Source of the DNA: an uncultured delta proteobacterium
GTDB lineage: Bacteria; Desulfobacterota; Desulfomonilia; Desulfomonilales; Desulfomonilaceae
Reading direction: 5' to 3'
DNA length: 64,000 nucleotides
Assembly: GCA_963789265.1 (NCBI GenBank)
Contig: CAWBKB010000007.1
Location: forward strand, 224,001-288,000
Made by a program: the position numbers and the translations under genes. Positions 1 to 64,000 of this stretch are shown piece by piece. The notes under the pieces were generated by a model. That model did not search any database. It was not told the origin of the DNA and saw only the letters and a program-made list of their open reading frames with translations. Within the stretch, counting starts at the first letter, position 1, and every line of letters begins with the position of its first letter.

Positions 1-417
1 CGCCGTATTGCCAAGAAGTTTCCAGGATATACAGAGGACAGTCTCTTGGATTCCGGGTTCATGGCCAAGAATTTCGATACACTTTCTGTGAAGTACCAAA
101 AGCCTCTGATTTTACCAATTGTACCGTCGCGATCAAACCCGAGACTCCTAGTTCAACAGGGCCTTTTTCTGTGTCCAAGCATAGCTGAGGGAGGTCTTGA
201 GAAGAACCTCCTATCCTACAACGATGACACGCAGGATATGGATCAGCACGTGTGCAAAATTATAATTGAAGGCCGAATTCGGACAGAAGTCCTATCTGAA
301 CTTCGTCTCATGAATATCAGCCGCGCAAGCCTTTTTCCGGATCTGCAAGGATATGCAAGCTCACTATCTCACGAGCTAGAATACAGATCATCAGATGAGA
401 TAAAACGGTTGAGGTAG
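1..417 (+). CDS. FRG domain protein, 5' partial
   Basis: Frame is open from base 1. It has the FRG-type N-x-R-x3-Q-x-G-x-F motif (SNPRLLVQQGLF) and the typical C-terminal L..MNI..ASLFPDLQG tail. Confidence 0.8.
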   Translation, partial: RRIAKKFPGYTEDSLLDSGFMAKNFDTLSVKYQKPLILPIVPSRSNPRLLVQQGLFLCPSIAEGGLEKNLLSYNDDTQDMDQHVCKIIIEGRIRTEVLSELRLMNISRASLFPDLQGYASSLSHELEYRSSDEIKRLR

Positions 418-582
418 ATCTCAGCACGAGTGGCAGTGCCAGACTTACAAGTGAATGAATTCCGGCTTATGACCGATGAGCATCTAGGGGGGCCTGACGA
501 CCGCATCGACGCCGGCACACGCAACAGCGATGCGAGCGTGCGAAGCCCAACGTGATCTTGACAAATCGAAAGGAGATCGACG

Positions 583-984
583 GTGAGCGCCAAGCTTGGG
601 CAAGACCCGGACGCTTTGCTTCGAGATACTGTGCGTAAGGACCAGATCGAGTACCGTAAGTGGATCGTGAGCTTGTCCATTTTCGTTCTAACGGTTTCGC
701 TTGGCCTGATTGGCCTCCTGGTGAAGGCACATCCTCTCCGGTACAAATGGCTCTTAGTTGTCGGTTGGCTATTCTTGGGGGCCTGTATTTTCTTCAACTG
801 GTTAATCATCAAGAGACTTGTCGGCATTTCGCTTGTCGCAGCCGCATCGCGTGAAGAGCCTAGCTTTGGCAACCTCCTCACGATTCTTACCAAGCTAGAT
901 TTGCAGTTGTACGCTCTGGTTCAGAACCTCGCCTTCCTTGTAGGTGTGTTCGCCGTGGGCCTTGGTTTTGTCCTGAATGTCTGA
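583..984 (+). CDS. Hypothetical membrane protein (about 3 TM helices)
   Basis: 133-aa ORF; AAAGGAG RBS precedes the GTG start; three hydrophobic stretches. Confidence 0.65.
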   Translation: MSAKLGQDPDALLRDTVRKDQIEYRKWIVSLSIFVLTVSLGLIGLLVKAHPLRYKWLLVVGWLFLGACIFFNWLIIKRLVGISLVAAASREEPSFGNLLTILTKLDLQLYALVQNLAFLVGVFAVGLGFVLNV

Positions 985-1353
985 ATATGAAGCTGGAGTA
1001 ATGCCTATTAAGTTGACATTGGAGCCACATCCGTTAGAGATTAGCCAATGCACGTCCGTGAGAATCGACACGCCTTTCTCGGTATCATTGGTGAGGTGAT
1101 GCGATCAGAGGGACACTGAGAGAGGACGGCAAGAACGGATCAATGCCAATAAAGTGGACTAGGGCGTGAAGCGAGTATGAAACGTCAAAGAGGCCCAGCG
1201 TGTCATTCCAGCGTGCTCGGCAATCCGTGGCCTAGTCGGAATTGGCGTTGTTTTCCGGCCCCTTAGACTGCTCCAACCGCGCCGCTGAATTGGGCGCTGA
1301 GCAGATTCAGTCGCCACTGAACGTGAGTGACTGTGGGTGTGAAGGAAGTCAAC

Positions 1354-2313
1354 ATGGCATCTGCAGATTGGGTACCGCTGGTAGGTGAGTTCGATGTCGT
1401 CGAGGGGGAAGTGCAATTTCATGGCAAACGTGTGCCCTTTGTCGAGCCGCCTGGAGGATTGGAGACGGACCAGAAAGATCAACCGGCTTTCGGGATCATC
1501 CTGAGCAGTTTGGCGCTTGCTGATGGCAAAGTCAGCGCCGAGGTGGAATTCGCGCAGGTCACGGCCCATTCGATCTGCGAATTGGCCATCGTTTACGATG
1601 TCAGCAGCCGCCACTTTGTCACTGCTGGCTTGGGGGGCGAAACATGGGCGATGTACGGCATTCGCGAGTTCGGAGGCCCAAGAACGGGCGGACAGGGATG
1701 GTGGGGCCATCTTGCAGGCGGGGACCGCGCGAATCTTAAACCGGGCCGGGTATATCGAGTCGCGGTTCAGCTTCGGGGTGCATTCGTGACGCTTCACGTT
1801 GACGGCGTTGCCGTTGGAACCGCACAGGTTAGTTCCCCAATGGGTCGCGCCCGTCAAGTCGGATTTTTGTGCAGAGCGGACCACCTCATCAGCATACGCA
1901 ACTTGACGGTCGAAGGCACTAAGCCGAAAGCATTCGTAGTGATGCAGTTTGGTGAGGGGTATGACGAGGTATATGAGGATGTTGTAAAAGAGGTCTGCAA
2001 ATCCTACGAAGTCAACGTGCTGCGGGCTGACGAAGTGTCAGGGCCCGGTCTGATCATTAGCGATGTGGTTCGCGAAATCGCCGCCTCGCAACTGATCATT
2101 GCTGATATCACCCCCGAAAACCCCAACGTCTACTTTGAGGTGGGATACGCACTCGCGCTCGGAAAGCCGACTGTCCTTCTCGCACAGAAAGGCACCTCGC
2201 TGCCTTTCGATGTTGCCGGGTTTAGGGTGCTGTTCTATGAAGACACGATCGGCGGAAAGAAACGGCTGGAAGAGGGTATGAGAAGGCATTTGGCCGCCAT
2301 TCTTGCCGAGTGA
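1354..2313 (+). CDS. Beta-sandwich (ConA/DUF1080-like) domain fused to a nucleoside 2-deoxyribosyltransferase/TIR-like domain
   Basis: C-terminal part reads KAFVVMQF...RADE...IIADIT..NPNVYFEVGYALALGKP...LPFDV, the NDT-like pattern. N-terminal part is beta-rich. AAGGA precedes ATG 1354; the ORF track starts at 1327. Confidence 0.75.
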   Translation: MASADWVPLVGEFDVVEGEVQFHGKRVPFVEPPGGLETDQKDQPAFGIILSSLALADGKVSAEVEFAQVTAHSICELAIVYDVSSRHFVTAGLGGETWAMYGIREFGGPRTGGQGWWGHLAGGDRANLKPGRVYRVAVQLRGAFVTLHVDGVAVGTAQVSSPMGRARQVGFLCRADHLISIRNLTVEGTKPKAFVVMQFGEGYDEVYEDVVKEVCKSYEVNVLRADEVSGPGLIISDVVREIAASQLIIADITPENPNVYFEVGYALALGKPTVLLAQKGTSLPFDVAGFRVLFYEDTIGGKKRLEEGMRRHLAAILAE

Positions 2314-2325
2314 TCGTGCTCAGGG

Positions 2326-2465
2326 AATTTCGGCTACACCATGCTCAATTCCCTTTGGAGATTCCTTTCCGTCCGAGTTTGCGCCTATGCAAAACTCTGG
2401 TAAGCTCGTTTATTATGAAATCTTCCGTTCTTGTGTCAACAATTAAGTATGGAGTGCCTTGAACC
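2326..2465. repeat. REPIN-like doublet: inverted pair of a ~25-bp motif (AATTAAGTATGGTGT..C.G.A.T-like) enclosing a RAYT 3'-end remnant
   Basis: Aligns with 9176-9321 (e.g. ctcaattccctttgg, ttatgaaatcttcc, aattaagtatgg). Confidence 0.75.
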
Positions 2466-2674
2466 CTCCCAAGGGAAGACCAGCTTTGGTCTCCGGTTTT
2501 CAATTCAAGGCCTGATCCCAATTCAAGATTGCCTTGCGTCAAAGAAAAGTATACTTTTTGAACAAGGTTGCGCTTCAGGAACCTTGAAGATAGAAGTAGT
2601 CAAGAAGAAGCTGTCTTTGAGAGACTCAACAATTTTGATGAGCGCCGAAGCAAGCGATAGAAAGGAGACCGCGC

Positions 2675-2890
2675 ATGCAGATGATTCTTGAAGCCACATA
2701 CAGAAACGGCGTTCTTGTTCCCGACAGGAGCCTGGGCCCCGAAAAAGAAGGCAAGAAGTTTAAGCTCATCGTTGTCGAAGAGAAGGAATTAGAGGCCAAA
2801 CGGGACCAATTCTTCCAGTTTGTCAAGGATCACAGGTTCAGTCTGCCCGAAGATTTCCGGTTCAGCAGGGACGAAATCCATGAAAGATAG
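2675..2890 (+). CDS. Putative antitoxin, DUF104/AF2212-like
   Basis: LEATYRNGVLVP matches the I.A.YENGV..P pattern. AAAGGAG RBS present; the gene overlaps the downstream PIN gene. Confidence 0.7.
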   Translation: MQMILEATYRNGVLVPDRSLGPEKEGKKFKLIVVEEKELEAKRDQFFQFVKDHRFSLPEDFRFSRDEIHER

Positions 2891-3308
2891 GATCCTGATC
2901 GACACGAACCTCTGGATTTAACTCTATGCACTAGATCCGCAGGCCAAACGCAATAGGATCGAAGAGTTGGTCCAACAAAATTTCGCGAAAATCATAGTGA
3001 GCACGCAGATTCTGGGAGAATTTTATCACGTTGTAACAAGAAAAGGGCTCCTGACACGCGAATCTGCTAAGGATATTATTATCGAGATGGTAGCGACCTT
3101 TCCGGTGTCGGAAATCGGAACAGCAAATGTCTTGAAGGCCCTCAAGATTCAGGAAATCTTTCATTACTAGTATTGGGACAGCCTAGTCATGGCGACAGCA
3201 ATCCTTACCGATTGCGATATCCTTTATTCAGAGGACATGCAGCACGGTCAATCTGTGCAAGGGAGAACCAGGATCATCAACCCATTTCTCGAAGTACCCG
3301 AAATCTGA
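2880..3308 (+). pseudogene. PIN-domain (VapC-like) toxin with two in-frame stops
   Basis: One frame reads MKDRILIDTNLWI*LY...STQILGEF...HY*YWDSLV..A....C..LYSEDMQHG...IINPF, with stops at TAA 2919-2921 and TAG 3168-3170. Confidence 0.85.
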
Positions 3309-3412
3309 AAATCTCCGTCAAGGTCGTCTCTAGACTTTCCTTCCGCAAAGTGCACCGCCTCGCAGGCCGCGTCGAGCATGTGTCTCAGCCGAATCCGGTC
3401 ATCCTCCCGCAT
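3308..3412 (-). pseudogene. Truncated HEPN/DUF86 toxin (first ~34 codons only)
   Basis: MREDDRIRLRHMLDAACEAVHFAEGKSRDDLD is the DUF86 N-terminus. It overlaps the MNT stop and is cut off at the end of the PIN gene. Confidence 0.7.
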
Positions 3413-3707
3413 ATTGCACCTCAGCCTCAGCAATTACTTTGTCCCTGAAATAACGACTCAGCTCTTGAGGGGTCCGAAGATCCACCTTGCGACCGCCGAG
3501 ACCGTCTGAGAGTTCTTGCTCCATATCAGCAAGCTCAAAATAACCCGGCGTGCTCCCTTGCTCGAATTCGACGAGGAAATCCAGGTCGCTTTCAGCTCCG
3601 AAATCGTCGCGTAGATACGACCCGAAAATGGATAGCTTCCTGACATGGTGTCGGCGGCAAAAGTCTTTGATGAAATCACGAGGAATGACCGGACGCTCTT
3701 GGTTCAT
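3399..3707 (-). CDS. Minimal nucleotidyltransferase (MNT) antitoxin
   Basis: FCRRHHVRKLSIFGSYLRDDFGAESDLDFLVEF...[14 protein letters not shown] upstream of ATG 3707. Confidence 0.9.
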   Translation of the reverse strand: MNQERPVIPRDFIKDFCRRHHVRKLSIFGSYLRDDFGAESDLDFLVEFEQGSTPGYFELADMEQELSDGLGGRKVDLRTPQELSRYFRDKVIAEAEVQYAGG

Positions 3708-3929
3708 CGGACCCTCCTTCCTCACGGGGCCACCGGAGCATAGTCTTGTTCACAAAAAATATCCTTTTATCAGATGGAAGGCAACCGGGAAAGCCTCGAT
3801 TGAAGTCAGGCACCGGCCTAGCCTAGCCAAACATCTCATATTATGGCCCACTCATACCCGCATGGATTTGACTGACCGGCTTATGGGCGTCACTAAATAC
3901 AGCTAAAGCGGAACGCGACATTCTTTCTC

Positions 3930-4045
3930 AATCCCTTACTCAATGCTTCTCGGGGGCACTTTTGGCCTGAGTTTCTCATATGCAATACGCCGGCGGGCTC
4001 GCCTTTCATGAGATCTTCCATTTGTCTGTCAACAATTAAGTCGCC
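3930..4045 (-). repeat. Degenerate third copy of the RAYT 3'-end remnant
   Basis: Translates VDRQMEDLMKGEPAGVLH, compared with IDKQMEDFISRLEEEPAKVLY at 9.2 kb; shares tcttccatttgt..gtcaa. Confidence 0.5.
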
Positions 4046-4112
4046 CGGGGCGCATGCCATTCCATCCTGCGGTTCCTCGCATACGCTGGGTGTCATGTTT
4101 TCCAATGAATCA

Positions 4113-4140
4113 TTGACGCGTTGCCTGTCTATGATACAAT
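4113..4140 (+). promoter_or_regulatory. Candidate sigma70 promoter for the capsid-toxin operon
   Basis: TTGACG (4113) - 16 nt - TACAAT (4135), with an extended -10 TG at 4132. Confidence 0.45.
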
Positions 4141-4356
4141 TAAATTAGAGGGTCCTACTTTTATTAGGCCAACCCACGGAAGGGCGAAGACCCGATACTT
4201 CGTCATAGAGTGGCCTACAAGGATAACTTTCTGAAAAAATGGTACGGGCACCCGTTGAGAATTCAGATCCACGGGTCCAAAGAAACTCCTTCTTTCATTC
4301 ATCTCTGACATAGGCTTGTCGGCCTGGCATCAAACTGTCTGCAAAGGAAAGGGGCT

Positions 4357-5574
4357 ATGGGTGAAACTGCTTTCGATTTCATGAAAATCTGGACCCAAGG
4401 CGACCAGGAATCGGAATTCAAGCTCAAGAGCGTATTGCTCGACGGATTGGATTCCGTGGTCCAAGCACAGGGCGATGTGCTCTCAAAAATCCGAGTGGAT
4501 CGCTCGATAGCCACTCCTGTGGTTCGCTGGATGGAAGAAAGGGGTTATCCTTCTGCTGTCACTACCCAATTGACGGAAAAAACTATGGTCTTTAGCGGCC
4601 TACTTTTCGGTCGGAGTGTCAATGCAGACTCAATCCGCAAGGTGATCCGAGCAGGGACCATTCTCGAACGTCCGCGAGATGGCTGCCAAGTGAAGATTTC
4701 ATCGCTCGACGGGCTTTCGGCCGCGGTGACGGCATACGGCAACACCAGTTTGGCCGATGATCCGGCACCTGTCGCTTGGGATGTCATTTCCGAGGTATGG
4801 TCTGACTTTCGAGATGCTTCCGGGCCCCGATCGCTTGACAGGAAATCCCGCGAGGTCGGCACACAGATATTCGCCGAGACATTTGAGATTCCCAAAACCA
4901 GGAAGAATACCAAGTACGAAATCATTGAATTTGAATCAGAGCATCAGATTCTCGCACTGATTGCCAAGCTCAGGCGTCAACTCGCGTATGCCATACTCAG
5001 ATCCCGGCCTTTCCATGACGGATCGCAATTCGTATGGGGGAACAAGACCGAAGAGCCGACCCTATGCGGTCTCTGCACTTGGCCGGTTGTAACTTACGAT
5101 GAAATTCCCAATCCGAATGTGTACGTCAACAAAAACGGGCAGGCTCTTACCAAGACTGATCTGGACAATCTTGTCCGCGGGCTTTGGCTTGACGAGCATG
5201 CGGACTACAACAAGGGCGACTGGTGGATCGCCTGTCATCCTGCCGTCCACCAATTCATCCAGGACTTTGACATTTGCTATCGACGAATCGAGAAAAAAGA
5301 CAAAACTGTCGGTTTTCATGTAGATGAATTCCATTCCAAGATCGGCAAAACCTTTCCCATCCTATCCGAGCCGTTTATGCGGCCCGGCGTGCTGATCGCG
5401 GTGAATTTCAAGGCCTTCAAATATGGCTATTATGCTAACGATTCTCTGGAACGCCAGGAGATTCCCACTCAGGGCCGATATCAACGCTGGCTTATTTCCT
5501 TCCAAACGTACGGCGTGGTAGCTCGCAATCCCAGGGCCAATATCGGCATGATCTACGGACTGCCGGTCAGTTAG
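4357..5574 (+). CDS. Phage-type major capsid protein, SU10/DUF5309-like (HK97 fold)
   Basis: 405 aa. Motif order W.EE..., TQIFAETFEI..T, E.EHQI....KL.RQL..AIL, ..GFHVDEF.S..G...I....M..G...., GVVARNP.A.....GL matches SU10-type capsids. Recognised from memory, not by search. Confidence 0.7.
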   Translation: MGETAFDFMKIWTQGDQESEFKLKSVLLDGLDSVVQAQGDVLSKIRVDRSIATPVVRWMEERGYPSAVTTQLTEKTMVFSGLLFGRSVNADSIRKVIRAGTILERPRDGCQVKISSLDGLSAAVTAYGNTSLADDPAPVAWDVISEVWSDFRDASGPRSLDRKSREVGTQIFAETFEIPKTRKNTKYEIIEFESEHQILALIAKLRRQLAYAILRSRPFHDGSQFVWGNKTEEPTLCGLCTWPVVTYDEIPNPNVYVNKNGQALTKTDLDNLVRGLWLDEHADYNKGDWWIACHPAVHQFIQDFDICYRRIEKKDKTVGFHVDEFHSKIGKTFPILSEPFMRPGVLIAVNFKAFKYGYYANDSLERQEIPTQGRYQRWLISFQTYGVVARNPRANIGMIYGLPVS

Positions 5575-5698
5575 TTCAAATAAGCTAAACCCCGTTAATT
5601 ATCAAATATCTGCGTTAAATCAACTCCATAACTACTTTTTGTCTTATCCGCTTCACGTGTGGTTTCACGTTTTCCATTTGATGAAAGGAGAATAATGC

Positions 5699-6622
5699 AT
5701 GATCGAAACCGAGGACCAACGGCGCTGGTGGTTCGCCACTCACCCGGAGTTTAGCTGGAGCCGTCGAGGTATAAGAGGTGACAACAAGGTAGATCCGGCG
5801 GAAGTCGATCAATATGTAAACAGGGCACTCAAGTACGAAAGCGGGCCTGTCGGGGAGCTGCTGAAATCGGTGAAGAAGCATTTTGGTACGGAAGCCTACC
5901 CCAACGAGCATGACAAATTAGCCGACAACCGTGGTACTGATTCGTCGTCCCAGCAGCCGAAGCAACCTCAGGCAACGATTGGACCACCCGAACCGCCCGG
6001 CCTTAGTGATCGTGCTCGATATGTTTTGGACATTGTGTGTCCCGGCCTAACCAAGGCGTATGATAGGTGGCGAACGGGCTATTACAACGCATATCCGTGG
6101 GCCCCAGGTCCTGTTTACGATGCACTTGGCGATTTGATGAGTCTGGTGCCCATCGGCCTTGCGAAAATTCAAGCCACCCTGGCGAAGGCAGTAAACCCGG
6201 CCGAGATTGCTGCTTTACAGAATGCTCGCCAAGAGTTACTTAAAATCTGGGATCACGCAAATTTCCCTCGAGGATGGGCCATTGAAGACCACTTGGGCCG
6301 GGATCTTCCCCGTACCTTCAAGGGTATTGACGGGTTTGAGAATGGAGTGGCCACGAGTATCAAGAGCATGGACCTCCGCCTAAACTCGTATCAAGATCCT
6401 GCCAAGATTCTCTCGCAAGGCCGGAAGTATGTTGATCAGGTGGCCAACTTTGACGGAGCGCGCATGGGAGACACCCGGATTAGCGCCGAACAGATAACCG
6501 AAAGGGTCTTACGCCTCGGTGTGCCCCCCGGTGCTACAAAGACCCAGCAGTCGGCTCTGAAAAGTCTGGTTGAATACGGTAAACAAAACGGCGTGAAAGT
6601 GGAGGTTATTAGAGTGCCATGA
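5699..6622 (+). CDS. Polymorphic toxin with C-terminal EC869/YPIII-type CdiA-CT endonuclease
   Basis: C-terminus FKGIDGFENGVATSIKSMDL...Y....I....RKYVD...F.G...G...I....I..R.L.L.VP.....Q...L.....YG...GVKVEV is the PD-(D/E)xK CdiA-CT pattern. GAAAGGAG RBS; N-terminus MIETEDQRRWWFATHPE. Confidence 0.8.
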   Translation: MIETEDQRRWWFATHPEFSWSRRGIRGDNKVDPAEVDQYVNRALKYESGPVGELLKSVKKHFGTEAYPNEHDKLADNRGTDSSSQQPKQPQATIGPPEPPGLSDRARYVLDIVCPGLTKAYDRWRTGYYNAYPWAPGPVYDALGDLMSLVPIGLAKIQATLAKAVNPAEIAALQNARQELLKIWDHANFPRGWAIEDHLGRDLPRTFKGIDGFENGVATSIKSMDLRLNSYQDPAKILSQGRKYVDQVANFDGARMGDTRISAEQITERVLRLGVPPGATKTQQSALKSLVEYGKQNGVKVEVIRVP

Positions 6623-7062
6623 AATGCGCAGGAGCATACAAAAGAGAGAAGAAGATATATCTTAACCCTAGTTCGAAAACGACGAAGGGCCTTTGGATCG
6701 GTACGTCTCCACGAATTATTTTTGATGAGACGGAACCTCCCTCAGTAAAAGGTAAATATCTAAAAGAAGTTCTGAGCCATTCCCAAGAGGGTGTACCTCA
6801 TCCTACAGACTGGGACAGCTTGCTCCAGAAGTTTCTGAAGGAGGTAGGCGTTAAATCATGGAGCAAATTCGCTAATACTGCCCTTTCATGCACATTTGAC
6901 CTTAAAGGAGATCAGTTGGAATTTCTTCCGTGGCGGAATTCGGGTCCCCGGGAGCACTACAATTTTGTGCCAATTAGGGATCGAAAAATGACCATTTCCT
7001 TCGATGCTTCCGATGAAGAGTTGGGCCTCTTTTTGGAAAAGGCGTTCGAGGCTTGTGAATAG
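6619..7062 (+). CDS. CdiI-like immunity protein (DUF1436-like)
   Basis: ATGA overlap with the toxin stop; 147 aa; ends ASDEELGLFLEKAFEAC, resembling EC869-type CdiI. Confidence 0.75.
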   Translation: MKCAGAYKREKKIYLNPSSKTTKGLWIGTSPRIIFDETEPPSVKGKYLKEVLSHSQEGVPHPTDWDSLLQKFLKEVGVKSWSKFANTALSCTFDLKGDQLEFLPWRNSGPREHYNFVPIRDRKMTISFDASDEELGLFLEKAFEACE

Positions 7063-7268
7063 AAGAGGGAAAGAGCCTCATTGCATGCCCGAGCCGAAAG
7101 AGCAGTAGTGAACCTCCAAGGGAATTGGCGCGGAAGAACAAGCATGGGGTCAGCTCTTTCCATTTGGCATTCACACGAATCTCTGATGTCTGATCTGAAC
7201 CGACTGCCATTACCTGAATATTTGGACTCAAGTAATATTGAAGCTCATGCCGCGACCTACAGTGATAT

Positions 7269-7409
7269 TTTTATTCTCGTTCCCAGGCTCCGCCTGGGAA
7301 TGCCCGCCTTGGAGGCTCTGCCTCGCCTTTGACTGCTAAATGAAGGCGATTTGCGGGCAGAGCCCGCGAGATATGAGTTCCCAGGCAGAGCCTGGGAACC
7401 AGAATAAAA
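7269..7409. repeat. REP/MITE-like element, family A (CTCGTTCCCAGGCTC.GCCTGGGAA)
   Basis: 32-bp terminal inverted repeats (7269-7300 and 7378-7409) with 2 mismatches, each arm itself palindromic. Confidence 0.85.
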
Positions 7410-7701
7410 CGCAACAAAATCGAGGCAGCTAGAAACTCGTGGGATAAAAGCAAAGCAGGCGGATGAACTTAATGATATTCGCAGCGGCGGCAAAGGGAGC
7501 GGAGTGTGGACGGAAGAAGAATTGGAGAGGATCCGGAAGACTGGGAAATTCCCGGATGATGCAGTATGGCATCATGACCCTACAGTTGCCAATGCTCCTG
7601 ATAGGGCCGTCGATCAGAATGCAGTACATACAATGCGCGGAGGACCAAAAGCTCATTTGCGAGACGGTCACCACGGGAATTATCAGAATCCAAAAAAATA
7701 G
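7408..7701 (+). pseudogene. Orphan toxin tip, Tox-GHH-like HNH nuclease, lacking a start and N-terminus
   Basis: Frame opens after TAA 7405: ...GGKGSGVWTEEELERIRKTGKFPDDAVWHHDPTVANAPDRAVDQNAV...HLRDGHHGNYQN. This fits the WT..E....G...xHH...V...P..A.D..N...HL...H.GN pattern. Confidence 0.7.
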
Positions 7702-7763
7702 GTACATTGAAAGTATAAAATCATTTCATCGTTCGCATGAACGAATTGGAGGAAGCCGCAAAA

Positions 7764-8265
7764 ATGAAACCAGGACTTCTGGAAAGTGTGCTGATTCGGC
7801 GGTACCGGTAGACCTAAAATCTCTGTCAATAGCGCCTTGGTTCAACAATGCTGGAAGCTCGACGAACCCGATAATTCCTCCCTGTTGTACATGGGAATGA
7901 AATGGGAGGGACGCTTGGGCACCCGTTTTGCTGGCCTAAAGGGAATTTACGGTAATGCTTTCGGTGGATTCTTGGTCGGGAATTCCCTCAAGATTGCGGT
8001 ACTGCTGCCCCGCAAAGTGTGGGGTCTCTGGCGGATAGATGAGCTCCAAATGCTCCGTCCGGTGAGAATAGCTTTGGCAATTGATCCTGCCATTGATTTC
8101 TTTATGGACGCGGCCAACGTCTGGTATTACGGTCATAAGGAAGGTGAGCTGTACGTCTTCGATGCTGAGACGGATGAACTGGATTCGTTAGGGCCAATTG
8201 AACCGGCTCTGGACAGCCTTATCGATCAATGGGAAGAAGCCGGCCAACCGCTTCCGAAAAATTAG
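7764..8265 (+). CDS. Probable immunity protein for the orphan tip (SUKH/SMI1-like C-terminus), probable frameshift near 7790
   Basis: Lies directly after the orphan tip. ORF 7837-8265 ends GELYVFDAETDELDSLG. An upstream ATG at 7764 with GGAGG is in another frame. Confidence 0.5.
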
Positions 8266-8280
8266 ACCCGTACGGCGGCA

Positions 8281-8928
8281 TTGATGAGTCCGAGCCGGCG
8301 AAAAGCACGAACTGAAGCGATATTGAGGAAGGAAGGTATTCCCTTTCTTCCATCGCTTCCGTGCATTGAGTCTGAGGACGACACTGAATTGCGCAGTGCG
8401 GAAGAGGTCGGTCTGCGAATGCTCTGCCTGTTCAGTGTCATTGGCACCGCTTACGACCCGTCCGACGCATCATATAAACGGTATCTCAAGAAATACCGCC
8501 TCTGGGGCTACCTCACTCCTGATGAACTGTCTTTCATGTCCAATCCCGCGCCGGACCACAGGACTTGTATGATTTTGACTTGGCGGGTAGAAGCACTACT
8601 GGTGCTGATGTGGGCGGTGCGTCTGTTCAAAATGCTGCCATTCCCCACCCATCAAGTAGACAACCCAAAAATTATCGCCAAATTTCCCAGCTTTGACAAA
8701 TCTCCGCAGCCTTTTATCCTTAGCCTCAAACTGCGCCCTAAACCTACAATTCTGAATAACTCCGATCTCATATATCGGCTCCACTGGGCCACTACCCAAG
8801 CAAAGATAGAGGGACAGCCTCCGCCCGGCGGACTCGATCCGGAAATTGTCTATGAGTGGCATTATGCGATAAATTGGATTACAAAATATGATGATGCGGA
8901 TTGGGATGATGTCGCGACTGATACTTAG
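8281..8928 (+). CDS. DUF4272 family protein
   Basis: WRVEALLVLMWA...DLIYRLHWA...LD.EIVYEWHYAINWI...WDDVATDT. Confidence 0.85.
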   Translation: MMSPSRRKARTEAILRKEGIPFLPSLPCIESEDDTELRSAEEVGLRMLCLFSVIGTAYDPSDASYKRYLKKYRLWGYLTPDELSFMSNPAPDHRTCMILTWRVEALLVLMWAVRLFKMLPFPTHQVDNPKIIAKFPSFDKSPQPFILSLKLRPKPTILNNSDLIYRLHWATTQAKIEGQPPPGGLDPEIVYEWHYAINWITKYDDADWDDVATDT

Positions 8929-8971
8929 CCTCTACTTGCAATAATTGGGGCTACCATAAAGCGTTCCGAGG

Positions 8972-9053
8972 TTTTCTCGTTCCCAGGCTCCGCCTCGCCT
9001 TTGACTGCTAAATGAAGGCGATTTGCGGGCAGAGCCCGGGAACCAGAATAAAA
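8972..9053. repeat. Family A REP element, internally deleted direct copy of 7269-7409
   Basis: Shares cctttgactgctaaatgaaggcgatttgcgggcagagccc exactly, plus both ends. Confidence 0.85.
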
Positions 9054-9123
9054 AACGATCCCATAGCTGTCTCGAAGGGAAAAGAGACCAAACCTCCGTC
9101 CTAGTGAGACAGAAGGGAGAGCT

Positions 9124-9157
9124 AAACAATAGGGGCATCACGATGCCCCTATTGTTT
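9124..9157. terminator. Perfect 16-bp-stem hairpin, candidate bidirectional terminator
   Basis: aaacaataggggcatc-ac-gatgcccctattgttt, followed by T residues, between convergent units. Confidence 0.6.
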
Positions 9158-9175
9158 TTCTGATTTCAAATTAGG

Positions 9176-9598
9176 AATTCCGGGTACACCATACTCAATT
9201 CCCTTTGGCGATTCCTTTTGGTCCGGGTTTCCATCTATACAATACTTTGGCAGGCTCTTCTTCCAGCCGACTTATGAAATCTTCCATTTGTTTGTCAATT
9301 AAGTATGGCGTACCCAGGATTAGGCGTGAAATTACAGCGGGCACCGCTACAAAATGAACATGCTTCGGCATGAGACAGTGCGCCCAAATCTCCACGTGAA
9401 GCTTCCTGCGCCGTTGAGCCATCAGATCGATATAGGCGCCGTAATCTTCATGACGAAAAAAGGTCAGCAGTCTGCGATTGCCTCGCTGTGTGACATGATG
9501 AGGCATTCCCGGCGCCACGACTCGTGCTACTTGACCCATAAGCGTGTCTCAGAGAATCAGACTCGTTTGGCCTAATTAGGTATGGTGTATCCGGAACT
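9176..9598 (-). mobile_element. Internally deleted REP-associated tyrosine transposase (RAYT/Y1) with flanking REP-like motifs
   Basis: ORF 9195-9539 reads MGQVARVVAPGMPHHVTQRGNRR...CLMPKHVH (HUH) fused to the KPGPK C-terminus. The ~25-bp motif occurs at 9176 (-), 9297 (+) and 9574 (+). Confidence 0.85.
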
Positions 9599-9634
9599 CC
9601 GCGATGCATCCATGAAGAGCCCAAGAGATCTTTC

Positions 9635-10105
9635 TTAGCGCCCCCTCTTAGGTTCCGGAATGATTTTGGGCAAATACCGGAAATTCTCCGGTTTGGCAAC
9701 GCCTGCATCCGGACTATCCGGACCAGCAGCACCAAAAGGATAGGACTCTACGCCCAACTGCGACGGCAAAGAAGCGGGCGGTGGGCCCGGCGGTGGAGGC
9801 GCTGGAAGTAACGCCTCACCAGCTTTCAGTTCCGCTATGACATCTTTTGGAATCGGCACTGGAGAGTTCGCATTCAGCATATCTACCGCCCATGCGCGGA
9901 GTCCAGGAGTCAGCTTCTTCGGGTCCTTCTCTGTCAATACCGAGACAGCTAGTCTCACATAGTCCCGGTTTAGATTGCGTGCTGCTAGTGTTTCCTGCCC
10001 AATCCATCCCAGAATCGCTATCACTGTGGGAATTGCAACCAGAGAAAGCACTTTGGCTGGGGTCTCGATTCTTTCCCAGAAGCTTTCTTTTGGGTTGTCG
10101 CTCAT
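9635..10105 (-). CDS. Hypothetical protein with one TM helix and a Pro-rich tail
   Basis: 156-aa ORF; AAAGGGG RBS; hydrophobic segment near residues 19-34. Confidence 0.6.
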   Translation of the reverse strand: MSDNPKESFWERIETPAKVLSLVAIPTVIAILGWIGQETLAARNLNRDYVRLAVSVLTEKDPKKLTPGLRAWAVDMLNANSPVPIPKDVIAELKAGEALLPAPPPPGPPPASLPSQLGVESYPFGAAGPDSPDAGVAKPENFRYLPKIIPEPKRGR

Positions 10106-10138
10106 GAGGGCCCCTTTTTAGCAGTGTCTGAATTCTTG

Positions 10139-11503
10139 CTATTGTTTTGCCTTTTCATAGCATGGAGGTTCGCGCGTGGAGCGCGCGGTCGTGATTTTCA
10201 CGGGGTTGTCGTGTACGCCGGGCTCGCGCGAAATTCTGGGTATAAAATATGAGCGCCTCGCCTCAGTCAGCATGTCGGAAAATGTGATGGTCTTCTTTCC
10301 GAAATACCAAGGGGCTCGTTGGAACAGTGGAACCCTTCCCATTCTGAATTGGGTAACAAACCAGAGCACCAAGAGAGAATAGGCCCAATAGGCGATCAGA
10401 GCAGCCCGAGTGACGGATCTTTCTCGTCGGCACTGGGGGTCGGCGCTTCCCAGAAGGCTCTTCGTTTCCCGGTTGGTAATTTCCGTGCTCCATCTGTGTG
10501 AGTATCTCTCAACTACCTCTTGGTCATGGGCTTGGCTATCAGTGTCGAAGAATGCCGTGTCAGGGTATTTGCCACAGGGATCACGGACCAAGACAACGGT
10601 GAGGGGTTCATTGCCGGCCGCACCGTGCCAGATGGCGTCGAATTGAAACAGTCCCACGATGGTCTCTTTCCCGTAAAGGCGGGTCCAGATCCATTCCCAT
10701 TGGATCCCGGTATGCCTGAAGAGAGTCGGGAGAGAAACCAGCCGTGCACCCTTCTGCCTTGGGCGGCCCCTGGTCTTGGGTCGGTCGGGCTCCACGAGGT
10801 CGTACAGCGCAGCGTTCCGAGGCAACTTACCGGTGATGTGAACACCCTTGTGTCGCCTCTTGAGCAGCTTCTTGTTTGAGTACCCTCCGTCGACGATGAC
10901 TCGAAGCCTCATGGAAGGGCCAAGCCACGAACGTGTCAACTCAACCAAGTCGGCAGCCAATTCCGATTTTGACCTGTACGTGCTGCCATGAGGTTTGATT
11001 TTGGCCTTCTCAGGCCACCACAGACGGGCAGCATACGGCAGGCAAAAGACCCTTTCGGAGATGCCCGGCAAACGCACGGCTACTCCTATGATTACAAAGC
11101 AAACCCCATATCCGATGGGCTTGCCGCCCTTGGGAGCGTCGCCGTCATGTTGGAATCCCGCCCCGCAGATCTTCTGGCCCACTCGAGGATTCAGGGTATC
11201 GTCCACAATAGTCTCCACCTCGGAGGCGTCCGGCAAGAGCGTTTCCACGATCATCCTGAAGACCTTAAAGGCCACTTTGTCCGGGTCCCATCCGGCCCTC
11301 ATCAGGAATTTGTACACGCTTGCGAAGTGCTCCGACTCATGGAGCCCCATCGTGAGAATTACTTGACTGACAGTGTGCGTCCCAACGGTGAGCACCCACC
11401 CTGTTATCAGCACGACAAAGTGCCGGAGACTCGGCTCCGTGAAGCAATCCTTGAAACGGATCTTGTCAATCTCAAACGGCTGTGGCACATTCCGCTTGGC
11501 CAT
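10139..11503 (-). CDS. DDE transposase (DDE_5-like)
   Basis: 454 aa with VDDT, VDGGY and Y..RW.TE...RE.K..LG motifs; the stop codon lies in the terminal IR. Confidence 0.9.
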   Translation of the reverse strand: MAKRNVPQPFEIDKIRFKDCFTEPSLRHFVVLITGWVLTVGTHTVSQVILTMGLHESEHFASVYKFLMRAGWDPDKVAFKVFRMIVETLLPDASEVETIVDDTLNPRVGQKICGAGFQHDGDAPKGGKPIGYGVCFVIIGVAVRLPGISERVFCLPYAARLWWPEKAKIKPHGSTYRSKSELAADLVELTRSWLGPSMRLRVIVDGGYSNKKLLKRRHKGVHITGKLPRNAALYDLVEPDRPKTRGRPRQKGARLVSLPTLFRHTGIQWEWIWTRLYGKETIVGLFQFDAIWHGAAGNEPLTVVLVRDPCGKYPDTAFFDTDSQAHDQEVVERYSHRWSTEITNRETKSLLGSADPQCRRERSVTRAALIAYWAYSLLVLWFVTQFRMGRVPLFQRAPWYFGKKTITFSDMLTEARRSYFIPRISREPGVHDNPVKITTARSTREPPCYEKAKQ

Positions 11504-11615
11504 CGGCGTTCCTCCCCCTGTTTGTTTCCAAACCGTCTATGGCAGGAACGCCGATCATTTTCAACCGTTTCCCGTGACATATCCACATATTGAGTCGAAA
11601 AAGGCAAAACTATAG
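10139..11615 (-). mobile_element. Complete insertion sequence (IS701/IS4-like DDE), 1477 bp
   Basis: Terminal IRs ctattgttttgcctttt and aaaaggcaaaactatag (1 mismatch in 17). 7-bp direct repeat ATTCTTG at 10132-10138 and 11616-11622. Confidence 0.9.
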
Positions 11616-11680
11616 ATTCTTGGGACACCTTACTTAATTCTCAGACCGCCGCTCCAATTCGGTATGGTGCCCTCGTAATC
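11615..11680. repeat. Short inverted doublet of the RAYT-associated 25-bp motif
   Basis: gattcttgggacaccttacttaatt (-) and aattcggtatggtgccctcgtaatc (+). Confidence 0.65.
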
Positions 11681-11712
11681 TCCCCGGCGGTGGGGCACAT
11701 GTGTATAGGTGT

Positions 11713-12186
11713 TCAGGTTCTGAGCTTATCCAAGAGTTCACCTGCGCTGCAGGCGGCTTCATCAAATGCCGAAATAACAGCTTCAACTTCTGCTGCTGGC
11801 CACTGCATGTCAGACAGCGGTTTTGATAGGCTGGTCTGATAGGCGAGTATCTGTGCGCCACCTGAGTCAGTGCTTGGGTGCGCATGAATCAGTGCATTGC
11901 GCCGAATAATTAGATCGCTGAATTTCTCGAGGCAGTCTGTCAGTTCTTCTTGAGTCACCTTGGTAAAGCTGGTCGCTGGATTACCGATTACATCGCGAAG
12001 GTGGTCCCGTACCGCTCCAGAAGTCATTGTCTTAACTCGGCAGTACTCACCGAGAAAACCGTTGTCCAGTAATTCTATGATGCAGATAATAGTCCACTCA
12101 TAGTACGCAAACACATACACGGCTTTGCCGACAAGAGCGGCATATTGGTCGTCCACGGGCACTCGGGTCGTGCTGTTAAGTGGCAT
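11713..12186 (-). CDS. Hypothetical protein, HEPN-like (RxxxxH)
   Basis: All-helical looking 157 aa with RNALIH; GGAGG upstream of ATG 12186. Confidence 0.55.
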   Translation of the reverse strand: MPLNSTTRVPVDDQYAALVGKAVYVFAYYEWTIICIIELLDNGFLGEYCRVKTMTSGAVRDHLRDVIGNPATSFTKVTQEELTDCLEKFSDLIIRRNALIHAHPSTDSGGAQILAYQTSLSKPLSDMQWPAAEVEAVISAFDEAACSAGELLDKLRT

Positions 12187-12339
12187 CGTTACAGCCTCCC
12201 GTAACATGGAGTAAGATTCATCGAAAAAGATCGAGGCGCACAATACCATTATTGTGTTTACATGTCAGAGGTTTTTTCTTGCCACTGTTTTATATCATCG
12301 GCAAATCCACCGGCAGCCGCAACCGAAAAAAGCAATAGC

Positions 12340-12535
12340 TCACCGCAGAGAACGCGGAGGGCGCAGAGAAGAAGGGTAGCTTGTTCAGCGCCACGAGAGT
12401 GGCCGGGGCGCACAATTAAGCCGGAATTGCGCCTTCCGCGTCTCGGTGGATTACAGACTAGAATTTGCTATGCTCCATCGGATAGACGTGCGGCGAAATC
12501 AGAATTATCCGCGTTCTCTGCGCGCTCTGCGGTGA
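12340..12535. repeat. ~196-bp MITE-like element with TCACCGCAGAG..CGCGGAG inverted ends
   Basis: Has inverted termini, and its interior aligns with the reverse complement of 34257-34452. Confidence 0.8.
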
Positions 12536-12635
12536 ACCCTGGAGCGTCTCACCCGACGATAATTGACTTTCTTGCCAATCCAAAATAGTCTGCCAAGACT
12601 GGCTTATCATGCCGGATTTTTTTTCGGAGTACAGA

Positions 12636-12836
12636 ATGGAACGCAAGAACTGCTGGGAGTTTACAAAGTGTGGACGAGAGAAGGAATGTCCCGCATACCC
12701 GAAACATGGCCGTAACTGTTTTGCCGTCACCGGGTCCATGTGTAGAGGCCAAAAGCAAGGCACTTATGACGAAAAGATAGCGAAGTGCAGAGAACTTTGT
12801 GATTTCTACAAAGAGATGATGGAAGGCAAAGCGTAA
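12636..12836 (+). CDS. Small Cys-rich two-CW domain protein
   Basis: KNCWEF.KCGRE..CPAYP..GR.C....G..C.G..QG....K...C...CDFY. Confidence 0.75.
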   Translation: MERKNCWEFTKCGREKECPAYPKHGRNCFAVTGSMCRGQKQGTYDEKIAKCRELCDFYKEMMEGKA

Positions 12837-12930
12837 GATACGGGCAACGGGACAAGCCATCTACCCGAGTCCGTTGCCAGCCATTCCCACGTCAGATTAA
12901 CCGGTCAAGTCACAGTGGAGAGAATTTGCA

Positions 12931-14043
12931 ATGCGCAAATCGACCGCCAGACGTGCAAGAGCCGCAAACAGGTCTTCGGCAGCCCGCATCAGTGCGAAAC
13001 GATCCAAAAAGATCGGCCTGCCGCCGGGCACGCTCGTGCATGTGGGGGAGAAGTTCGGCGAGAAAGTCAGAGTTTCTGTAATCGACTACGATGAAACATC
13101 TTGCCGGCAAAGGGAAGTTACCAATATCTCCGATCTGGCGCCATTTAGAGACAGCCCTGCCACGACCTGGATCAATATCGACGGAATCCACGACATGGCC
13201 ACCATTGAGGCGATCGGCGGTCTGTTTCATTTGCATCCTCTTGTGCTTGAAGATATTGTCAACGCGACTCAGCGACCGAAGATAGACGAAGCCGGTGATT
13301 ACGTCTTCATGGTTTTGAGAGTCCTCGATTATTGTGAAGAATCGGACGAGATAACTTGCAGGCAATTGAGCCTGATCCTCGGTTCTACTTTTTTGCTCTC
13401 CTTCCAGGAGGAGGCAGGAGACCTGTTCAATCCGGTCAAGGAAAGAATAAAAGGCGGCTCGGGCCGTGTCAGGAAGAACGGCCCGGATTACCTAACGTAC
13501 TGCCTAATTGATACTGTCGTAGACAACTATTTTGCCATCCTGGACAAGCTCTCCGAAAAGATAGAATTGCTGGAAGAAGAGGTGGTAACAAACCCGGGGC
13601 GTGAAACCTTGCAGGCAATCCACAAGTTAAAGACCGACATGGTCTATCTGCGCAAGTCAATATGGCCTTTAAGAGAGGTAATCAACGTGTTGGGACGAGA
13701 AGATTCGGCCCTGATCAAGGATTCCACACAACCATACCTCAAGGACGTTTACGATCACACGATTCATGCTATTGATACAACGGAGACATTTAGAGATATA
13801 GTTTCTGGCATGCTGGACATATATTTATCGAGTGTAAGCAATAGGCTCAATGAAATCATGAAAGTTCTGACAATTATTGCAACGATTTTCATACCTTTGT
13901 CCTTTTTATGCGGATGGTACGGAATGAATTTCAAGAACATGCCCGAATATGGCTGGCGCTGGGGATATCCTATGGTAATCGGCATCGCGCTTGCTATTGT
14001 GGCTTCCATGCTCATTTATTTTAGACGTAAGAATTGGTTGTGA
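12931..14043 (+). CDS. corA: Magnesium/cobalt transporter CorA
   Basis: GLPPGTL, HPLVLEDI..QRPK, YGMNF..MPE, and two C-terminal TM helices. Confidence 0.97.
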   Translation: MRKSTARRARAANRSSAARISAKRSKKIGLPPGTLVHVGEKFGEKVRVSVIDYDETSCRQREVTNISDLAPFRDSPATTWINIDGIHDMATIEAIGGLFHLHPLVLEDIVNATQRPKIDEAGDYVFMVLRVLDYCEESDEITCRQLSLILGSTFLLSFQEEAGDLFNPVKERIKGGSGRVRKNGPDYLTYCLIDTVVDNYFAILDKLSEKIELLEEEVVTNPGRETLQAIHKLKTDMVYLRKSIWPLREVINVLGREDSALIKDSTQPYLKDVYDHTIHAIDTTETFRDIVSGMLDIYLSSVSNRLNEIMKVLTIIATIFIPLSFLCGWYGMNFKNMPEYGWRWGYPMVIGIALAIVASMLIYFRRKNWL

Positions 14044-14060
14044 TGTCGATTCGCATTCAG

Positions 14061-14104
14061 AATCCCCCCGTCCCCACTTTACTAAAGGGGGGTTAGAGGG
14101 GATT
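14061..14104. repeat. ATCCCC...CCC..TTT..AAAGGGG REP-like palindrome
   Basis: aatccccccgtccccactttactaaaggggggttagaggggatt; a related sequence lies at 19430-19535. Confidence 0.5.
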
Positions 14105-14263
14105 TTCTTACAATTTTGAAAGCGAATCGGTGTGAATCGTCTGTTCTTCGGCAATCCTTCGGTTTGGAACTGTCAATTCAATGCCCCTGCTTCCCTGACC
14201 GGCCGTGTTGACAATGCCTTGCACGGCGGTAATAATCAGAATTCTGAATGTCCGGAGGACATA

Positions 14264-14774
14264 ATGAACGTATTGTCTTGCCTGTATCTTGGCGTGCTCG
14301 GATCTCTTCTTTTTGCCGCGACCGCGTCCGCTGGGAACAAGCAGGTGGTGGGTTGGGTGGAAAAAGCCCGAATTTCACCGGGCAACATTGTTCTCTGCAG
14401 CCAAAATGGACAGCGGCGCGGACAATTCGTCATTGAACGTCCCGGATTTTACCGAGTTCGAGCGCAACGGCGAAAAATGGGTTCGATTCGAGTTGGTCAG
14501 CGATAATGGGCATAACACAGTGATTGAACGCAAGTTGGTGCGAGTGGCTAAGATAAAACGCCACGGAGGCTCGCGTCAGAAAAGACCGGTCGTCCTCATG
14601 GGAATTTGCGTTGGCAACTACTACAGGCAGGTTGAAGTGAATCTCGTGGACCGAAGCAATTTCAAATATCCTTTGCTCATCGGCCGCAGCTTCATGCAGG
14701 ACAAGATACTAATAGATCCATACGTGCAGTATACCCTGGAGCCCGCGTGCGAGGAGCGACAAGGCGTTGAATAA
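14264..14774 (+). CDS. RimK-associated retropepsin-like (so-called ATP-dependent zinc) protease, frameshift near 14400
   Basis: Signal peptide plus VVGWVE in one frame; AKMDSGADNSSL...RPVV...EVNLVDRSNFKYPLLIGR in the next. Confidence 0.85.
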
Positions 14775-16302
14775 ACTTCATCTCTACTTGTTGGCCTTGA
14801 TCCTCGCGGCCCTTGGCCTGGGGCTCTTTTTCTACAAGGCTTATGTTCTCGGATTTCCTCTGGTGCCCCGGACCAAAGTCCGAGTATGGAACGTCGAGGC
14901 ACGGATCGATTTTGTTGCTAAGAACAAACCTGTCAAAGTGTCAATGTTTATCCCCAACAGCACGAAACGGTTCGCTATTGCAGACGAACACTTCATCTCC
15001 AGCGGCTATGGGCTCGTAGCCTCAGCGGAATCCGGCAATCGCAAGGCGGTATGGTCGATCCGCCAGGCCCGTGGAAAGCAACGCATTTATTATCAGGCCG
15101 TCGTGCGCGCAGTGCGTACCAAGGCCCAGGGAATAGAAGAGGAAAAGCCGGAAGCGATCACTCCCGGCTTTGCGGGCTCTCATCTGCATGCGGCCAAATC
15201 TCTGGTGGCCGAAATAAAGGCCAAGTCCGCGGATACTCACACCTTCGTGGCCGGACTAATAAAGAGGCTCAACGACCCTAAGCCCGCCGGCAATGTGACC
15301 TTGCTCTTAGGGCCTAAGCCCACTATTCGGACTAAGGTGGAGGTGGCAACACAGCTTCTGGCATACGACGGTGTACCCGCGAGAGTGGTACAAGGCATCC
15401 GTCTTCAGGAAGAAAAACACGATTTCTTCAGGAAAACTAATTTACTAAATTGGTTGGAGGTTTATGACCAGAGCAAATGGCTCTCCTTCGATCCATTACG
15501 CGGGAAGACTCCTGTGCCGAAGGACTGGCTTCGCTGGTGGAGCGGACCGCAGAATCTTGTTTCTCTGAAAGGCGGTAGTAAACTCCAATCGATAGTATCG
15601 GTGAGCCCAAAGGTGGAAGAGGGGATCACCGTAGCAGTCTCGCACGGAGAAATTTCCAAGCCGCTCCTGCTGAAGTTTTCTCTCTTCAGCCTCCCGGTGA
15701 ATACTCAAGCCGTATATCGCATCATGCTCCTGGTGCCTCTTGGGGCATTTGTCGTGGTAATACTGCGCAATATTGTGGGAATTAAAACTTTCGGAACCTT
15801 TATGCCGGTGCTGATTGCCCTTGCATTCCGGGATTCAGGTCTCTTGTGGGGGATTTTCCTCTTCATAGTGGTAGTGGCCGTGGGGCTGGCCATTCGATTT
15901 TACATGGAACGCCTCAAATTGCTGCTCGTACCCAGGCTCGCCGCGGTCCTCACGGTTGTGGTCCTGTTGCTCGCGGCACTGAGCATCTTGACTCACGGCC
16001 TGGGGATGCACCGCGGCCTTTCCGTGGCCCTCTTTCCCATGGTGATTCTAACTATGACCATCGAAAGAATGTCCATCGTGTGGGAGGAACGGGGTCCGGC
16101 AGAAGCGCTTGTGGCAGGATTCGGCAGCCTGATGACCGCGGCTCTCGCGTTCCTAATCATGAACGCAAAATTTGTGGAGCATCTGGTGTTTGTGTTTCCT
16201 GAACTGCTGCTGGTCCTTTTGGCTGCTATCGTGCTCCTGGGACGATATTCAGGCTATCGTTTGATGGACATCTACCGATTCCGCGTAATGGCCAAAGGGT
16301 AA
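14767..16302 (+). CDS. Inactive transglutaminase family protein with 7TM domain
   Basis: GVPARVVQGI.L, followed by LRNIVGIKTFGTFMPVLIALAF and ALFPMVILTMTIERMSI.WEE.G. Confidence 0.92.
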   Translation: MNKLHLYLLALILAALGLGLFFYKAYVLGFPLVPRTKVRVWNVEARIDFVAKNKPVKVSMFIPNSTKRFAIADEHFISSGYGLVASAESGNRKAVWSIRQARGKQRIYYQAVVRAVRTKAQGIEEEKPEAITPGFAGSHLHAAKSLVAEIKAKSADTHTFVAGLIKRLNDPKPAGNVTLLLGPKPTIRTKVEVATQLLAYDGVPARVVQGIRLQEEKHDFFRKTNLLNWLEVYDQSKWLSFDPLRGKTPVPKDWLRWWSGPQNLVSLKGGSKLQSIVSVSPKVEEGITVAVSHGEISKPLLLKFSLFSLPVNTQAVYRIMLLVPLGAFVVVILRNIVGIKTFGTFMPVLIALAFRDSGLLWGIFLFIVVVAVGLAIRFYMERLKLLLVPRLAAVLTVVVLLLAALSILTHGLGMHRGLSVALFPMVILTMTIERMSIVWEERGPAEALVAGFGSLMTAALAFLIMNAKFVEHLVFVFPELLLVLLAAIVLLGRYSGYRLMDIYRFRVMAKG

Positions 16303-16307
16303 GAGCC

Positions 16308-17264
16308 GTGTTCCAAATTATTAAAGCGTTCAGAAAAAAAGGTGTAATGGCCATAAATAAGCGGAATGCAGACTACACGTTGAAATACAATCCACGCAGG
16401 CTGTATCCGCTTGTTGACGATAAATTGCGCACGAAACAACTCGCTCAAATGAACGGTATCGCAGTTCCCGACTTGTATGCCGTGATCGAGGTGCCGGGGC
16501 AGGTCCGAGCATTACCCGAGAAACTCAAGGAGTTTTCCGATTTCGTAATTAAGCCGGCTCACGGAAGTGGCGGAGAAGGGATTTTGGTCATCTCGGACCG
16601 TCTAAATGACAGGCTCAGGAAACCTGATGGAGTTATCATTACCTGGGACGAACTGCATCACCACGTACTTAATGTGCTGAGCGGGTTATACAGCCTGGGG
16701 GGCCAACCCGATCAAGCTCTGGTGGAGTATTACGTCCAATTCGCGCCGGTGTTCGAAAAAATCAGCTATCAGGGTGTACCGGATATTCGCATCATTGTGT
16801 TCATGGGGGTTCCGGTCATGTCCATGGTCCGCCTTCCGACGCGTATGTCGGACGGGAAAGCCAATCTGCACCAGGGCGCATTAGGAGCGGGAATCGATAT
16901 GGCCACAGGGACTACTTTGAGTGCTGTCCTGGGTAATGAGATAGTCTCCGATCATCCGGACACCGGCCACCCTGTAACCGGCGTGACCATTCCTCACTGG
17001 GACGACCTACTGAACCTGGCTGCTCGGTGCTTTGAATTGACCGGCCTGGGATATCAGGGGGTCGATATCGTCCTGGACCGAGACAAGGGGCCTCTTATTC
17101 TCGAACTGAATGCTCGACCCGGCCTCAATATTCAGATAGCAAACAATGCCGGTCTTTTGTTGCGACTGGAACTTGTGGAGCGGTGTCATTTCGAATTGCA
17201 GACGGTTGAGGAGCGTGTCGCATTCGCGAAGCGCCGGTTCGACGTTGCCGGTACAGGCCTATAG
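16308..17264 (+). CDS. Alpha-L-glutamate ligase-like ATP-grasp protein
   Basis: NPRRLYPLVDDKL.TK, FVIKPAHGSGGEGI, GVPDIRII, GKANLHQG, LELNARPGLNIQIAN. Confidence 0.95.
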   Translation: MFQIIKAFRKKGVMAINKRNADYTLKYNPRRLYPLVDDKLRTKQLAQMNGIAVPDLYAVIEVPGQVRALPEKLKEFSDFVIKPAHGSGGEGILVISDRLNDRLRKPDGVIITWDELHHHVLNVLSGLYSLGGQPDQALVEYYVQFAPVFEKISYQGVPDIRIIVFMGVPVMSMVRLPTRMSDGKANLHQGALGAGIDMATGTTLSAVLGNEIVSDHPDTGHPVTGVTIPHWDDLLNLAARCFELTGLGYQGVDIVLDRDKGPLILELNARPGLNIQIANNAGLLLRLELVERCHFELQTVEERVAFAKRRFDVAGTGL

Positions 17265-18332
17265 GGGACAATGGCATTAGCTCGCGGCGACCCCACGCCT
17301 CGCGGGATGCCTACACCGACCCCGGATCGGAATCCCGGCCCATCCGGTGAAACGCGAGCCGAACCGGAGGAAGATTTAGGCGTCTCCGATGAGGATTGCC
17401 ACTTAACATTATTCCGAGTCACGCCGCCCGCGATATGAGCCGGTTCGCGAAAGTGCCCGGACGAGATTCGATTCAGATGTGCTGTAACCCTTCGACGGGC
17501 CAGTTTCAATGCTGACAGGTGCGGACGAGCGGCCGGCTTGCGAACCGCTGCACCGACCTTGGTTCTTGTAACTGTCGGCAGCATTTTGCGAGGACCTATC
17601 TTCTCACCTTGGGCTGAGGGCCTAGCCCAACTTCGTCCCGGTCCGGCAGCTAATGTGCTTCTGTTTCGGTGTCCTCCAACCGGACAGACATTCGCTTCAT
17701 TGAAGCCCAGATTCTGAAAGTCAACGCCTATATCAATCCGGTAGACATGTCGCGGTTGGGTTCTCTTTGCTGCTTTCAGAAACAATCACACCGTTCTCTT
17801 CTTCAACAGATTTTATCAGGAGGGTTGAACCGGCACCGTGAGTGACGAACCGGGGCTTTTGACGAGGGGCGGCAACGGCCTGCTTTTCATTGGTTCTTAC
17901 ATTCTTGGCCGGGGTCTGGGCTCGCGGTTCCGGCTGCCATTCTCCGAGAAGAACAATCAAGTAGTTGTCTATCTGATGAAGCTTGTGATCGGGAACCGGG
18001 GCTCCCCCAAAATCCAATACCACCTGAGCCCCATTGCCGGATTTGGCAATCCGGACCCGGAGCGCCGAGTTCCTTTCGAGTCCGATGATTTGCGGCGCCG
18101 GTGGTACGGTCGCTCCGGGAACATCTATCACTAATCTTGACGGCCGACTCATCTCCGAAGCAGTTGGGACACCGGTCCTTGCCTCTGTTTTTATGGCTAC
18201 TCGTCGCAAATCGGAAGAGACGCTCACTTCAGTTATAGAATTTGCAGCCAATATATTGGAAGTCCAAAATAAAGAGCATAGGCAAGATGCGACGAAAACA
18301 ATCGGAATTCGGAATTGGTTCCGGGCGATCAC
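17265..18332 (-). CDS. Secreted AMIN-domain-like protein, frameshift near 17785, 3' end uncertain
   Basis: Signal peptide, PSRLVIDVPGA and VRIA.....QVVLDF; appears to continue in ORF 17186-17785. Confidence 0.55.
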
Positions 18333-18497
18333 GGCAACCTCACATGGCTTGGGCAGCCCCAGGACAGCTAAGCTTGCCGAGATACTATCATAAACTTCAG
18401 GGATTAGTCAAATAATATGGTGAAATACATTATACTGTCTATTGATATTATTGCAAGAACTGGCGTTTAAAAGGTGTGTTCCTGGGCAGGTCCCTAA

Positions 18498-19163
18498 TCA
18501 GCGCGTCTTGGAAGGTGGATCCAATATTTCGCACGGTTTGTCGGGCTCTTCTTCGGTCAGTCTCTGCTGGAGTTGAGTTATGGGGAACCTTTTGACGACG
18601 AGAAAAGGCTGGAGCATTTGCGATTGATCGTTCCAAATGTACTGCTCCAGTTCGATAAATTCGCCATCTTGCTCATAAAGAATGACCCACCATTCGTGTT
18701 CCTTCACGTCATAGCAAAGCTTTATCTTTTTCACTCCCTGGGCTGCTTTCGCCTTCTCAAAGGCAGCCTCTCTAACTTTCTGGTCTTCCCATGCTTGTTT
18801 TGCAGGTTGGTTTTGCGGTTTGGAAGATGTGGCCGACCTGTCGCGCCTTGCTTTCTCTCCTTGGCGTGAGGTCTTTCCATCAAAAGGATTGTCGCTTCCC
18901 GAGGACAATGGTTGTGCGGTTCCCTCGGCCTTGAGAAGACCGTTTCCGAAAGTCTTTGCCGCCTGTGAAGTTCCTTCAGGTTCTTCAGGGATCGTGGGAT
19001 GGATAAGCGACCCGCCGGGGGTGGTCTTCACCTGTTTGGAATTCTGCGAGTTCTGCGGAGGCAAACCCGGTTTTAGCACGGCCTCCTGTGAAGGGACTAT
19101 GCACCCCGAAACTAGCAGAGCTACAGTCCAAAGTGCGGCTGCCCCGACAGTCCGACGCCTCAT
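18498..19163 (-). CDS. Hypothetical lipoprotein
   Basis: MRRRTVG...LLVSGC lipobox, low-complexity linker, compact C-terminal domain. Confidence 0.65.
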   Translation of the reverse strand: MRRRTVGAAALWTVALLVSGCIVPSQEAVLKPGLPPQNSQNSKQVKTTPGGSLIHPTIPEEPEGTSQAAKTFGNGLLKAEGTAQPLSSGSDNPFDGKTSRQGEKARRDRSATSSKPQNQPAKQAWEDQKVREAAFEKAKAAQGVKKIKLCYDVKEHEWWVILYEQDGEFIELEQYIWNDQSQMLQPFLVVKRFPITQLQQRLTEEEPDKPCEILDPPSKTR

Positions 19164-19607
19164 AGATTTCCCGCTTACCTCGCTCGAATATGTTTCTGCC
19201 CGGTGGGTTTCCCAAAAGAAACGCATGTCGGCTTTCCGGCTCCTTTCCCCGGAGGGTTATACTTAATCCTATTTTCCTGGCAGTGGCTAGAAAAAAATGA
19301 CCGGGAAGGAACTTCGGCTGGGTGGGAGAATATCCCCGGCGCTCTCCGGAAGTGTTAAACCAAGCGTGTACTGTGATCCGGTATGATAGAGGCTGGGTTC
19401 AACCCAATTCGCGTTCAAAGTTGAAATGAAATCCCCTGTACCCGCCCTTTAATGAAGGGGAGAAGGGTATAGGCGTTAAAAATTGGCTCCAAGTGCTCTT
19501 CGTCCCGGAGGTCTATGCGGGGGAAGGGGGGATATTGAATGCGAATTGGTTTGAAACCCCGCCCCTATCTCGTTGACGGGCACGGTAAGAGGCAAGGTGA
19601 TACGCGC

Positions 19608-19865
19608 TCAAAATCCTTCTGCCTGAATGTAAATCCTTTGAGGGCCGGGATATTTGGCCGCAAGGGAAGGCAAAGGGCCGGAACCTTGTGGGAGCACCTT
19701 TGGAAGGGCCTTGGGAATCGGGCCGCGATCCAGGCCCAACTGATTTGCCGCAGCATCGAAGATGTACCTCAGGAGCCCGAGTGCATGTGACGGGGCTGGA
19801 GAGCTTAACGATAAAAAAGCTATAATGATTCCGATAAAGATCTTTGTCTTCATGACATTTTCCAC
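19608..19865 (-). CDS. Small secreted hypothetical protein
   Basis: Signal peptide MKTKIFIGIIIAFLSLSSPAPSHA. Confidence 0.55.
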   Translation of the reverse strand: MENVMKTKIFIGIIIAFLSLSSPAPSHALGLLRYIFDAAANQLGLDRGPIPKALPKVLPQGSGPLPSLAAKYPGPQRIYIQAEGF

Positions 19866-19929
19866 CTTTATTCTAACTAATTATATATAATTTATAATTT
19901 TATATGTCAAGAATAATCTGTGTGATCTT

Positions 19930-20062
19930 GTAACCATTCAATCTTGTGGGGCAGTCCCGCGAGGCGCGGGACAGCCTGCCGAGGAAACCCCTGTTCAATG
20001 GCGGGCTAGAAAGCCCACCCTACGAAGCCACCCGCAAATTCCGGCTGTAACTGAATGCATAC
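19930..20062. mobile_element. 133-bp MITE-like insertion with 8-bp direct repeat
   Basis: Ends gtaaccattca / tgaatgcatac, flanked by GTGATCTT at 19922-19929 and 20063-20070; internal REP-like palindromes. Confidence 0.6.
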
Positions 20063-20114
20063 GTGATCTTGTAACCATAAACTTACGCGGCCTCGCACGG
20101 TTTCAGACGACCCA

Positions 20115-20384
20115 TCAACGTTTGCCGTGTCTCCACGGTATCGGCCCGCATGGGGGGGGACAATACGGCGGTGGAGGTGGCCCGTAAGTCAGATAATGAG
20201 GAGGTATGCGACAGGGATACATCGGCGCTGTGCACAGGAAGTACCAAGCTCCCTGCTCTAGGAAACCCATCAAGGTGGGATCCAACGGCGGCTGAGAGGC
20301 TGCCGCGGGGCCACCGGCCTGCGTAGCCGTGCAGATTTGCAGGACACAGATGACTATAATCAAAACAACAACGAGAGCCTTCAT
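20115..20384 (-). CDS. Small secreted Pro/Cys-rich protein
   Basis: AAGGA RBS, signal peptide, GAWYFLCTAP core, poly-Pro tail. Confidence 0.55.
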   Translation of the reverse strand: MKALVVVLIIVICVLQICTATQAGGPAAASQPPLDPTLMGFLEQGAWYFLCTAPMYPCRIPPHYLTYGPPPPPYCPPPCGPIPWRHGKR

Positions 20385-20603
20385 TTCCTTACCCTATCGT
20401 GATTACACTGTGATATGAAGCAATTATAACATAATTGAAGCTTGTTTTCAAGTATATATATTCTTAATCATAGGATATCACGGTAACATTTGGTAATTTA
20501 TATCCATTTCATACGCAAGCTGCGCGGTCTCGGACAATTGTAGCCGAATAGCCCTGGATGATTTACAATCCGCAAATCAAGCATCCGATTAGTGAGGCCA
20601 AGC

Positions 20604-21508
20604 ATGGAATGGGCGTCGTTTGTGGTGAAGAACCTTGTTGGGCGTATGCTTAACCCCATTTGCGCGGCGCTTCTGCTCAGTTTCATCGGAACGATTATTT
20701 GGGTGCTGAGACCTGACCGACGTACGGGCTTGATCCTCGTGGTGAGCGGCGCGTTACTCCTGCTTGTCATGTCTCTGCCCATGACCGGTGGCCTGATGGT
20801 GCACTCACTCGAGCTGAAGGCGGGCATGTACGCCGACCCGGCGGAGCTGTCCCGCGCCGGCGTGAGGTGGATCGTGGTTCTAGGGGGGGACTTGCGGGGG
20901 GGAGATTTATCGCCGGCAGATCGTGTGGCCTGCACTTCGCTGGTAAGGGTGATGGAAGGGGTACGCCTGTGGAAAGAATTACCCAAAAGCAAGTTGGTGC
21001 TTTCGGGCGGAACAATCTCTTCTCGAAAAATGGCCACCGGTATGGGTATGGCACTCCTGGCGCAGGAAATTGGTGTGCCCAAAGATGCGATCGTGGTGGA
21101 GAGCCAATCCTGGGATACTGAAGACGAGGCACGACTTCTGAAGCCTGTTTCTGGGGAGAGACAAATTCGCGCTGGTCACGTCTGCCTGCCACATGAGGCG
21201 ATCGGTTTTGCATTTCAAGCGTATGGGTCTCGACCCGATCCCCGCGCCCGCAGATTTCCTAACGAAAGACTTCCAGCAAGGTTTCGGGGGCTTGATTCCC
21301 TCGCCGGACGCTCTGGCCATGTCTCAAGCGGCAATTCACGAAGTACCTCGGGACCCTGTGGCTCGAGATAAAACAACTCTTTTCAGTTCACGACAGGTCG
21401 TTGCCGGCCAACGCCGTCAGAAACGCGGGCTCCACTTCCCGGACAAAGGTCCAGGTGACCGTATTGTTCAGGGGGAGACCGGCAATTCCTGTAAGCCAGC
21501 GCCTGTAA
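20604..21508 (+). CDS. YdcF/ElyC (DUF218) envelope protein, frameshifts near 21150 and 21342
   Basis: IVVLGG, R..EG.RL, LVLSGG, E..S.DT.DEA, then LVTSA.HM.RS...P.PAP.DF and AIHE/YLG in successive frames. Confidence 0.85.
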
Positions 21509-21527
21509 GACCGAACCGGGGCGAGAT

Positions 21528-22076
21528 TCATTTCGAAGAAGGCACCGAGCACCTGGCTTTCAACATGGCCTTCAACGCGGTCAGTTTCTCGTTCGCCTCG
21601 GCCAACTCATGCTTTTCAGCGTCTGTGAGCCTCGAAAACAAGCTGTGCTGCCGTCTTTGCAGAGCATTGACTCGGCCCAACAATTGAACGAGCAACAGCC
21701 TGAGTTCCGCGGAATTTGCAGTCAAGTAATCTTCCGGTTCCGGGCCGCCTATGATCGCCTTACGAGCCTTCGAGGCTGGAGGTGGTTGACTATTACTACT
21801 GCCGACCTCTCCCGCGGGCGGCTGCGTGCGCCTCAGTATCCGCTCCTTCTGTTCCTCCGCGGTATAAGCCAGGAGGACCCGGAAAGGGGCGTAGCTCTTA
21901 CCTGCCTGCATGTTCGGTACGCGGCCATCGCCCGCACGAGCTTCCCGAAAAAATTCGACGGCTTCTTTTTTTGTCCCGCCTGAATTCGCAACTGCCGCGG
22001 GGAAATTTCCCATGCACCAGAGCAAGAGCGCTCCCATGATTAACAGGTTCCTGCAATGAATGCATCGATCTCTCAC
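21528..22076 (-). CDS. Hypothetical secreted coiled-coil protein
   Basis: 182-aa ORF with an N-terminal hydrophobic segment and a heptad-rich C-terminus; GGAGG upstream. Confidence 0.5.
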   Translation of the reverse strand: MRDRCIHCRNLLIMGALLLWCMGNFPAAVANSGGTKKEAVEFFREARAGDGRVPNMQAGKSYAPFRVLLAYTAEEQKERILRRTQPPAGEVGSSNSQPPPASKARKAIIGGPEPEDYLTANSAELRLLLVQLLGRVNALQRRQHSLFSRLTDAEKHELAEANEKLTALKAMLKARCSVPSSK

Positions 22077-22292
22077 AGGGGCCGCCTCCGTTCGGAACTT
22101 TCCTTAGTTATACTTAATAATATCACAGCCGGCCCTAAAACTTGAGGCTTTGAAGAGGGGCGCGGGATTCGTAGTAATCGGACTGGATGGACCCGATAAG
22201 ATGGCTGTAAAAGTTATCTATTTACATTTATCCTTCAATTATGCTATGATACGTCCAGTTTTCAATGGCATTCAGTATTTAAAGGCCATACA

Positions 22293-23381
22293 TTGCTTAA
22301 TTTATTTGTTAATTTTCGCTTGGCATGGATCGGTATCCTGGCTCTCATGCTCGCAGGGTGCATCGGACTCTTGCCCTCCCCTTTTAGGCCTTCACCCGGG
22401 CCGCAAAAGGCCCCACAAACCGAGGATCTTGCCGAAGCCTTTGACATCGTGTGCAGAAACTATCGACTCGGTCCGAGCGACCAGATTGGCGTACTCTTTC
22501 AAACTGAATGGAACATCCCAGCGGGGAGCTACAAGCTCGACACGCTCGATCAGATCGCCATCAAGTTCATCCTCGATCCCCAACTCAATGAAACCGTCAC
22601 CATTCGTCCGGATGGCATGATCACTCTTCAGGCTATCGGGGAGGTCCAGGCCGCAGGTCTGACTCCCGACCAACTTGCCAAAAATATCGAGAAAAAATTT
22701 CTGGAAGCCAAGATATTCAGTAAGCAGGAAACACGCGGGGAGCTTAGAAATTACCGGCTCGTCACGGTTCATGTCATTACCTTCTATGAAAAGGTCAAGA
22801 AGCTTACCGATTCCCTTACCACTCTTGTTGGCGGCAGCCAGACTGCAATCACGATCAAACCTGATGGTACCATAGACCTGCCGCTCATCCACGAACGGGT
22901 TATGTGCGCAGGGCACACTGTCAGAGAAGTTGAGGACACCGTTAACAGGCTTTACAGAGAAGGACCGTTACAGCATGTGGTAGCCTCGGTTTCGCTTGGC
23001 GCGGCCAAGTCCCGGAACTTTTACGTCATCGGCGAAGTGGGTACTCAGGGGGCTTTCCCCTACACTCAGCCGATTACGGCTCTGCACGCGCTCGCCATGG
23101 CTGGGGGGCCAAACACGACGACTGCTGACCTTACCAGTGTGATCCTCATATCAAAGAACATTTACGGCAAACCCATCGGCAGGCGTTTGGACCTGAAAAG
23201 AATCTTCGACATTGGAGATTTGAGTTGTAACATCATGATCAAACCCTATGATGTTCTCTATGTTCCAAGGACTTACATACAGGATCTCAACCTTTTCATC
23301 AGCCAGTACCCTCAATGCCATCAGCAGTATAAAGGGCTTTGCCGATACCCTGCGCGGCCCGTAACGCGTAATTGCTCCTGA
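22293..23381 (+). CDS. Polysaccharide export lipoprotein (Wza-like, Poly_export + SLBB), probable late frameshift near 23310
   Basis: LAGC lipobox, YRLGPSD, VTIRPDGMITL..IGEVQAAGLT, VIGEV...G, ALAMAGG, PYDVLYVP. Confidence 0.9.
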   Translation: MLNLFVNFRLAWIGILALMLAGCIGLLPSPFRPSPGPQKAPQTEDLAEAFDIVCRNYRLGPSDQIGVLFQTEWNIPAGSYKLDTLDQIAIKFILDPQLNETVTIRPDGMITLQAIGEVQAAGLTPDQLAKNIEKKFLEAKIFSKQETRGELRNYRLVTVHVITFYEKVKKLTDSLTTLVGGSQTAITIKPDGTIDLPLIHERVMCAGHTVREVEDTVNRLYREGPLQHVVASVSLGAAKSRNFYVIGEVGTQGAFPYTQPITALHALAMAGGPNTTTADLTSVILISKNIYGKPIGRRLDLKRIFDIGDLSCNIMIKPYDVLYVPRTYIQDLNLFISQYPQCHQQYKGLCRYPARPVTRNCS

Positions 23382-23577
23382 TTCATTCACTATTCCGGAG
23401 AACTGAAAAACCAGCATCGGCCTCGGCCTTAAGATTTGCACTGTCACGTTTGTCCCCCGGACCTCGTTCACTCTCTTGACCTCTTCACGCCGGATGGTGA
23501 CATCTCGGACAATTGCCGCCAATGCAGAAACTTGCACTTCCAAATGGGGTACTACGTGCAGCCGAGACCCTCCTGCG

Positions 23578-25516
23578 TCACTTGTCGTGCGGCAACTTCG
23601 ACCTGAAAATCAGGTCGAAAAGCACGCTTCGGTCACTCTTCCTGCCGTGTATTGCCAGATCTTCCTCCGGGTGATAAAGGGGCTCGCTGAGCTGAATGGA
23701 GATCGGCAACCGCACTGCTGCATTCGCGGGGAATATGGTAAATTTGTATGTCCTGCCTTTTGACTGGAAGATCGGGTCAAACAAGATATCCACGTGCAAT
23801 CGCTTATCTAAAGTGAAAGCCTGGATGCCGACCTCGCGGACCACCTCGCCTGATGCAGCGTCTTTCAGTGCAAACGTGTAATCCGTCGATTCCTTGCCGT
23901 GAGGAAGACCGGGATCGACAAAAGCCACCGATATCCCGGTCAGGCCGTTCATTGGGCACGCGAACGCCTGATAGAAATCGCCGGGGGCACTCAGCACAAT
24001 GTGAAATCTGGGGTCCCGGGCCAATCTGAGATCCTGCCACAATTTCCAAGTAGGTTGCTCTTTCCCATAGTATCTGTTTATGACGGTTGAGAGAGTCGTG
24101 GGAATGACAACCAACATAAATGCTACTATTACGAATGGGATGAGAGAAATAAAGCGCGATCTCAAGATAGGCCGGCGAATATGGAACAAGAGAAAAAAAG
24201 CCGGCCCCAGGGGAATGAGGTATCTGCCTTGGAGGCCATGGATGACCGTCGCGTGGGGGCGAGAGAATGAGATGTACTGCGTAGTCATAATAAAAACATA
24301 AACAAAAACGGCCACTAAACCCACTATTATCTTGCCCGGCACGCCAACTCCTGATTTCCCGGGGTCTTCCATAATTGCACTTGCAAAGATTAGGGAAAGG
24401 TACGCCACGATAATCGTACGGGGCAAAACCGTATCCACCCACCCCAATACTCCAACAAATTGCGCTACATAGCCCCTGTACAATCCGGTTGTGGTCTTGG
24501 CGACCAGCCACAAATATTGGAGTGGAGCCTCCCCAATTCCCACCAAGAGAGACCGTTCAACTGGTGCTTTAATGGCAGGCACGGAACCAAAGATTGGCGG
24601 CAACTGGTGAAGAGACACCATCGTCCACGAGCCCAGGGTGACCGCTGCCGGAATCGCTCCCATGGCAACGAGTCCAAGATACTTCGGGAGTGAACCCGCC
24701 TTACGGACCGGAATCAAAAGTAAAAAGGCAAGCATGGGCGCGTAAACTCCGGCTTTCGCAGGAGCCAACAATGCACCCACGATCGCCGGTAACAAAACCG
24801 ATCCAGCCGTGAACTCCTTTTCGGGTGACAATGCCAGATCAAGGACAGATGCTGTGAAGAGAAATGCCAGTCCATTTATGACGGCGTCCTGTGAGCAGGA
24901 AGCTGCTAAAGACATGTTAATGGGGGTGGCCGCTAGTAGGCAAAAGACCCATTTAAGTATTGGGGTCTTTTTTATGCTCCAGTAAAAAAGACACACGCAA
25001 AAAACCAGTGCGCTAAGTCTGGCAAGGTAAAGTAGCGCCAGCGGACCCAATCCGAGATTCCGCCCTACAATCACTCCAAAAGCCTGCGGAAAGTAAAAAT
25101 GTGGGCTGTAGAGACCCGAGTACGAGGCGATGTACCGATCTGTCATCCGGGTTCAAGGGGATCTGGAATGCGGATAAAATGGTAGCCGGTGTAATTTTCC
25201 GGTCCAGGTCTCCGGGAATAAGCCGACTTGTCGCCTGCCAAGCCAGTTTCAGGCTCTTGGGTAGCAACTCTGCTTCAAAATGGTTGCCCAGCATGATCCC
25301 TTCGGACACCTGGTACGCTCTAAAGAAATGATGCTCCTCATCCGGGGCCTGAAAGGGAGGCATTATCACCAGCACCGAGCAACCGAACACCAGCGCAAAA
25401 TATAGAAATACCGCCTCTGGTTTTAGCCTTCGCGTCACACGAGACAAATAGCTGCACTCCGAAGATAAGCTGACTAGAGTGTCAAGTTTCGGGAAAGGAT
25501 TCATCAGTTGACGCAC
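23578..25516 (-). CDS. DUF2142 family membrane protein (GT-C-like), frameshift near 25140
   Basis: PPFQAPDEEHHFFRAY in ORF 25013-25516; YSP..Y.PQA.G, GVLGWVDT and GLQGRYLIP in ORF 23578-25146. Confidence 0.85.
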
Positions 25517-25785
25517 GTTTCACTGGGAGAAGGAATTTGGGGCTTGATGTTATTATGATGCCATAAAGTTGGTTTGCCGGCAATTGGGAGATTCTGCCGG
25601 GAAATTCTCAACGGCTTCGGGAACCAAGAAGCCCCGGTTCGGGAAATATCTCCCGCACACGCGGGTTGCCTCGTCAACTGGAGTACTGGCATAATCCACC
25701 GGATCGGCGAAGCGCGGAGTCGACGCGACGAATCGCCGGTTCTGACACTTCTTACTAAAAGAATGGAAAATCCGGAGAACTTGTT

Positions 25786-27214
25786 GTGGATCATGCTATT
25801 GAAACAGTCCATGTGCGGACAGCAACACCTATTCGGATGGTTTTGCTTCTAGCCCTAGCGATCAGAATTGCCCTTCCTCTTCTCAGTTTTGCACTTACGC
25901 AAAATCCCAAGGTTTTTCACGCGAGCGACACCGAGCTTTACCTTAACCCAGCACTTTCCTTGTTCCAGACTGGCAGCTTCTTGACGTCGCCTGACAATCC
26001 CACCCCTGAAATAACTCGACCTCCGGGATATCCGGTTTTTCTCTTGCCGGCGATACTGGTCGGCAAGGTTGAACTCTTGACCATTTCAATCCAAATATTG
26101 CTAAGTTGTTTGACTGTGTATCTGGTTTACAGGATCGCGTTGCTGTTGTTCGTCAAGAATTCAGTAGCAGTGTTGTGCGCTTTGTTGTACGCGATTGAAC
26201 CTATGTCGGTGATATTCACCAGCCTACTAATGACCGAGACTTTATTCACGACCATATTAACAGCCTCGCTATTCTTCTTAACAAAGTACTTGGAGCGCGG
26301 TGCCTTAGCAGACCTACTGGTTGCCGGCCTTGCAATGGCCGTATCTGCCTTTGTCCGACCGGTTTCGACACTTTTGCCTCTATGGTCCGGCCTGCTGCTG
26401 CTTATTGCCGGCTGGATCAAAAAAACAAACAAAGTCAGGGCAGTAACCCATTTGTGTGTTTTCATGGCGGTTTCTATGACGCCGATCTTCATCTGGCAGG
26501 CCCGAAACAGAATTGAGACCGGATATCCAGGCTTCTCGGCCATATTTGATCTGGGCATGTACTGGTTACGTCCAAGCTGGAATTGAAGCAAAGCTGCTGG
26601 GAAAAACAACGGAGCACCAACAGATTGACATGGGGTTCAGTAGTAAAGAAAGGTATTTCCAACTGCATCCTGAACAGCGGTCATGGAACCAAGCGAAACT
26701 CCTCCGCTACTACAGGAGTGAAGCTATAAAGACTATTCTCAGGGAACCCGTCTGTTTTCTAACCCTGTACCTTAAGAGCCAGGTCAAATTCTTGTTGGCC
26801 CCGGGAGCAGGAGAATTGTTAGGATTGTTCGGGGCAACACGCTCGTTTCGATCTCCTGAATTTGCCTCGGACCCGGACGCGCTTATGGCCGGCAAAGGGA
26901 TTGTCGGCCGGCAACTGGTGTATGCGAAACACTGGCCCATCTTTTTTTGGACCGGCGCAGTTCTTGGATCATGGCTGTTTGCGTATCTGCTCTTGTCCAC
27001 GATTGCGATGTCTTCAAAGAAATTCTTCACGCTCCCGGGTGTGGTTGTTCTCGGCATTGCGGCCTATTTCATGCTCGTCCATTTTGATACCGGCAGCCCC
27101 TACAGATTCAGGCTTCCAATCATGCCCATAATATGCTTGTTTGCAGGATACGGGCTGTCTTTGGTCGTGGATCGCATCAAACGGCTGACAAATTCAGAGC
27201 AGACCACTCATTAA
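25786..27214 (+). CDS. ArnT/PMT-like membrane glycosyltransferase, frameshift near 26570
   Basis: D...Y...A, RPPGYP.FL, LMTETLF, VRP, W..RN, and C-terminal RFRLPIMP. Confidence 0.85.
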
Positions 27215-27335
27215 ATCTTGCAATGTCTACTACTCCACACGCTTTTGTGGTAATCCTCGCTGCTCGTTCAGCGAGATTACCTCATATTGTCTTACGCCGA
27301 TTCGCTTTCAAGCAAGTGAGAATGGGCCGACAGCA

Positions 27336-27416
27336 AACGGCACTGACCTGGCGCCATGATGGTGCTCAGGTCAGTGGCACCCAACATCCAGTCAAGATCG
27401 GGTCCTGGGTGCCATC
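27336..27416. repeat. REP-like element (GCACTGAC...GTCAGTGGCACCCA..TGGGTGCCA)
   Basis: Second copy at about 41413-41480. Confidence 0.65.
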
Positions 27417-27502
27417 CCGCGTCCCGCGGGAGGCTTTGTCAGCTCCGTGCTGTATTTCCTTGATTGTTCACCGTTTGATCGCGCACTGGTATTATACCGC
27501 CC

Positions 27503-28072
27503 GCTAGAGTAGTTTGTGTCCACTGAGAAGCTCGTCCAAAAAGAGGCAATTCGCATGGAAAAGTGCGTCAAGGACCTGGAAAGGTCGATGACGGTGGCGG
27601 GAATATGTATAGCTTGCTGAGCCCTGTTTGCACTTTACACGGCGCTCGACACCAGAGGTTTCTCCCGCTTCCCGGAACGGCCCGGCTTGATAAACTACGG
27701 GATGCTGGCCGAGGCCTTTGCGTCAGGGCAGGTTTATCTTAAACAGAAGGTTGACCGGCAGCGACTCAACTCGCGCCGCCCATTAGACCCCACGACGCCT
27801 TGGCCGTTCATGTTCGACGCCATAATCTGGAACGGCAGATATTACCTTCACCAGGAACCACTTCCAGGATTGATTCGTGCCGTGGTACTTTACACCACAG
27901 GTCTTGCACCGCCCACAGGGGCTGTTGTGGTAACGTTCACTTTCGGAGTATTGATCCTTCTTGGTGTGCTGCTTCGACTTATTCGGCGAATCTACTTTCC
28001 CGAATCACCAACTTGGATGGCTTGGTACATCTGGCTCTCATTCGGCCTTTCCGGCATTCAACTCTTTATTGC
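27503..28072 (+). pseudogene. 570-bp duplicate of 30686-31255: truncated 5' copy of the membrane GT gene with a nonsense codon
   Basis: Near-identical at offset 3183; TGG became TGA at 27618-27620; truncated by an ISL3 end at 28073. Confidence 0.9.
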
Positions 28073-28376
28073 GGCTCATCCGGTATTTGCGTAGTTGGTT
28101 CCAAGGATGGGCAACTTCTTTGATATTCCTAAGCATTTGATCCGCCGGGTCCCGTCAAGGAGGAACGCTGAAGGCGTAGTGTCCTCGACGGGTGACGGAC
28201 CAAAATCATAATGCTGTCGATTGGTTGGAAGGAAAAGGCGGAATTGCATCAGACTAGCTGGCATACTGCAAAGCCAATAACCGAGAGGACCTCCGGACCT
28301 GATCTTGAAACCCTTTTCTTCCAACCCCGTTCCCATACTTTCCAAAGTTCGCAAATACGCACTTGTCGGATGAGCC
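28073..28376 (+). mobile_element. Non-autonomous mini-ISL3
   Basis: Ends ggctcatccggtatttgcgta and tacgcacttgtcggatgagcc; the latter is the reverse complement of the ISL3 end at 30028. Confidence 0.8.
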
Positions 28377-28597
28377 CGTTTTCAGTAATATGAAACCGGT
28401 TTTGCCGTCCTCTTGTCTCTTCAAGGACCATTCGGGGTCTTTCTGGGTTCCAGGGAGACAATGGATCGACCCGATTCTCACTCAAGGGCCTAAGGAGGGC
28501 AAGAAACGCGGCATAATCCCGGATAACACCAGTGGTTGAGACGCAGCGGCGGGCAGAGAGGACTTTTGCTCTGAGCAAGTTGGAAAAAGGTTATGAG

Positions 28598-29938
28598 ATG
28601 CGGAAGCTAGTAACAAAAGCGATGAATGTCCTATTGGTTTTGGGCGCGGTATTTTCCATAGGCATGCTGTACTCGTTAATTAAGATGAGCGATCGATATC
28701 CCAGTGGGTGGCTAAATCTCTATTTGGCAATTGCAGCAGTTCTATTGTTAGCCTGTTTGGTGACTCTTGCATTACCTACCCGCGCAAAAGCGACCGTCGT
28801 GCTTTTAGGGGTGAGTGTAGCGGTAGGATGCTATTTGGCAGAGATAACTGTATTCATTTTATATTATTCCGATCTCGGAGCCGCGCTGAGAACAAGACTC
28901 CACTGGCAAAATCCTGCCCCAGAGGGAGTAGGAAAGCTCCGGGCGGTTGACGCTCTCCGAGCGTCGGGGCTAGAGGCGTACCCATCATTTCACCCTTGCC
29001 AGTGTCTAGGTTTCGGTGGTTTCGTCTACCAAGGGTCAACGCTGTTCCCACTTGCAGGGGTATCGAGAAAACCGACGGTTTTCTGCACAGGTAAGCACAC
29101 AGTTACTTATCAGAGCGATAGATACGGATTTAATAACCCAGATCGCGTGTGGGATCTGGAAAAGATCGACACCGTACTGATTGGGGATTCCTTCGCCCAG
29201 GGCTCATGTGTCGAAAGAGAAGAGAACGTTGCTGGACACCTTTCCCAAGAAGGATGCGACGATGTGATAAATTTGGGCCAGGCTGGATCAGGGCCCCTCC
29301 TCGAACTCGCTGTACTGATTGAATACGCTCAACATTTGAAGCCCCGGAATCTCGTGTGGTTCTATTTCGAAGGTGCTTATATGACCCGTTTGTTGCGAGA
29401 ACGTAAATCCCCGCTCCTCATGAGGTACCTTGAAGCTGATTTCAGCCAGAATCTTATCAAAAGGCAGGATGATATCGATCGCGTATTGATATCGTATATC
29501 GAAAAGGAAAAGGTCGGTGCCGAGATCTTTCCTGAACATCTGAAACAAGTTTTGACGTTGTTCCATCTGCGCAGAAGGTTTGTTTCGAGGCCTATCCCTA
29601 CCTATGGAGATGATTCGTATCAACTGCTGAAAGCAATCTTCACCAAAGGTAGAAAAAAGACGGATTCTTGGAACGGACGGCTGATTCTTGTCTACATCCC
29701 ATACTTCGAGAGGTACATTTCGAGAGATGTGGTAAAGGAAGCCGACAAGCAAAAGCAAAAGTGCCGTTCAATAGCTATCGACCTGGGGCTTGCATTTTGC
29801 GATGTGGACGAAGCACTGACTCGGCAGCGTCATCCTCTTGATTTCTTTGACAACAGAACCAGTATGCATTTCAATTCAAGGGGCTACAAATTGGTAGCCA
29901 ATTTGGTGAGGCAATGTGCAGGTCTTAATTGTAAATGA
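28598..29938 (+). CDS. Membrane-anchored SGNH/GDSL hydrolase (polysaccharide acetylation-type)
   Basis: Three N-terminal TMs, DRYGFNN, IGDSFAQG, NLG..G.GP, C-terminal HFN..GY. Confidence 0.85.
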   Translation: MRKLVTKAMNVLLVLGAVFSIGMLYSLIKMSDRYPSGWLNLYLAIAAVLLLACLVTLALPTRAKATVVLLGVSVAVGCYLAEITVFILYYSDLGAALRTRLHWQNPAPEGVGKLRAVDALRASGLEAYPSFHPCQCLGFGGFVYQGSTLFPLAGVSRKPTVFCTGKHTVTYQSDRYGFNNPDRVWDLEKIDTVLIGDSFAQGSCVEREENVAGHLSQEGCDDVINLGQAGSGPLLELAVLIEYAQHLKPRNLVWFYFEGAYMTRLLRERKSPLLMRYLEADFSQNLIKRQDDIDRVLISYIEKEKVGAEIFPEHLKQVLTLFHLRRRFVSRPIPTYGDDSYQLLKAIFTKGRKKTDSWNGRLILVYIPYFERYISRDVVKEADKQKQKCRSIAIDLGLAFCDVDEALTRQRHPLDFFDNRTSMHFNSRGYKLVANLVRQCAGLNCK

Positions 29939-30027
29939 TGGCAGATGCGGAGACTGGGAAAGCCGGACAGATACTGCTATGATACAAAACTCATCGGGCA
30001 ACGCAGAAGAAATGCAGTATCTTTTCT

Positions 30028-30685
30028 GGCTCATCCGACAAGTGCGTACGTGGTCAGATGTATGGCGTAAATCTTGAGTGTAAAGAATACTGGGTCCCGA
30101 AAGCCATAGGCCTGTCGCTGGAGAGTCTTGATCTTATTGTTCGTACCTTCCAGGGGGCCAGTGGAGATCCGGTGATCGTAGTAGGCCAGAATCCCGGGTC
30201 GGTATGAGGCCAAGGTTTTGGCAAACTTCTTGAGCATTCCGATACCCGAGGTGTCTGCTCGACGAATCCAGTCCTCCGGCACGGCCTCGGCGGTAGCCTT
30301 GTCAGGTTGGTTCTAGATCTGCCGAAGGTCCTCCTTGAGGTAGTAGGCGCATGCGAGCGGCTGATTCAGACGGAGGGCTTCCTCCAGGCGTTGGCGCTCA
30401 TTTCGCTTGTCATCGAGGTTCTCCGGGTTCTTCAGAAGAAGCCACCGGATGCCTTTCAACACCTCTTTGTGCAGCAGATCGGTGATTTCCCGGTACAACT
30501 CCCGGCGCAAGTCCGTGATTTTTTCGTTGAAAAGTTTGACGACATGAAAGTCATCGGAAACCAGCACGGCTCGGGGAAGGTTGGTCGTAACCGCTTGGAT
30601 GTATGCTCTCGACATGTCGATCGCCACCGCTTCTATCCTTTTTCTGGCACTCTTGAGTCGTTTCCAGAAGGGTTCCAGGGCATCA
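30028..30685 (-). mobile_element. ISL3-family transposase remnant (3' half, in-frame TAG at 30313)
   Basis: AVAIDMS.AY, D.FHVVK, RWLLLK..ENL, AYYLKE.LRQI*, STGPLEGTNNKIKTLQRQAYGFRD; terminal GGCTCATCCGAC. Confidence 0.9.
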
Positions 30686-30737
30686 GCTAGGGTAGTTTGT
30701 ATCCGCTGAGAGGCTCGTCCAAAAAGAGGCAATTCGC

Positions 30738-32148
30738 GTGGAAAAGTGCGTCAAGGACCTGGAAAGGTCGATGACGGTGGCGGGAATATGTATAGCTTGC
30801 TGGGCCCTGTTTGCACTTTACACGGCGCTCGACACCAGAGGTTTCTCCCGCTTCCCGGAACGGCCCGGCTTGATAAACTACGGGATGCTGGCCGAGGCCT
30901 TTGCGTCAGGGCAGGTTTATCTTAAACAGAAGGTTGACCGGCAGCGACTCAACTCGCGCCGCCCATTAGACCCCACGACGCCTTGGCCGTTCATGTTCGA
31001 CGCCATAATCTGGAACGGCAGATATTACCTTCACCAGGAACCACTTCCAGGATTGATTCGTGCCGTGGTACTTTACACCACAGGTCTTGCACCGCCCACA
31101 GGGGCTGTTGTGGTAACGTTCACTTTCGGAGTATTGATCCTTCTTGGTGTGCTGCTTCGACTTATTCGGCGAATCTACTTTCCCGAATCACCAACTTGGA
31201 TGGCTTGGTACATCTGGCTCTCATTCGGCCTTTCCGGCATTCAACTCTTTGTTGCCAGTGGTCCTGTTGTGTACAATGAAGCGATAGCGGAAGGATGCTT
31301 TTTTGTTTTGGCGGGGTGCACGTTGCTGGTTCGCGGCTTAAGCGGCGCTCGTCACAGCCTGATGGCGGTGGCAGGGTTTGGAGCATGCTTCGGCGCGGCT
31401 ATTGCTTGCAGAGTTTTTCTGGTTTTGTATCCAATGTGTTTTTTGCCGATTTTTCTCGTCTTTTCGATCATCCGTAGGGAATCTGTCGGCATGATGACAA
31501 AGTGGGCCTTATCATTTGCCTGCCCTGTTTTCTTGTCAATTACGGGCCTGCTCACCTACAACTATCTTAGGTTTGGAAACTGTCTGGACTTCGGCAAGTC
31601 GCACATAATCTTTCCAGGATATTCGGGCTATCTATACATTACCATCGGTGGCCACTTTTTCAATTGGAGACACGTTCCACATCAGCTTTATTACTACCTT
31701 CTCTCGCTACCGCGGATAGTGAGAAAATTCCCTTACCTCCGCTATCCTGACGAGAGTCTGTGGACTAATGGTGTTTACATTTGCAGAGAGTTGGTCTGTT
31801 CGATATTCGTTACTATGCCTGTTTCTGTTGCTTTCGCTGCCTTCCCCGCTTGTTTTCAGACATCGCAATGCAGGTAATGACCTGACTTTAATTCTGGCAT
31901 TTTTTGGGGTGTCATCTCTGACAATCCTTGCAGCTTTGTCTTCTTATTACTATGCTTCAGCTCGCTATTATTACGATTTTGCTCCTATCCTCTTCGTTCT
32001 GGCTTTCTGCAGTCTGGCCGTGCTCTGGGATCGTATCCCCGACCATTCTGGAGCCAAGAAGACAGCCAAAGCAGTTCTGTTACTTCTCTTTTTCGGCAAT
32101 GTGATGATGGGCCTACTACTGGGTGGCACGGGCTCGCTGTCTGGATAG
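30738..32148 (+). CDS. Multi-pass membrane protein, GT-C-like, frameshift near 31820
   Basis: Y..LAEAF..GQ, D....NGRYYL, YNYLRFG..LDFG, and C-terminal RYYYDF.P. Confidence 0.75.
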
Positions 32149-32403
32149 GCCAACGATGAGTCTTTGAGGGAGGCACCGCACCACGATATAGTGCTTTGCG
32201 GACGGAGCGTGAGTGGGGTACGTATGAAAAAGCAGGAAGGCCGTTCACCTGAGCGAGTTGTTCTCGGTACGCGGAAATTAGGATGAAGAACCGTCGCTTG
32301 ATCCTGTAAGTGCTCTTTTGGCTTGCGGTCGCAGCATATTTCGCGTCTCGCAGGACGGTGATCCCGCGTTCCGCGTGGATTGATCGCCTGGTGAACGGTA
32401 ACC

Positions 32404-33258
32404 TTAATAATAGTATATGAGTTCCCCGAACCATCCGCCGATCACGACGTCGAAGTCGGTTGAACCCGAGGCGTCCTTGAAAGCTTGAGAACTTTGGAAC
32501 TGCAAAGATGTCTGGCGATACCCCCCTTTGATGGCGACAGTCCCAAGCATGGTCTCGGGGCTTGCCAATCCTCCGGAGATCTCCCAATCGGTGACCTTTG
32601 TCTCTGATATCGGCCAACGCGCACGCACTTCTAATAGGGGCGATATTCCCCAGAAGTTCATCACCGGGTTGTAAATCCCGTGAATGCCCATGGTTACGGC
32701 TGCATTGCCGGTTATGCTCTTCCCGCCGGCGGTTTCAACGGATTCAGTAAAGTTGGGAGCGAACAAGTCGAAGTCCATGTCCACTCCAAAGCGGGTCCGG
32801 CACCGCTGATAGAAATCCAGGTCCGCCCCAAGCCGCAATCCTGTATATGAGAATCTTGCAGTGGCTCCAGGTTGGCCGGGCACATTTTGAAAGCGTGATG
32901 ATTTGGCGAAATCACTTATTTCATAGTAGAGTCGCCCAGATAGCCGGCTTAGCTGCACCCGTAGCATGTAGTCCAGGAAGAAGTGTCCGTCCGTCAAGTT
33001 GAAGGTGTCCCTGAGATCCCAGTCTTGCCCCAGGCTAGGTATAGTCTGCTTCCCGCTGACGATCCGGGCCCAAACTACCCTCCCTCTCATTTCTCCCTGG
33101 AGCCAGGGTAGGGAAATGACCGGAGAGAAACCGTCCAGGAGCCCTGACAATTCTTGGGCTCCGGCCGATGAAACTACGGCCGGCACCAACAACACGGCCC
33201 AAACTATGGCTGGGGCCAAATGAGACAGCGAACGGCGAAATAGACCCTTTATCGGCAT
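32404..33258 (-). CDS. Putative outer-membrane beta-barrel protein
   Basis: Signal peptide, alternating amphipathic strands, aromatic C-terminus GWFGELIYYY. Confidence 0.65.
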   Translation of the reverse strand: MPIKGLFRRSLSHLAPAIVWAVLLVPAVVSSAGAQELSGLLDGFSPVISLPWLQGEMRGRVVWARIVSGKQTIPSLGQDWDLRDTFNLTDGHFFLDYMLRVQLSRLSGRLYYEISDFAKSSRFQNVPGQPGATARFSYTGLRLGADLDFYQRCRTRFGVDMDFDLFAPNFTESVETAGGKSITGNAAVTMGIHGIYNPVMNFWGISPLLEVRARWPISETKVTDWEISGGLASPETMLGTVAIKGGYRQTSLQFQSSQAFKDASGSTDFDVVIGGWFGELIYYY

Positions 33259-33529
33259 TCAGACCTCTTCTCTGGGTCTGTCCAAGGCATTACAGACGGG
33301 GGTATCTGTAGCCTCCCTTTTGCACAAAGTCAAGAATATTTATGACATTAGATTAACGGATTATGACATATATTAAATGTTATAGGACAGATATATAAAA
33401 CAAGCCAGTGTAATATATGATTTATATCCTCCCCCAACTGTAGACTTGAACATCTGCATTTGCGGAAAACAGGCAGCCGGCGAGCATCAAGCCCCCCCCG
33501 TACACAACGGAGGAATCCGGCATAAGGCG

Positions 33530-34171
33530 CTATTCCGCTATGCAGGATAGATATTTCGTAATCAGATGGTCCAGTACTACGTGCACGTCCTCAACAGGAC
33601 CGTATTCACCATTGTCCGTCTCCACATGGATCACATGCCGAGCTATCTGTTTCATCTTCCCGCCGTCAAACCCGACTATGGCAACCGGCACTCCACCGTT
33701 TTGGTCTGCGTACTCGAGCGCTTTGACCGTGTTGGGCGAATTTCCGCTGGCCGAGATCCCTACCACCACGTCGCCGGGCCTCATCAAGTTTCTGAGCTGC
33801 CAATAAAAGATGTTTTCGTAACCTATGTCGTTGGCCAGGCACGTGATGAAAGCACTGTTGGATGTCAAGCTGACGCAGCGGAACGGTTTATGCCCTTCAG
33901 GGGACGCGCCGAACCCGAAATCGTTTGCGAAATGGCACGCCGTGGCCGCGCTGCCGCCGTTCCCGAGGAAAAAGATTGTGCTTCCTTTCGAACGGGCCTC
34001 CAGGAACAGATCGATAACACGTCCGATCGCTGTGCAATCAAGATCGCGCAGGATTCCTATGAGACGCTCCACGTACCCGCGGGCGAACTCAGGGCCGCTC
34101 ACGTTCCGCGAATCGCCTTTCCCCATGCTGGATATGTCCACAGCCTTTCGCGTCATATTACACCTCAACAT
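33530..34171 (-). CDS. gmhA: Phosphoheptose isomerase-like SIS protein
   Basis: GNGGSAA.A.HFA.D, T.LAND.GY..IF..QL, ISASGNSPN, EDVH...H. Confidence 0.85.
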   Translation of the reverse strand: MLRCNMTRKAVDISSMGKGDSRNVSGPEFARGYVERLIGILRDLDCTAIGRVIDLFLEARSKGSTIFFLGNGGSAATACHFANDFGFGASPEGHKPFRCVSLTSNSAFITCLANDIGYENIFYWQLRNLMRPGDVVVGISASGNSPNTVKALEYADQNGGVPVAIVGFDGGKMKQIARHVIHVETDNGEYGPVEDVHVVLDHLITKYLSCIAE

Positions 34172-34256
34172 TTCCGATGCGCCTTTTCAGCCACAGTTCC
34201 CGAGTCCCTTCCGAGTGGAAGAATCTCGCAGCAGTACCCCCATGGCTAGGTAATCG

Positions 34257-34452
34257 TTCACCGCGGAGAACGCAGAGACCGCGGAGAATTCTATTTTCTC
34301 CGAACGCTTATGCGAATTGTGTACAGCAGGTTCCAGTATGTGATCCCACGACGCGGGAAGGACAATGCCGACCTGACTGTACGCGCGGTGATTGACGTTG
34401 AATTGAACAAACTATCCTTTATCTCTGCGTTCTCTGCGGACTCTGCGGTGAA
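34257..34452. repeat. Second, inverted copy of the ~196-bp MITE-like element
   Basis: ttcaccgcggagaacgcagag ... ctctgcgttctctgcggactctgcggtgaa; interior homologous to 12340-12535. Confidence 0.8.
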
Positions 34453-34480
34453 TCTTGAGGCCCGCTGAACGGTCACATAG

Positions 34481-36500
34481 CTACTTTACCAATCTCTTTG
34501 CTTGGTTGGCAAAAACCGCTGACCCCAATGCCTTGGTCGGGACGGCCACTGGTCCCAAAGCAGCGGGCTGAACGGAAAAAACAGGATCGTATTCCGGAAC
34601 AATCTCTTTCAGAATGCGGCGTACTTCCGTTTCATCATTACCCGTTCGCACCATTTCCACAGCATTATCTATTTTCGCGATGATCTTGGAGCCCGGGGCG
34701 TCTATTTCGTTGAAAACCTTTATTTTAGCATGTGAGGTCGCGAGGCACTCTTCGCTATCCTGACATATTTCTTCCGACAACTTTTCACCAGGTCTAAGGC
34801 CGATAAATTCTATGGGAATTTCATCTTCTTGCTTTCCCGATAGCTGGAACAACTGGTGTACCAGGTCAACAATTCTGATTGGGTCACCCATATTCAGGAC
34901 CATGATCTGGCCGGACTTTCCAAGAGCGGTAGCTTGCAGTACCAGCGCGACCGCTTCCGGAATGGTCATGAAGTATCTGCGCATATCCGGATGGGTAATA
35001 GTAACAGGTCCTCCCCGGGCGATCTGGTCCATAAATATCGGGACCACGCTACCTTCGGAGGCAAGGACGTTTCCAAACCTCACTGATAGGAAGCGCGTGC
35101 GGCTTACGCGGCCAAATGCCTGACAGTAAATCTCACATACTCTCTTGGTTGCGCCCATGACGCTGATGGGATTAACGGCTTTGTCTGTCGATATCAACAA
35201 GAAGCGCGAGACGCCGAATTGATCCGAAGCCCTGGCCAGCGTCTGGACTCCTTCAACATTGTTCTTGAAGCACTCCACTGCATTGAGTTCCTGCATGGGA
35301 ACGTGCTTGTAGGCCGCGGCATGGAATACCAGGTCCGGACGTAACTTTTCAAATTCATTGTCAATTCTAGCCCGGTCCCTCACGTCGCACAACAGCGGGA
35401 TTACCACGCTGTCCGGAGCAAATTCCAGGAGCCGCCTGTGCACGAAAAATAAACTATTTTCGGAACGTTCCACTAATATAAGGCTCTTCGGCCTTCGTTT
35501 CAGGACCTGACGGCAGAGTTCGGACCCGATGCTCCCCCCCGCGCCTGTAACGAGAACAACTTTGCCCGCGATAAGGTTTCTGAACCTGCTCAGTATCTAT
35601 TTTGACTTCCTCGCGTCCAAGCAGGTCTGAGAGGGTGATATCCCTGAGCTGAGTCAGGGTTGATGATTCGGCTATGATTTCCACTAGAGAGGGCAAAGTC
35701 TTGACTGTTAAGTTTAAGTTCTTCAGAGTGTTATAAATGCGCTTCATCTGGGCGCGATTTGCAGAAGGAATGGCCACAATTACCAATTGGACCGGATTAT
35801 CCCGAATGTAATCCGGAATGTCTTCCACCTTGCCCTTTACTCTAATACCGTGAATCGTTAACCGCTGCTTTTTCGGATCGTCGTCGAAAATTGCCTCCAC
35901 TTGGAACTGCGACTCCGGATTTCGAATAATTTCACGAACGATCATCTCGCCGGCATCGCCTGCTCCGACCACCACCGCCCGCCGCCGCGTGCTGTTCGAA
36001 TCCCCGCGGCGGACATAGAGTCGAGCCCGCTCACGGAGAAGCCTCATGCCTACGCGGGCCCCACCGATCAGTACGGTGCTCGTGAAGAAGTCTATGAGAA
36101 TCACCCCTCTAGGAATTCGCAGATATTCCCGGATCATGGGCAACAAGAACAGCGCCAGGGCGCATATAAGGCCGTGCAGCAATAATGTCGGGATATCGCT
36201 CAGTCCCACATAGCGCCAGTTGGTGGAATGCGCTTTCAAAACATAAAAGAAGAATATCTTCAAAAAAACTACGTACGGTAATAGGAGCAAGCGCTGGTGA
36301 AAAAATTTGAACGGAACCCGAAAATCAAAGCGGAATTCGTAAGAAAACCAAAAGCTGATCGCAGCAAGAAGAACGATTATGGCGAAGAGCAAATGATTGA
36401 AATGAACGTACCGTCCTACAAAGCTCAAAGCCTTTTCGGCCTGTTTCAGGAGTCGATTTGTTGTAGACGGATTGTCCGGAACCGGCATCACAGATCTCAA
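34481..36500 (-). CDS. CapD/PglF-like nucleoside-diphosphate sugar 4,6-dehydratase, one frameshift near 35583
   Basis: Four TMs, GAGDAG, DLLGRE, VTGAGGSIGSELCRQ, HAAAYKHVP, STDKAVNP..VMGATKR, RFGNVL.S.GSV.P, GLRPGEKL.EE. Confidence 0.93.
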
Positions 36501-36751
36501 ATTTGAAAGGAACCTCCCGGCGGGATCGGCTCAATAGCAGCTCAGCAAAGCCTACTCGACAAATTATGAACCGGTCGAACTGCAAAAGCAAGCCGCGTTT
36601 AACAACCGTTTTCTGCTCTCCGACTTGCTAATAATCTTGATAGCCCTAGAGTTCAAGAGTGCTTGATCATTTCTTTGCGGACAAGTAATCCTGTTATCGG
36701 CAGAATCATCGCAAGACAAGGACCAACCTTCGGCATCACGGAGCACATGAA

Positions 36752-37912
36752 TTGAACCAATTCGACTTTGAATCTCCGGCTGAAGATTCACCCGGTTTCA
36801 CCAAACTCGGCCCGGCTTCCAACGAAACCCTATCGGGTGTCGTCCGTCGGCTCGTAGCGGATTTAAGTACGGATCGACCTGTCGGTCCGGATCGTTGCAG
36901 CGATTGGACTACTCATCATATCTCAACGGCCTTGTCCCAAGGCATCGGCCCGTGGCTGTACAGGGCTCTTGAGGACCATCCCGAGGTTGAACTGGCGCCA
37001 GATTTCCGTGAGAGGCTCAGCCAGGCATACGCGCAATCCATGATTCACAGCCTTTCGAACCAAGCGTGTTTTCGAGAAGTTGTTGCCTTTTTTGCGAGGG
37101 AACAGATACCTGTGTTGGCCCTCAAGGGGGTCTATCTCGGGACTTTTGTTTACAGAAACCCTGCTCTCAGGCCGATGTGCGATCTGGATTTGTTGGTACG
37201 CGAGGAACATTTTGCTCAGGCGAGGAAGCTCTTGGACAAGCTGGGATTCGGGATCGGCGCGGAGCCGCTACAAGGGGCGTACAGTAAATTGCAGCCCGCA
37301 CTGGCTTATATTCGGCCGGGAACGATTCCGTGCGCAGTGGATCTTCACAGCGCACTTTTATCAATGGATTACTACAGCTTCCCTTCTTCGCTCGTTTGGC
37401 AAGACGCGGTGGAGGGCCAACTTTATGGGCAGCCTGTATTCTTCCTGTCAAACGAGCTTAATTTTATCCATCTGGGAATCCATACGCTGACCCACCTCAA
37501 TCTGATACGTGACTGGCTCGATCTGATTCTTTTTTTGCGCCGTATTACCCTTGACTGGGACAGGCTGGCCTCGTTAGCGGGATCGCTTGGCGTCTTGAGG
37601 CCGTTGTATTGGGTTTTTCGCGACCTTAATGAAAAATGGGGGGTCCTGGCACCGAAGCGGTTTGTCGGTTCACTCGCCGCTTATGTCCCGGCACGCATGG
37701 AAGACCGGGTAATCCGGCACAGATTCAGGTACATCTGGCGAATAGTGGCTAGACTCCGACTCCTCCCTAGTTGGGAACTTCGACTACGGTATTTGCGTAT
37801 GAGGATATTCTCTCCGGCCGGTCAAGGGGACCAAGCGTTGGGGCTGCGAGGGCGCCTAATGTTCGTATTATCTAAAGTGAACTTGCTGGTGGCCTTTTTC
37901 CGGCGGCGCTGA
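36752..37912 (+). CDS. Nucleotidyltransferase family protein (NTP_transf_5 type, lasso-cluster associated)
   Basis: LKG..L...Y..P..R...DLDLLV, VDLH, HL..H, W..D. Confidence 0.85.
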   Translation: MNQFDFESPAEDSPGFTKLGPASNETLSGVVRRLVADLSTDRPVGPDRCSDWTTHHISTALSQGIGPWLYRALEDHPEVELAPDFRERLSQAYAQSMIHSLSNQACFREVVAFFAREQIPVLALKGVYLGTFVYRNPALRPMCDLDLLVREEHFAQARKLLDKLGFGIGAEPLQGAYSKLQPALAYIRPGTIPCAVDLHSALLSMDYYSFPSSLVWQDAVEGQLYGQPVFFLSNELNFIHLGIHTLTHLNLIRDWLDLILFLRRITLDWDRLASLAGSLGVLRPLYWVFRDLNEKWGVLAPKRFVGSLAAYVPARMEDRVIRHRFRYIWRIVARLRLLPSWELRLRYLRMRIFSPAGQGDQALGLRGRLMFVLSKVNLLVAFFRRR

Positions 37913-37924
37913 TTTGGAGCTTCG

Positions 37925-37986
37925 TAGTGGGACAGGCTTCCAGCCTGTCATTTTGTTGATAGACAGGCAAGATGCCTGTCCCACTA
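37925..37986. repeat. REP doublet, family GTGGGACAGGC...GCCTGTC
   Basis: tagtgggacaggcttccagcctgtc / gacaggcaagatgcctgtcccacta, between convergent genes. Confidence 0.85.
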
Positions 37987-38059
37987 ATACAATGGCATAG
38001 GATCAGCGTTTGTTGATCTCGATCTAACGACGCTTTTCCTGAATTATGAATTGGACCTC

Positions 38060-39865
38060 TCAGCTTGCCGTCTTTTCCAACAGGCCGCGACTCTTGAACT
38101 TGTCCTTAAACACTTCCGGCAGCCTCACGGCCTGCACTTCTTTGGTGCCGTGTTTCTTGAACAACACCTGACAACCGGCATGTTCTCTTATTTTTGGTAT
38201 AAATTTGAAGCGACTTGCCTTAGCCTCACTAATGAATCCAAGCACGTCGTGAGAGAATTCCTCCACAAGCATTTGCCGGTCCACGGTTTCGGCGGTGCCG
38301 GCTGCATGCCAGGTCAAATCGAATTTTATGAAGTCGTGGATCGGGTGGTCTTCGAAGCCCAGGTCGTTCACCACTTGCCTGACGAAGACAGAAATAGCGG
38401 CCAAAGAGTGCGAGTCGCCCAAGTGGTTGAAGATGTTGTCGGATGGAAGCTCCAAATCGACTATCCGTTCAAGAAGACTATCCGGATATCCCAATTGCGC
38501 GTCTCTCAATAGCAAGAAAGCCGTGTAACGCATGTGCAACAGGTTGAGCATTAGATACGTGACCCGGACGAAAAGCTCTCTGTCAAGATGCTCAGGAACG
38601 TAATGATAAAGCGTTGAAAACACCTGAGGGTACTTCTTTATAAACTCCATATCCACCGGAGTGGATGGGTAAACGGAGAAATCCGATAGATGTTGGTCTA
38701 TGGCAAGGGAGTGCCCGTACTGCTCGTACAATGGGCTCCCTGGAAAAGGCACGAGCAGGCGGAGATGCAAGGCGGCTTCGTCCCTATCTCCGGAGAAATA
38801 TATCTCGAGCATAAGACTCATAGTTTGGGCTACATCCTCGATCCGTTCCCGAGGAAAGCCCACGATAAATCCGCACGTGGCCAAGATGCCCAGTTCGCAG
38901 GCTTTGCGGACGATTTCGGGCGCGCGATTCAGCTTCAACTTCTTATTCACGATCTTCTGCATTCGGGGCGAGCCTGTTTCGATGCCGAAGAATATTTCAT
39001 CGCACCCTGCCTCGGCCATTTTAGAGAGCACTTCGTCGTCCACAGTGTCGACTCTTGAGAAACAGCTCCACGGTCTGCAAAGATTTTCTTCTACCAGGGC
39101 ATCGCATAGGTCGAGCAGCCACCTGCGATTCAGCGTCAAGAGATCATGCTCGAACCTAAGCTTCTTGGCTCCGAAATCGGCAACGATCTTCTTCACTATT
39201 TTGATTACGTTTTCCACAGACCTTTGGCGAAATCTTCCTTCAGCCATTTTGTTGGAAACACAATAGGAACATCTGAACGGACATCCACGACCCACGTCGA
39301 TGGGAATGTATTCCATCAACCCCATGGAGGGAAACAGACTGTAGTCGGGCAGAGGAAGAGTGTTCAAATCTCGTACAGGAGAGGCGTCGGGAGTTCTCAC
39401 TATCTTTCCGGCGTGACGCAATGTCAGTCCCGGGACCGACAGCAGGGCTTCCGGGTCGTCAAGCGATGCGATAATTCTGCCAATCGTATGATCGCATTCT
39501 CCTCGAACTACAACATCTACTTGTGGGAACACTTCTATGGTTTCCCTGTCTGTGTTGGAGGCCTGAACCCCTCCGAAGAGGATCTTGACGTTGGGTCTTT
39601 GTTCCTTAACAATTCCTGCGAATTTGACCAGGTCGAAATAGAAATTGCACCATGCGGAAAAGCCAACCACATCGGGGCCACGTGAAATAATCGTGCCAGG
39701 GACATCGGAAAAAGTTGGGTTTGAGCTTATGGCGTTTATATCAAGGATCTCGACGCCAAAACCGTCTTTGTGTAGCACTGTCGCCAGAGAAAGAAGGCCC
39801 AAGGGAACGTACGGCTCCGGACCTTTTTCTTTCAAAATAGGATTTGGAATGAGGAGAATCTTCAT
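38060..39865 (-). CDS. B12-binding radical SAM protein
   Basis: PLGLLSLA..L, PDVVGFS, VVRGE, RGCPFRCSYC, FGIETGS, FIVGFP.E. Confidence 0.93.
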   Translation of the reverse strand: MKILLIPNPILKEKGPEPYVPLGLLSLATVLHKDGFGVEILDINAISSNPTFSDVPGTIISRGPDVVGFSAWCNFYFDLVKFAGIVKEQRPNVKILFGGVQASNTDRETIEVFPQVDVVVRGECDHTIGRIIASLDDPEALLSVPGLTLRHAGKIVRTPDASPVRDLNTLPLPDYSLFPSMGLMEYIPIDVGRGCPFRCSYCVSNKMAEGRFRQRSVENVIKIVKKIVADFGAKKLRFEHDLLTLNRRWLLDLCDALVEENLCRPWSCFSRVDTVDDEVLSKMAEAGCDEIFFGIETGSPRMQKIVNKKLKLNRAPEIVRKACELGILATCGFIVGFPRERIEDVAQTMSLMLEIYFSGDRDEAALHLRLLVPFPGSPLYEQYGHSLAIDQHLSDFSVYPSTPVDMEFIKKYPQVFSTLYHYVPEHLDRELFVRVTYLMLNLLHMRYTAFLLLRDAQLGYPDSLLERIVDLELPSDNIFNHLGDSHSLAAISVFVRQVVNDLGFEDHPIHDFIKFDLTWHAAGTAETVDRQMLVEEFSHDVLGFISEAKASRFKFIPKIREHAGCQVLFKKHGTKEVQAVRLPEVFKDKFKSRGLLEKTAS

Positions 39866-40777
39866 GTTTTTCCGGTCTTATCGGCTTGCGCTCCATTCAA
39901 AATGCCCTGCTCCAGCAGTTGCACCACATCTGACATAGTCGCGGCAGAGCGCGGTCTTATCAATCGCAGCGTCGGCACCCTTTCACACAGCTTCGCACAT
40001 TGATGGAAGTAGGACCCGGGCCTGGCATCATGCATCAGGCGAATCCAGTACCGAGTGGCGGACCAACTCAAACACCGCTCTATGGCGACTCACGTTTTCG
40101 ACCCGAACTGAAGGACCCTCCTCTAGGATGTACAAACGATACAGCGGCACGGCGTGTTGAGAAAATTCACCAGAAAATCGCCATGTAATCTTTTCTTCAA
40201 GAGGGTGTAATCCTTGGCTTTCTTGCGTAGAGCAACCAAAATGTTTCGCAGCATCGGGGAGAAGTTGTAGACCTGGAAAGCCGGGATATACCGACGCACC
40301 TGCACCGCCGACATCCACCACGGTGACGTCATCAGCTATCACTGCGTGGCCTCTGGAATGCAGAGCGGCTGCTATGAATGATTTTCCCGCGGTAGAGTCG
40401 CCCAGGAAGGCAACCGCGCCGCAGCCTAAATTCACGCAACTCGCGTGCAGAGTAACGTAACCCCGTTGATGGAGCAAAATAGAAAGGCCCAGAGTCTGGG
40501 CCAGCCCACCGAGCAATTTAATGTCACTTCCCGGTGCGGGTTGGCCTATGATTTCACGGCCATGGCTGACTCGGCATCGGCCCATCTTGTGGTAGGAGAA
40601 ATAGGCATCATCGGATTTGAGCTGCAGACACAAAGGGGTACCTACATCAGTAGGCCCCAGGGGCTCGGGCTTTCCAAGACGCATAACCACGTCGGCAGGG
40701 GCTTCCTGCTCGATCAAATCGGGGAGCGCAATGTCGCATTGAATCCCCATTCCATAAGCAAGATAGGAATACATCAA
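39862..40777 (-). CDS. HPr-kinase-like lasso peptide kinase, frameshift near 40045
   Basis: LHASCV....AVAFLGDSTAGKS...L..RG...IADDV; continues in ORF 39862-40071, which overlaps the rSAM start (ATGA). Confidence 0.85.
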
Positions 40778-40938
40778 GAATGGTTCCCAAGACCTTGCTC
40801 GTTTTGGCCTCCCTGGCCCGTGTGCTCTGTAAGCCTCTCAACCGCGCCATGGACAATCAGCTCGGGGGGCGTGTACGGCTTCTTGGTCTGGGCGTCTTTG
40901 GTTTCCGAGGCGGGAAATTCCTCTTGATCCCGTGTCAC
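40774..40938 (-). CDS. Lasso peptide precursor (54 aa)
   Basis: AAAGGAG RBS and GTG start. YTPPELIVHGAVERLT is an exact YxxPxLxxxGxxxxxT leader. Predicted core HTGQGGQNEQGLGNHS. Confidence 0.88.
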   Translation of the reverse strand: MTRDQEEFPASETKDAQTKKPYTPPELIVHGAVERLTEHTGQGGQNEQGLGNHS

Positions 40939-41029
40939 GGGGCTGGCTCCTTTCGTCCATTTGTTGCGGTGGACTTTTTCCCAATACATATTGATTATAG
41001 GGTTGATTCTCGAGTGTGACAAGCGGACT

Positions 41030-41371
41030 GTCGTCTCTAAACATGTGACGCACCGGATGACATCTTCACTCCGCATATTGGACCTATGCAGAAGCCACTA
41101 CTTGGTCACGGAAGTACTTGCTAAGATCTCGTGCGGTTCGTAAGTCAACTTTTCGTCCGCCCAAGAGTTCGGATAGCTCTCGTTCCATTCCGGCGATCCG
41201 AAGCAAACCGGGAATGTGTTCCGGATCAAACTCCACAAGAAAGTCTATATCGCTCTCCGGCCCGAAGTCCTCTCGCAAGTACGATCCGAATACGGACAGT
41301 TTCCGGATGTGATGGATTCTACAGAACTCTTCGATGAAATTCTTGGGAATGTCGGGACGCTGTCTGTCCAT
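41030..41371 (-). pseudogene. Decayed MNT-HEPN pair: MNT with premature TAG at 41084, plus a frameshifted HEPN stub
   Basis: Paralogue of 3399-3707, reading ...DQVVASA*VQYAE; the stub MRSEDVIR/RHM matches MREDDRIRLRHM. Confidence 0.8.
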
Positions 41372-41412
41372 GTTATCCCTCCGTCGGATATTACTTCGGT
41401 AAATTGCAGCAA

Positions 41413-41480
41413 AACAGCACTGACCTGGCGTCGGGGACGCTGCCAAGTCAGTGGCACCCAACATCCGGTCCTGGGTGCCA
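41413..41480. repeat. Second copy of the 27336-27416 REP-like element
   Basis: gcactgacctggcg...gtcagtggcacccaacatcc..gtcctgggtgcca shared. Confidence 0.65.
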
Positions 41481-41559
41481 CGGATCTGGGCTTTGCCAGA
41501 TCCGTGCTGGATTTAGCTGATTCTTCATTGTATGATCGCGAAATGATATAACACTGGCT

Positions 41560-43554
41560 TCACAGCTCCAAGCCTGACCGCGCCAACCATTGACCGAATG
41601 ATGCAGCATGCATCATATAGTGCAGCGACCCCACAGGTCGCGCTCGGAATCTCGAATAAGCCCTGCTGAGGGCCTGCACGTCGATGTACTCCGGAATAGC
41701 CTTTGAACTGCCCAGTATCGCCTCTTCCGCGAGTTCTCGGTCCAACCGCATCAGCCAATAGCTGACGCTGGGCCCAAAGTCCACTTTGTCTGCGCGGTGC
41801 TGAATCTCTCCTGGCAATATCCCCGCCATTGCGCGGCGCATGACCATTCTGGTCAGCCCTTTGTGCAGCTTCTGCTCCGGCGGAAGGGCCAGACAAAACT
41901 CCATGAGCCTTTGATCCCGAAACGGGTGCCGCACCTCCATCTTGAAGCGGGCTGACATCTTATTGATGGATTCTATCTGATGGGTAATACCACCCCAGGT
42001 GATTTCATACCAGTGTACAAGCCTGGAATTCTTCGGAGGCCCCAGCCTATGGGCCTGCAACGCATTGAATCGTTCCTTGAGCCCAATTCGTTTTGCAAAA
42101 TCTCGGTTGATAAAGGTGTCGCGGTCCCAGGGCCGCTCGCCCCGCCCGGAAAGAAGTCTCCAGGTACGCCGAACCCCGGCCGGTGTGAGTGGTTTGACGG
42201 CCTGTCGCCACAGCAACCCCCAAAAACCGCAATGCCTATTTCTGGAAAGAGCACGCACTTCACGCAGCAACGTGGGCAATTCCCCTTTTCGCAAAAGTTC
42301 CGGAAGCCAACCGTAACCGTGAGATACGGTGGTGTCACCGTCAATGCCGTCAAGGACTACACGAACTCCCAATCCCAAAACCAACCCTCCCAATGAGGCG
42401 GCATAAGAATTGGGCGCATCAAACGGATCGTCGTGGTCCCAGGGATCGCACTCAACGTACGGCAGGGTTCCTACCTGCTCACCGTCGAAATAATGTGGCT
42501 CGATCCCACCCTGATCGACCACGGCCTTTATGTAGCCTCTTTCATCACATTCGGAAACATTGTTGTAGACCAATGACATAGCCCGCAGTATTTCGGTTCT
42601 TGTTTCGGGCAATAGATTTCGTGCCACGCAAGTCACCGATGAAGAATCGAGGCCTCCACTTAAGCTGGACATCATCGGATAAGCGCTCCGTAATCGGCAG
42701 CGGACGGCTTCGGAGAAAATTTCTCGGAACGCGTCGGCATATTCCGCATCGGAGCCCAGGTGCAATTCTCTGTTGGGATCGAGGGACCAGTAGCATTTGA
42801 GCCGGTATCGGTTCGGTTCGATAGTTATGCTGTGCCCGGGAGGGAGACGCTGAATCCCCTTGTAAAAGGTCATGACCTGGTCATCGGACATTCCTATGAG
42901 ATAGTCGCCAACCATAAGTTCATTGAGCCGTCTCGGGATCTCCGGCAAGGCGAACAGAGCGCGAATTTCCGACCCGAAGACAAATACTTTATCCGAAAGG
43001 TAGTAATAGAAAGGTCTGTCCCCGGACGCGTCCCGGGCACAGAACGCGACGCTCTGTTTGCGATCCACGATGCAGAAGGCGAAATCCCCCACGAGCTTCT
43101 CTGCACAGCCTTCGCCCCATTTTTCGTACGCCCGGAGTATAATGCAGCTATCGGTAATGTCCCGCGCAGGCCCTCCTGTTCTGGGTGGGACAGGCATCTT
43201 GCCTGTCTCTAAATGACAGGCAAGATGCCTGTCCCACTGGTCCTTGGGTAGAACCGCCACTTCTTGGATGGCGCCTTGACGTGAGCCCCACAGAGCGGAA
43301 ACGAGTTCATCCCGGTTGTCTATGCGGGCATCAGCAGTGATGACGAAACGCCCGGTTTCATCGGATTTTGGGAGTTTTTCAAGCAAGGACTCCGGCGTAG
43401 TATGGAGCATCAGATGCCCGAGCCCCAACGAGCCCCCATTCCAGACCGACGATCCATCGGGACCCCGATAAGCTATCGCTTCGAGCATACCAGTAACCAC
43501 GGAGCTATCCAGAGGTCTTCCGTCGCGGAAAAATGCGCCGACGAGGCCGCTCAT
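41560..43554 (-). CDS. Lasso peptide cyclase (asparagine synthetase-like, C protein)
   Basis: MSGLVG (no N-terminal Cys), DARIDNR, LSGGLDSSS, G.DGD, PF.D.RL.EF; flanked by B2 and the precursor. Confidence 0.92.
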   Translation of the reverse strand: MSGLVGAFFRDGRPLDSSVVTGMLEAIAYRGPDGSSVWNGGSLGLGHLMLHTTPESLLEKLPKSDETGRFVITADARIDNRDELVSALWGSRQGAIQEVAVLPKDQWDRHLACHLETGKMPVPPRTGGPARDITDSCIILRAYEKWGEGCAEKLVGDFAFCIVDRKQSVAFCARDASGDRPFYYYLSDKVFVFGSEIRALFALPEIPRRLNELMVGDYLIGMSDDQVMTFYKGIQRLPPGHSITIEPNRYRLKCYWSLDPNRELHLGSDAEYADAFREIFSEAVRCRLRSAYPMMSSLSGGLDSSSVTCVARNLLPETRTEILRAMSLVYNNVSECDERGYIKAVVDQGGIEPHYFDGEQVGTLPYVECDPWDHDDPFDAPNSYAASLGGLVLGLGVRVVLDGIDGDTTVSHGYGWLPELLRKGELPTLLREVRALSRNRHCGFWGLLWRQAVKPLTPAGVRRTWRLLSGRGERPWDRDTFINRDFAKRIGLKERFNALQAHRLGPPKNSRLVHWYEITWGGITHQIESINKMSARFKMEVRHPFRDQRLMEFCLALPPEQKLHKGLTRMVMRRAMAGILPGEIQHRADKVDFGPSVSYWLMRLDRELAEEAILGSSKAIPEYIDVQALSRAYSRFRARPVGSLHYMMHAASFGQWLARSGLEL
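43185..43237. repeat. REP doublet inside the cyclase coding sequence
   Basis: Perfect 23-bp inverted arms gtgggacaggcatcttgcctgtc / gacaggcaagatgcctgtcccac with a 7-nt loop; same family as 37925-37986. Confidence 0.9.
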
Positions 43555-43994
43555 AGGCTATTCCCGTCGAAGCGAGGCAACACAGTGAAGCGACTTGAGG
43601 CCGGTGCGCCCACAACTATCACCCCCTGTGTTTCCACCCAGGCATGGGCTTCCAAGCGCCCGTCTTCTCCTCTGCTTACACCGATGCGCATGAGCGCAGG
43701 ATAACCCCAGCACGCAAATAATATCTTTGCAGCAAACGCTTGAGTAAGACACCCGGCGCCAAAAGGCATTCGCCGGCTTACAGCGGTAACGGCCCAGACT
43801 ATGCGTTCAGAAGAGGGAGACAAGGAGTTCGCTCGTTTTGAAAACCGTTGCGGCAACTCATCGGCGAGATGGAGCAGTCTCCTGAACGAAAACAGCCGGA
43901 GAGCCGCTCCCACGAGGCCCAGTACGAGAGCGGCGCTGAGAAGGAGGCGCCGATCAATCGAGGAGAGACCTACAAACTTACGCAGGAGCCTCAT
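43551..43994 (-). CDS. Lasso peptide leader peptidase (B2, transglutaminase-like)
   Basis: CLTQA.A, IGV, AHAWVE..G. Confidence 0.93.
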   Translation of the reverse strand: MRLLRKFVGLSSIDRRLLLSAALVLGLVGAALRLFSFRRLLHLADELPQRFSKRANSLSPSSERIVWAVTAVSRRMPFGAGCLTQAFAAKILFACWGYPALMRIGVSRGEDGRLEAHAWVETQGVIVVGAPASSRFTVLPRFDGNSL

Positions 43995-44274
43995 TCCTAA
44001 CCTCTATAAGACCTGCGTCCTCAAGTTTGCCGAGAAGCACAATGAGGTCTTTTTCACACCGCTCCACATCAACATCGTATTCACGTTCAATTTGGTTTCG
44101 GATTTGCTCGACTCTAATCGGCTCGCTCAGCAGGCTCCAAATTCGGGCACCAACTTCATTCAGGCCGTAGTACATGCCGTCATTGAGATTGAGAATCGCG
44201 GCCTCACCAGTCAAGTCACAGGATACCTGGTCCTTGCTCACGACCACGATCGATCCATGAGAAATTTCTGACAT
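43978..44274 (-). CDS. PqqD/RRE leader-binding protein (B1)
   Basis: SCDL.GEA.ILN...G.YYGLNEVGARIW.LL....EYDV..E.CE.D...L...L...GLI. Confidence 0.95.
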   Translation of the reverse strand: MSEISHGSIVVVSKDQVSCDLTGEAAILNLNDGMYYGLNEVGARIWSLLSEPIRVEQIRNQIEREYDVDVERCEKDLIVLLGKLEDAGLIEVRNEAPA

Positions 44275-44297
44275 CGGGGATGATTCTCGATCCAATT

Positions 44298-44732
44298 TTC
44301 TCGTTCACAGTCGCTGGGAATGCCTGCCTTGGAAACTCTACTTCGAATATGACATTGAAGTGAAGGCTCCACCGCCTGAAGGCGGTGGCTTCGGCGGCAT
44401 TTTCGCTCCCCCGGATGAATCCGGCGGTCGCTGCCGCCAGAAGACCGGGGTCGGTCTCGACGTAGGATGCTGGTGAGCCCGCGTTCCGCGGTGGGAGAAC
44501 CGCATCAATCGAGAAAAAACCGCGAACGATGCGGTTCGTCTAGCGTGCCGCGGGACTCACCGGCATCCTACGGGAATCTTTGCATCTTGTTCCGCGCCAG
44601 CACACGGTTGTATGTACTGAAGTCTTCGCCTGAAGGCGAAGGTTTTTCTCCCATTCCCCGAGGGGGACAATAATGGCGGTCTGAGAGCAGAGCCAGCCAG
44701 ATGTGGGTTCCCACGCGGAGCTTGAGAACCGG
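44298..44732. mobile_element. Nested non-autonomous elements: family A REP halves, enclosing IS200/IS605-type ends (about 44361-44673), enclosing a GTAG REP doublet (44462-44571)
   Basis: Hairpins ccaccgcc-tgaa-ggcggtgg (44369) and cttcgcc-tgaa-ggcgaag (44624); gtaggatgc.ggtgag... / ...ctcaccggcatcctac; outer halves resemble 7269-7409. Confidence 0.65.
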
Positions 44733-44751
44733 AAAGCCGTGAACTCATGCC

Positions 44752-47061
44752 TCACGCGCTGCGCTTCTGATAGTACCTGTGGTAGTGATAATCGTACCGG
44801 CCGCGACCGTACTTGTAGTAGCTATAGCCTGACGACCTTCCCCCGGCCATGTTCAACACTATTCCGAGTACACGCCCCTGGCCTCGGAACACAGAGTCTT
44901 TTGCCTGCCGCAACACCTCGACAGGAGTCTTGCCGGCTTTCATCACGAGGACCAGGCCGTCGGCGTAGCTGGAAAGAATTGTCGCATCAACTAGCCCCAG
45001 CACCGGAGGAGCATCAAGGATCACATAATCAAACGTTTTCCTACACGCTTCAAGGATTTGCCGGAAGATTTTGGTCTTTAGCAGGGGCACAGGGTTGTCC
45101 GGCGTAGTCCCTGACGTCATGTAGAACAGCCCCGGGATATGGGATTTCCTGATAGCATCCTTGATTTCCACGCACTTACCCGTTATCAGATCGCTGAGGC
45201 CGGTGGCGACGGGCTCGCTATTGAACACTTCGTGAATGCGCGGCCTCCTCAGATCGCAGTCGATTATAAGCACCTTCTTATGCTCTGATGAGATAACTGT
45301 CGCAATAACAACGGAAACGAGGGTCTTCCCTTCAAGAGGGAGCGCGCTGGAGACACACATTATTGAAGACCCTGTATCGGCTGGGATACAGGTTGAAATA
45401 GTATTTTGAATGATCCGGACCGCATCGGTGAACGGAGATGAAGGAAATTCATGAGCCATAAATTCAAATCGGGTTTTCTTCGGGTTAATTTGCATGAAAC
45501 CACGGCCGCGCTCTATTATCGGAACCGCTCCCAGAATAGGAAGATTGAGATGTTTCTCAATCTCATCGGGCGTCTTGGCGGTAGTGTCGATAATAGCGAG
45601 CCCCACGGCCAAGACAATCCCTCCAAACAATCCTAACATAGCGCCCATTAGTATGATCTTGTGTTTCTGAGGGCTTATCGGCGCTACCGGCAGCGTGGGC
45701 GAGCTGTTTATCGTAACATTGTGGCCCATAATCCCATGATCCAATTCGGCCTGCTTCGTCTTCTGGAGGAGCATCAGATACGTTTGGCTGTTGGCCTGAA
45801 CCAACTTCTTCAGGATCTCGGACTGAACCGCCAGGGATTTTATATTCAACGCGGCTTGCTTTGTCTTCTCGTACGCGGCTTTGGACACGGCCTCGTTTTT
45901 GCGCGCCTGTTCCACAGCAGAAGACAAAGTGTTTTTTTCGATTTCGGCTATGGCCTCCTCCATTGACCGAATTTGGTTCTTCAACAAGGCCATCTTGAAG
46001 TACTCGGGAGCATATATGGCCTTCTTGCCGGTATATTCAGACTTCAGCGAAGCAAGTTTGCTCCTCAGGGTCTGCAAATACTCATTGGTAACATTGGGAG
46101 GCAAAGCCTTCTCTTTTTCATATTGCTCAGCCTCGAGGTTGATGCGCTGCTCTTTGGATTGCAGCACGGATTCGTTGGCTTTTTCAAAGGAATTGAGCAC
46201 TTGATTGGCGGTCCTATCGGTAAAAAACACCCCGTGCTCTTTAGTGAACTCGAGGAGCTTGGCCTCAGACTGTTTCAATTGTTTCTCGGTTTCAGCCAAC
46301 TCGCCGTTCAACCAGGATCTGACTCTGGAAACGATCTCGCCCCTCTTTCGGCGGGTTTCGTCTATATACGTATTGAGGTAGGCCCGGAGCCTCCTCTTTG
46401 CCACCAACGGATCTGATGCCCCCATTTCCACCCGTATTAACTGCGTCCCTTTAATAGGCTTAACGGTAATTTGTGAAAGGACGGCGCTGATCGCCGCGTC
46501 GTTCCCGCGCTCCCGCGCGTCGGCGTCTCTGCTGTCCGACCCGGCGGGATTTGACGGCTCGGCCGTCGGAACCTCGGGTTGGGAAGCCGGCGCCATGTCG
46601 GCAGGCTTCTGACTCGCGGCTTCGGACGACCGCGCTTCATTCACCCGTTCCAGGAACTTTGCCGCCAGGCTTCTGCTTTGCAAAGACTCTATCTGAGTCT
46701 GGTAATAAAGATCGAATTGACCGAAAAACGAAAACAAATCATTCAAATTCGTTGAAGTTGGAAATATCTTTTCAATTTCTATGGTTGCACGCGAACGGTA
46801 CAGAGGAGTGGCATGGTAAGCGTAGCCAGCTCCAATACTCGCGCCCAAGAGGAGCATCGCGATTACGATCCATTTTCGATAAAGTATTGCATATAGATAG
46901 TCCGAGAGAGGTTTGCGCTCTTCAAACGGCACATCTATGAACCCGGGGATTTGGCCGTAGCCCTGGGTCAATTCCATCCACGGTGGTTGGCCGTTCTCGC
47001 TGAGGGTTTTGCCCGGGGGAAGAGGATTGCTCATTCCGGAACCCTGGTTGATGCCATTCAT
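44752..47061 (-). CDS. Wzc/GumC-like polysaccharide co-polymerase with BY-kinase domain
   Basis: Two TMs around a coiled coil, P.EGKT Walker A, IDCDLRRP, DAPPVL, Tyr-rich tail. Confidence 0.93.
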   Translation of the reverse strand: MNGINQGSGMSNPLPPGKTLSENGQPPWMELTQGYGQIPGFIDVPFEERKPLSDYLYAILYRKWIVIAMLLLGASIGAGYAYHATPLYRSRATIEIEKIFPTSTNLNDLFSFFGQFDLYYQTQIESLQSRSLAAKFLERVNEARSSEAASQKPADMAPASQPEVPTAEPSNPAGSDSRDADARERGNDAAISAVLSQITVKPIKGTQLIRVEMGASDPLVAKRRLRAYLNTYIDETRRKRGEIVSRVRSWLNGELAETEKQLKQSEAKLLEFTKEHGVFFTDRTANQVLNSFEKANESVLQSKEQRINLEAEQYEKEKALPPNVTNEYLQTLRSKLASLKSEYTGKKAIYAPEYFKMALLKNQIRSMEEAIAEIEKNTLSSAVEQARKNEAVSKAAYEKTKQAALNIKSLAVQSEILKKLVQANSQTYLMLLQKTKQAELDHGIMGHNVTINSSPTLPVAPISPQKHKIILMGAMLGLFGGIVLAVGLAIIDTTAKTPDEIEKHLNLPILGAVPIIERGRGFMQINPKKTRFEFMAHEFPSSPFTDAVRIIQNTISTCIPADTGSSIMCVSSALPLEGKTLVSVVIATVISSEHKKVLIIDCDLRRPRIHEVFNSEPVATGLSDLITGKCVEIKDAIRKSHIPGLFYMTSGTTPDNPVPLLKTKIFRQILEACRKTFDYVILDAPPVLGLVDATILSSYADGLVLVMKAGKTPVEVLRQAKDSVFRGQGRVLGIVLNMAGGRSSGYSYYKYGRGRYDYHYHRYYQKRSA

Positions 47062-47172
47062 TCTATTTGTCCTTTATAGCCATGATATCCGGTCGAAGAA
47101 CACGTTTCAACGGCTTTGTTGATACTGCGGCTGCGAAGCCATATTTGCAGCGCTTTACCGCGGATTGTTAAG

Positions 47173-47841
47173 TTATTTCAGTCCGCACGAGGCAAGCAGC
47201 CCCTGCTCCGCCGGATGCGCTCCCATCCAATCGACTTGTCCCGACTCTATATCATAGACGGCGCCTACCAACGCCAAATTGCCATTCTTGACCTCCCTGC
47301 GAACGATTGCGCTGGATTTCAACAGCGTCTCTGCCGTAATCCAAACATTGGCCTTCACTGCCTCGTATACGAGTAGGTCTCCAATCGCTCCCGGATAATC
47401 AGCCTTTGCCTTGGCCACTGCCGGAGCAATGAGGGCCGCAAGCTCGGCAATATTTCCGGAGCATTCCTCACCTTGTACGACCGCTCCTACGGCACCGCAG
47501 CGGGTGTGACCGAGCACCACGACCACGGACGTTCCCAGATGCGCTACGGCGTATTCTATGGAACCCATTTCAGTGCCGGATGCGACGTTCCCAGCCACGC
47601 GCACAACGAATATGTCGCCTATTCCCCTGTCAAAAATGAGCTCCACCGGCACCCTCGAGTCTGAGCAGGCAAGAACCGCGGCAAATGGCTGTTGTCCTTG
47701 CCAGGCGGTCAAGCTCCGCCGTTGCCGATCCTGATTCGGATTCTGCCCATTACCGCGGACATAGCGGCCGTTCCCCTCCCTGAGCCAATCCAGGGCTTCA
47801 TAGCTTGGCAGCTTTGCGTCCGGCATCGCCATAGTCTCCAT
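47173..47841 (-). CDS. Beta-class carbonic anhydrase
   Basis: L.EGN.RY, Q.PFA.VL.CSDSRVP, RVAGN, LGHTRCGAV. Confidence 0.95.
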   Translation of the reverse strand: METMAMPDAKLPSYEALDWLREGNGRYVRGNGQNPNQDRQRRSLTAWQGQQPFAAVLACSDSRVPVELIFDRGIGDIFVVRVAGNVASGTEMGSIEYAVAHLGTSVVVVLGHTRCGAVGAVVQGEECSGNIAELAALIAPAVAKAKADYPGAIGDLLVYEAVKANVWITAETLLKSSAIVRREVKNGNLALVGAVYDIESGQVDWMGAHPAEQGLLASCGLK

Positions 47842-47890
47842 CCGCCTGGGTCATCAAGTCTTCCCGGGCCTTCAGGACGAACAAATTGCC

Positions 47891-48973
47891 TTAACTTTCC
47901 GGGGTCGCACCGTGGGCCAGAAACTCCGCGATCAGGTAATCCGGCAGCATCTTTGTCACCAACCCCTTTTCCAAAACCGCTAGAGGCATGGAAGGATCCA
48001 CACAGTTGTTTATATCCTGAATAACTGAGACTCCGCCCGCTTCGCGAATTTGAGACAGCCCTTCAGCCCCGTCCCTCCCGGGACCCGTCATAATTATTCC
48101 CACTGCCCGGCGACCCGCGATCTGAGCGCAGGATTCAAACAGTTTATCAATGGCCCCGTCTCCGTTGTTGTGAAAGGTGTTAGATCCGAAACTCAACATC
48201 ACGTTGCCATCGACTTCAGGCTCAAGGAAGGGACCGGAGTCGCCCGAACAAAGATAGCAAGTCCCGGTTTCAATCGGCGAGGCGCAATCAGCCTTCTTTA
48301 CAGAGACCGTACTGTGTGCATCGAGATAAGCTACAAAGGGATCCAGGTAACGCGAACTGACCATAATGACCGCGATCAAGACGTCTTGGAAATCCGCAGG
48401 AAGGTACGGGATTACCCTTAGCAAGCCATAGTATCCACCCGTTCCCGTACCGATGCCGATGAAGCGAGTTGCAGGACCTGGAGCTAGCTTGTTGGAGTTG
48501 AAGCTCCCAAGCTGCTCCTTGGGTGCCAGCCTCATGTATCGGAATCGTCCCGTCCTGATCGAAGCGGCTCGCTTGACTTTGGTTATAATGTCATTCTCTT
48601 GAGCCTCAAGGCTCACATCCTCACGCCGAGAAGGCTTGGCTATCACGTCGATTGCGCCATACTTGAGGGCATCGAAGGTGGTCTTGGCCCCTTCCACTGT
48701 GAGGGAGCTGATCATAACCGTGGGGACTGGATGCTTCACCATGATGTGCTTGAGCGCGGTTATGCCATTCATCACGGGCATCTCTACATCCATGGTAACT
48801 ACGTCCGGATTGAGATTCCGGATCATCTGGAGAGCTTCCAAGCCGTCTTTAGCCCATCCCACGACCTGGAACTTCTCGTCATTCTCCAGAATGTTAGTGA
48901 TCTGGCGGCCCATAAGCGCGGAATCGTCCACCACCAGGACCCTAATTTTTGATTCACCGGGCTCCCGGGTCAT
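47891..48973 (-). CDS. cheB: REC-CheB protein with degenerate methylesterase site
   Basis: VVDDS, TMDVEMP.MNG, then GTGTGG (for GASTGG) and MTGPGRDGA. Confidence 0.85.
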   Translation of the reverse strand: MTREPGESKIRVLVVDDSALMGRQITNILENDEKFQVVGWAKDGLEALQMIRNLNPDVVTMDVEMPVMNGITALKHIMVKHPVPTVMISSLTVEGAKTTFDALKYGAIDVIAKPSRREDVSLEAQENDIITKVKRAASIRTGRFRYMRLAPKEQLGSFNSNKLAPGPATRFIGIGTGTGGYYGLLRVIPYLPADFQDVLIAVIMVSSRYLDPFVAYLDAHSTVSVKKADCASPIETGTCYLCSGDSGPFLEPEVDGNVMLSFGSNTFHNNGDGAIDKLFESCAQIAGRRAVGIIMTGPGRDGAEGLSQIREAGGVSVIQDINNCVDPSMPLAVLEKGLVTKMLPDYLIAEFLAHGATPES

Positions 48974-49763
48974 CTGCTCCGCCTTTGGGTCCTTTTTTTC
49001 CCGATAAAACCTCCCTTGCCAATTGAATGTAGGCTTTGGCACCGGGAGACTGAATATCAAATGCAATAACAGGCGCTTGGCGATAAGGAACCTCCGCCAG
49101 ACGAGGGTCTCTGGGAACGATGGTCCGAAAGACGTGGTCCCTTAAATACTGCCGCACCTCCTGTACCACTTTCACGGTGAATCCGGCTCTTTTGTCGGCC
49201 ATAGTCAAGAGAAAGCCGAAAATCGCAAGTTTGGTATTGTGAAGCCTCTTGACTTCGAGCGCGGCCCTTAATACTCGGCCTACGGTTCCCATCGAGGCAT
49301 ACTCACATTGGACCGGGACCAAGTACGAATCAGCCGCGATCAAGGCGGCATACGTGGGATTGTCCATCCTGGGAGGGCAATCGAGAAAGATGAAATCGTA
49401 CGCGGGCCTGATTCGCTCGAAGAAACGGTAGAACATACCGGTGTCTCGCTGCAAGACTCCGCAATAAAAGGCCTCGTCGGAAATAGACCTTACATTGGAA
49501 GGAATGAAACTCAGATGGGGCAAACGGGGATGAGCCGGATATATTGCATCCTGGGGGGCTGTACCATCTCGGATGACGTCGAGCACGCCGGTAGGCGCAT
49601 CCTCGGGTTCCAGGCCAAAGCTCTTTGCCAATCCACACTGAGGATCCACGCCGACCAGGAGGACTTTCCTCTTGATGGCAGAAATGCAGGCTCCCAGGTT
49701 CACGGCTGTTGAGGTTTTGCCTACCCCGCCTTTCTGGCTGACAATGGCAATGATCTGGCCCAT
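48954..49763 (-). CDS. ParA-family ATPase within the chemosensory operon
   Basis: QKGGVGKTSTAVNL, DPQ, DCPP, PVQCEY, LAE.P. Confidence 0.92.
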   Translation of the reverse strand: MGQIIAIVSQKGGVGKTSTAVNLGACISAIKRKVLLVGVDPQCGLAKSFGLEPEDAPTGVLDVIRDGTAPQDAIYPAHPRLPHLSFIPSNVRSISDEAFYCGVLQRDTGMFYRFFERIRPAYDFIFLDCPPRMDNPTYAALIAADSYLVPVQCEYASMGTVGRVLRAALEVKRLHNTKLAIFGFLLTMADKRAGFTVKVVQEVRQYLRDHVFRTIVPRDPRLAEVPYRQAPVIAFDIQSPGAKAYIQLAREVLSGKKGPKGGADDPGAR

Positions 49764-49779
49764 AGGCTTGGATTACCTC

Positions 49780-52700
49780 TTAAACGTCCGAAGTGCTGAC
49801 GAGGGAAGTCCGATACGTCTGTTGACCGTATCGGATCGCGGTCGCACCCAATTGTCTTTGGCCGGCAATGGCGTCTTCGATCACTTCCGTAACGTCCAAT
49901 ACCAGTGCGATGGTACCATCGCCGAGTATAGTAGACCCGGCCATGCCTCTACTTTCACACACATGCTCGGCAAGCGGTTTGATAACCACGTCCTGTTCAC
50001 CCACAAGCTCTTCGACAAGGAACCCAATCGTCTTTAGGCCGGAGTTGGCAAGGACAAGGAATTTCGGATGCTTGGAAGTATCATAGTCTTTTAGGTGGAA
50101 AACTTCGTTCATTCTGAGAACCGGAATTGTCTCGTCTCTGAACTTGATCACCTCGAAACCTTCAATGGTAGATATATCAGTCGGAGCTACTTGAATGATC
50201 TCCCGCACGGAGGTAAGCGGGATGGCAAACGTATGTCTCCCCGTCCTGATCAGCAGGGTCTGTATGATGGCAAGAGTCAGCGGAATCTTTAATGAAATTC
50301 GTGTGCCCTGATTTTCCCACGATTCAATTTCAATGTGCCCGTTGATTTTCTCAACGTCCTTTTTCACCACGTCCATTCCTACGCCGCGACCGGACGTACG
50401 CGTAACTTTCTTGCTCGTGGAAAACCCCGGTAAAAACAAGTAATTGTATATTTCCTGCGGCGGCACATTCTTTGCCTCCTGCGCTTCAAGCAGACGATTT
50501 TCTATCGCCTTCCGTATCACCGCCTCGTGGTTTATTCCCGCCCCGTCATCTTCTACATCGATCACGACCAGGTTTCCCTCAGAGTAGGCATTAAGTCTGA
50601 TTGTTCCTTCCTCAGTCTTGCCCACTCTTTTTCGGTCTTCTCGTTCTTCTATGCCGTGGTCCACCGCATTTCGGATCAAATGAACGAGTGGATTATAAAT
50701 CTGTTCAATCACCCTCTTATCTACCTCTGTATCCCCACCTAGGACCTCCAGGCCCACCGACTTGCCTACTCTACGGGAAAGATCTCTGATAAGACGAGGC
50801 ATCCTGTTGAAAAGCTGGCCGACGGGCAGCATCCGGAGCTTCATGACACCTTCTTGAATGTCGTTTGCCACGCGCCCCAATGACAAGCTGGCTTCCCCCA
50901 CTTTCAGGCTAAGGTCCTTGACCGACTGAATTTCTTTCTTAGTCACCTCTTGAGTTGTCATGAGTGTTCGGTGCAAGTTCTTCAGCTCCAGAGAAAGTTG
51001 TTCGACGTACGAGCGATTGACGACCAATTCTCCGACCTGGTTCAGAAGGACGTCCACCTTGGTCGAATCTACGCGCATGGTCCGGACCATACCGCTTTCC
51101 CTGGCGTCCCTCGCCGTGGCGATTTCTTGGAAAAGCTTGGTCTCATGGCTGCGAGTAATTTCGGACGTAGTGGTCTCTTCCTCAACGGACGGAGTTACCC
51201 CGCCAGCAGGAGCCGGCATTGACGGAGAGGGTGTCATCGCTCTCAATATCTCTTCCGTGGTAGCCTCTTGCCCAATACCACCAGGCTCAACAGCCGTGGT
51301 TTCCCGGGTAACGTGTTCCGCGGTTGCTACGCCCATTTTGTCGGTATGCAGAGGAACGTCTGTGAACCCTCGATCCGCACGGCTTGTGCCGGGAAATCCT
51401 TCAACCGAGGCTGCGTAAGACTCCGGCCGGTCAACTTGCCGACGAAGAGGTTGCGCGACCTCGACCGGCGCAGCACCGTTGAATCCGGTTACGGCATTGG
51501 CATTCAGAGCAGCTTCCAAACCGTTCAGAAAGTGCTCAAACTTCACCATGCTCTCTTCCATGAAAGCCAAATTCCCGGTGGAGAGCGAGTCCATTCTGTC
51601 TGCGCACCAGAGCACTTTTTCGTGCCATTCGTCCAGGAAGGCTGCGAGATTCTGATAATCCATGTAGCTCGACGATGAGCGGATAGATTTGATCAAGTCT
51701 GCACAGGCCTCCATCTCGCCGCGGTCCGCGGTCCCCTGCTTAATCTTATCGCCCAGCCGACGAAGCTTGTCGGTAATCTCCCAGGCGTAGGAGAGGAAGA
51801 TTTCTATTATTTCACGATCGGTGCCTTCCCCCACAGTGTCCAGTTCCTCAAGCAAGTCCGATGCAATCGAAGACTGCGAGGGACTGGAACCGGACGCGTA
51901 GGGTTCGGTCAATATCTTCCCGTCGCCGAAAATTCCTTCAAATTCGCGAAGAAGCTCATCATCGACGTCCGCCAGCATGGACTTCTCGCCCTGTTTGCGG
52001 GAACGCGATGGCGGCTTGGGAGGTGCAGAGGCTTCACCTACAATCTTTAGAATGAACTCAGCAGTAGAAGGAGTTACAGCGGGGATGCTCGTCAGTGTAT
52101 GCAAATCGGCACTTGCCAACTGCTCCATTGAAGAGAAGCCGGCCTCTTCGAGGGCAGCTATTACGGGGGCCTCCAGGCCCGGAATGTCCTCGAGGGCTTG
52201 GCGAAAAGCAGAAGGTTCCAGTGAGGCTTGGGAAGACGACTCAATTGCGGGAATCTCCGCCAGGGCATGCGATGCTTCCTGTTCCAAGGGGAAAAGCTCT
52301 TCAGGATACCACGGCCGCAGTTCGTGTAGAAAAGCTCGCAGATCTTCGATCTCTTCGGGCGAAAGACGCTCCTGGTCCTCAGGTATAGCCGAAAGACGGG
52401 CTTCCATGGATCGGATAATGCCTGCGGCTTCGGGAAAATCCATGGCACTCATGCTTTCAGTCAAATGTCTCAGCGTGTCAAGTATGGATACCATTACCTC
52501 TGAAGGTTGCAAACCGTCCTCGAGATCGTCTAAGTAAAGCGAAACATTGAGAATATGAGGAATCGTCTCTTCCAGTGACCCTCCCGAATCCGACCTCGGC
52601 GCAACGACGGACTCGAATTGCTCCCCTGATTCTCCCGCTGATTCTTCCGCTGTGATTACCTCTGGTTCCCTGTCGTGCTCCGTGAAGACCGTATCTTCCG

Positions 52701-53397
52701 TAGAAGTGGAGGCATCTTCGATAGCCAAAGCCGAAATGTCCTTGTCAACTGCCGTTTGTTCCGTTTCTTCCGATCCCAGGTCGCCCAATACAGATTGGGT
52801 ATGTTCATAGAGACTTTCATCCTCGCTTTTTACTTCACCGGCGTAGGAAGAAGTTTCCTGTTCGACAGCATTCGGCGCCTCGGCCATCTCTGCCGACGCA
52901 ACGCCGATGCCCAGTTCAAGATTAGCCTCCTCTTGGGGCTCAGTTTCCGACACTTGGGCGTGCTCCTCGATCAAAGCTTGGTCGGCGAGGCGCGAAACCT
53001 CAGAGGAAGTGTTCGGTGATGCCCCCAAGAATCCGTCCAGTTCCTCCATTATGCCCGAGATAGGCGTCTTCTCCTCGTGGACCTCCGCCACTTCCATAAT
53101 TAGAGTCGAGATCAGATCCTTTGCTCGAAACAGGAAGTCTATGATTTGAGCGTCCAATCTGATGGCCCCTTCGCGAAGACGATCCAGAAGGTTCTCGACA
53201 CCGTGCGTGAGGGTGCTTGAACGTTCAAGCCCTATATATTCGGCTGAGCCCTTTATGCAGTGAACTGCTCGGAAAATGTTGTTCAGCAAGTCGGGGCTCT
53301 CACCTTCCTTTTCCACCCGCATCAGGCTGTTGTCCATCTCTTCCAAGAGTTCACGAGCTTCGCTGCTGTAGTCTTGAAGAATTTCGGTGTCAATCAT
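49780..53397 (-). CDS. cheA: Chemotaxis histidine kinase CheA with extra HhH and pseudo-Hpt domains
   Basis: IFRAVHCIKG, RVD..KVD.L.N.VGELV, HLIRNAVDHGIE, DDGAG, F.PGFST, SGRGVGMDVV, C-terminal CheW domain. Confidence 0.96.
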   Translation of the reverse strand: MIDTEILQDYSSEARELLEEMDNSLMRVEKEGESPDLLNNIFRAVHCIKGSAEYIGLERSSTLTHGVENLLDRLREGAIRLDAQIIDFLFRAKDLISTLIMEVAEVHEEKTPISGIMEELDGFLGASPNTSSEVSRLADQALIEEHAQVSETEPQEEANLELGIGVASAEMAEAPNAVEQETSSYAGEVKSEDESLYEHTQSVLGDLGSEETEQTAVDKDISALAIEDASTSTEDTVFTEHDREPEVITAEESAGESGEQFESVVAPRSDSGGSLEETIPHILNVSLYLDDLEDGLQPSEVMVSILDTLRHLTESMSAMDFPEAAGIIRSMEARLSAIPEDQERLSPEEIEDLRAFLHELRPWYPEELFPLEQEASHALAEIPAIESSSQASLEPSAFRQALEDIPGLEAPVIAALEEAGFSSMEQLASADLHTLTSIPAVTPSTAEFILKIVGEASAPPKPPSRSRKQGEKSMLADVDDELLREFEGIFGDGKILTEPYASGSSPSQSSIASDLLEELDTVGEGTDREIIEIFLSYAWEITDKLRRLGDKIKQGTADRGEMEACADLIKSIRSSSSYMDYQNLAAFLDEWHEKVLWCADRMDSLSTGNLAFMEESMVKFEHFLNGLEAALNANAVTGFNGAAPVEVAQPLRRQVDRPESYAASVEGFPGTSRADRGFTDVPLHTDKMGVATAEHVTRETTAVEPGGIGQEATTEEILRAMTPSPSMPAPAGGVTPSVEEETTTSEITRSHETKLFQEIATARDARESGMVRTMRVDSTKVDVLLNQVGELVVNRSYVEQLSLELKNLHRTLMTTQEVTKKEIQSVKDLSLKVGEASLSLGRVANDIQEGVMKLRMLPVGQLFNRMPRLIRDLSRRVGKSVGLEVLGGDTEVDKRVIEQIYNPLVHLIRNAVDHGIEEREDRKRVGKTEEGTIRLNAYSEGNLVVIDVEDDGAGINHEAVIRKAIENRLLEAQEAKNVPPQEIYNYLFLPGFSTSKKVTRTSGRGVGMDVVKKDVEKINGHIEIESWENQGTRISLKIPLTLAIIQTLLIRTGRHTFAIPLTSVREIIQVAPTDISTIEGFEVIKFRDETIPVLRMNEVFHLKDYDTSKHPKFLVLANSGLKTIGFLVEELVGEQDVVIKPLAEHVCESRGMAGSTILGDGTIALVLDVTEVIEDAIAGQRQLGATAIRYGQQTYRTSLVSTSDV

Positions 53398-53484
53398 CTT
53401 CTTTCCTCTCGGTCGGCCGCGGCTCACAAAATGCGACCGCAATGCGCTGTTCCGGGTCCGGATGAAAGACCGGCCCGGGGCCGC

Positions 53485-54219
53485 CTATCTTTTACGACTG
53501 TGTTCCCTCGGGGTGGGAACGACTTTGCGGCCATCGAAGCGGGTCTGATAGAACTCGAATTCCTTCACTATGGAACCGAGCATCTCCAGATCTCTCTTGA
53601 TAACCTCAACATGTTCCCGCAGTTCCTTTGCGCCCGTCCAGTTGTCGCCCGGCTCGAGCGCCTTTTCAATCCTTTCGACTGCGTACGAGGACTTACCCAC
53701 TGCGGTTCCCGTCAACAAGAGGACTTCCTGGTAGTTTGCCGACAAATCATTAATGACGTCAGCTAGTTGACCGACCTCGCCATGGTCGGTTGACTGGATA
53801 ATGATGCTAAGATTCCCGTTTGAAAGTTCTTTCGTAGCCCTGGTCAACCTGTTGATTGGTCGCAGTATCTTTTGCACGTAAAGATAAATCATGGACCCGA
53901 AGCAAACGATCATAATGCCCAGAAGCAGGGACATCCGACTCCTGAACGACGAAAGTAGATCGGCCCGGGGCAGCGCAGTAAGTTGCGGTCCAGCCGCGGC
54001 ATTGCTCTGCTGAACGTTTCGGACCGCTGTGATTTCATTGCCGACGTCGAGCACGAACTTCATCTGCATGACCACCGCGACCGAGGCCAATAAGCAGAAG
54101 ATCAGTAAAACCTTGTGCCGAGCCAACGCGCTTAGCGAAGTCGAAAGCGGCTTCCCATGCGAAGGGGAAGGATCGCGCCGGCTGGGAAACGGTTGGTCTC
54201 CGAAGGGTGTAGAGGCCAT
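53485..54219 (-). CDS. Short two-TM HAMP protein (truncated MCP-like)
   Basis: Two TMs, PI.RL......GNL....EVGQLA..IN HAMP, and a short helical tail without the MCP signalling hairpin. Confidence 0.7.
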   Translation of the reverse strand: MASTPFGDQPFPSRRDPSPSHGKPLSTSLSALARHKVLLIFCLLASVAVVMQMKFVLDVGNEITAVRNVQQSNAAAGPQLTALPRADLLSSFRSRMSLLLGIMIVCFGSMIYLYVQKILRPINRLTRATKELSNGNLSIIIQSTDHGEVGQLADVINDLSANYQEVLLLTGTAVGKSSYAVERIEKALEPGDNWTGAKELREHVEVIKRDLEMLGSIVKEFEFYQTRFDGRKVVPTPREHSRKR

Positions 54220-54224
54220 AGCTC

Positions 54225-54590
54225 TTATTGCTTGAACTCCATTTCTTGGATCGCTCGCGCTATCGAGAAGTGGTCGGTCTTATTTATGAATCCTTTTGCC
54301 CCTAATTTTTCAGCTTCAGCTTTGTATTTCTCATCGTTGAGAATCGTAAGAAACAGGATCTTGGCGTCCGGGTAATCGTGGAGAATTTCCTTGGCCGCGG
54401 TGATCCCGTCCTTGTCCCTCATCGTGATGTCCATGGTCACCAAATCAGGCCTGAGAGTCCTGTATAGCTCAATAGCCTCATTGCCGCCTTTTGCTTCGCC
54501 GACGACGGAATGGCCCTGAGCCTTCAGCTCTTCAACAATCCGTTTACGCATAAAGCCCGAGTCATCAACCACAAGGACCCGCATGCCCAT
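54225..54590 (-). CDS. cheY: CheY-like response regulator
   Basis: VVDDSGFMR, PDLVTMDITM...DG, GAKGFI.K. Confidence 0.88.
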   Translation of the reverse strand: MGMRVLVVDDSGFMRKRIVEELKAQGHSVVGEAKGGNEAIELYRTLRPDLVTMDITMRDKDGITAAKEILHDYPDAKILFLTILNDEKYKAEAEKLGAKGFINKTDHFSIARAIQEMEFKQ

Positions 54591-54675
54591 CACACACCTC
54601 GCAACACCCACTTCACTCAACTTCCGTCATAGTGCCATGTTTTGGGAACTGCGCCTGAACAACCTGTATCAAGAT

Positions 54676-54768
54676 CACCCTCCACTAGCCCCCTCCGTCG
54701 AGGGAGGGGAAATGAATTTACCCTCTTCCCGCGTCCCGCGGGACGGGGGAGAGGGAACGGTCAGGGGG
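54676..54768. repeat. CCCTC/GAGGG REP-like palindrome cluster
   Basis: ccctccgtcgaggg, tcccgcggga and cctcttccc..gggagaggg. Confidence 0.45.
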
Positions 54769-54824
54769 AACTTCGCGGCAATTCCAACGCGTCCTTCTGT
54801 CCCCGCAGATTGATCCGGTACCGA

Positions 54825-57239
54825 CTAGATCTCCCGCGTGATTCTGAATTGTTCAACCATCTCACTGAGTTCCTCGGCAACTTTCGCAAGTTCTACCGTG
54901 GTTTCCGAAGCCGAAGCCGCGCCTCTTGCGTTTGCGGTCGCAACGTCGGACATTTCAGCCATGATTTGTCGAAGGACAGCAGCCCTCTCTGTCTGAAGGC
55001 CCGTGAGCTTGGTGATGTTGTCTGCACGTGCCGTAACACCGGTCATTTCCTGCGCGACCGCATTGGAGGTATCCACCTCGGTTCCGGCCTTCTCCAGAAT
55101 GTTCCGGCTGAGAGCTCGAATCTCTGCCATAACGCTCGCAGCCAATTCTCGGCGCTTGGCCTGCTCATCCGTAAGGCCGAGAATGTCCTGGGCCAAGATA
55201 GTCAGTCGTCCCATAGCTTTCTGGACATTGGTCGCGTCGTCGGTCTGCTGCACAGCTCCTTGAGAAATACCGCCGATGAGAGAGTTGGTTCTTGCAACGG
55301 CTTCCTGGATCTGCGTTAGAGCTTCACGGCTGGTGGACGACAAACGCTCTCCTTCTTCGACTCTTTTGTTACTTTCTTTAATGAGGTCCGCAATTTCATT
55401 GGTAGATTCTGCGGTTCTCTCTGCCAGTTTCCGGACTTCGTCGGCAACAACTGCAAAGCCTTTACCGTGTTCGCCGGCTCGGGCCGCTTCAATGGCGGCA
55501 TTAAGCGCCAGGAGGTTGGTCTGCTCTGCGATGGACTGAATAACGACCATGATGTCGTTAATCTGCTCGGAGCTGTCTGCAATTCCTCGCATACCTTGCA
55601 CCACCTTTTCCACGGCGAGACCACCTTCACGGGCATATCGGTCGGCCGATTCCGATTGGCGTGCAGCTTCGGCAGCGCTTTGGGCCACTTCCTCAATCGT
55701 CTTTGCCATACGGTTGACCGCGTCGGCGGTTTGTTGGGCCGCTGAGAACTGATCGCCGGCCTTTCCGGCGACTTCTCGCGCGGTGGCGCCCATCGCCTCT
55801 ACGATGTTCTCACCTTCTCGTGATTGCTGGTCCTGGTCCCCGGCGCTCTGGGCAACTCCTTCGATTTCAGACGTCATGGCCTGAAGAGCCTGGGAAGTCG
55901 CGGTTGCAGTATTGAGGGTGTCCTGAGCGTTACCCGAAACTTCCAGAGCGGTTTCACCCATGGCTGCCACCCGATCCAGCACGTTACGGGCACGCTCGGC
56001 TTGGGCCGTAGCATTCACCACGATATTCTGAGCGGCGTCGGTCACGACAGTTGAAGCCTGGCGAACTCTGCCGACACCTTCCAGGACCGATGAAAACGCT
56101 CCCTGGAGACGTTCGAGAAGGGTATTGAACGTTGCCGAGGCTGTCCCGATTTCATCCGTTGTCGTAACCGGCGATCGTAGTGTGAGGTCGAGATTCTCAC
56201 CTACCTGCCCCATGACCTGGGCCATGCGCGCAACAGGCCGAGAAATAGTTCCCGCGACCAGAATGGCTAAAATGATGACGACTATGAGAACCGCAAGGCC
56301 CATGTATGTGTTGTTCAAAATAATGGTCCACAGGTAACCCAAAATTTCCTGCCTATCGACTCGCACGCCGATTACCCATCCCAATCCGGGAAAGTGTTCG
56401 AAACCCTTGGTATAGACCATACCGGCTAAAGTGTACGCAGTTCTACCGGCCTTATCCGGGGGCGAATAGTAGCCGATACTGGTTTCTCTCTTCTTGATAG
56501 CCTCGGCCAGCGCGGGCAGATTGACTTTCGGACTGCTCACTGTGCTCAGGTAGAGATCTCTTCGTGGGTGCAAGATCGTCCGCATATTGCGGTCCAACCC
56601 CCAGACTACACCACTCTTGTACCCGGTAATTCCTTTCATCATGGCCTCGACCGGCGCCCATTTGAGATATGCCAGAACGGCTCCCTGAACATTTTCCCCC
56701 ACCTTCACGGGCGCTGCGATGCCTACGGTATAGCCGTCGGAAGCAGGGTCGAGCTGTTTCACAAGGGCCAATTGTTGGAAATCAACGATTTTGAGCTTTC
56801 CTTTCTTAGCCCCTATGAAGCCTTCGTTCTTTGAGAAGTCGATCCCCACCAGAGCGGGCGCGCTCGATGCAATGCAGTTCCCTTTGGAGTCAAGCAGGAA
56901 AATGCATTCGTACGATCCGTACCGTTGGACCGTCTCTCGCAGCATCTGCGATGCGTCCTCACGGACCTCGGCCACGTCGATGGCTTCTTTGATCGACCGC
57001 AGGTCAGCCCAAACCACGACGTCATTGACTCGGTCGTTCATCCAGATGTTAAGAGATTGAGCCGCAGACCCGGCAATCGTTTTTAGCTGGCTGTACGCCG
57101 AATTCTGCGCTTCACGGGTGATGGTCCATATACCGATCGCCGCCGAGGCGACCATTGGGATGATAGTTATCAAGAGGAACCAGAACAGAAGCTTGGTCCT
57201 AATACTTCTGCCCAGACGTATTTTACTGAAGATTCTCAT
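54825..57239 (-). CDS. Methyl-accepting chemotaxis protein (dCache-HAMP-MA)
   Basis: [38 protein letters not shown]; two TMs; AGGAGG RBS. Confidence 0.96.
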
Positions 57240-57323
57240 GGCCCTTCCTCCTGGGATTATTGCCGTCAAAAACGTTTGAAACTTTTATTCTCGCCCGCCA
57301 CGATTCCCGCATCGGCTGCGGGG

Positions 57324-57860
57324 CTATGCTTCCGCCGCCGCTGGAATCATTCTGGCCACAGTGTCCAGAGCGGTCTTTTCCTCTATTGAAAGAATCCTCT
57401 TGAAATCCAGGACAATGAGGATGCCCTCATCGAGATGGACCACTCCGCTGATGTACGCGCTCTGCACCCCGGCGACAATAATATCCGGAGGCGGTGAGAT
57501 CCTGGAGGCTGGAACAGTTATAACCTTCGCCACAGAATCCACAATGAAGCCGGTCACATTGCCTTCTATCTCTACCACCAAAATTCGGGTTCCGGCTTTT
57601 GCTCCGTCAGGTCGAGGCTGGCTCCGTAGCCGAAGCCTCTTTCTAAGGTCCAGGACCGGGATTATGTTCCCTCGAAGATTGATGACGCCCTCCACAAAAT
57701 CCGGCGTGTTCGGGATTTCGGTAATGTTGGACATCATGATGATTTCCTGAACGACAAGGATTTGCACGCCAAATCTCTCCGGCCCGATGGTGAAGCTGAT
57801 CATCTGAACCGATTCTTCTACCTCCGGGATCCTCTTTCTCGCTTGTTCTCTGCCATTCAT
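57324..57860 (-). CDS. cheW: Chemotaxis coupling protein CheW
   Basis: VQEII, IP.TPDFVEGVINLRG.IIPVLDLRKR, GFIVDSV. Confidence 0.96.
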   Translation of the reverse strand: MNGREQARKRIPEVEESVQMISFTIGPERFGVQILVVQEIIMMSNITEIPNTPDFVEGVINLRGNIIPVLDLRKRLRLRSQPRPDGAKAGTRILVVEIEGNVTGFIVDSVAKVITVPASRISPPPDIIVAGVQSAYISGVVHLDEGILIVLDFKRILSIEEKTALDTVARMIPAAAEA

Positions 57861-57904
57861 AATGATGTCTCCTGTCCAGGCGTCGCGTGCATATCTAACA
57901 CAGC

Positions 57905-59866
57905 CTACTTGATTAACTTTTGAAGCCTTTCCACCAAGCCGTCAGCCGAGGACTTGTGGTCTACGATACCTTCCAGCAGGGCCGCTTCAGCCATCCTGGG
58001 ATCCACACTCGAAACCGGATCTTGAACCATTGTCGTTCCGCTAGCTTGTTTCACAGCTCTCAAACCCGCCATGCCCCGATACGGCCCGCCGGATAGAAGC
58101 ACCGCGAGGAGATTCTCGCCCATGATCCTCGACGCTGAGATGAGGAAATGGTCCAGCGCATCCGCCGCGGGGGAATCCGAAGGAATTGTTAGCACGGGTC
58201 TGCCGGATACATCGGTCAACTCCAGTGGAACAGTAGCCGGATGAATGTAACAGATTCCGTCAACCAGGGGCGCGCCGGATTCGACAGACTTCACCTCAAG
58301 TTTGCTCCGTCTCGCGAGATAATCGACAAAAGCGCCAATGGCCTCCTGTTGCATGTCGTGAATGACGACAATAGCTGTCGGCAACTCGTTCGAAAGAAAC
58401 GGGACGATCCGGATCAGGTCCGTGCAACCGCCGGTGGATGAGCCGAATACCGAGAGAAACTTGCTGGGAGCGGATTTGTCAAGCGATCCCTGGGGTGCAT
58501 TGACGGGGGAAGGTATCTTTATCCGCCGAATTCGATTGAATTTGATGCCACAAGCTTCCTTGACACGCGTGACCAGATCCTCCACCCGACCATCAACGCG
58601 CCAGTTGTTCTGAGGTTTCCGGAGAAAGTCCACCCCGCCAAGGCATAAGAGATCAAATGGGTTTGCTCCGACCCCGCCGACAAATCCACTGAAAATTACA
58701 ACAGGACAGGGGCTTCTGATCATTATATGCATAAGAGTGGTGCTGCCCTTCATCACGGGCATGTCCCAGTCCAGAAGGATAAGGTCGGGCTTTAGCTCGT
58801 CGATTTTTTCCAATGCCTCTTGGCCGTTGGTAGCGTACCCAGCGACCGACAGACCGGGATCCGATTGAAGCACTTCCTGAACGATCTTTCGTATAAAACG
58901 GGAGTCATCAACGATCATTATTCTCTTGGCAGATTCCGCTTGACTAGGGATCCGAGGACCTTGGGCAGACACCACATTCAGGGCCTTGCCGTTTCCAGGC
59001 CGCTTAAGTTTGGCGGCTTCGCCCACCGGCTGGGGAACAGGTTCCAATGCATGGCGAATCTCGTCACGCTGCCGTATCCCCTCCATCAACAGACTCTGCC
59101 AATCCATAAACACGGTCTGCTCGGGTACACCAAACACAACTTGCGAGAGAAATTCACCGGACTCCCATCCCAGGATCTCGTAAAATGCTTCAACCCCGGT
59201 AATCATACCGCATTGCGCGTGGACGATTCCTCCGTCATGAACATAAATAGAGCCCCGATTTCCATCGCTGAATATCCTAAGTAGAGTGCTGTCTTTCCGA
59301 TAGCAGAACATCTGAATCACATCTTCCAGTCTAATTCCCACCACGCGGCCCTTGAACCCTTGTTCAGGCCGAAGCATATTGAAAAGCAATTCTGCCATCT
59401 TTTCGAAAGTGAAGGGCTTGCTTACGAAATTAGCGCAGCCCATAGCAAGCGCTGTGAGTTCGTCACCTGCCAACTCTTCTCCGGCCACCAGCACCACGTG
59501 AACGGGCAGTTCTATGCGGCGGGTCTCACGTAGTAATTCCAAGCCATCAAGCTTTCCGGGACGGTGATGATCCAAGACCACCAGGTCGACAGGCTCGCGG
59601 CGCAGCATATCAATAGCTGCGGAAACGGAACTTGCGGACAAAACAGCGTATCGGGGCCCCAACTCCGTAAAATGGGCTTCGATAAATCTATGGAGGACCT
59701 CTTTATCTTCCACGACAAGGATCCTACTTTCCGACAACGGCGGCTCCTTTAGACCTTTGTTCCCATTACGACGCAAAACCGCGTGGTTTTGGATGGTCGT
59801 TTCACTTGGTGGCGGACCGGTCGCCAGGGGGTTTGATTCGACTGCCATATTCGATCCGAAGATCAT
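57905..59866 (-). CDS. REC-DUF4388-REC-CheB fusion protein
   Basis: LEDVIQM.C...T.L......G.IY...G.IVHA......G.EAFYEIL.W..G.F lies between two receivers; CheB-like C-terminus has GSSTGG and QDP.S...MA.AA. Confidence 0.85.
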   Translation of the reverse strand: MIFGSNMAVESNPLATGPPPSETTIQNHAVLRRNGNKGLKEPPLSESRILVVEDKEVLHRFIEAHFTELGPRYAVLSASSVSAAIDMLRREPVDLVVLDHHRPGKLDGLELLRETRRIELPVHVVLVAGEELAGDELTALAMGCANFVSKPFTFEKMAELLFNMLRPEQGFKGRVVGIRLEDVIQMFCYRKDSTLLRIFSDGNRGSIYVHDGGIVHAQCGMITGVEAFYEILGWESGEFLSQVVFGVPEQTVFMDWQSLLMEGIRQRDEIRHALEPVPQPVGEAAKLKRPGNGKALNVVSAQGPRIPSQAESAKRIMIVDDSRFIRKIVQEVLQSDPGLSVAGYATNGQEALEKIDELKPDLILLDWDMPVMKGSTTLMHIMIRSPCPVVIFSGFVGGVGANPFDLLCLGGVDFLRKPQNNWRVDGRVEDLVTRVKEACGIKFNRIRRIKIPSPVNAPQGSLDKSAPSKFLSVFGSSTGGCTDLIRIVPFLSNELPTAIVVIHDMQQEAIGAFVDYLARRSKLEVKSVESGAPLVDGICYIHPATVPLELTDVSGRPVLTIPSDSPAADALDHFLISASRIMGENLLAVLLSGGPYRGMAGLRAVKQASGTTMVQDPVSSVDPRMAEAALLEGIVDHKSSADGLVERLQKLIK

Positions 59867-59888
59867 GTTTACCCGGCTAACCAGTGAG

Positions 59889-60215
59889 CTAGGTTCGGCC
59901 TTTCATCAGGTCGAGAAAGACGCTCGTGGATATTCGAACGTTCTTTTCAGGCGGATCAGGTTCGTTAACATCACTGTGGGAGGCATTCTTCCACGAGAGG
60001 ATCTCAAAGAAGGCTTCATCGCCCTGGCGATCGTCTGTCTCAACGCGATAAATTTCTCCCCCCTTGATGAACATGAATCCATGCAGGCGGCCCTTTTTCA
60101 CGTCGATTTTCCTGGACTCTCCGCTGGAAACTATCAACCTGACGGTTGTAAAGAGGTCGTATCCGGAAAAGTCTATCACCTCCGCAAGATCCTCGGGGTG
60201 TTTGCTCTCTGACAC
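59889..60215 (-). CDS. Stand-alone DUF4388 (PATAN-like) protein
   Basis: G.MFIKGGEIY.......GDEAFFEILSW...; GAGG upstream of the GTG start. Confidence 0.75.
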   Translation of the reverse strand: MSESKHPEDLAEVIDFSGYDLFTTVRLIVSSGESRKIDVKKGRLHGFMFIKGGEIYRVETDDRQGDEAFFEILSWKNASHSDVNEPDPPEKNVRISTSVFLDLMKGRT

Positions 60216-60717
60216 GTCCTCTGAGTTGGCATTGAAGCGATAAGTATCCGTGACGTCTCCTCGCCGCAGTTTACGCCCTTTTCAGAAACCTTGCCCCTGC
60301 GCAGGCGGCCTCGAGAGGCGAATCTCCTCGATACAGCTAGCCCTTTGCGGTCAAATAAACCGCTGCACCGACAGCGATTTCAGCGCCGACGCACTAAGGG
60401 CAAATCAGTTCTGGTCTCGGTTAAGGAATCTGTTCTTTCGCATTTGACTATATCACACGCAACTCCGCGTAATCAAGAACAATTGACTTGGGTCGATAAC
60501 CATTCGGTTAAGTGGAGAGAAACAGATTCACCCCTCACCGGCATTGCCGCGGCTTGCATGCACGCAGTGACGGATCACCGCGAGGAATATATGACCTCAG
60601 GGCAGGTAGAGATTAATTTTGGCAATCACGGTAGCCCATCGGAAATGTTAAAAACTTTGGGCAATATCCATCACGCTTCTTTTCAGGATGGTGAAGGATT
60701 AACATGGGAGTGAATCG

Positions 60718-62709
60718 CTATTTGCGGAGAATGGGACCGGTGGTCGGGTGATTCGCGAGCGAGGATGCGCCCCTAAAAAATCGACGCGCGCCTGCCCTGA
60801 GCCCTACAAGATTCGAAGCTGAAGCCAGGCCGGACTTCCATCTCTCTTCTACGAAGCTCCTCCAAGCAGGCTTCCTATTCGCCCACGGTATTACCCTTGC
60901 GTGATTCGAATGAATCGAATCGCAGCCTCCCCACGAGATGCCGGCGGAGGCCATCTTCGAGTTCTCCGTTACCTTGTCTACCCATACCAGATTTGTGCCA
61001 TGGCGCCTCAACAGTACCAGGCTGTCATGAGGGGCCGGTTTGTCGAAGCTCACCCCTCGGCTCACGAATCCCCTGGGAAGAACAAAAGCCGGTTGGCAAC
61101 CGGCATTTAATCGATCTCGCTCCGAAGGATAAACGTACCAGGCACGCAGTGTGCGATCGCCGTAAAGCATTCTGATCATGTCCCTCAGGCCCGCCCAACC
61201 GCGTATAACAACGGCCCGTTTGTGATACGATTCCAAGTCAAAAAATACAAAGTTGGTCTTTGGTTTGACTCCAGGGACCTGGCTGATGAGGCTTCTCAAC
61301 AGAACGTTCCTGTCGTGGGCGGCTTCTTTCCAGTCCACACTAAGACCCGCATGAAAAAGAACCATGAAACCTGCACACGTAACAGCGGCGGAATTAGCCA
61401 GCAGTTTGGCTTTCCTGCCTTGCGGACAGGTTACCAGAGTCCCCAGGAGTATTGCGAGCCCGAACGATGCAGAGGAATAGATGCGACCTGCCTCGTGGAA
61501 ATTGAACCAGGCACTGCTTGAGTCTTTAATTACTCCCCATTTCGTCAAAACCGTATTGATGAGCGTTGGGGGCTCACTGCCGTATCCCGCAAGCTGATAG
61601 GGGAGCATACCGCAAAACAGAATCCCAATACCGATTATGATCAAAAAAAATAGATCGCGGCGATTTCCTCCGGTATTCGCCTCCACAGCTTTCTCCGCAC
61701 ATTCGGTGTCCCGAACGACGAAGAATAGCATCCCGGCCGCACTGAGGGTCACCGCGAGGGCCAAAACCCAAATCTGTAGTTCGCCTGGAACCGCTGTGAA
61801 AGGAGCAGCAAGGTATAATGGTAGAAGAGCCCAATAGCCCCACACCAGCATCGGCGATGGGAGAATGCCGGTGCGCTGGACAACTCCGCCGTTTAAAAGG
61901 AGGAACCTTATTGCCAAAGCCGTCACGAACGCGGCCATCACGCCCACGCCGATTCGCGAAATAAAGCTTTTGTCCGATCGTTTGACATTGCGCCTATGGA
62001 TCGGCCACAAAAGCAAAGGGACAATGAATATCAAGAAGCCCTCGGCCTCGTAGGTCAGAAACGAGAGGAGATAAAGGAGTATCGCTGGTACCAATCCCTT
62101 CCACGATTGCGAGCGTTGCGCCCACGTCTGGAACGCCAAAACTCCGGTCCAAAAGAACAGCGCACTAAGCCTGGAATTATCGGTGAATACGACGTATGTA
62201 AGTGACGCTACCATGGGAAGAAAAAACGCAAACAGTACCGACAACACTATCAGTGCGCCGCGTCCCGGGAACGCTTTGGAAAGGCACGCACCCATCAGTA
62301 CGCAAGATCCGGCCAGGAGCAGCAGAGAAAACAAATGAAAGGCAATGCTATTGAAGCTAAAGATCTTGAACATGCTGATCCAATATACGCCTTCCACCGG
62401 GCGGAGAAATTCCTCGGCATAACCCCAGATAGATCCCGGAAACTGGTGCCAGTAAGACCAACCTAGTATCGTCCAATCGTCTCCTTCGAACCCTATGTCC
62501 CCGGTCAAGGCAGTTAACGTGATGGAGTAAATGACAAGTATCGCAGCAAGTAGTAATAACAATCGAATGTTTGAGGCGGCAGAATCTTCAAATCCCGGGT
62601 TTCTCAATTTGCGCTCCGTAAAATTACCAAAATCGACATATCGACAGGTATGATCATTACCAGAGCCAGGATGGCAAGAAAAGAAATTATTTGCCCCGCA
62701 TCTGAGCAT
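60718..62709 (-). CDS. Multi-pass membrane glycosyltransferase-like protein (GT-C/GtrII-like)
   Basis: GFEGDDW, RP, LTYE and about 10 TMs; start uncertain. Confidence 0.7.
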   Translation of the reverse strand: MLRCGANNFFSCHPGSGNDHTCRYVDFGNFTERKLRNPGFEDSAASNIRLLLLLAAILVIYSITLTALTGDIGFEGDDWTILGWSYWHQFPGSIWGYAEEFLRPVEGVYWISMFKIFSFNSIAFHLFSLLLLAGSCVLMGACLSKAFPGRGALIVLSVLFAFFLPMVASLTYVVFTDNSRLSALFFWTGVLAFQTWAQRSQSWKGLVPAILLYLLSFLTYEAEGFLIFIVPLLLWPIHRRNVKRSDKSFISRIGVGVMAAFVTALAIRFLLLNGGVVQRTGILPSPMLVWGYWALLPLYLAAPFTAVPGELQIWVLALAVTLSAAGMLFFVVRDTECAEKAVEANTGGNRRDLFFLIIIGIGILFCGMLPYQLAGYGSEPPTLINTVLTKWGVIKDSSSAWFNFHEAGRIYSSASFGLAILLGTLVTCPQGRKAKLLANSAAVTCAGFMVLFHAGLSVDWKEAAHDRNVLLRSLISQVPGVKPKTNFVFFDLESYHKRAVVIRGWAGLRDMIRMLYGDRTLRAWYVYPSERDRLNAGCQPAFVLPRGFVSRGVSFDKPAPHDSLVLLRRHGTNLVWVDKVTENSKMASAGISWGGCDSIHSNHARVIPWANRKPAWRSFVEERWKSGLASASNLVGLRAGARRFFRGASSLANHPTTGPILRK

Positions 62710-62929
62710 TCGCTTGCGCTCGGGAAAAGATAGTCATTATCTAACATCTACAGCAATGACAAAGGACAGAAGATCCCACGCTTAAAAGAATGCTTCCCTT
62801 GGCATGGATTCCGACGGGGACTTGACCGCCAGATATCCTTTTGATAGCGTCTCACAACAATAGTTGCATCGAAATGGCGCAATATCAAGCCGGTGATTCG
62901 GGGCGTCGCCGGTATTGTGAGAAAATCTA

Positions 62930-64000
62930 ATGTCCGGCGATACAGTCATCAAAATAGACGGTCTCTGGAAACGATATGGTTTGCCGGTTCCGGACGTTTT
63001 TGGAAAAGTTCGTAGTCTTCTGGGAACTTCAAAATCTGCCCGGCGTAATGGCGATGCCCGTGACTGGGCGCTCAGGGATCTTAACCTCGAGGTTCGCCGA
63101 GGAGAAACCGTTGGCATTGTGGGGCGCAATGGCGCAGGAAAGAGCACGCTCCTGAAAGTGCTTGCCGGTGTCACCGCGCCTACTAAAGGCAGAGTGGAGA
63201 TTCACGGCAGAATCTTCCCCATGATAGAGCTCAACGCAGGGTTGAACAAAGAGCTGACCGGCAGAGAAAATGTGCGCCTTCTGGGCGCCGTGATGGGCAT
63301 GACACGCCTTGAGATTGAATCTCGTTTGCCGGAAATAGAGTTTTTTACCGATCTCGGAGAATGGTTTGACAAGCCTGTGAGAATGTATTCCAGCGGAATG
63401 TTGAGCCGCCTGGGCTTCGGCGTTGCCGTGAACGTTGAGAGCGATGTGATTCTTATTGATGAAACTTTTGCCGTGGGTGACCTGAAATTCCAAAACAAAA
63501 GCATGGCCAGGATTAAAGAAATGCGGGAGAGCGGGGTTACGGTATTGCTGGTGAGTCATGGCCTCGAAACCCTGCAATTCGTGGCGCGACGCGGCCTTTT
63601 TTTGGAAGAGGGCCGACTATTGGCCGAAGGTACCGCCCTGGACGCGATCAATGCCTACGAAAAGGCTGTCTTTCGGTCAGACACGGGAGGAGCGGAGGTC
63701 CGTACGAGAAGTCGAATTTCAACCCAGGAAGTTAACATTTACAATGCTCGGCTATATGACGCAGACGGACGGACTCTTAATGAGATTGTAACTGAGACAC
63801 CGTTCGGCATCGAGGTGGATTTGCGCCTGAACCAAATCCTGGAGCGACCTATGTTTTCCATGGGGATTCACAATGATGCCGGAGTGCTATGCAAGTGGAA
63901 CATTTCCTTGGAGGACGGCCTTTCTGTACCCGGTTCGCGCGATCGCTTCCTCGTTAGAGCATGGTATCCTGAAAATCACTTGATGAATGGTCTCTATGAA
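62930..64000 (+). CDS. wzt: Polysaccharide ABC transporter ATP-binding protein with Wzt_C region, 3' partial
   Basis: Own translation from ATG 62930: WALRDLNLEVRRGETVGIVGRNGAGKSTLLK...LTGREN...PVRMYSSGM.SRLGF..A...DVILIDE..AVGD..FQ.K; runs off the window. Confidence 0.92.
   Translation, partial: MSGDTVIKIDGLWKRYGLPVPDVFGKVRSLLGTSKSARRNGDARDWALRDLNLEVRRGETVGIVGRNGAGKSTLLKVLAGVTAPTKGRVEIHGRIFPMIELNAGLNKELTGRENVRLLGAVMGMTRLEIESRLPEIEFFTDLGEWFDKPVRMYSSGMLSRLGFGVAVNVESDVILIDETFAVGDLKFQNKSMARIKEMRESGVTVLLVSHGLETLQFVARRGLFLEEGRLLAEGTALDAINAYEKAVFRSDTGGAEVRTRSRISTQEVNIYNARLYDADGRTLNEIVTETPFGIEVDLRLNQILERPMFSMGIHNDAGVLCKWNISLEDGLSVPGSRDRFLVRAWYPENHLMNGLYE

Follow-up and report, generated by a model that had tools for sequence, protein, structure and literature searches.

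A clade of SU10-type phage capsid paralogues paired with polymorphic nuclease toxins in Desulfomonilaceae, and a proposed link to a phage-derived particle

Background

The N-terminal domain of polymorphic toxins normally sets their export route, according to the parts of Zhang 2012 (PMC3482391) and PMC12226406 that deal with it. The closest described idea to the locus reported here is that of the MuF phage-head toxins, which the relevant sections of Zhang et al. 2012 (PMC3482391) and Jamet et al. 2017 (PMC5576092) place in temperate phages and prophage remnants. As described there, the polymorphic toxins considered here are small and unstalked, their C-terminal tips vary, immunity genes accompany them, and their genes lie in phage-derived head or packaging neighbourhoods. 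Unlike in MuF toxins, the Phage_Mu_F domain (PF04233) is absent from the toxin and from the whole genome (it was found in 5/14 control genomes), and the conserved module is a new domain of ~70-85 aa, here called toxN, which occurs in Desulfomonilaceae only among the genomes sampled in the phylum. Furthermore, the element concerned is SU10-like, and the toxin is accompanied by a dedicated capsid paralogue, a feature that does not belong to MuF toxins as the sections of PMC3482391 and PMC5576092 on them describe these.

The CDI pair CdiA-CT(EC869)/CdiI provides a homologous nuclease tip and immunity protein (PF21111, PF07262, 4g6u), and in both cases an array of orphan tip and immunity genes lies downstream. 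The toxin of the present locus differs in being a 307-aa protein in which neither Pfam nor inspection by eye revealed haemagglutinin repeats, a pretoxin/VENN region or a Sec signal. A CdiB family search, run without a positive control, gave no match.

Encapsulins are HK97-fold nanocompartments with peptide-targeted cargo. As in these, an HK97-fold shell gene here adjoins the gene for a product with a short conserved terminal sequence. Unlike in encapsulins, the shell belongs to a phage capsid family (PF17236) and has a close paralogue in a portal/terminase cluster, a toxin accompanied by an immunity gene would be the cargo, and encapsulin structures are only distant fold matches. Other phage-derived precedents are the gene transfer agents (GTAs; RcGTA) and the phage internal head proteins with capsid-targeting sequences (T4 IPI-III/Alt). 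As with GTAs, a bacterial family has retained a phage-derived head-tail cluster, and in one genus part of this cluster lies at a separate locus. The T4 internal head proteins resemble the proposal made below, in which an N-terminal signal would address a protein to the head for ejection into a target cell; toxN is longer than the T4 signal, however, and a prohead protease was not identified here.

Results

Six genes at 4357-8928 of the window (the whole 64-kb stretch of DNA that was analysed) run on the + strand in the order capsid, toxin, CdiI-like, 5'-truncated Tox-GHH tip, immunity-like and DUF4272 (Table 1). A first-pass annotation made from the letters alone had pointed out this run, and every gene of it was recovered. 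It had also seen no other phage or secretion gene in the 64 kb, which agrees with the absence of Pfam matches of either kind among the 50 ORFs scanned (14 + 36; past 14 kb, ORFs of >=110 aa only).

Table 1. Features of the capsid-toxin locus and its borders (positions in the window)
Feature	Position	Strand	Evidence
Clade-B SU10-type major capsid protein paralogue, 405 aa, HK97 fold (modelled)	4357..5574	+	Pfam PF17236, AF2, Foldseek, tree
toxN, toxin N-terminal domain, aa 1-85	5699..5953	+	Alignment of relatives; family searches without match
Linker and EC869-type restriction-endonuclease-fold nuclease tip of 307-aa toxin (nuclease aa 200-303)	5954..6622	+	PF21111; PDB 4g6u, 4zqu
CdiI-like immunity gene	6619..7062	+	PF07262
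Palindromic REP/MITE-like element, 5' side of orphan toxin frame	7268..7415	.	Repeat search
Orphan 5'-truncated Tox-GHH-type tip without toxN	7408..7701	+	77% identity to P0145 C-terminus
Immunity-like gene cognate to GHH tip, no family	7837..8265	+	Homologues directly 3' of GHH tips
DUF4272 protein, probably a further orphan immunity gene	8281..8928	+	PF14094; role inferred from position only
REP/MITE-like element, second copy, borders orphan block	8963..9054	.	Repeat search
Sigma-70-like promoter candidate	4113..4140	+	Consensus match only
Terminator-like hairpin, 15 pairs and T run, 3' of array	9124..9157	+	Consensus match only

The capsid gene (4357-5574) matches SU10_MCP (PF17236) in Pfam with an E-value of 5.8e-28 (98.7 bits, cut-off 24.1), and a profile of its relatives matches the major head protein 7z45 (E 7e-4). 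An AF2 model built from a diverse alignment (pLDDT 88.9, pTM 0.80) was matched by Foldseek to the capsids of phages VP1, SU10 and HK97 with E-values from 2e-20 to 7e-10 (9in6, E 2e-20, TM 0.70; SU10 7z48, E 2e-15; HK97 1ohg, E 7e-10). Podophage capsids lead the ranking, and encapsulins follow from rank 37 on. On the evidence of this model the capsid has the HK97 fold, as had been supposed.

The capsids of Desulfomonilaceae form two clades, A and B, each with 100/100 support in a 31-row tree. The window capsid, a member of clade B, is 70% identical to a clade-A capsid on the same contig. Only three positions (3, 172 and 344) distinguish the clades, and no specialised cargo surface is therefore evident on capsid B. 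Intact clade-B genes of 400-405 aa were found in 12/70 genomes from 10 genera, with a median dN/dS of 0.087 (32 pairs, dS below 2.5); the clade-A median is 0.080. Because clade B is under purifying selection, capsid B does not appear to be a deletion relic. Remnants of it (aa 2-49 or ~aa 320-405) precede toxN genes in at least 8 loci, where the toxin was kept and the capsid often lost, so capsid B is dispensable, at least where another capsid is present. No portal, scaffold or terminase gene was found beside capsid B, either in the window or in the other clade-B loci that were scanned. The promoter candidate, TTGACG-16 nt-TACAAT with TG upstream, lies ~215 nt 5' of the capsid start and agrees with the consensus at 10/12 positions; a comparable -35/-10 pair could be aligned in 5/12 clade-B upstream regions. 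The capsid-B operon seems, from these motifs, to have a sigma-70-like promoter of its own rather than a link to the clade-A cluster.

The toxin (5699-6622) had been assigned an EC869-type CdiA-CT nuclease, and indeed aa 200-303 match CDI_toxin_EC869_like (PF21111) in Pfam with an E-value of 2.5e-22, and the tip matches the solved EC869 CdiA-CT structures 4g6u (E 1.5e-13, aa 172-306) and 4zqu (E 1.4e-13). The preceding aa 1-199 have no match in Pfam, NCBIfam, PADLOC or PHROG and no usable protein-atlas match; PADLOC found no defence family for the toxin either. Family searches revealed no domain of a known trafficking class (T5SS, T6SS, T7SS, MuF, PVC, Sec) on the N-terminus and no T6SS sheath in the genome, and no signal-peptide-like hydrophobic stretch could be read from the toxN sequence.

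In toxN, which measures ~70-85 aa across the family, a core around QRRWWFATHP is invariant; the domain also has a charged, variable linker and a second half predicted to be helix-turn-helix-like. It was found in 21/70 Desulfomonilaceae genomes and in none of 393 sampled genomes from other families of the phylum. Altogether 76 proteins share its invariant N-terminal core, with tips belonging to PF21111 (17), PF14412 AHH (11), PF09533 (11), PF15636 GHH (9), PF14411 LHH (8), PF14040 NucA/NucB (3) or to no family (17); one conserved N-terminal module is thus combined with six Pfam toxin families or none, in agreement with the definition of polymorphic toxin systems by Zhang et al. 2012. These toxins are 200-330 aa long and carry no receptor-binding or translocation domains. 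The scaffold protein of the phage-like element described below has no profile similarity to toxN (hhalign probability 0.8%).

The CdiI-like gene overlaps the toxin stop by 4 nt and matches PF07262 with 26.3 bits (cut-off 25), in support of the earlier assignment; homologues lie 3' of the same toxin type in loci L009 (three copies), L012 and L013. By homology and position the type of immunity gene tracks the tip, with CdiI-like genes after EC869, SUKH after LHH and imm2 after GHH tips, and in the window's genome an Imm11 gene lies 3' of an AHH-tip pseudogene. The presumed start-less Tox-GHH-like tip is an open frame from 7408 with a GTG at 7504, and over 65 aa it shares 77% identity with the C-terminal end of P0145, which has toxN and is annotated as PF15636 Tox-GHH. 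Lacking an N-terminal domain, it is therefore a 5'-truncated orphan, whose frame is cut at its 5' side by a REP/MITE-like element; the toxin of L006 carries the full-length version of this tip. Neither the tip nor the gene at 7837-8265 has a Pfam match of its own. Homologues of the latter directly follow GHH-type tips in L003, L006 and L008, which fits its description as a second immunity-like gene. The DUF4272 gene was likewise correctly named (PF14094, E 3.9e-61), and L008 has the identical imm2-DUF4272 order followed by a SUKH gene; from its position, DUF4272 is probably a further orphan immunity gene. The truncated GHH tip, imm2 and DUF4272 make up an orphan cassette, as expected of polymorphic toxin loci. 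By gene content the locus is a polymorphic toxin-immunity system in which a predicted live toxin and its cognate immunity gene are followed by an orphan tip and by immunity genes that are orphans too. The clade-B/toxN loci are crowded with REP/MITE and IS elements and a group II intron.

A toxN gene lies within 700 bp 3' on the same strand of 13/14 full-length clade-B capsids, against 1/22 clade-A capsids, and the pairing spans 10 genera and different neighbourhoods. Loci L003-L006, L008, L009 and L011-L013 contain no phage structural gene except the capsid among ORFs of >=95 aa over up to 10 kb. Judged by these gene positions, the pairing of capsid B with toxN is not due to chance. A survey for recurring loci of capsid, toxin with conserved N-terminus and variable C-terminus, and immunity gene had been suggested, and such loci, free of phage genes within 10 kb, do exist in other genomes. 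About 50 of 74 toxN matches have no adjoining capsid or capsid remnant, and many of them lie in arrays away from phage genes. One genome (G028, 84% complete) has five toxN matches and no capsid or portal match.

The capsid had been called solitary, which holds within the window but not for the genome, where a clade-A cluster is found ~100 kb upstream of the window on the same contig, with the capsid paralogue at C7:128300-129517. Clade-A capsids sit in a portal-scaffold-capsid-adaptor-terminase cluster; the one in this genome (C7:124783-145483) includes a portal (PF23899), a scaffold-like gene, capsid A, an SU10 adaptor (PF24175), peptidases and the large terminase. No integrase or replication family was found in C7:120813-147653, where many ORFs lack a family assignment. 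A prohead protease was likewise not identified in the cluster, which could still be a temperate phage. The portal is present in 49/70 genomes of the family, mostly as a single copy, and occurs in 20/21 toxN-positive against 29/49 toxN-negative genomes (Fisher p 0.002, related genomes not being independent); at the genus level the co-occurrence is not significant (12/12 vs 10/14, p 0.10). The portal match of genome G047 is only 36% identical.

Toxins with toxN and NucA/NucB, Tox-REase-5 or AHH tips are embedded in the clusters of sister genomes. In G027, G029 and an IMG/VR contig their positions are syntenic, after p107 and after p241/p140; in G032 they follow the portal and capsid A, and in G034 and G049 they lie beside the portal, together with capsid-B remnants. 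The head module of G032 has the order portal-toxin-...-capsid B-cl5-scaffold-capsid A-toxin, with the clade-B capsid inside. In genus g4 a single capsid gene lies among core genes and the capsid-less portal-scaffold-adaptor cluster on another contig; with the capsid split from the cluster in this way, capsid genes acting in trans are plausible in Desulfomonilaceae.

Discussion

It is proposed, from gene content and neighbourhood, that toxN ties the locus to an SU10-like phage-derived particle widespread in Desulfomonilaceae. Our leading, though tentative, explanation is that SU10-like particles serve as delivery vehicles into which toxN loads the toxins, with capsid B acting in trans. By analogy with MuF-fused phage toxins and phage internal head proteins, toxN would be a head-targeting domain through which the small nuclease toxins become part of the particle, and the particle would deliver them into neighbouring cells that lack the immunity gene. 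Capsid B is an old paralogue of the particle's own capsid that has been kept under selection. Since its locus supplies neither portal and scaffold nor tail and terminase, it would assemble in trans with the cluster ~100 kb upstream and give, or contribute to, toxin-carrying heads. What we infer from these analogies and arrangements is that toxN binds the particle, that toxins are packaged and delivered, and that capsid B may have a specific role. In favour of this explanation are the joining of toxN to many different tips, the capsid-B/toxN pairing, the selection on capsid B, the clade-A cluster in the same genome, the toxN toxins embedded in such clusters, the genome-level co-occurrence of toxN and portal, the split capsid of g4, and the lack of a signal-peptide-like stretch in toxN and of T6SS sheath and MuF matches in the genome. 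Against it count the dissimilarity of toxN and scaffold, the ~50/74 toxN matches without an adjoining capsid, the toxN matches of G028, the dispensability of capsid B, the mere three positions that separate the clades, the separate promoter-like site of the capsid-B operon, the genus-level test without significance and the low identity of the G047 portal match.

The strongest competitor is possible but doubtful in our view: linkage without a shared mechanism. The toxin-immunity cassettes would then be morons or addiction modules that insert at hotspots within and near the phage-like element, including a site just 3' of a capsid gene. Capsid B would be kept for some phage-related purpose of its own, for example as a spare or variant shell subunit or for interference with related superinfecting phages, and the toxins would exit by lysis or another route, or act within the cell in a toxin-antitoxin-like manner or by abortive infection. 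The spread of toxN genes over several different cluster sites and capsid-free arrays is consistent with this, as are the frequent decay of capsid B while the toxin persists, the small difference between clades A and B, the lack of profile similarity between toxN and the scaffold, and the crowding of the loci by REP/MITE and IS elements and a group II intron. However, linkage leaves unexplained why otherwise unrelated toxins carry an N-terminal domain of ~70-85 aa with an invariant core, and why a toxin directly follows 13/14 clade-B capsids in 10 genera and different neighbourhoods. At 200-330 aa, the toxins lack the receptor-binding or translocation domains by which they could be taken up after lysis, and PADLOC recognised no defence family.

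The first-pass annotation had favoured an encapsulin-like particle loaded with the toxin. Spelled out, capsid B would self-assemble without portal or tail into a closed shell that stores or carries the toxin, and toxN would be the cargo-loading signal. The HK97 fold, a shell gene directly 5' of a gene whose cargo-like product has a conserved terminal peptide, the lack of morphogenesis genes in the locus and an operon with its own promoter-like site all speak for it, and yet it now looks improbable. Capsid B is a genuine SU10-type phage capsid that shares 70% identity with its counterpart in the genome's complete head-tail cluster, and only three diagnostic positions separate it from the clade of that counterpart; capsids of this kind normally need a scaffold, and encapsulin shells rank far down in the fold search. 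Toxins with the same N-terminus also occur inside full clusters of sister genomes and, in ~50/74 cases, without any capsid alongside. Nuclease toxins with immunity genes have to reach the cytoplasm of a target cell, and a closed shell gives them no way in. A shell acting alone in the manner of an encapsulin is thus less likely, and any vehicle that may exist is more probably the whole phage-like particle. A deletion relic, i.e. a prophage remainder with a toxin moron 3' of a now functionless capsid gene, is the least credible explanation, and the earlier annotation had likewise not taken the locus for one. Its possible ancestral arrangement is seen in G032, where a clade-A capsid precedes a toxN toxin inside the cluster, and broken or truncated capsid-B copies are common; yet a dead gene would not have stayed open and constrained as one clade (100/100) with intact members in 12/70 genomes and 10 genera, at a median dN/dS of 0.087 and dS of up to 2.5.

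The proposed loading of toxins into SU10-like particles can be taken further, to a domesticated SU10-like particle turned protein-toxin injector, with toxN addressing interchangeable nuclease toxins to the heads, the co-inherited capsid paralogue building or modifying these toxin-carrying heads and, in some genera, the genes scattered over loci as in a GTA. This extended form is a speculation that we regard as rather unlikely to hold in full. The first-pass annotation did not recognise the arrangement as a described system, and literature searches likewise found no description of it. The extended form, if true, would be a capsid-based counterpart of the tail-based injectors (T6SS, eCIS, tailocins) and the first such case with its own shell subunit. 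The pair of capsid B and toxin is part of a broader association of such toxins with a phage-derived particle across this family of soil sulfate-reducer relatives, which may represent a new bacterial toxin-delivery route.

The toxin locus and its surroundings

The window locus is an array of polymorphic toxin and immunity genes that includes an orphan cassette (see table). Its gene set, as read at 4357-8928 by the first-pass annotation, was borne out by Pfam and by alignments of the toxin tip with the solved EC869 CdiA-CT nuclease 4g6u (E 1.5e-13) and of the orphan GHH tip with the C-terminus of P0145, a protein annotated as PF15636 Tox-GHH that shares the N-terminal domain of the window toxin (77% identity over 65 residues). 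The E, D and S-x-K positions of the presumed EC869 active site look conserved in the 4g6u alignment. Homologues of the immunity-like gene come after GHH tips in three other loci, and it is therefore likely the cognate immunity gene of the GHH tip. The toxin, immunity and orphan-tip genes had no match in PADLOC, NCBIfam or PHROGs, and Rfam over 3700-9700 returned sub-threshold, chance-level matches only. The remaining 44 ORFs scanned in the window have toxin-antitoxin, transposase, polysaccharide, chemotaxis and transport functions; no phage or secretion gene was found among them, in agreement with the earlier reading of the 64 kb.

Two REP/MITE-like copies bracket the orphan block. The block is closely followed by a Y1 transposase gene, and just upstream of the capsid promoter there is a remnant of such a gene, so that RAYT sequences flank the whole module. 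The gene for a TIR-type protein, possibly a defence gene, is conserved beside the same locus in L011.

Features of the window locus and of related loci. Bare positions refer to the window, except in rows named by an L number, and C7 to the whole source contig; L numbers are fetched loci and other G numbers Desulfomonilaceae genomes.
Feature	Position	Strand	Description
TIR-type protein gene	1327-2313	+	328 aa; C-terminal TIR/nucleoside-deoxyribosyltransferase-like domain; PADLOC TIR effector E 2e-17; Pfam below cut-off
Transposase remnant	3893-4105	-	similar to C-terminus of Y1 transposase
Capsid gene	4357-5574	+	405 aa; Pfam SU10_MCP PF17236, E 5.8e-28
Toxin gene	5699-6622	+	307 aa; aa 200-303 match EC869-type CDI nuclease PF21111, E 2.5e-22
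CdiI-like gene	6619-7062	+	4-nt overlap with toxin stop; 26.3 bits, barely above CdiI cut-off of 25
REP/MITE-like element	7268-7415		palindromic; abuts 5' side of orphan GHH frame
Orphan GHH tip	7408-7701	+	open frame; no N-terminal domain
Immunity-like gene	7837-8265	+	no family match
DUF4272 gene	8281-8928	+	Pfam E 3.9e-61
REP/MITE-like element	8963-9054		second copy
Y1 transposase gene	9195-9539	-	IS200/RAYT-like; inverted repeats 9174-9200/9574-9600
Portal-end flank genes	C7:116403-121851		also L003 2147-9227, L007 3447-5454
SU10-like cluster	C7:124783-146720		~22 kb; ~100 kb upstream of window
Second capsid gene	C7:128300-129517		70% identical to window capsid
L008 (G030:C32)	10001-13700		frameshifted clade-B capsid; reverse transcriptase/maturase 11820-13121
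L012 (G025:C31)	1868-2008		capsid codons 2-49
L013 (G030:C7)	10001-10144		capsid codons 2-49
L058 (G034:C8)	40391-41599		full-length third capsid copy
L062 (G023:C13)	7439-8644		only capsid gene, genus g4
L063 (G023:C6)	7151-9136		portal of capsid-less cluster, genus g4

A toxin family defined by its N-terminal domain

A search with residues 1-120 of the toxin returned 76 proteins of 171-333 aa, all of which start with an almost invariant segment with the core QRRWWFATHP. Next come a variable charged linker and another conserved stretch, some 35 residues long, beyond which the sequences diverge completely. The tips of the 76 proteins belong to PF21111 (17), AHH (11), PF09533 (11), GHH (9), LHH (8) and NucA/NucB (3), or to no known family (17), and the gene downstream varies with the tip, encoding a CdiI-like, SUKH or Imm11 protein or one of the 7837-8265 type (imm2). 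Judged by their sequences, these putative toxins are a new polymorphic toxin family, named here after the conserved N-terminal domain, toxN. The domain had no match in Pfam, NCBIfam, PADLOC or PHROGs, and no usable one in the protein atlas. It was found in 21 of the 70 family genomes, representing 12 of 26 genera, whereas a sample of 393 genomes from the phylum's other families gave no match.

Two candidate roles for toxN were tried and rejected. A scaffold-like, coat-binding helix-turn-helix was not supported, since comparison with the scaffold protein by hhalign gave no similarity. A Tat signal, suggested by the RR-W-W-F core, was ruled out by eye because no hydrophobic h-region follows the core.

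Two capsid clades and their pairing with toxins

The AF2 model of the window capsid, built from a diverse alignment, reached a pLDDT of 88.9 (an earlier run on 53 close relatives gave 47 and was not used). Its fold matches the podophage capsids VP1 (E 2e-20) and SU10 (E 2e-15), as well as HK97 and a GTA capsid, in keeping with the HK97 fold that had been presumed from the sequence; encapsulins appear from rank 37 onward. A phmmer search of the PDB with the capsid gave nothing meaningful. At least 248 relatives are present in a large protein collection, and the 120 of these that were listed are 383-445 aa long, 66-85% identical, derived from Desulfomonile-type MAGs and named only DUF5309/SU10 capsid. 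A capsid match was obtained in 47 of the 70 family genomes.

Capsid loci are of two types. In type A, the capsid is preceded by cl5 (a conserved gene of 94 aa), a scaffold-like gene and, in most cases, a portal, and is followed by structural genes. Type B, to which the window belongs, lacks cl5, the scaffold-like gene, the portal and the downstream structural genes, and 125-340 nt past the capsid stop carries a gene whose product matches the window toxin over its first 65-120 residues. In a maximum-likelihood tree of 31 full-length capsids, which left out partial genes, same-place duplicates (L001, L015-L017, L021, L023, L042) and the second L006 copy, the 11 type-B and 20 type-A rows formed two clades, each supported at 100/100. 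Five further copies were placed by FastTree: clade B gained G063:C91 and the second copy from G032, clade A gained the second copies from G048 and G066, and L058 fell outside both. No cl5, scaffold or toxN gene lies within 3 kb of L058.

A toxN gene follows within 700 bp in 13 of 14 full-length clade-B capsids, a count that includes the second L006 copy taken from a tblastn table, compared with only 1 of 22 in clade A. The capsid paralogue is co-inherited with toxN toxins, and the series of capsid, toxin with conserved N-terminus and variable C-terminus, and immunity gene, for which the first-pass annotation had proposed a neighbourhood survey, is a recurrent one. No phage structural gene was found within 10 kb of clade-B loci (147 ORFs of at least 95 aa, 10 loci); their surroundings consist of ordinary chromosomal genes, different at each locus, and IS elements. 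Therefore, the capsid-B/toxN pair moves or persists as one unit.

The median pairwise dN/dS (NG86) is 0.087 in clade B (32 of 55 pairs with dS <2.5) and 0.080 in clade A (57 of 171 pairs). With values this low, capsid B is a working gene under selection and not a relic. The two clades differ at three diagnostic positions only. Clade-B upstream and intergenic regions share no more than an RBS, joined in 5 of the 12 by a promoter-like pair; a sigma-70-like promoter of its own seems to serve the capsid-B operon. No frame fusing capsid and toxin was found at clade-B loci.

Capsid B is often lost while the toxin remains. At L012 and L013, some 35 nt separate a capsid stub from an intact toxN toxin of the EC869 type with CdiI. 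A clean internal deletion seems to have spared the 5' end of the capsid, perhaps for its promoter. At L008, a group II intron lies between the capsid and the toxN gene.

The SU10-like cluster

The capsid had been called solitary, which holds within the window; in the genome, a second capsid lies in an SU10-like cluster on the same contig. Besides this capsid, the cluster encodes an SU10-type portal, an SU10 adaptor, cl5, a scaffold-like protein, a large terminase, peptidases of the NlpC/P60 and M15 types and a Kelch-repeat protein of 1061 aa. These genes span C7:124783-145483. The cluster and its flanks, where many ORFs match no family, showed no integrase or replication family. Of the 70 family genomes, 49 have the portal, mostly as a single copy; they represent 22 of the 26 genera, and the capsid tree groups by genus. 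Instead of a prophage, the portal-cl5-scaffold-capsid-adaptor-Kelch-terminase cluster could be a GTA-like element that has been domesticated. It is also seen at L048-L051, L052/L056, L060 and L061.

In several genera, the portal end is bordered by genes for Mut7-C RNase, EamA, a cyclophilin-like protein, a Ser/Thr kinase-WD40 protein and a zinc-ribbon protein. Mut7-C distances were examined for a conserved chromosomal position of the cluster: five genomes (G000, the source genome, G029, G036, G049 and G066) have the gene at most 7 kb from the portal, while it is distant in G045 and G050 and elsewhere on other contigs. Such a pattern fits vertical inheritance and a preferred integration site alike.

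In genus g4, the only capsid gene is found among DsrC, TPR and sensor-kinase genes, and a portal-scaffold-peptidase-adaptor cluster without a capsid gene is located on another contig (L062 and L063 in G023; also L064, G017:C10). This split is a multi-locus arrangement, as is that of RcGTA. Several g4 portal matches contain one in-frame TGA each. Among viral contigs, a profile scan with alignments found four capsid loci and one toxN locus, all clade-A-like or fragments; a scan with a single capsid sequence found nothing.

The toxN domain is also tied to the SU10-like element. The same two cluster sites, after p107 and after p241/p140, hold toxN genes in G027, in G029 and in an IMG/VR contig. 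G032 has one toxN gene after the portal and one after capsid A, with a clade-B capsid between them, directly before cl5, and the portals of G034 and G049 are immediately preceded by a remnant of capsid B together with a toxN toxin. Tips of cluster-embedded toxins are NucA/NucB, Tox-REase-5 and AHH. The sole intact toxN gene of the source genome is the window toxin; 11 kb upstream of the portal there is also a toxN-AHH gene, interrupted by an in-frame TGA and accompanied by Imm11, and right behind the terminase block a 33-codon toxN fragment. By hand comparison of match tables, at least 24 of 74 toxN matches immediately follow a capsid or capsid remnant and about 12 more are inside or edging clusters, the rest being alone or in arrays. 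Furthermore, a portal was present in 20 of 21 toxN-positive versus 29 of 49 toxN-negative genomes (Fisher p 0.002, related genomes not being independent), and by genus in 12 of 12 versus 10 of 14 (p 0.10). The portal match of G047 is weak, and the toxN-positive genome without one, G028, is 84% complete. Since kin are not independent, physical embedding is the stronger argument.

Possible function of the capsid-toxin pair

In polymorphic toxins, the N-terminal module normally sets the export route, as described by Zhang et al. 2012 (PMC3482391), who also proposed a "MuF phage-capsid-like" secretion route; according to Jamet et al. 2017 (PMC5576092), MuF toxins are carried by temperate phages. 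This proposed capsid-type route resembles the way in which the toxN system might work, but the MuF domain is absent from both the window toxin and the source genome, and the system is therefore not a MuF member. Nor is it CDI, as only the tip and the immunity gene are common to both; a CdiB family search, run without a positive control, gave no match. ToxN matches no known export route, and its sole consistent partners are the capsid paralogue and the SU10-like head-tail cluster. In the main text of open-access articles, neither the toxN domain nor a pairing of a capsid paralogue with polymorphic toxins was found described, which accords with the first-pass view that this is not a described system; within the same scope, no report was found of SU10-like or GTA particles in Desulfomonile relatives.

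We tentatively propose that toxN is a head-targeting domain that loads toxins into SU10-like particles for delivery, a speculation that we consider possible, short of probable. The domain would address the toxin to the particle head, be it to the portal, the inside of the capsid or some other part; capsid B would assemble in trans with a scaffold, portal, tail and terminase whose genes lie elsewhere, and cells without the immunity gene would receive the toxin by injection from the particle. Assembly in trans has a precedent within the family in the g4 capsid gene, located on a contig apart from its portal-scaffold-adaptor cluster. Our caution stems from the dissimilarity of toxN to the scaffold, the frequent loss of capsid B with retention of the toxin, the few diagnostic positions between the clades and the apparent own promoter of the capsid-B operon. 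It may instead be, which we regard as rather unlikely, that the toxin cassettes are merely linked to insertion hotspots of the element and that capsid B is retained for a phage-related reason. The autonomous encapsulin-like shell of the first-pass annotation is improbable: encapsulins share the HK97 fold with the window capsid but belong to a different family. A deletion relic, the other explanation considered there, is very improbable given the full support and the low dN/dS of clade B.

If toxN is a head-targeting domain, the system would be a compact, testable case of the capsid-packaging secretion proposed in 2012 for MuF toxins, with a defined signal of about 25-85 aa plus a defined shell, and toxN might serve to load proteins into phage heads. 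The Desulfomonilaceae are relatives of dehalogenating sulfate reducers and are environmentally important. In this group, the finding points to a family-wide, conserved and partly multi-locus phage-derived element.

Follow-up and report, generated by a model that had tools for sequence, protein, structure and literature searches.

A 19-residue peptide at the N terminus of a small nuclease toxin from the Desulfomonilaceae is probably an address for virion loading: sequence comparisons suggest that it would direct toxins into particles predicted from a podophage-type gene cluster that resembles a gene transfer agent (GTA). We refer to this peptide as the tag. The window is the whole 64,000-nucleotide stretch of DNA that was analyzed; its features, and related ones elsewhere in the same genome, are collected in Table 1.

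Organization of the toxin locus

In the window, an SU10-type capsid gene is followed by the toxin gene and then by a CdiI-family immunity gene. The N-terminal residues listed for the toxin in the initial annotation are all present in the 307-aa ORF. That annotation had also excluded a signal peptide, and as judged by hydropathy alone this is right: because the maximum 11-residue hydropathy within residues 1–70 is just 0.42, there is no signal-peptide h-region. The annotation had also listed no known secretion domain; residues 1–65/67 had no match in Pfam, PHROG or NCBIfam. An ESM Atlas search with residues 1–70 gave no usable match, PDB sequence searches with the module (A2) and with A4 gave none below E 0.36, and the modeled fold of the module matched viral structures at E 1.0 at best.

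The proposed layout of N terminus, linker and nuclease stood as far as the linker (residues 66–104, rich in Pro, Asp, Ser and Gln) and the nuclease (residues 200–303) are concerned, and had to be amended between them, where about 90 residues (105–195) form a pre-toxin segment. This segment co-occurs with the EC869-type tip and includes a hydrophobic helix (147–165). Residues E196, D211, S220 and K222 align with the catalytic residues of EC869 CdiA-CT. A purine-rich site like the ribosome-binding site of the toxin gene was found 5' of nearly all relatives in the codon-comparison set. The tip itself aligned to PDB entries 4g6u and 4zqu with E 1.5e-13.

Orphan tip–immunity cassettes of the kind that accompany polymorphic toxins lie downstream (7438–8928). 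The orphan GHH tip is 60–69% identical to tips of tagged relatives, and the product of the next gene has 43–55% identity to products of genes behind the GHH toxins of loci L081 and L076. The frame break in that gene is either real or an assembly error. Short-read contigs from run X1, possibly the source sample, were identical to the window over 5158–5837 and agreed with it wherever compared, the break near 7766 lying outside their coverage.

Two further features of the region were observed. A palindromic repeat occurs at 7270–7405 and 8932–9160, with additional copies in related DNA, and is located at the truncation point of the orphan GHH gene. Upstream of the capsid operon, the C-terminal domain of the 1327–2313 product is nucleoside 2-deoxyribosyltransferase/TIR-like, and the gene is possibly one for defence.

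Table 1. Features of the window and, where a contig is named, of the same genome (G000)
Feature	Position	Strand	Details
Promoter-like element: TTTTCCA-containing stretch, -35 TTGACG, extended -10 TACAAT	4096-4140	+	sequence pattern
SU10-type major capsid paralog, toxin-linked clade	4357-5574	+	405 aa; PF17236, E 5.8e-28
Toxin-gene ribosome-binding site GAAAGGAG	5683-5690	+	sequence
Toxin ORF, EC869-type nuclease	5699-6622	+	307 aa, ATG at 5699
Core tag, residues 1-19 (Q7-R-R-W-W-F-A-T-H-P-E17)	5699-5755	+	predicted short helix 5-14
Optional helical hairpin, residues ~30-65	5786-5893	+	predicted helices 33-43 and 50-62, pLDDT ~80
Linker and pre-toxin segment of EC869-type members	5894-6283	+	residues 66-104 low-complexity, 105-195 pre-toxin
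EC869-like restriction-endonuclease-fold DNase tip	6284-6622	+	PF21111 over residues 200-303, E 2.5e-22
CdiI-family immunity gene	6619-7062	+	PF07262, E 7.7e-06; 4-base overlap with toxin stop
Orphan Tox-GHH tip, without tag or start	7438-7701	+	PF15636, E 5e-4
Immunity-like gene, as behind GHH toxins in relatives	7766-8265	+	frame broken near 5' end
DUF4272 gene, candidate second immunity gene	8266-8928	+	also behind a tag-bearing GHH toxin of L084
Second tagged toxin, AHH tip, stop codon in tag region, with Imm11 gene	G000:C7:112216-113625 (L001)	-	same genome as window
SU10-like podophage head-tail cluster	G000:C7:124783-146157 (L002, L003)		own genome
27-codon tag stub just beyond cluster end	G000:C7:146923-147003 (L003)		

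An obligate peptide and an optional hairpin

The N-terminal module, initially taken to be constant as a whole, consists of two parts: residues 1–19 are obligate and constant, and the helical hairpin at about 30–65 is optional. Residues 7–17 were near-invariant among tagged toxins, partly by construction, as the genome loci were retrieved with the pattern QRRWWFAT; a word-based sequence set gave the same invariant tag columns. At the invariant residues, codon use was about even (Q7 36/33, F12 35/34 and H15 35/33 among 69 distinct copies), and this free synonymous variation indicates selection on the peptide. The hairpin is absent from a class of short forms and present in every module gene that lies directly behind a capsid gene and is long enough to judge. 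In the linkers, the recurring blocks HPAA..YD.YED.LD and GLE.DPHT..D..P..R..T.P appeared shuffled among different tips (for example, in L075, L080 and L089:3199).

Tips behind the tag and their immunity genes

Among 67 homologs of residues 1–70, the window toxin included, 50 carried one of six toxin-associated Pfam tips: EC869-like (9), GHH (9), AHH (11), LHH (8), NucA/NucB (2) and DUF2380 (11). A toxin-family tip was likewise found in 38 of the 51 tagged genome-locus proteins of at least 180 aa (shorter and broken copies being left out) and in 60 of the 99 profile matches of at least 170 aa, adding REase-5, WHH, colicin/pyocin DNase-like, Ntox17 and Tlde1 tips. At least 11 tip classes thus stand behind one constant N terminus, the arrangement typical of polymorphic toxins, and nearly all identified tips are predicted DNases. 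The Tlde1 tip, whose target is peptidoglycan and not cytoplasmic, counts against the virion-loading reading.

The next gene fits the tip: it encoded CdiI in 5 of 5 EC869 cases, Imm11 in 9 of 11 AHH cases, a HEAT protein in 4 of 5 DUF2380 cases and SUKH in 1 of 1, with downstream ORFs chosen mechanically, so that some misses reflect wrong picks or cut loci. The expectation of different tips behind the module, each with its immunity gene, was thereby borne out, the matching gene being typically present.

At E 0.001 the module profile matched 154 of 1.84 billion representatives; among the 150 listed matches, no protein was longer than 406 aa and every match began within the first 52 residues. A few tag carriers (P0170, P0202) lack a toxin-like tip. 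Nine other tagged proteins (L102:5001-5970, L100:2005-2971, L103:5001-5984, L065:5001-6165, P0183, P0186, P0160, P0116 and P0139) have tips with no Pfam or NCBIfam toxin match. Where the locus is known they are mostly followed by small unknown genes, and they are candidates for new toxin–immunity pairs.

Distribution of the module and the head-tail cluster

The module profile matched 23 of 70 Desulfomonilaceae genomes, with one to six matches in each, one of these genomes (G024) having just a weak 14-residue match; it matched 0 of 294 sampled genomes from other families of the phylum. A pattern scan of 185,579 genomes returned 53 loci, with titles naming Desulfomonilaceae, Desulfomonile, Syntrophaceae, Thermodesulfobacteriota, delta proteobacteria or simply 'bacterium'. 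A portal was present in 50 and a capsid in 47 of the 70 family genomes. Only one of the 16 genomes lacking both, G002, has the module, and it keeps a terminase and other cluster genes. The interchangeable tips had been expected in genomes with this capsid, and the module is indeed nested within the cluster-bearing genomes of the family, although the contingency counts overstate independence because the genomes are related. The particles do not need the module, since at least 25 genomes with a capsid are without it.

The cluster of the window's own genome comprises genes for portal, scaffold-like, capsid, tail fibre-like, NlpC/P60, M15 peptidase, adaptor, Kelch, nozzle-like and terminase proteins, of which the portal, capsid and adaptor are of SU10 type. 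Several of its genes are frameshifted, in reality or by assembly error, and several small ones have no family match. Across the family the cluster is kept in about 50 of 70 genomes, mostly as a single copy, and its gene order is conserved; it is patchily absent in four genera, and portal and capsid were found in 0 of 24 sister-family genomes. Its flanks are host genes, with a MetK/AhcY/GGDEF/AAA block, whole or in part, in five genomes of three genera; a PriA gene in one flank is also a host gene. A protein-family scan (E 1e-6) found no integrase among 84 of 115 flanking and internal ORFs, and neither these nor the 23 cluster proteins included any replication or integration gene. Cluster capsids grouped by genus in the capsid tree, and dN/dS was 0.02–0.04 for five pairs compared within genera and 0.08 for a single pair compared across genera. 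These traits are in keeping with the criteria for GTAs listed in PMC9662315, and the cluster, by its gene content, is a candidate GTA-like, domesticated element. The toxin genes lie inside the cluster, behind capsid paralogs or scattered outside the cluster, and several cassettes adjoin its portal or terminase genes.

A capsid paralog ahead of toxin genes

The window capsid was modeled, at low confidence, with a fold like that of the SU10 and Vibrio phage VP1 capsids (pLDDT 59, pTM 0.46). Capsids directly ahead of toxins formed one clade with support 100/99, comprising 15 of 42 tree rows, in which one gene is entered twice and one member is not directly followed by a toxin; one cluster capsid also precedes a toxin. 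The paralogs are under purifying selection: dN/dS was 0.08–0.09 for four pairs and 0.25 for a pair from a single genome. Six of 21 diagnostic paralog positions fall in residues 1–29. In HK97-type shells, this N-arm region faces the interior. Two or more capsid matches were found in 17 of 22 module-bearing genomes versus 2 of 25 module-free capsid genomes, and four genomes (G010, G085, G092 and G093) have toxins with a single capsid match.

The initial annotation had taken the module for a putative capsid-loading signal. In the window the toxin does lie directly behind a capsid gene, but this is not general: within 500 bp upstream, a capsid gene or what is left of one was found for 23 of the 52 long forms, 0 of the 18 short forms and 1 of the 6 stubs (classes assigned by hand from match ranges, one 1–69 match being placed among the short forms after inspection), leaving 29 of 52 long-form and all 18 short-form genes with no capsid directly upstream. 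Among metagenome loci, all long forms, a capsid gene or its remains stood upstream in 24 of 53 distinct loci, each nearer to the paralog; 9 duplicates and 17 loci with less than 600 bp upstream had been dropped, and both the metagenome and genome loci include kin and are not independent. Since the paralog is frequently broken or deleted, it is not needed in cis, which makes it more likely that the tag serves the main-cluster particle.

An encapsulin with a cargo-loading peptide was considered and rejected: the capsid belongs to PF17236 and is 70% identical to the capsid of the portal–terminase–tail cluster in its own genome, and encapsulins scored below SU10 capsids in the fold search.

A promoter-like element shared with the cluster

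The promoter-like element upstream of the window capsid is common to other toxin genes and the start of the phage-like cluster. In 10 of 15 regions upstream of paralog capsids, a TTTTCCA-rich stretch, picked by eye, is joined to the -35/-10 box. With a matrix built from nine relatives, the second tagged toxin had the top-scoring site of the 6-Mb own genome (C7:113836), the window site (4096) ranked 2 and the portal site 9. When the -35 hexamer was removed, the second toxin kept rank 1, the window site ranked 9 and the portal site fell outside the top 60, indicating that part of the signal is a generic sigma-70 box. Of 10 cluster loci, 8 had a matrix match ahead of the portal. Among toxin genes that have no capsid beside them, such a match preceded 18 of 29, and 0 of 29 control stretches within genes had one. 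From these patterns we infer that the toxin operon and the particle genes may be co-regulated. In one genome, a LuxR-family regulator gene (L120:11521-12378) lies directly upstream of the portal promoter.

A related peptide in phages

The motif that the initial annotation had ascribed to small phage proteins proved to be real. A viral scan for QRRWxxAxHP[ED] gave 28 loci, of which 13 encode an N-terminal peptide starting with MP, two belong to the tagged toxin family on a cluster contig, and the rest are chance-like. The MP-initial peptide matched phrog_1375 (function unknown). Among the neighbours scanned, portal, capsid or terminase genes adjoin it in 5 of 11 distinct cases. Its profile matched at least 1762 longer proteins, with the peptide N-terminal in 116 of the best 120; fusion partners (13 of 70 with a Pfam match) included SET, InPase, SNF2, HU, DnaJ, ferritin-like and peptidase domains. 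InPase is described as likely virion-packaged in PMC5512222. In gp48 of Streptomyces phage FlowerPower (YP_009838084.1), encoded in a late-gene block, the peptide is followed by a Lys/Ala-rich tail; another carrier, L166, lies amid non-structural genes.

The toxin tag scored 20.7–28.6 bits against the phage profile, compared with a maximum of 10.2 for shuffled sequences. The likeness extends over 19 columns (hhalign 96.9%), is partly circular because the phage seeds were selected by a tag-derived pattern, and could be convergent. For the phage peptide, ESM Atlas matches were limited to clusters without names and a weak lead (0.83) to DUF3008, and a PDB search found no solved structure. Scans of viral contigs that used a single sequence as query, either the module or the window capsid, gave no confirmed match; a 'structural protein' of Flavobacterium phage elemo (E 0.8–3) was rejected, since the matching stretch lies in a different reading frame from the annotated protein.

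Related sequences were seen at several other loci. The phrog_1375-like peptide, alone or fused, occurs at L158:2480-2602, L172:2480-2626, L174 and L179:9001-9219. The shorter motif QRRWWFA lies within a tail-completion (Neck1) protein (L149:9302-10189) and at the N terminus of a 221-aa Gly/Ala-rich protein encoded between the portal and a 1942-aa minor-head protein (L150:2633-3298).

A proposed role for the tag

In the mechanism that we propose for virion loading, the toxin operon would be switched on together with the particle genes, and the tag would bind an inner component during head assembly, which might be the capsid N-arm, scaffold, portal or DNA. The optional hairpin may add a second contact, with the paralogous capsid. 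The toxin would then be ejected via the short tail into a recipient cell, and a recipient with no matching immunity protein would be killed. A fuller version of this scheme is tentative, and we lean somewhat against it as a whole: the domesticated podophage particle might package DNA and also inject toxins like a syringe, the counterpart of a tailocin but built on a capsid, with the tag borrowed from an undescribed, very widespread phage virion-loading signal and the dedicated paralog building toxin-enriched heads recognized by the hairpin.

We think it unlikely that the toxins are instead bacteriocins, co-expressed with the cluster for release at lysis, whose Trp-rich peptide is an uptake box for the target cell. 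Colicins have translocation boxes, and the tagged toxins are short and soluble, carry nuclease tips, come with cognate immunity, are mostly encoded away from an intact capsid gene and share a promoter with a cluster whose products include NlpC/P60 and M15 peptidases, all of which would suit such a role. This reading nevertheless leaves unexplained why a capsid paralog is kept under purifying selection ahead of toxins and why a related peptide occurs on phage head-block proteins, and the short forms offer scant space for a receptor-binding domain.

Action on the producer itself seems quite improbable. Here the tag would tether a nuclease to the producer's packaging machinery, leading to fragmentation of host DNA for GTA-type packaging or to death of the producer, while immunity would protect non-producers. 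The preponderance of predicted DNases among the tips, the promoter common to toxins and cluster, and the many cassettes that adjoin terminase or portal genes could be read in this way. The absence of the module from so many capsid-bearing genomes argues against it, and conflict between cells better fits the diversity of tips, the multiple copies per genome, the orphan tips and the cell-wall-acting Tlde1.

That the cassettes are merely selfish hitch-hikers, with a constant 5' end serving mainly as recombination anchor and translation start and not for targeting, is very improbable: broken copies, capsid remnants and orphan tips do attest to frequent rearrangement, but synonymous sites vary freely while the amino acids are fixed, upstream sequences diverge except for the ribosome-binding site, and the module is strictly confined to cluster-bearing genomes.

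Comparison with known systems

In its tip and immunity families and its downstream orphan pairs, the locus resembles CdiA-CT/CdiI of E. coli EC869 and Yersinia YPIII (PDB 4g6u and 4zqu). It differs from contact-dependent inhibition (type Vb) in that the 307-aa toxin comes without CdiB, haemagglutinin repeats, a VENN/pre-toxin domain or a filamentous CdiA. With the phrog_1375-like peptide, the tag shares Q-R-R-W-x-x-A-x-H-P-E at positions 7–17 or 8–18 and portability onto unrelated domains, whereas the phage form begins M-P-F-K-S and continues W..TP..LP.

Like GTAs, as portrayed in PMC9662315, the family has an apparently endogenised, mostly one-copy head-tail cluster with flanks conserved across genera, a genus-wise capsid tree and low dN/dS. 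Unlike described GTAs, this cluster consists of SU10-type podophage genes, and packaging and transfer of host DNA are putative functions. Our search of open-access literature listings found no described GTA with polymorphic toxins and no paper on the tagged-toxin system; the toxin lists in supplements of PMC3482391 or of later surveys could include these proteins.

If the proposal is right, the system would offer a new toxin delivery route and a candidate new GTA lineage, and would suggest what hosts may gain by keeping such particles. It would also give a function to a common unannotated phage peptide, which could serve as a marker of virion cargo across thousands of uncultured phages.

Two systems come closest. 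The capsid-targeting sequence (CTS) of T4 internal proteins is, according to PMC3012670, a short N-terminal peptide sufficient in T4 for loading foreign proteins into the scaffolding core during encapsidation. The tag likewise is a short conserved N-terminal peptide on diverse proteins; its host, unlike that of the CTS, is a bacterium with a podophage-type cluster, and its putative cargo consists of predicted antibacterial toxins with immunity. For the MuF polymorphic toxins of temperate phages, PMC5576092 proposes head loading and injection with the DNA, and PMC3482391 names a 'phage DNA packaging system' toxin route; head-borne delivery, proposed from MuF fusions, stands in both as a hypothesis. 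MuF and tagged toxins alike combine a constant N terminus, a variable tip and an immunity gene with linkage to portal, terminase and capsid genes. The tagged toxins, by contrast, have no MuF domain in Pfam, PHROG or NCBIfam, a separate capsid paralog is in one operon with the toxin, the toxin genes are scattered beyond the cluster, and their element looks host-domesticated and not like a temperate phage. The putative cargo signal is a 19-residue peptide, and the predicted carrier looks like a particle that its hosts have kept. The tagged toxins resemble both MuF toxins and the T4 CTS in their proposed working, yet they are neither.
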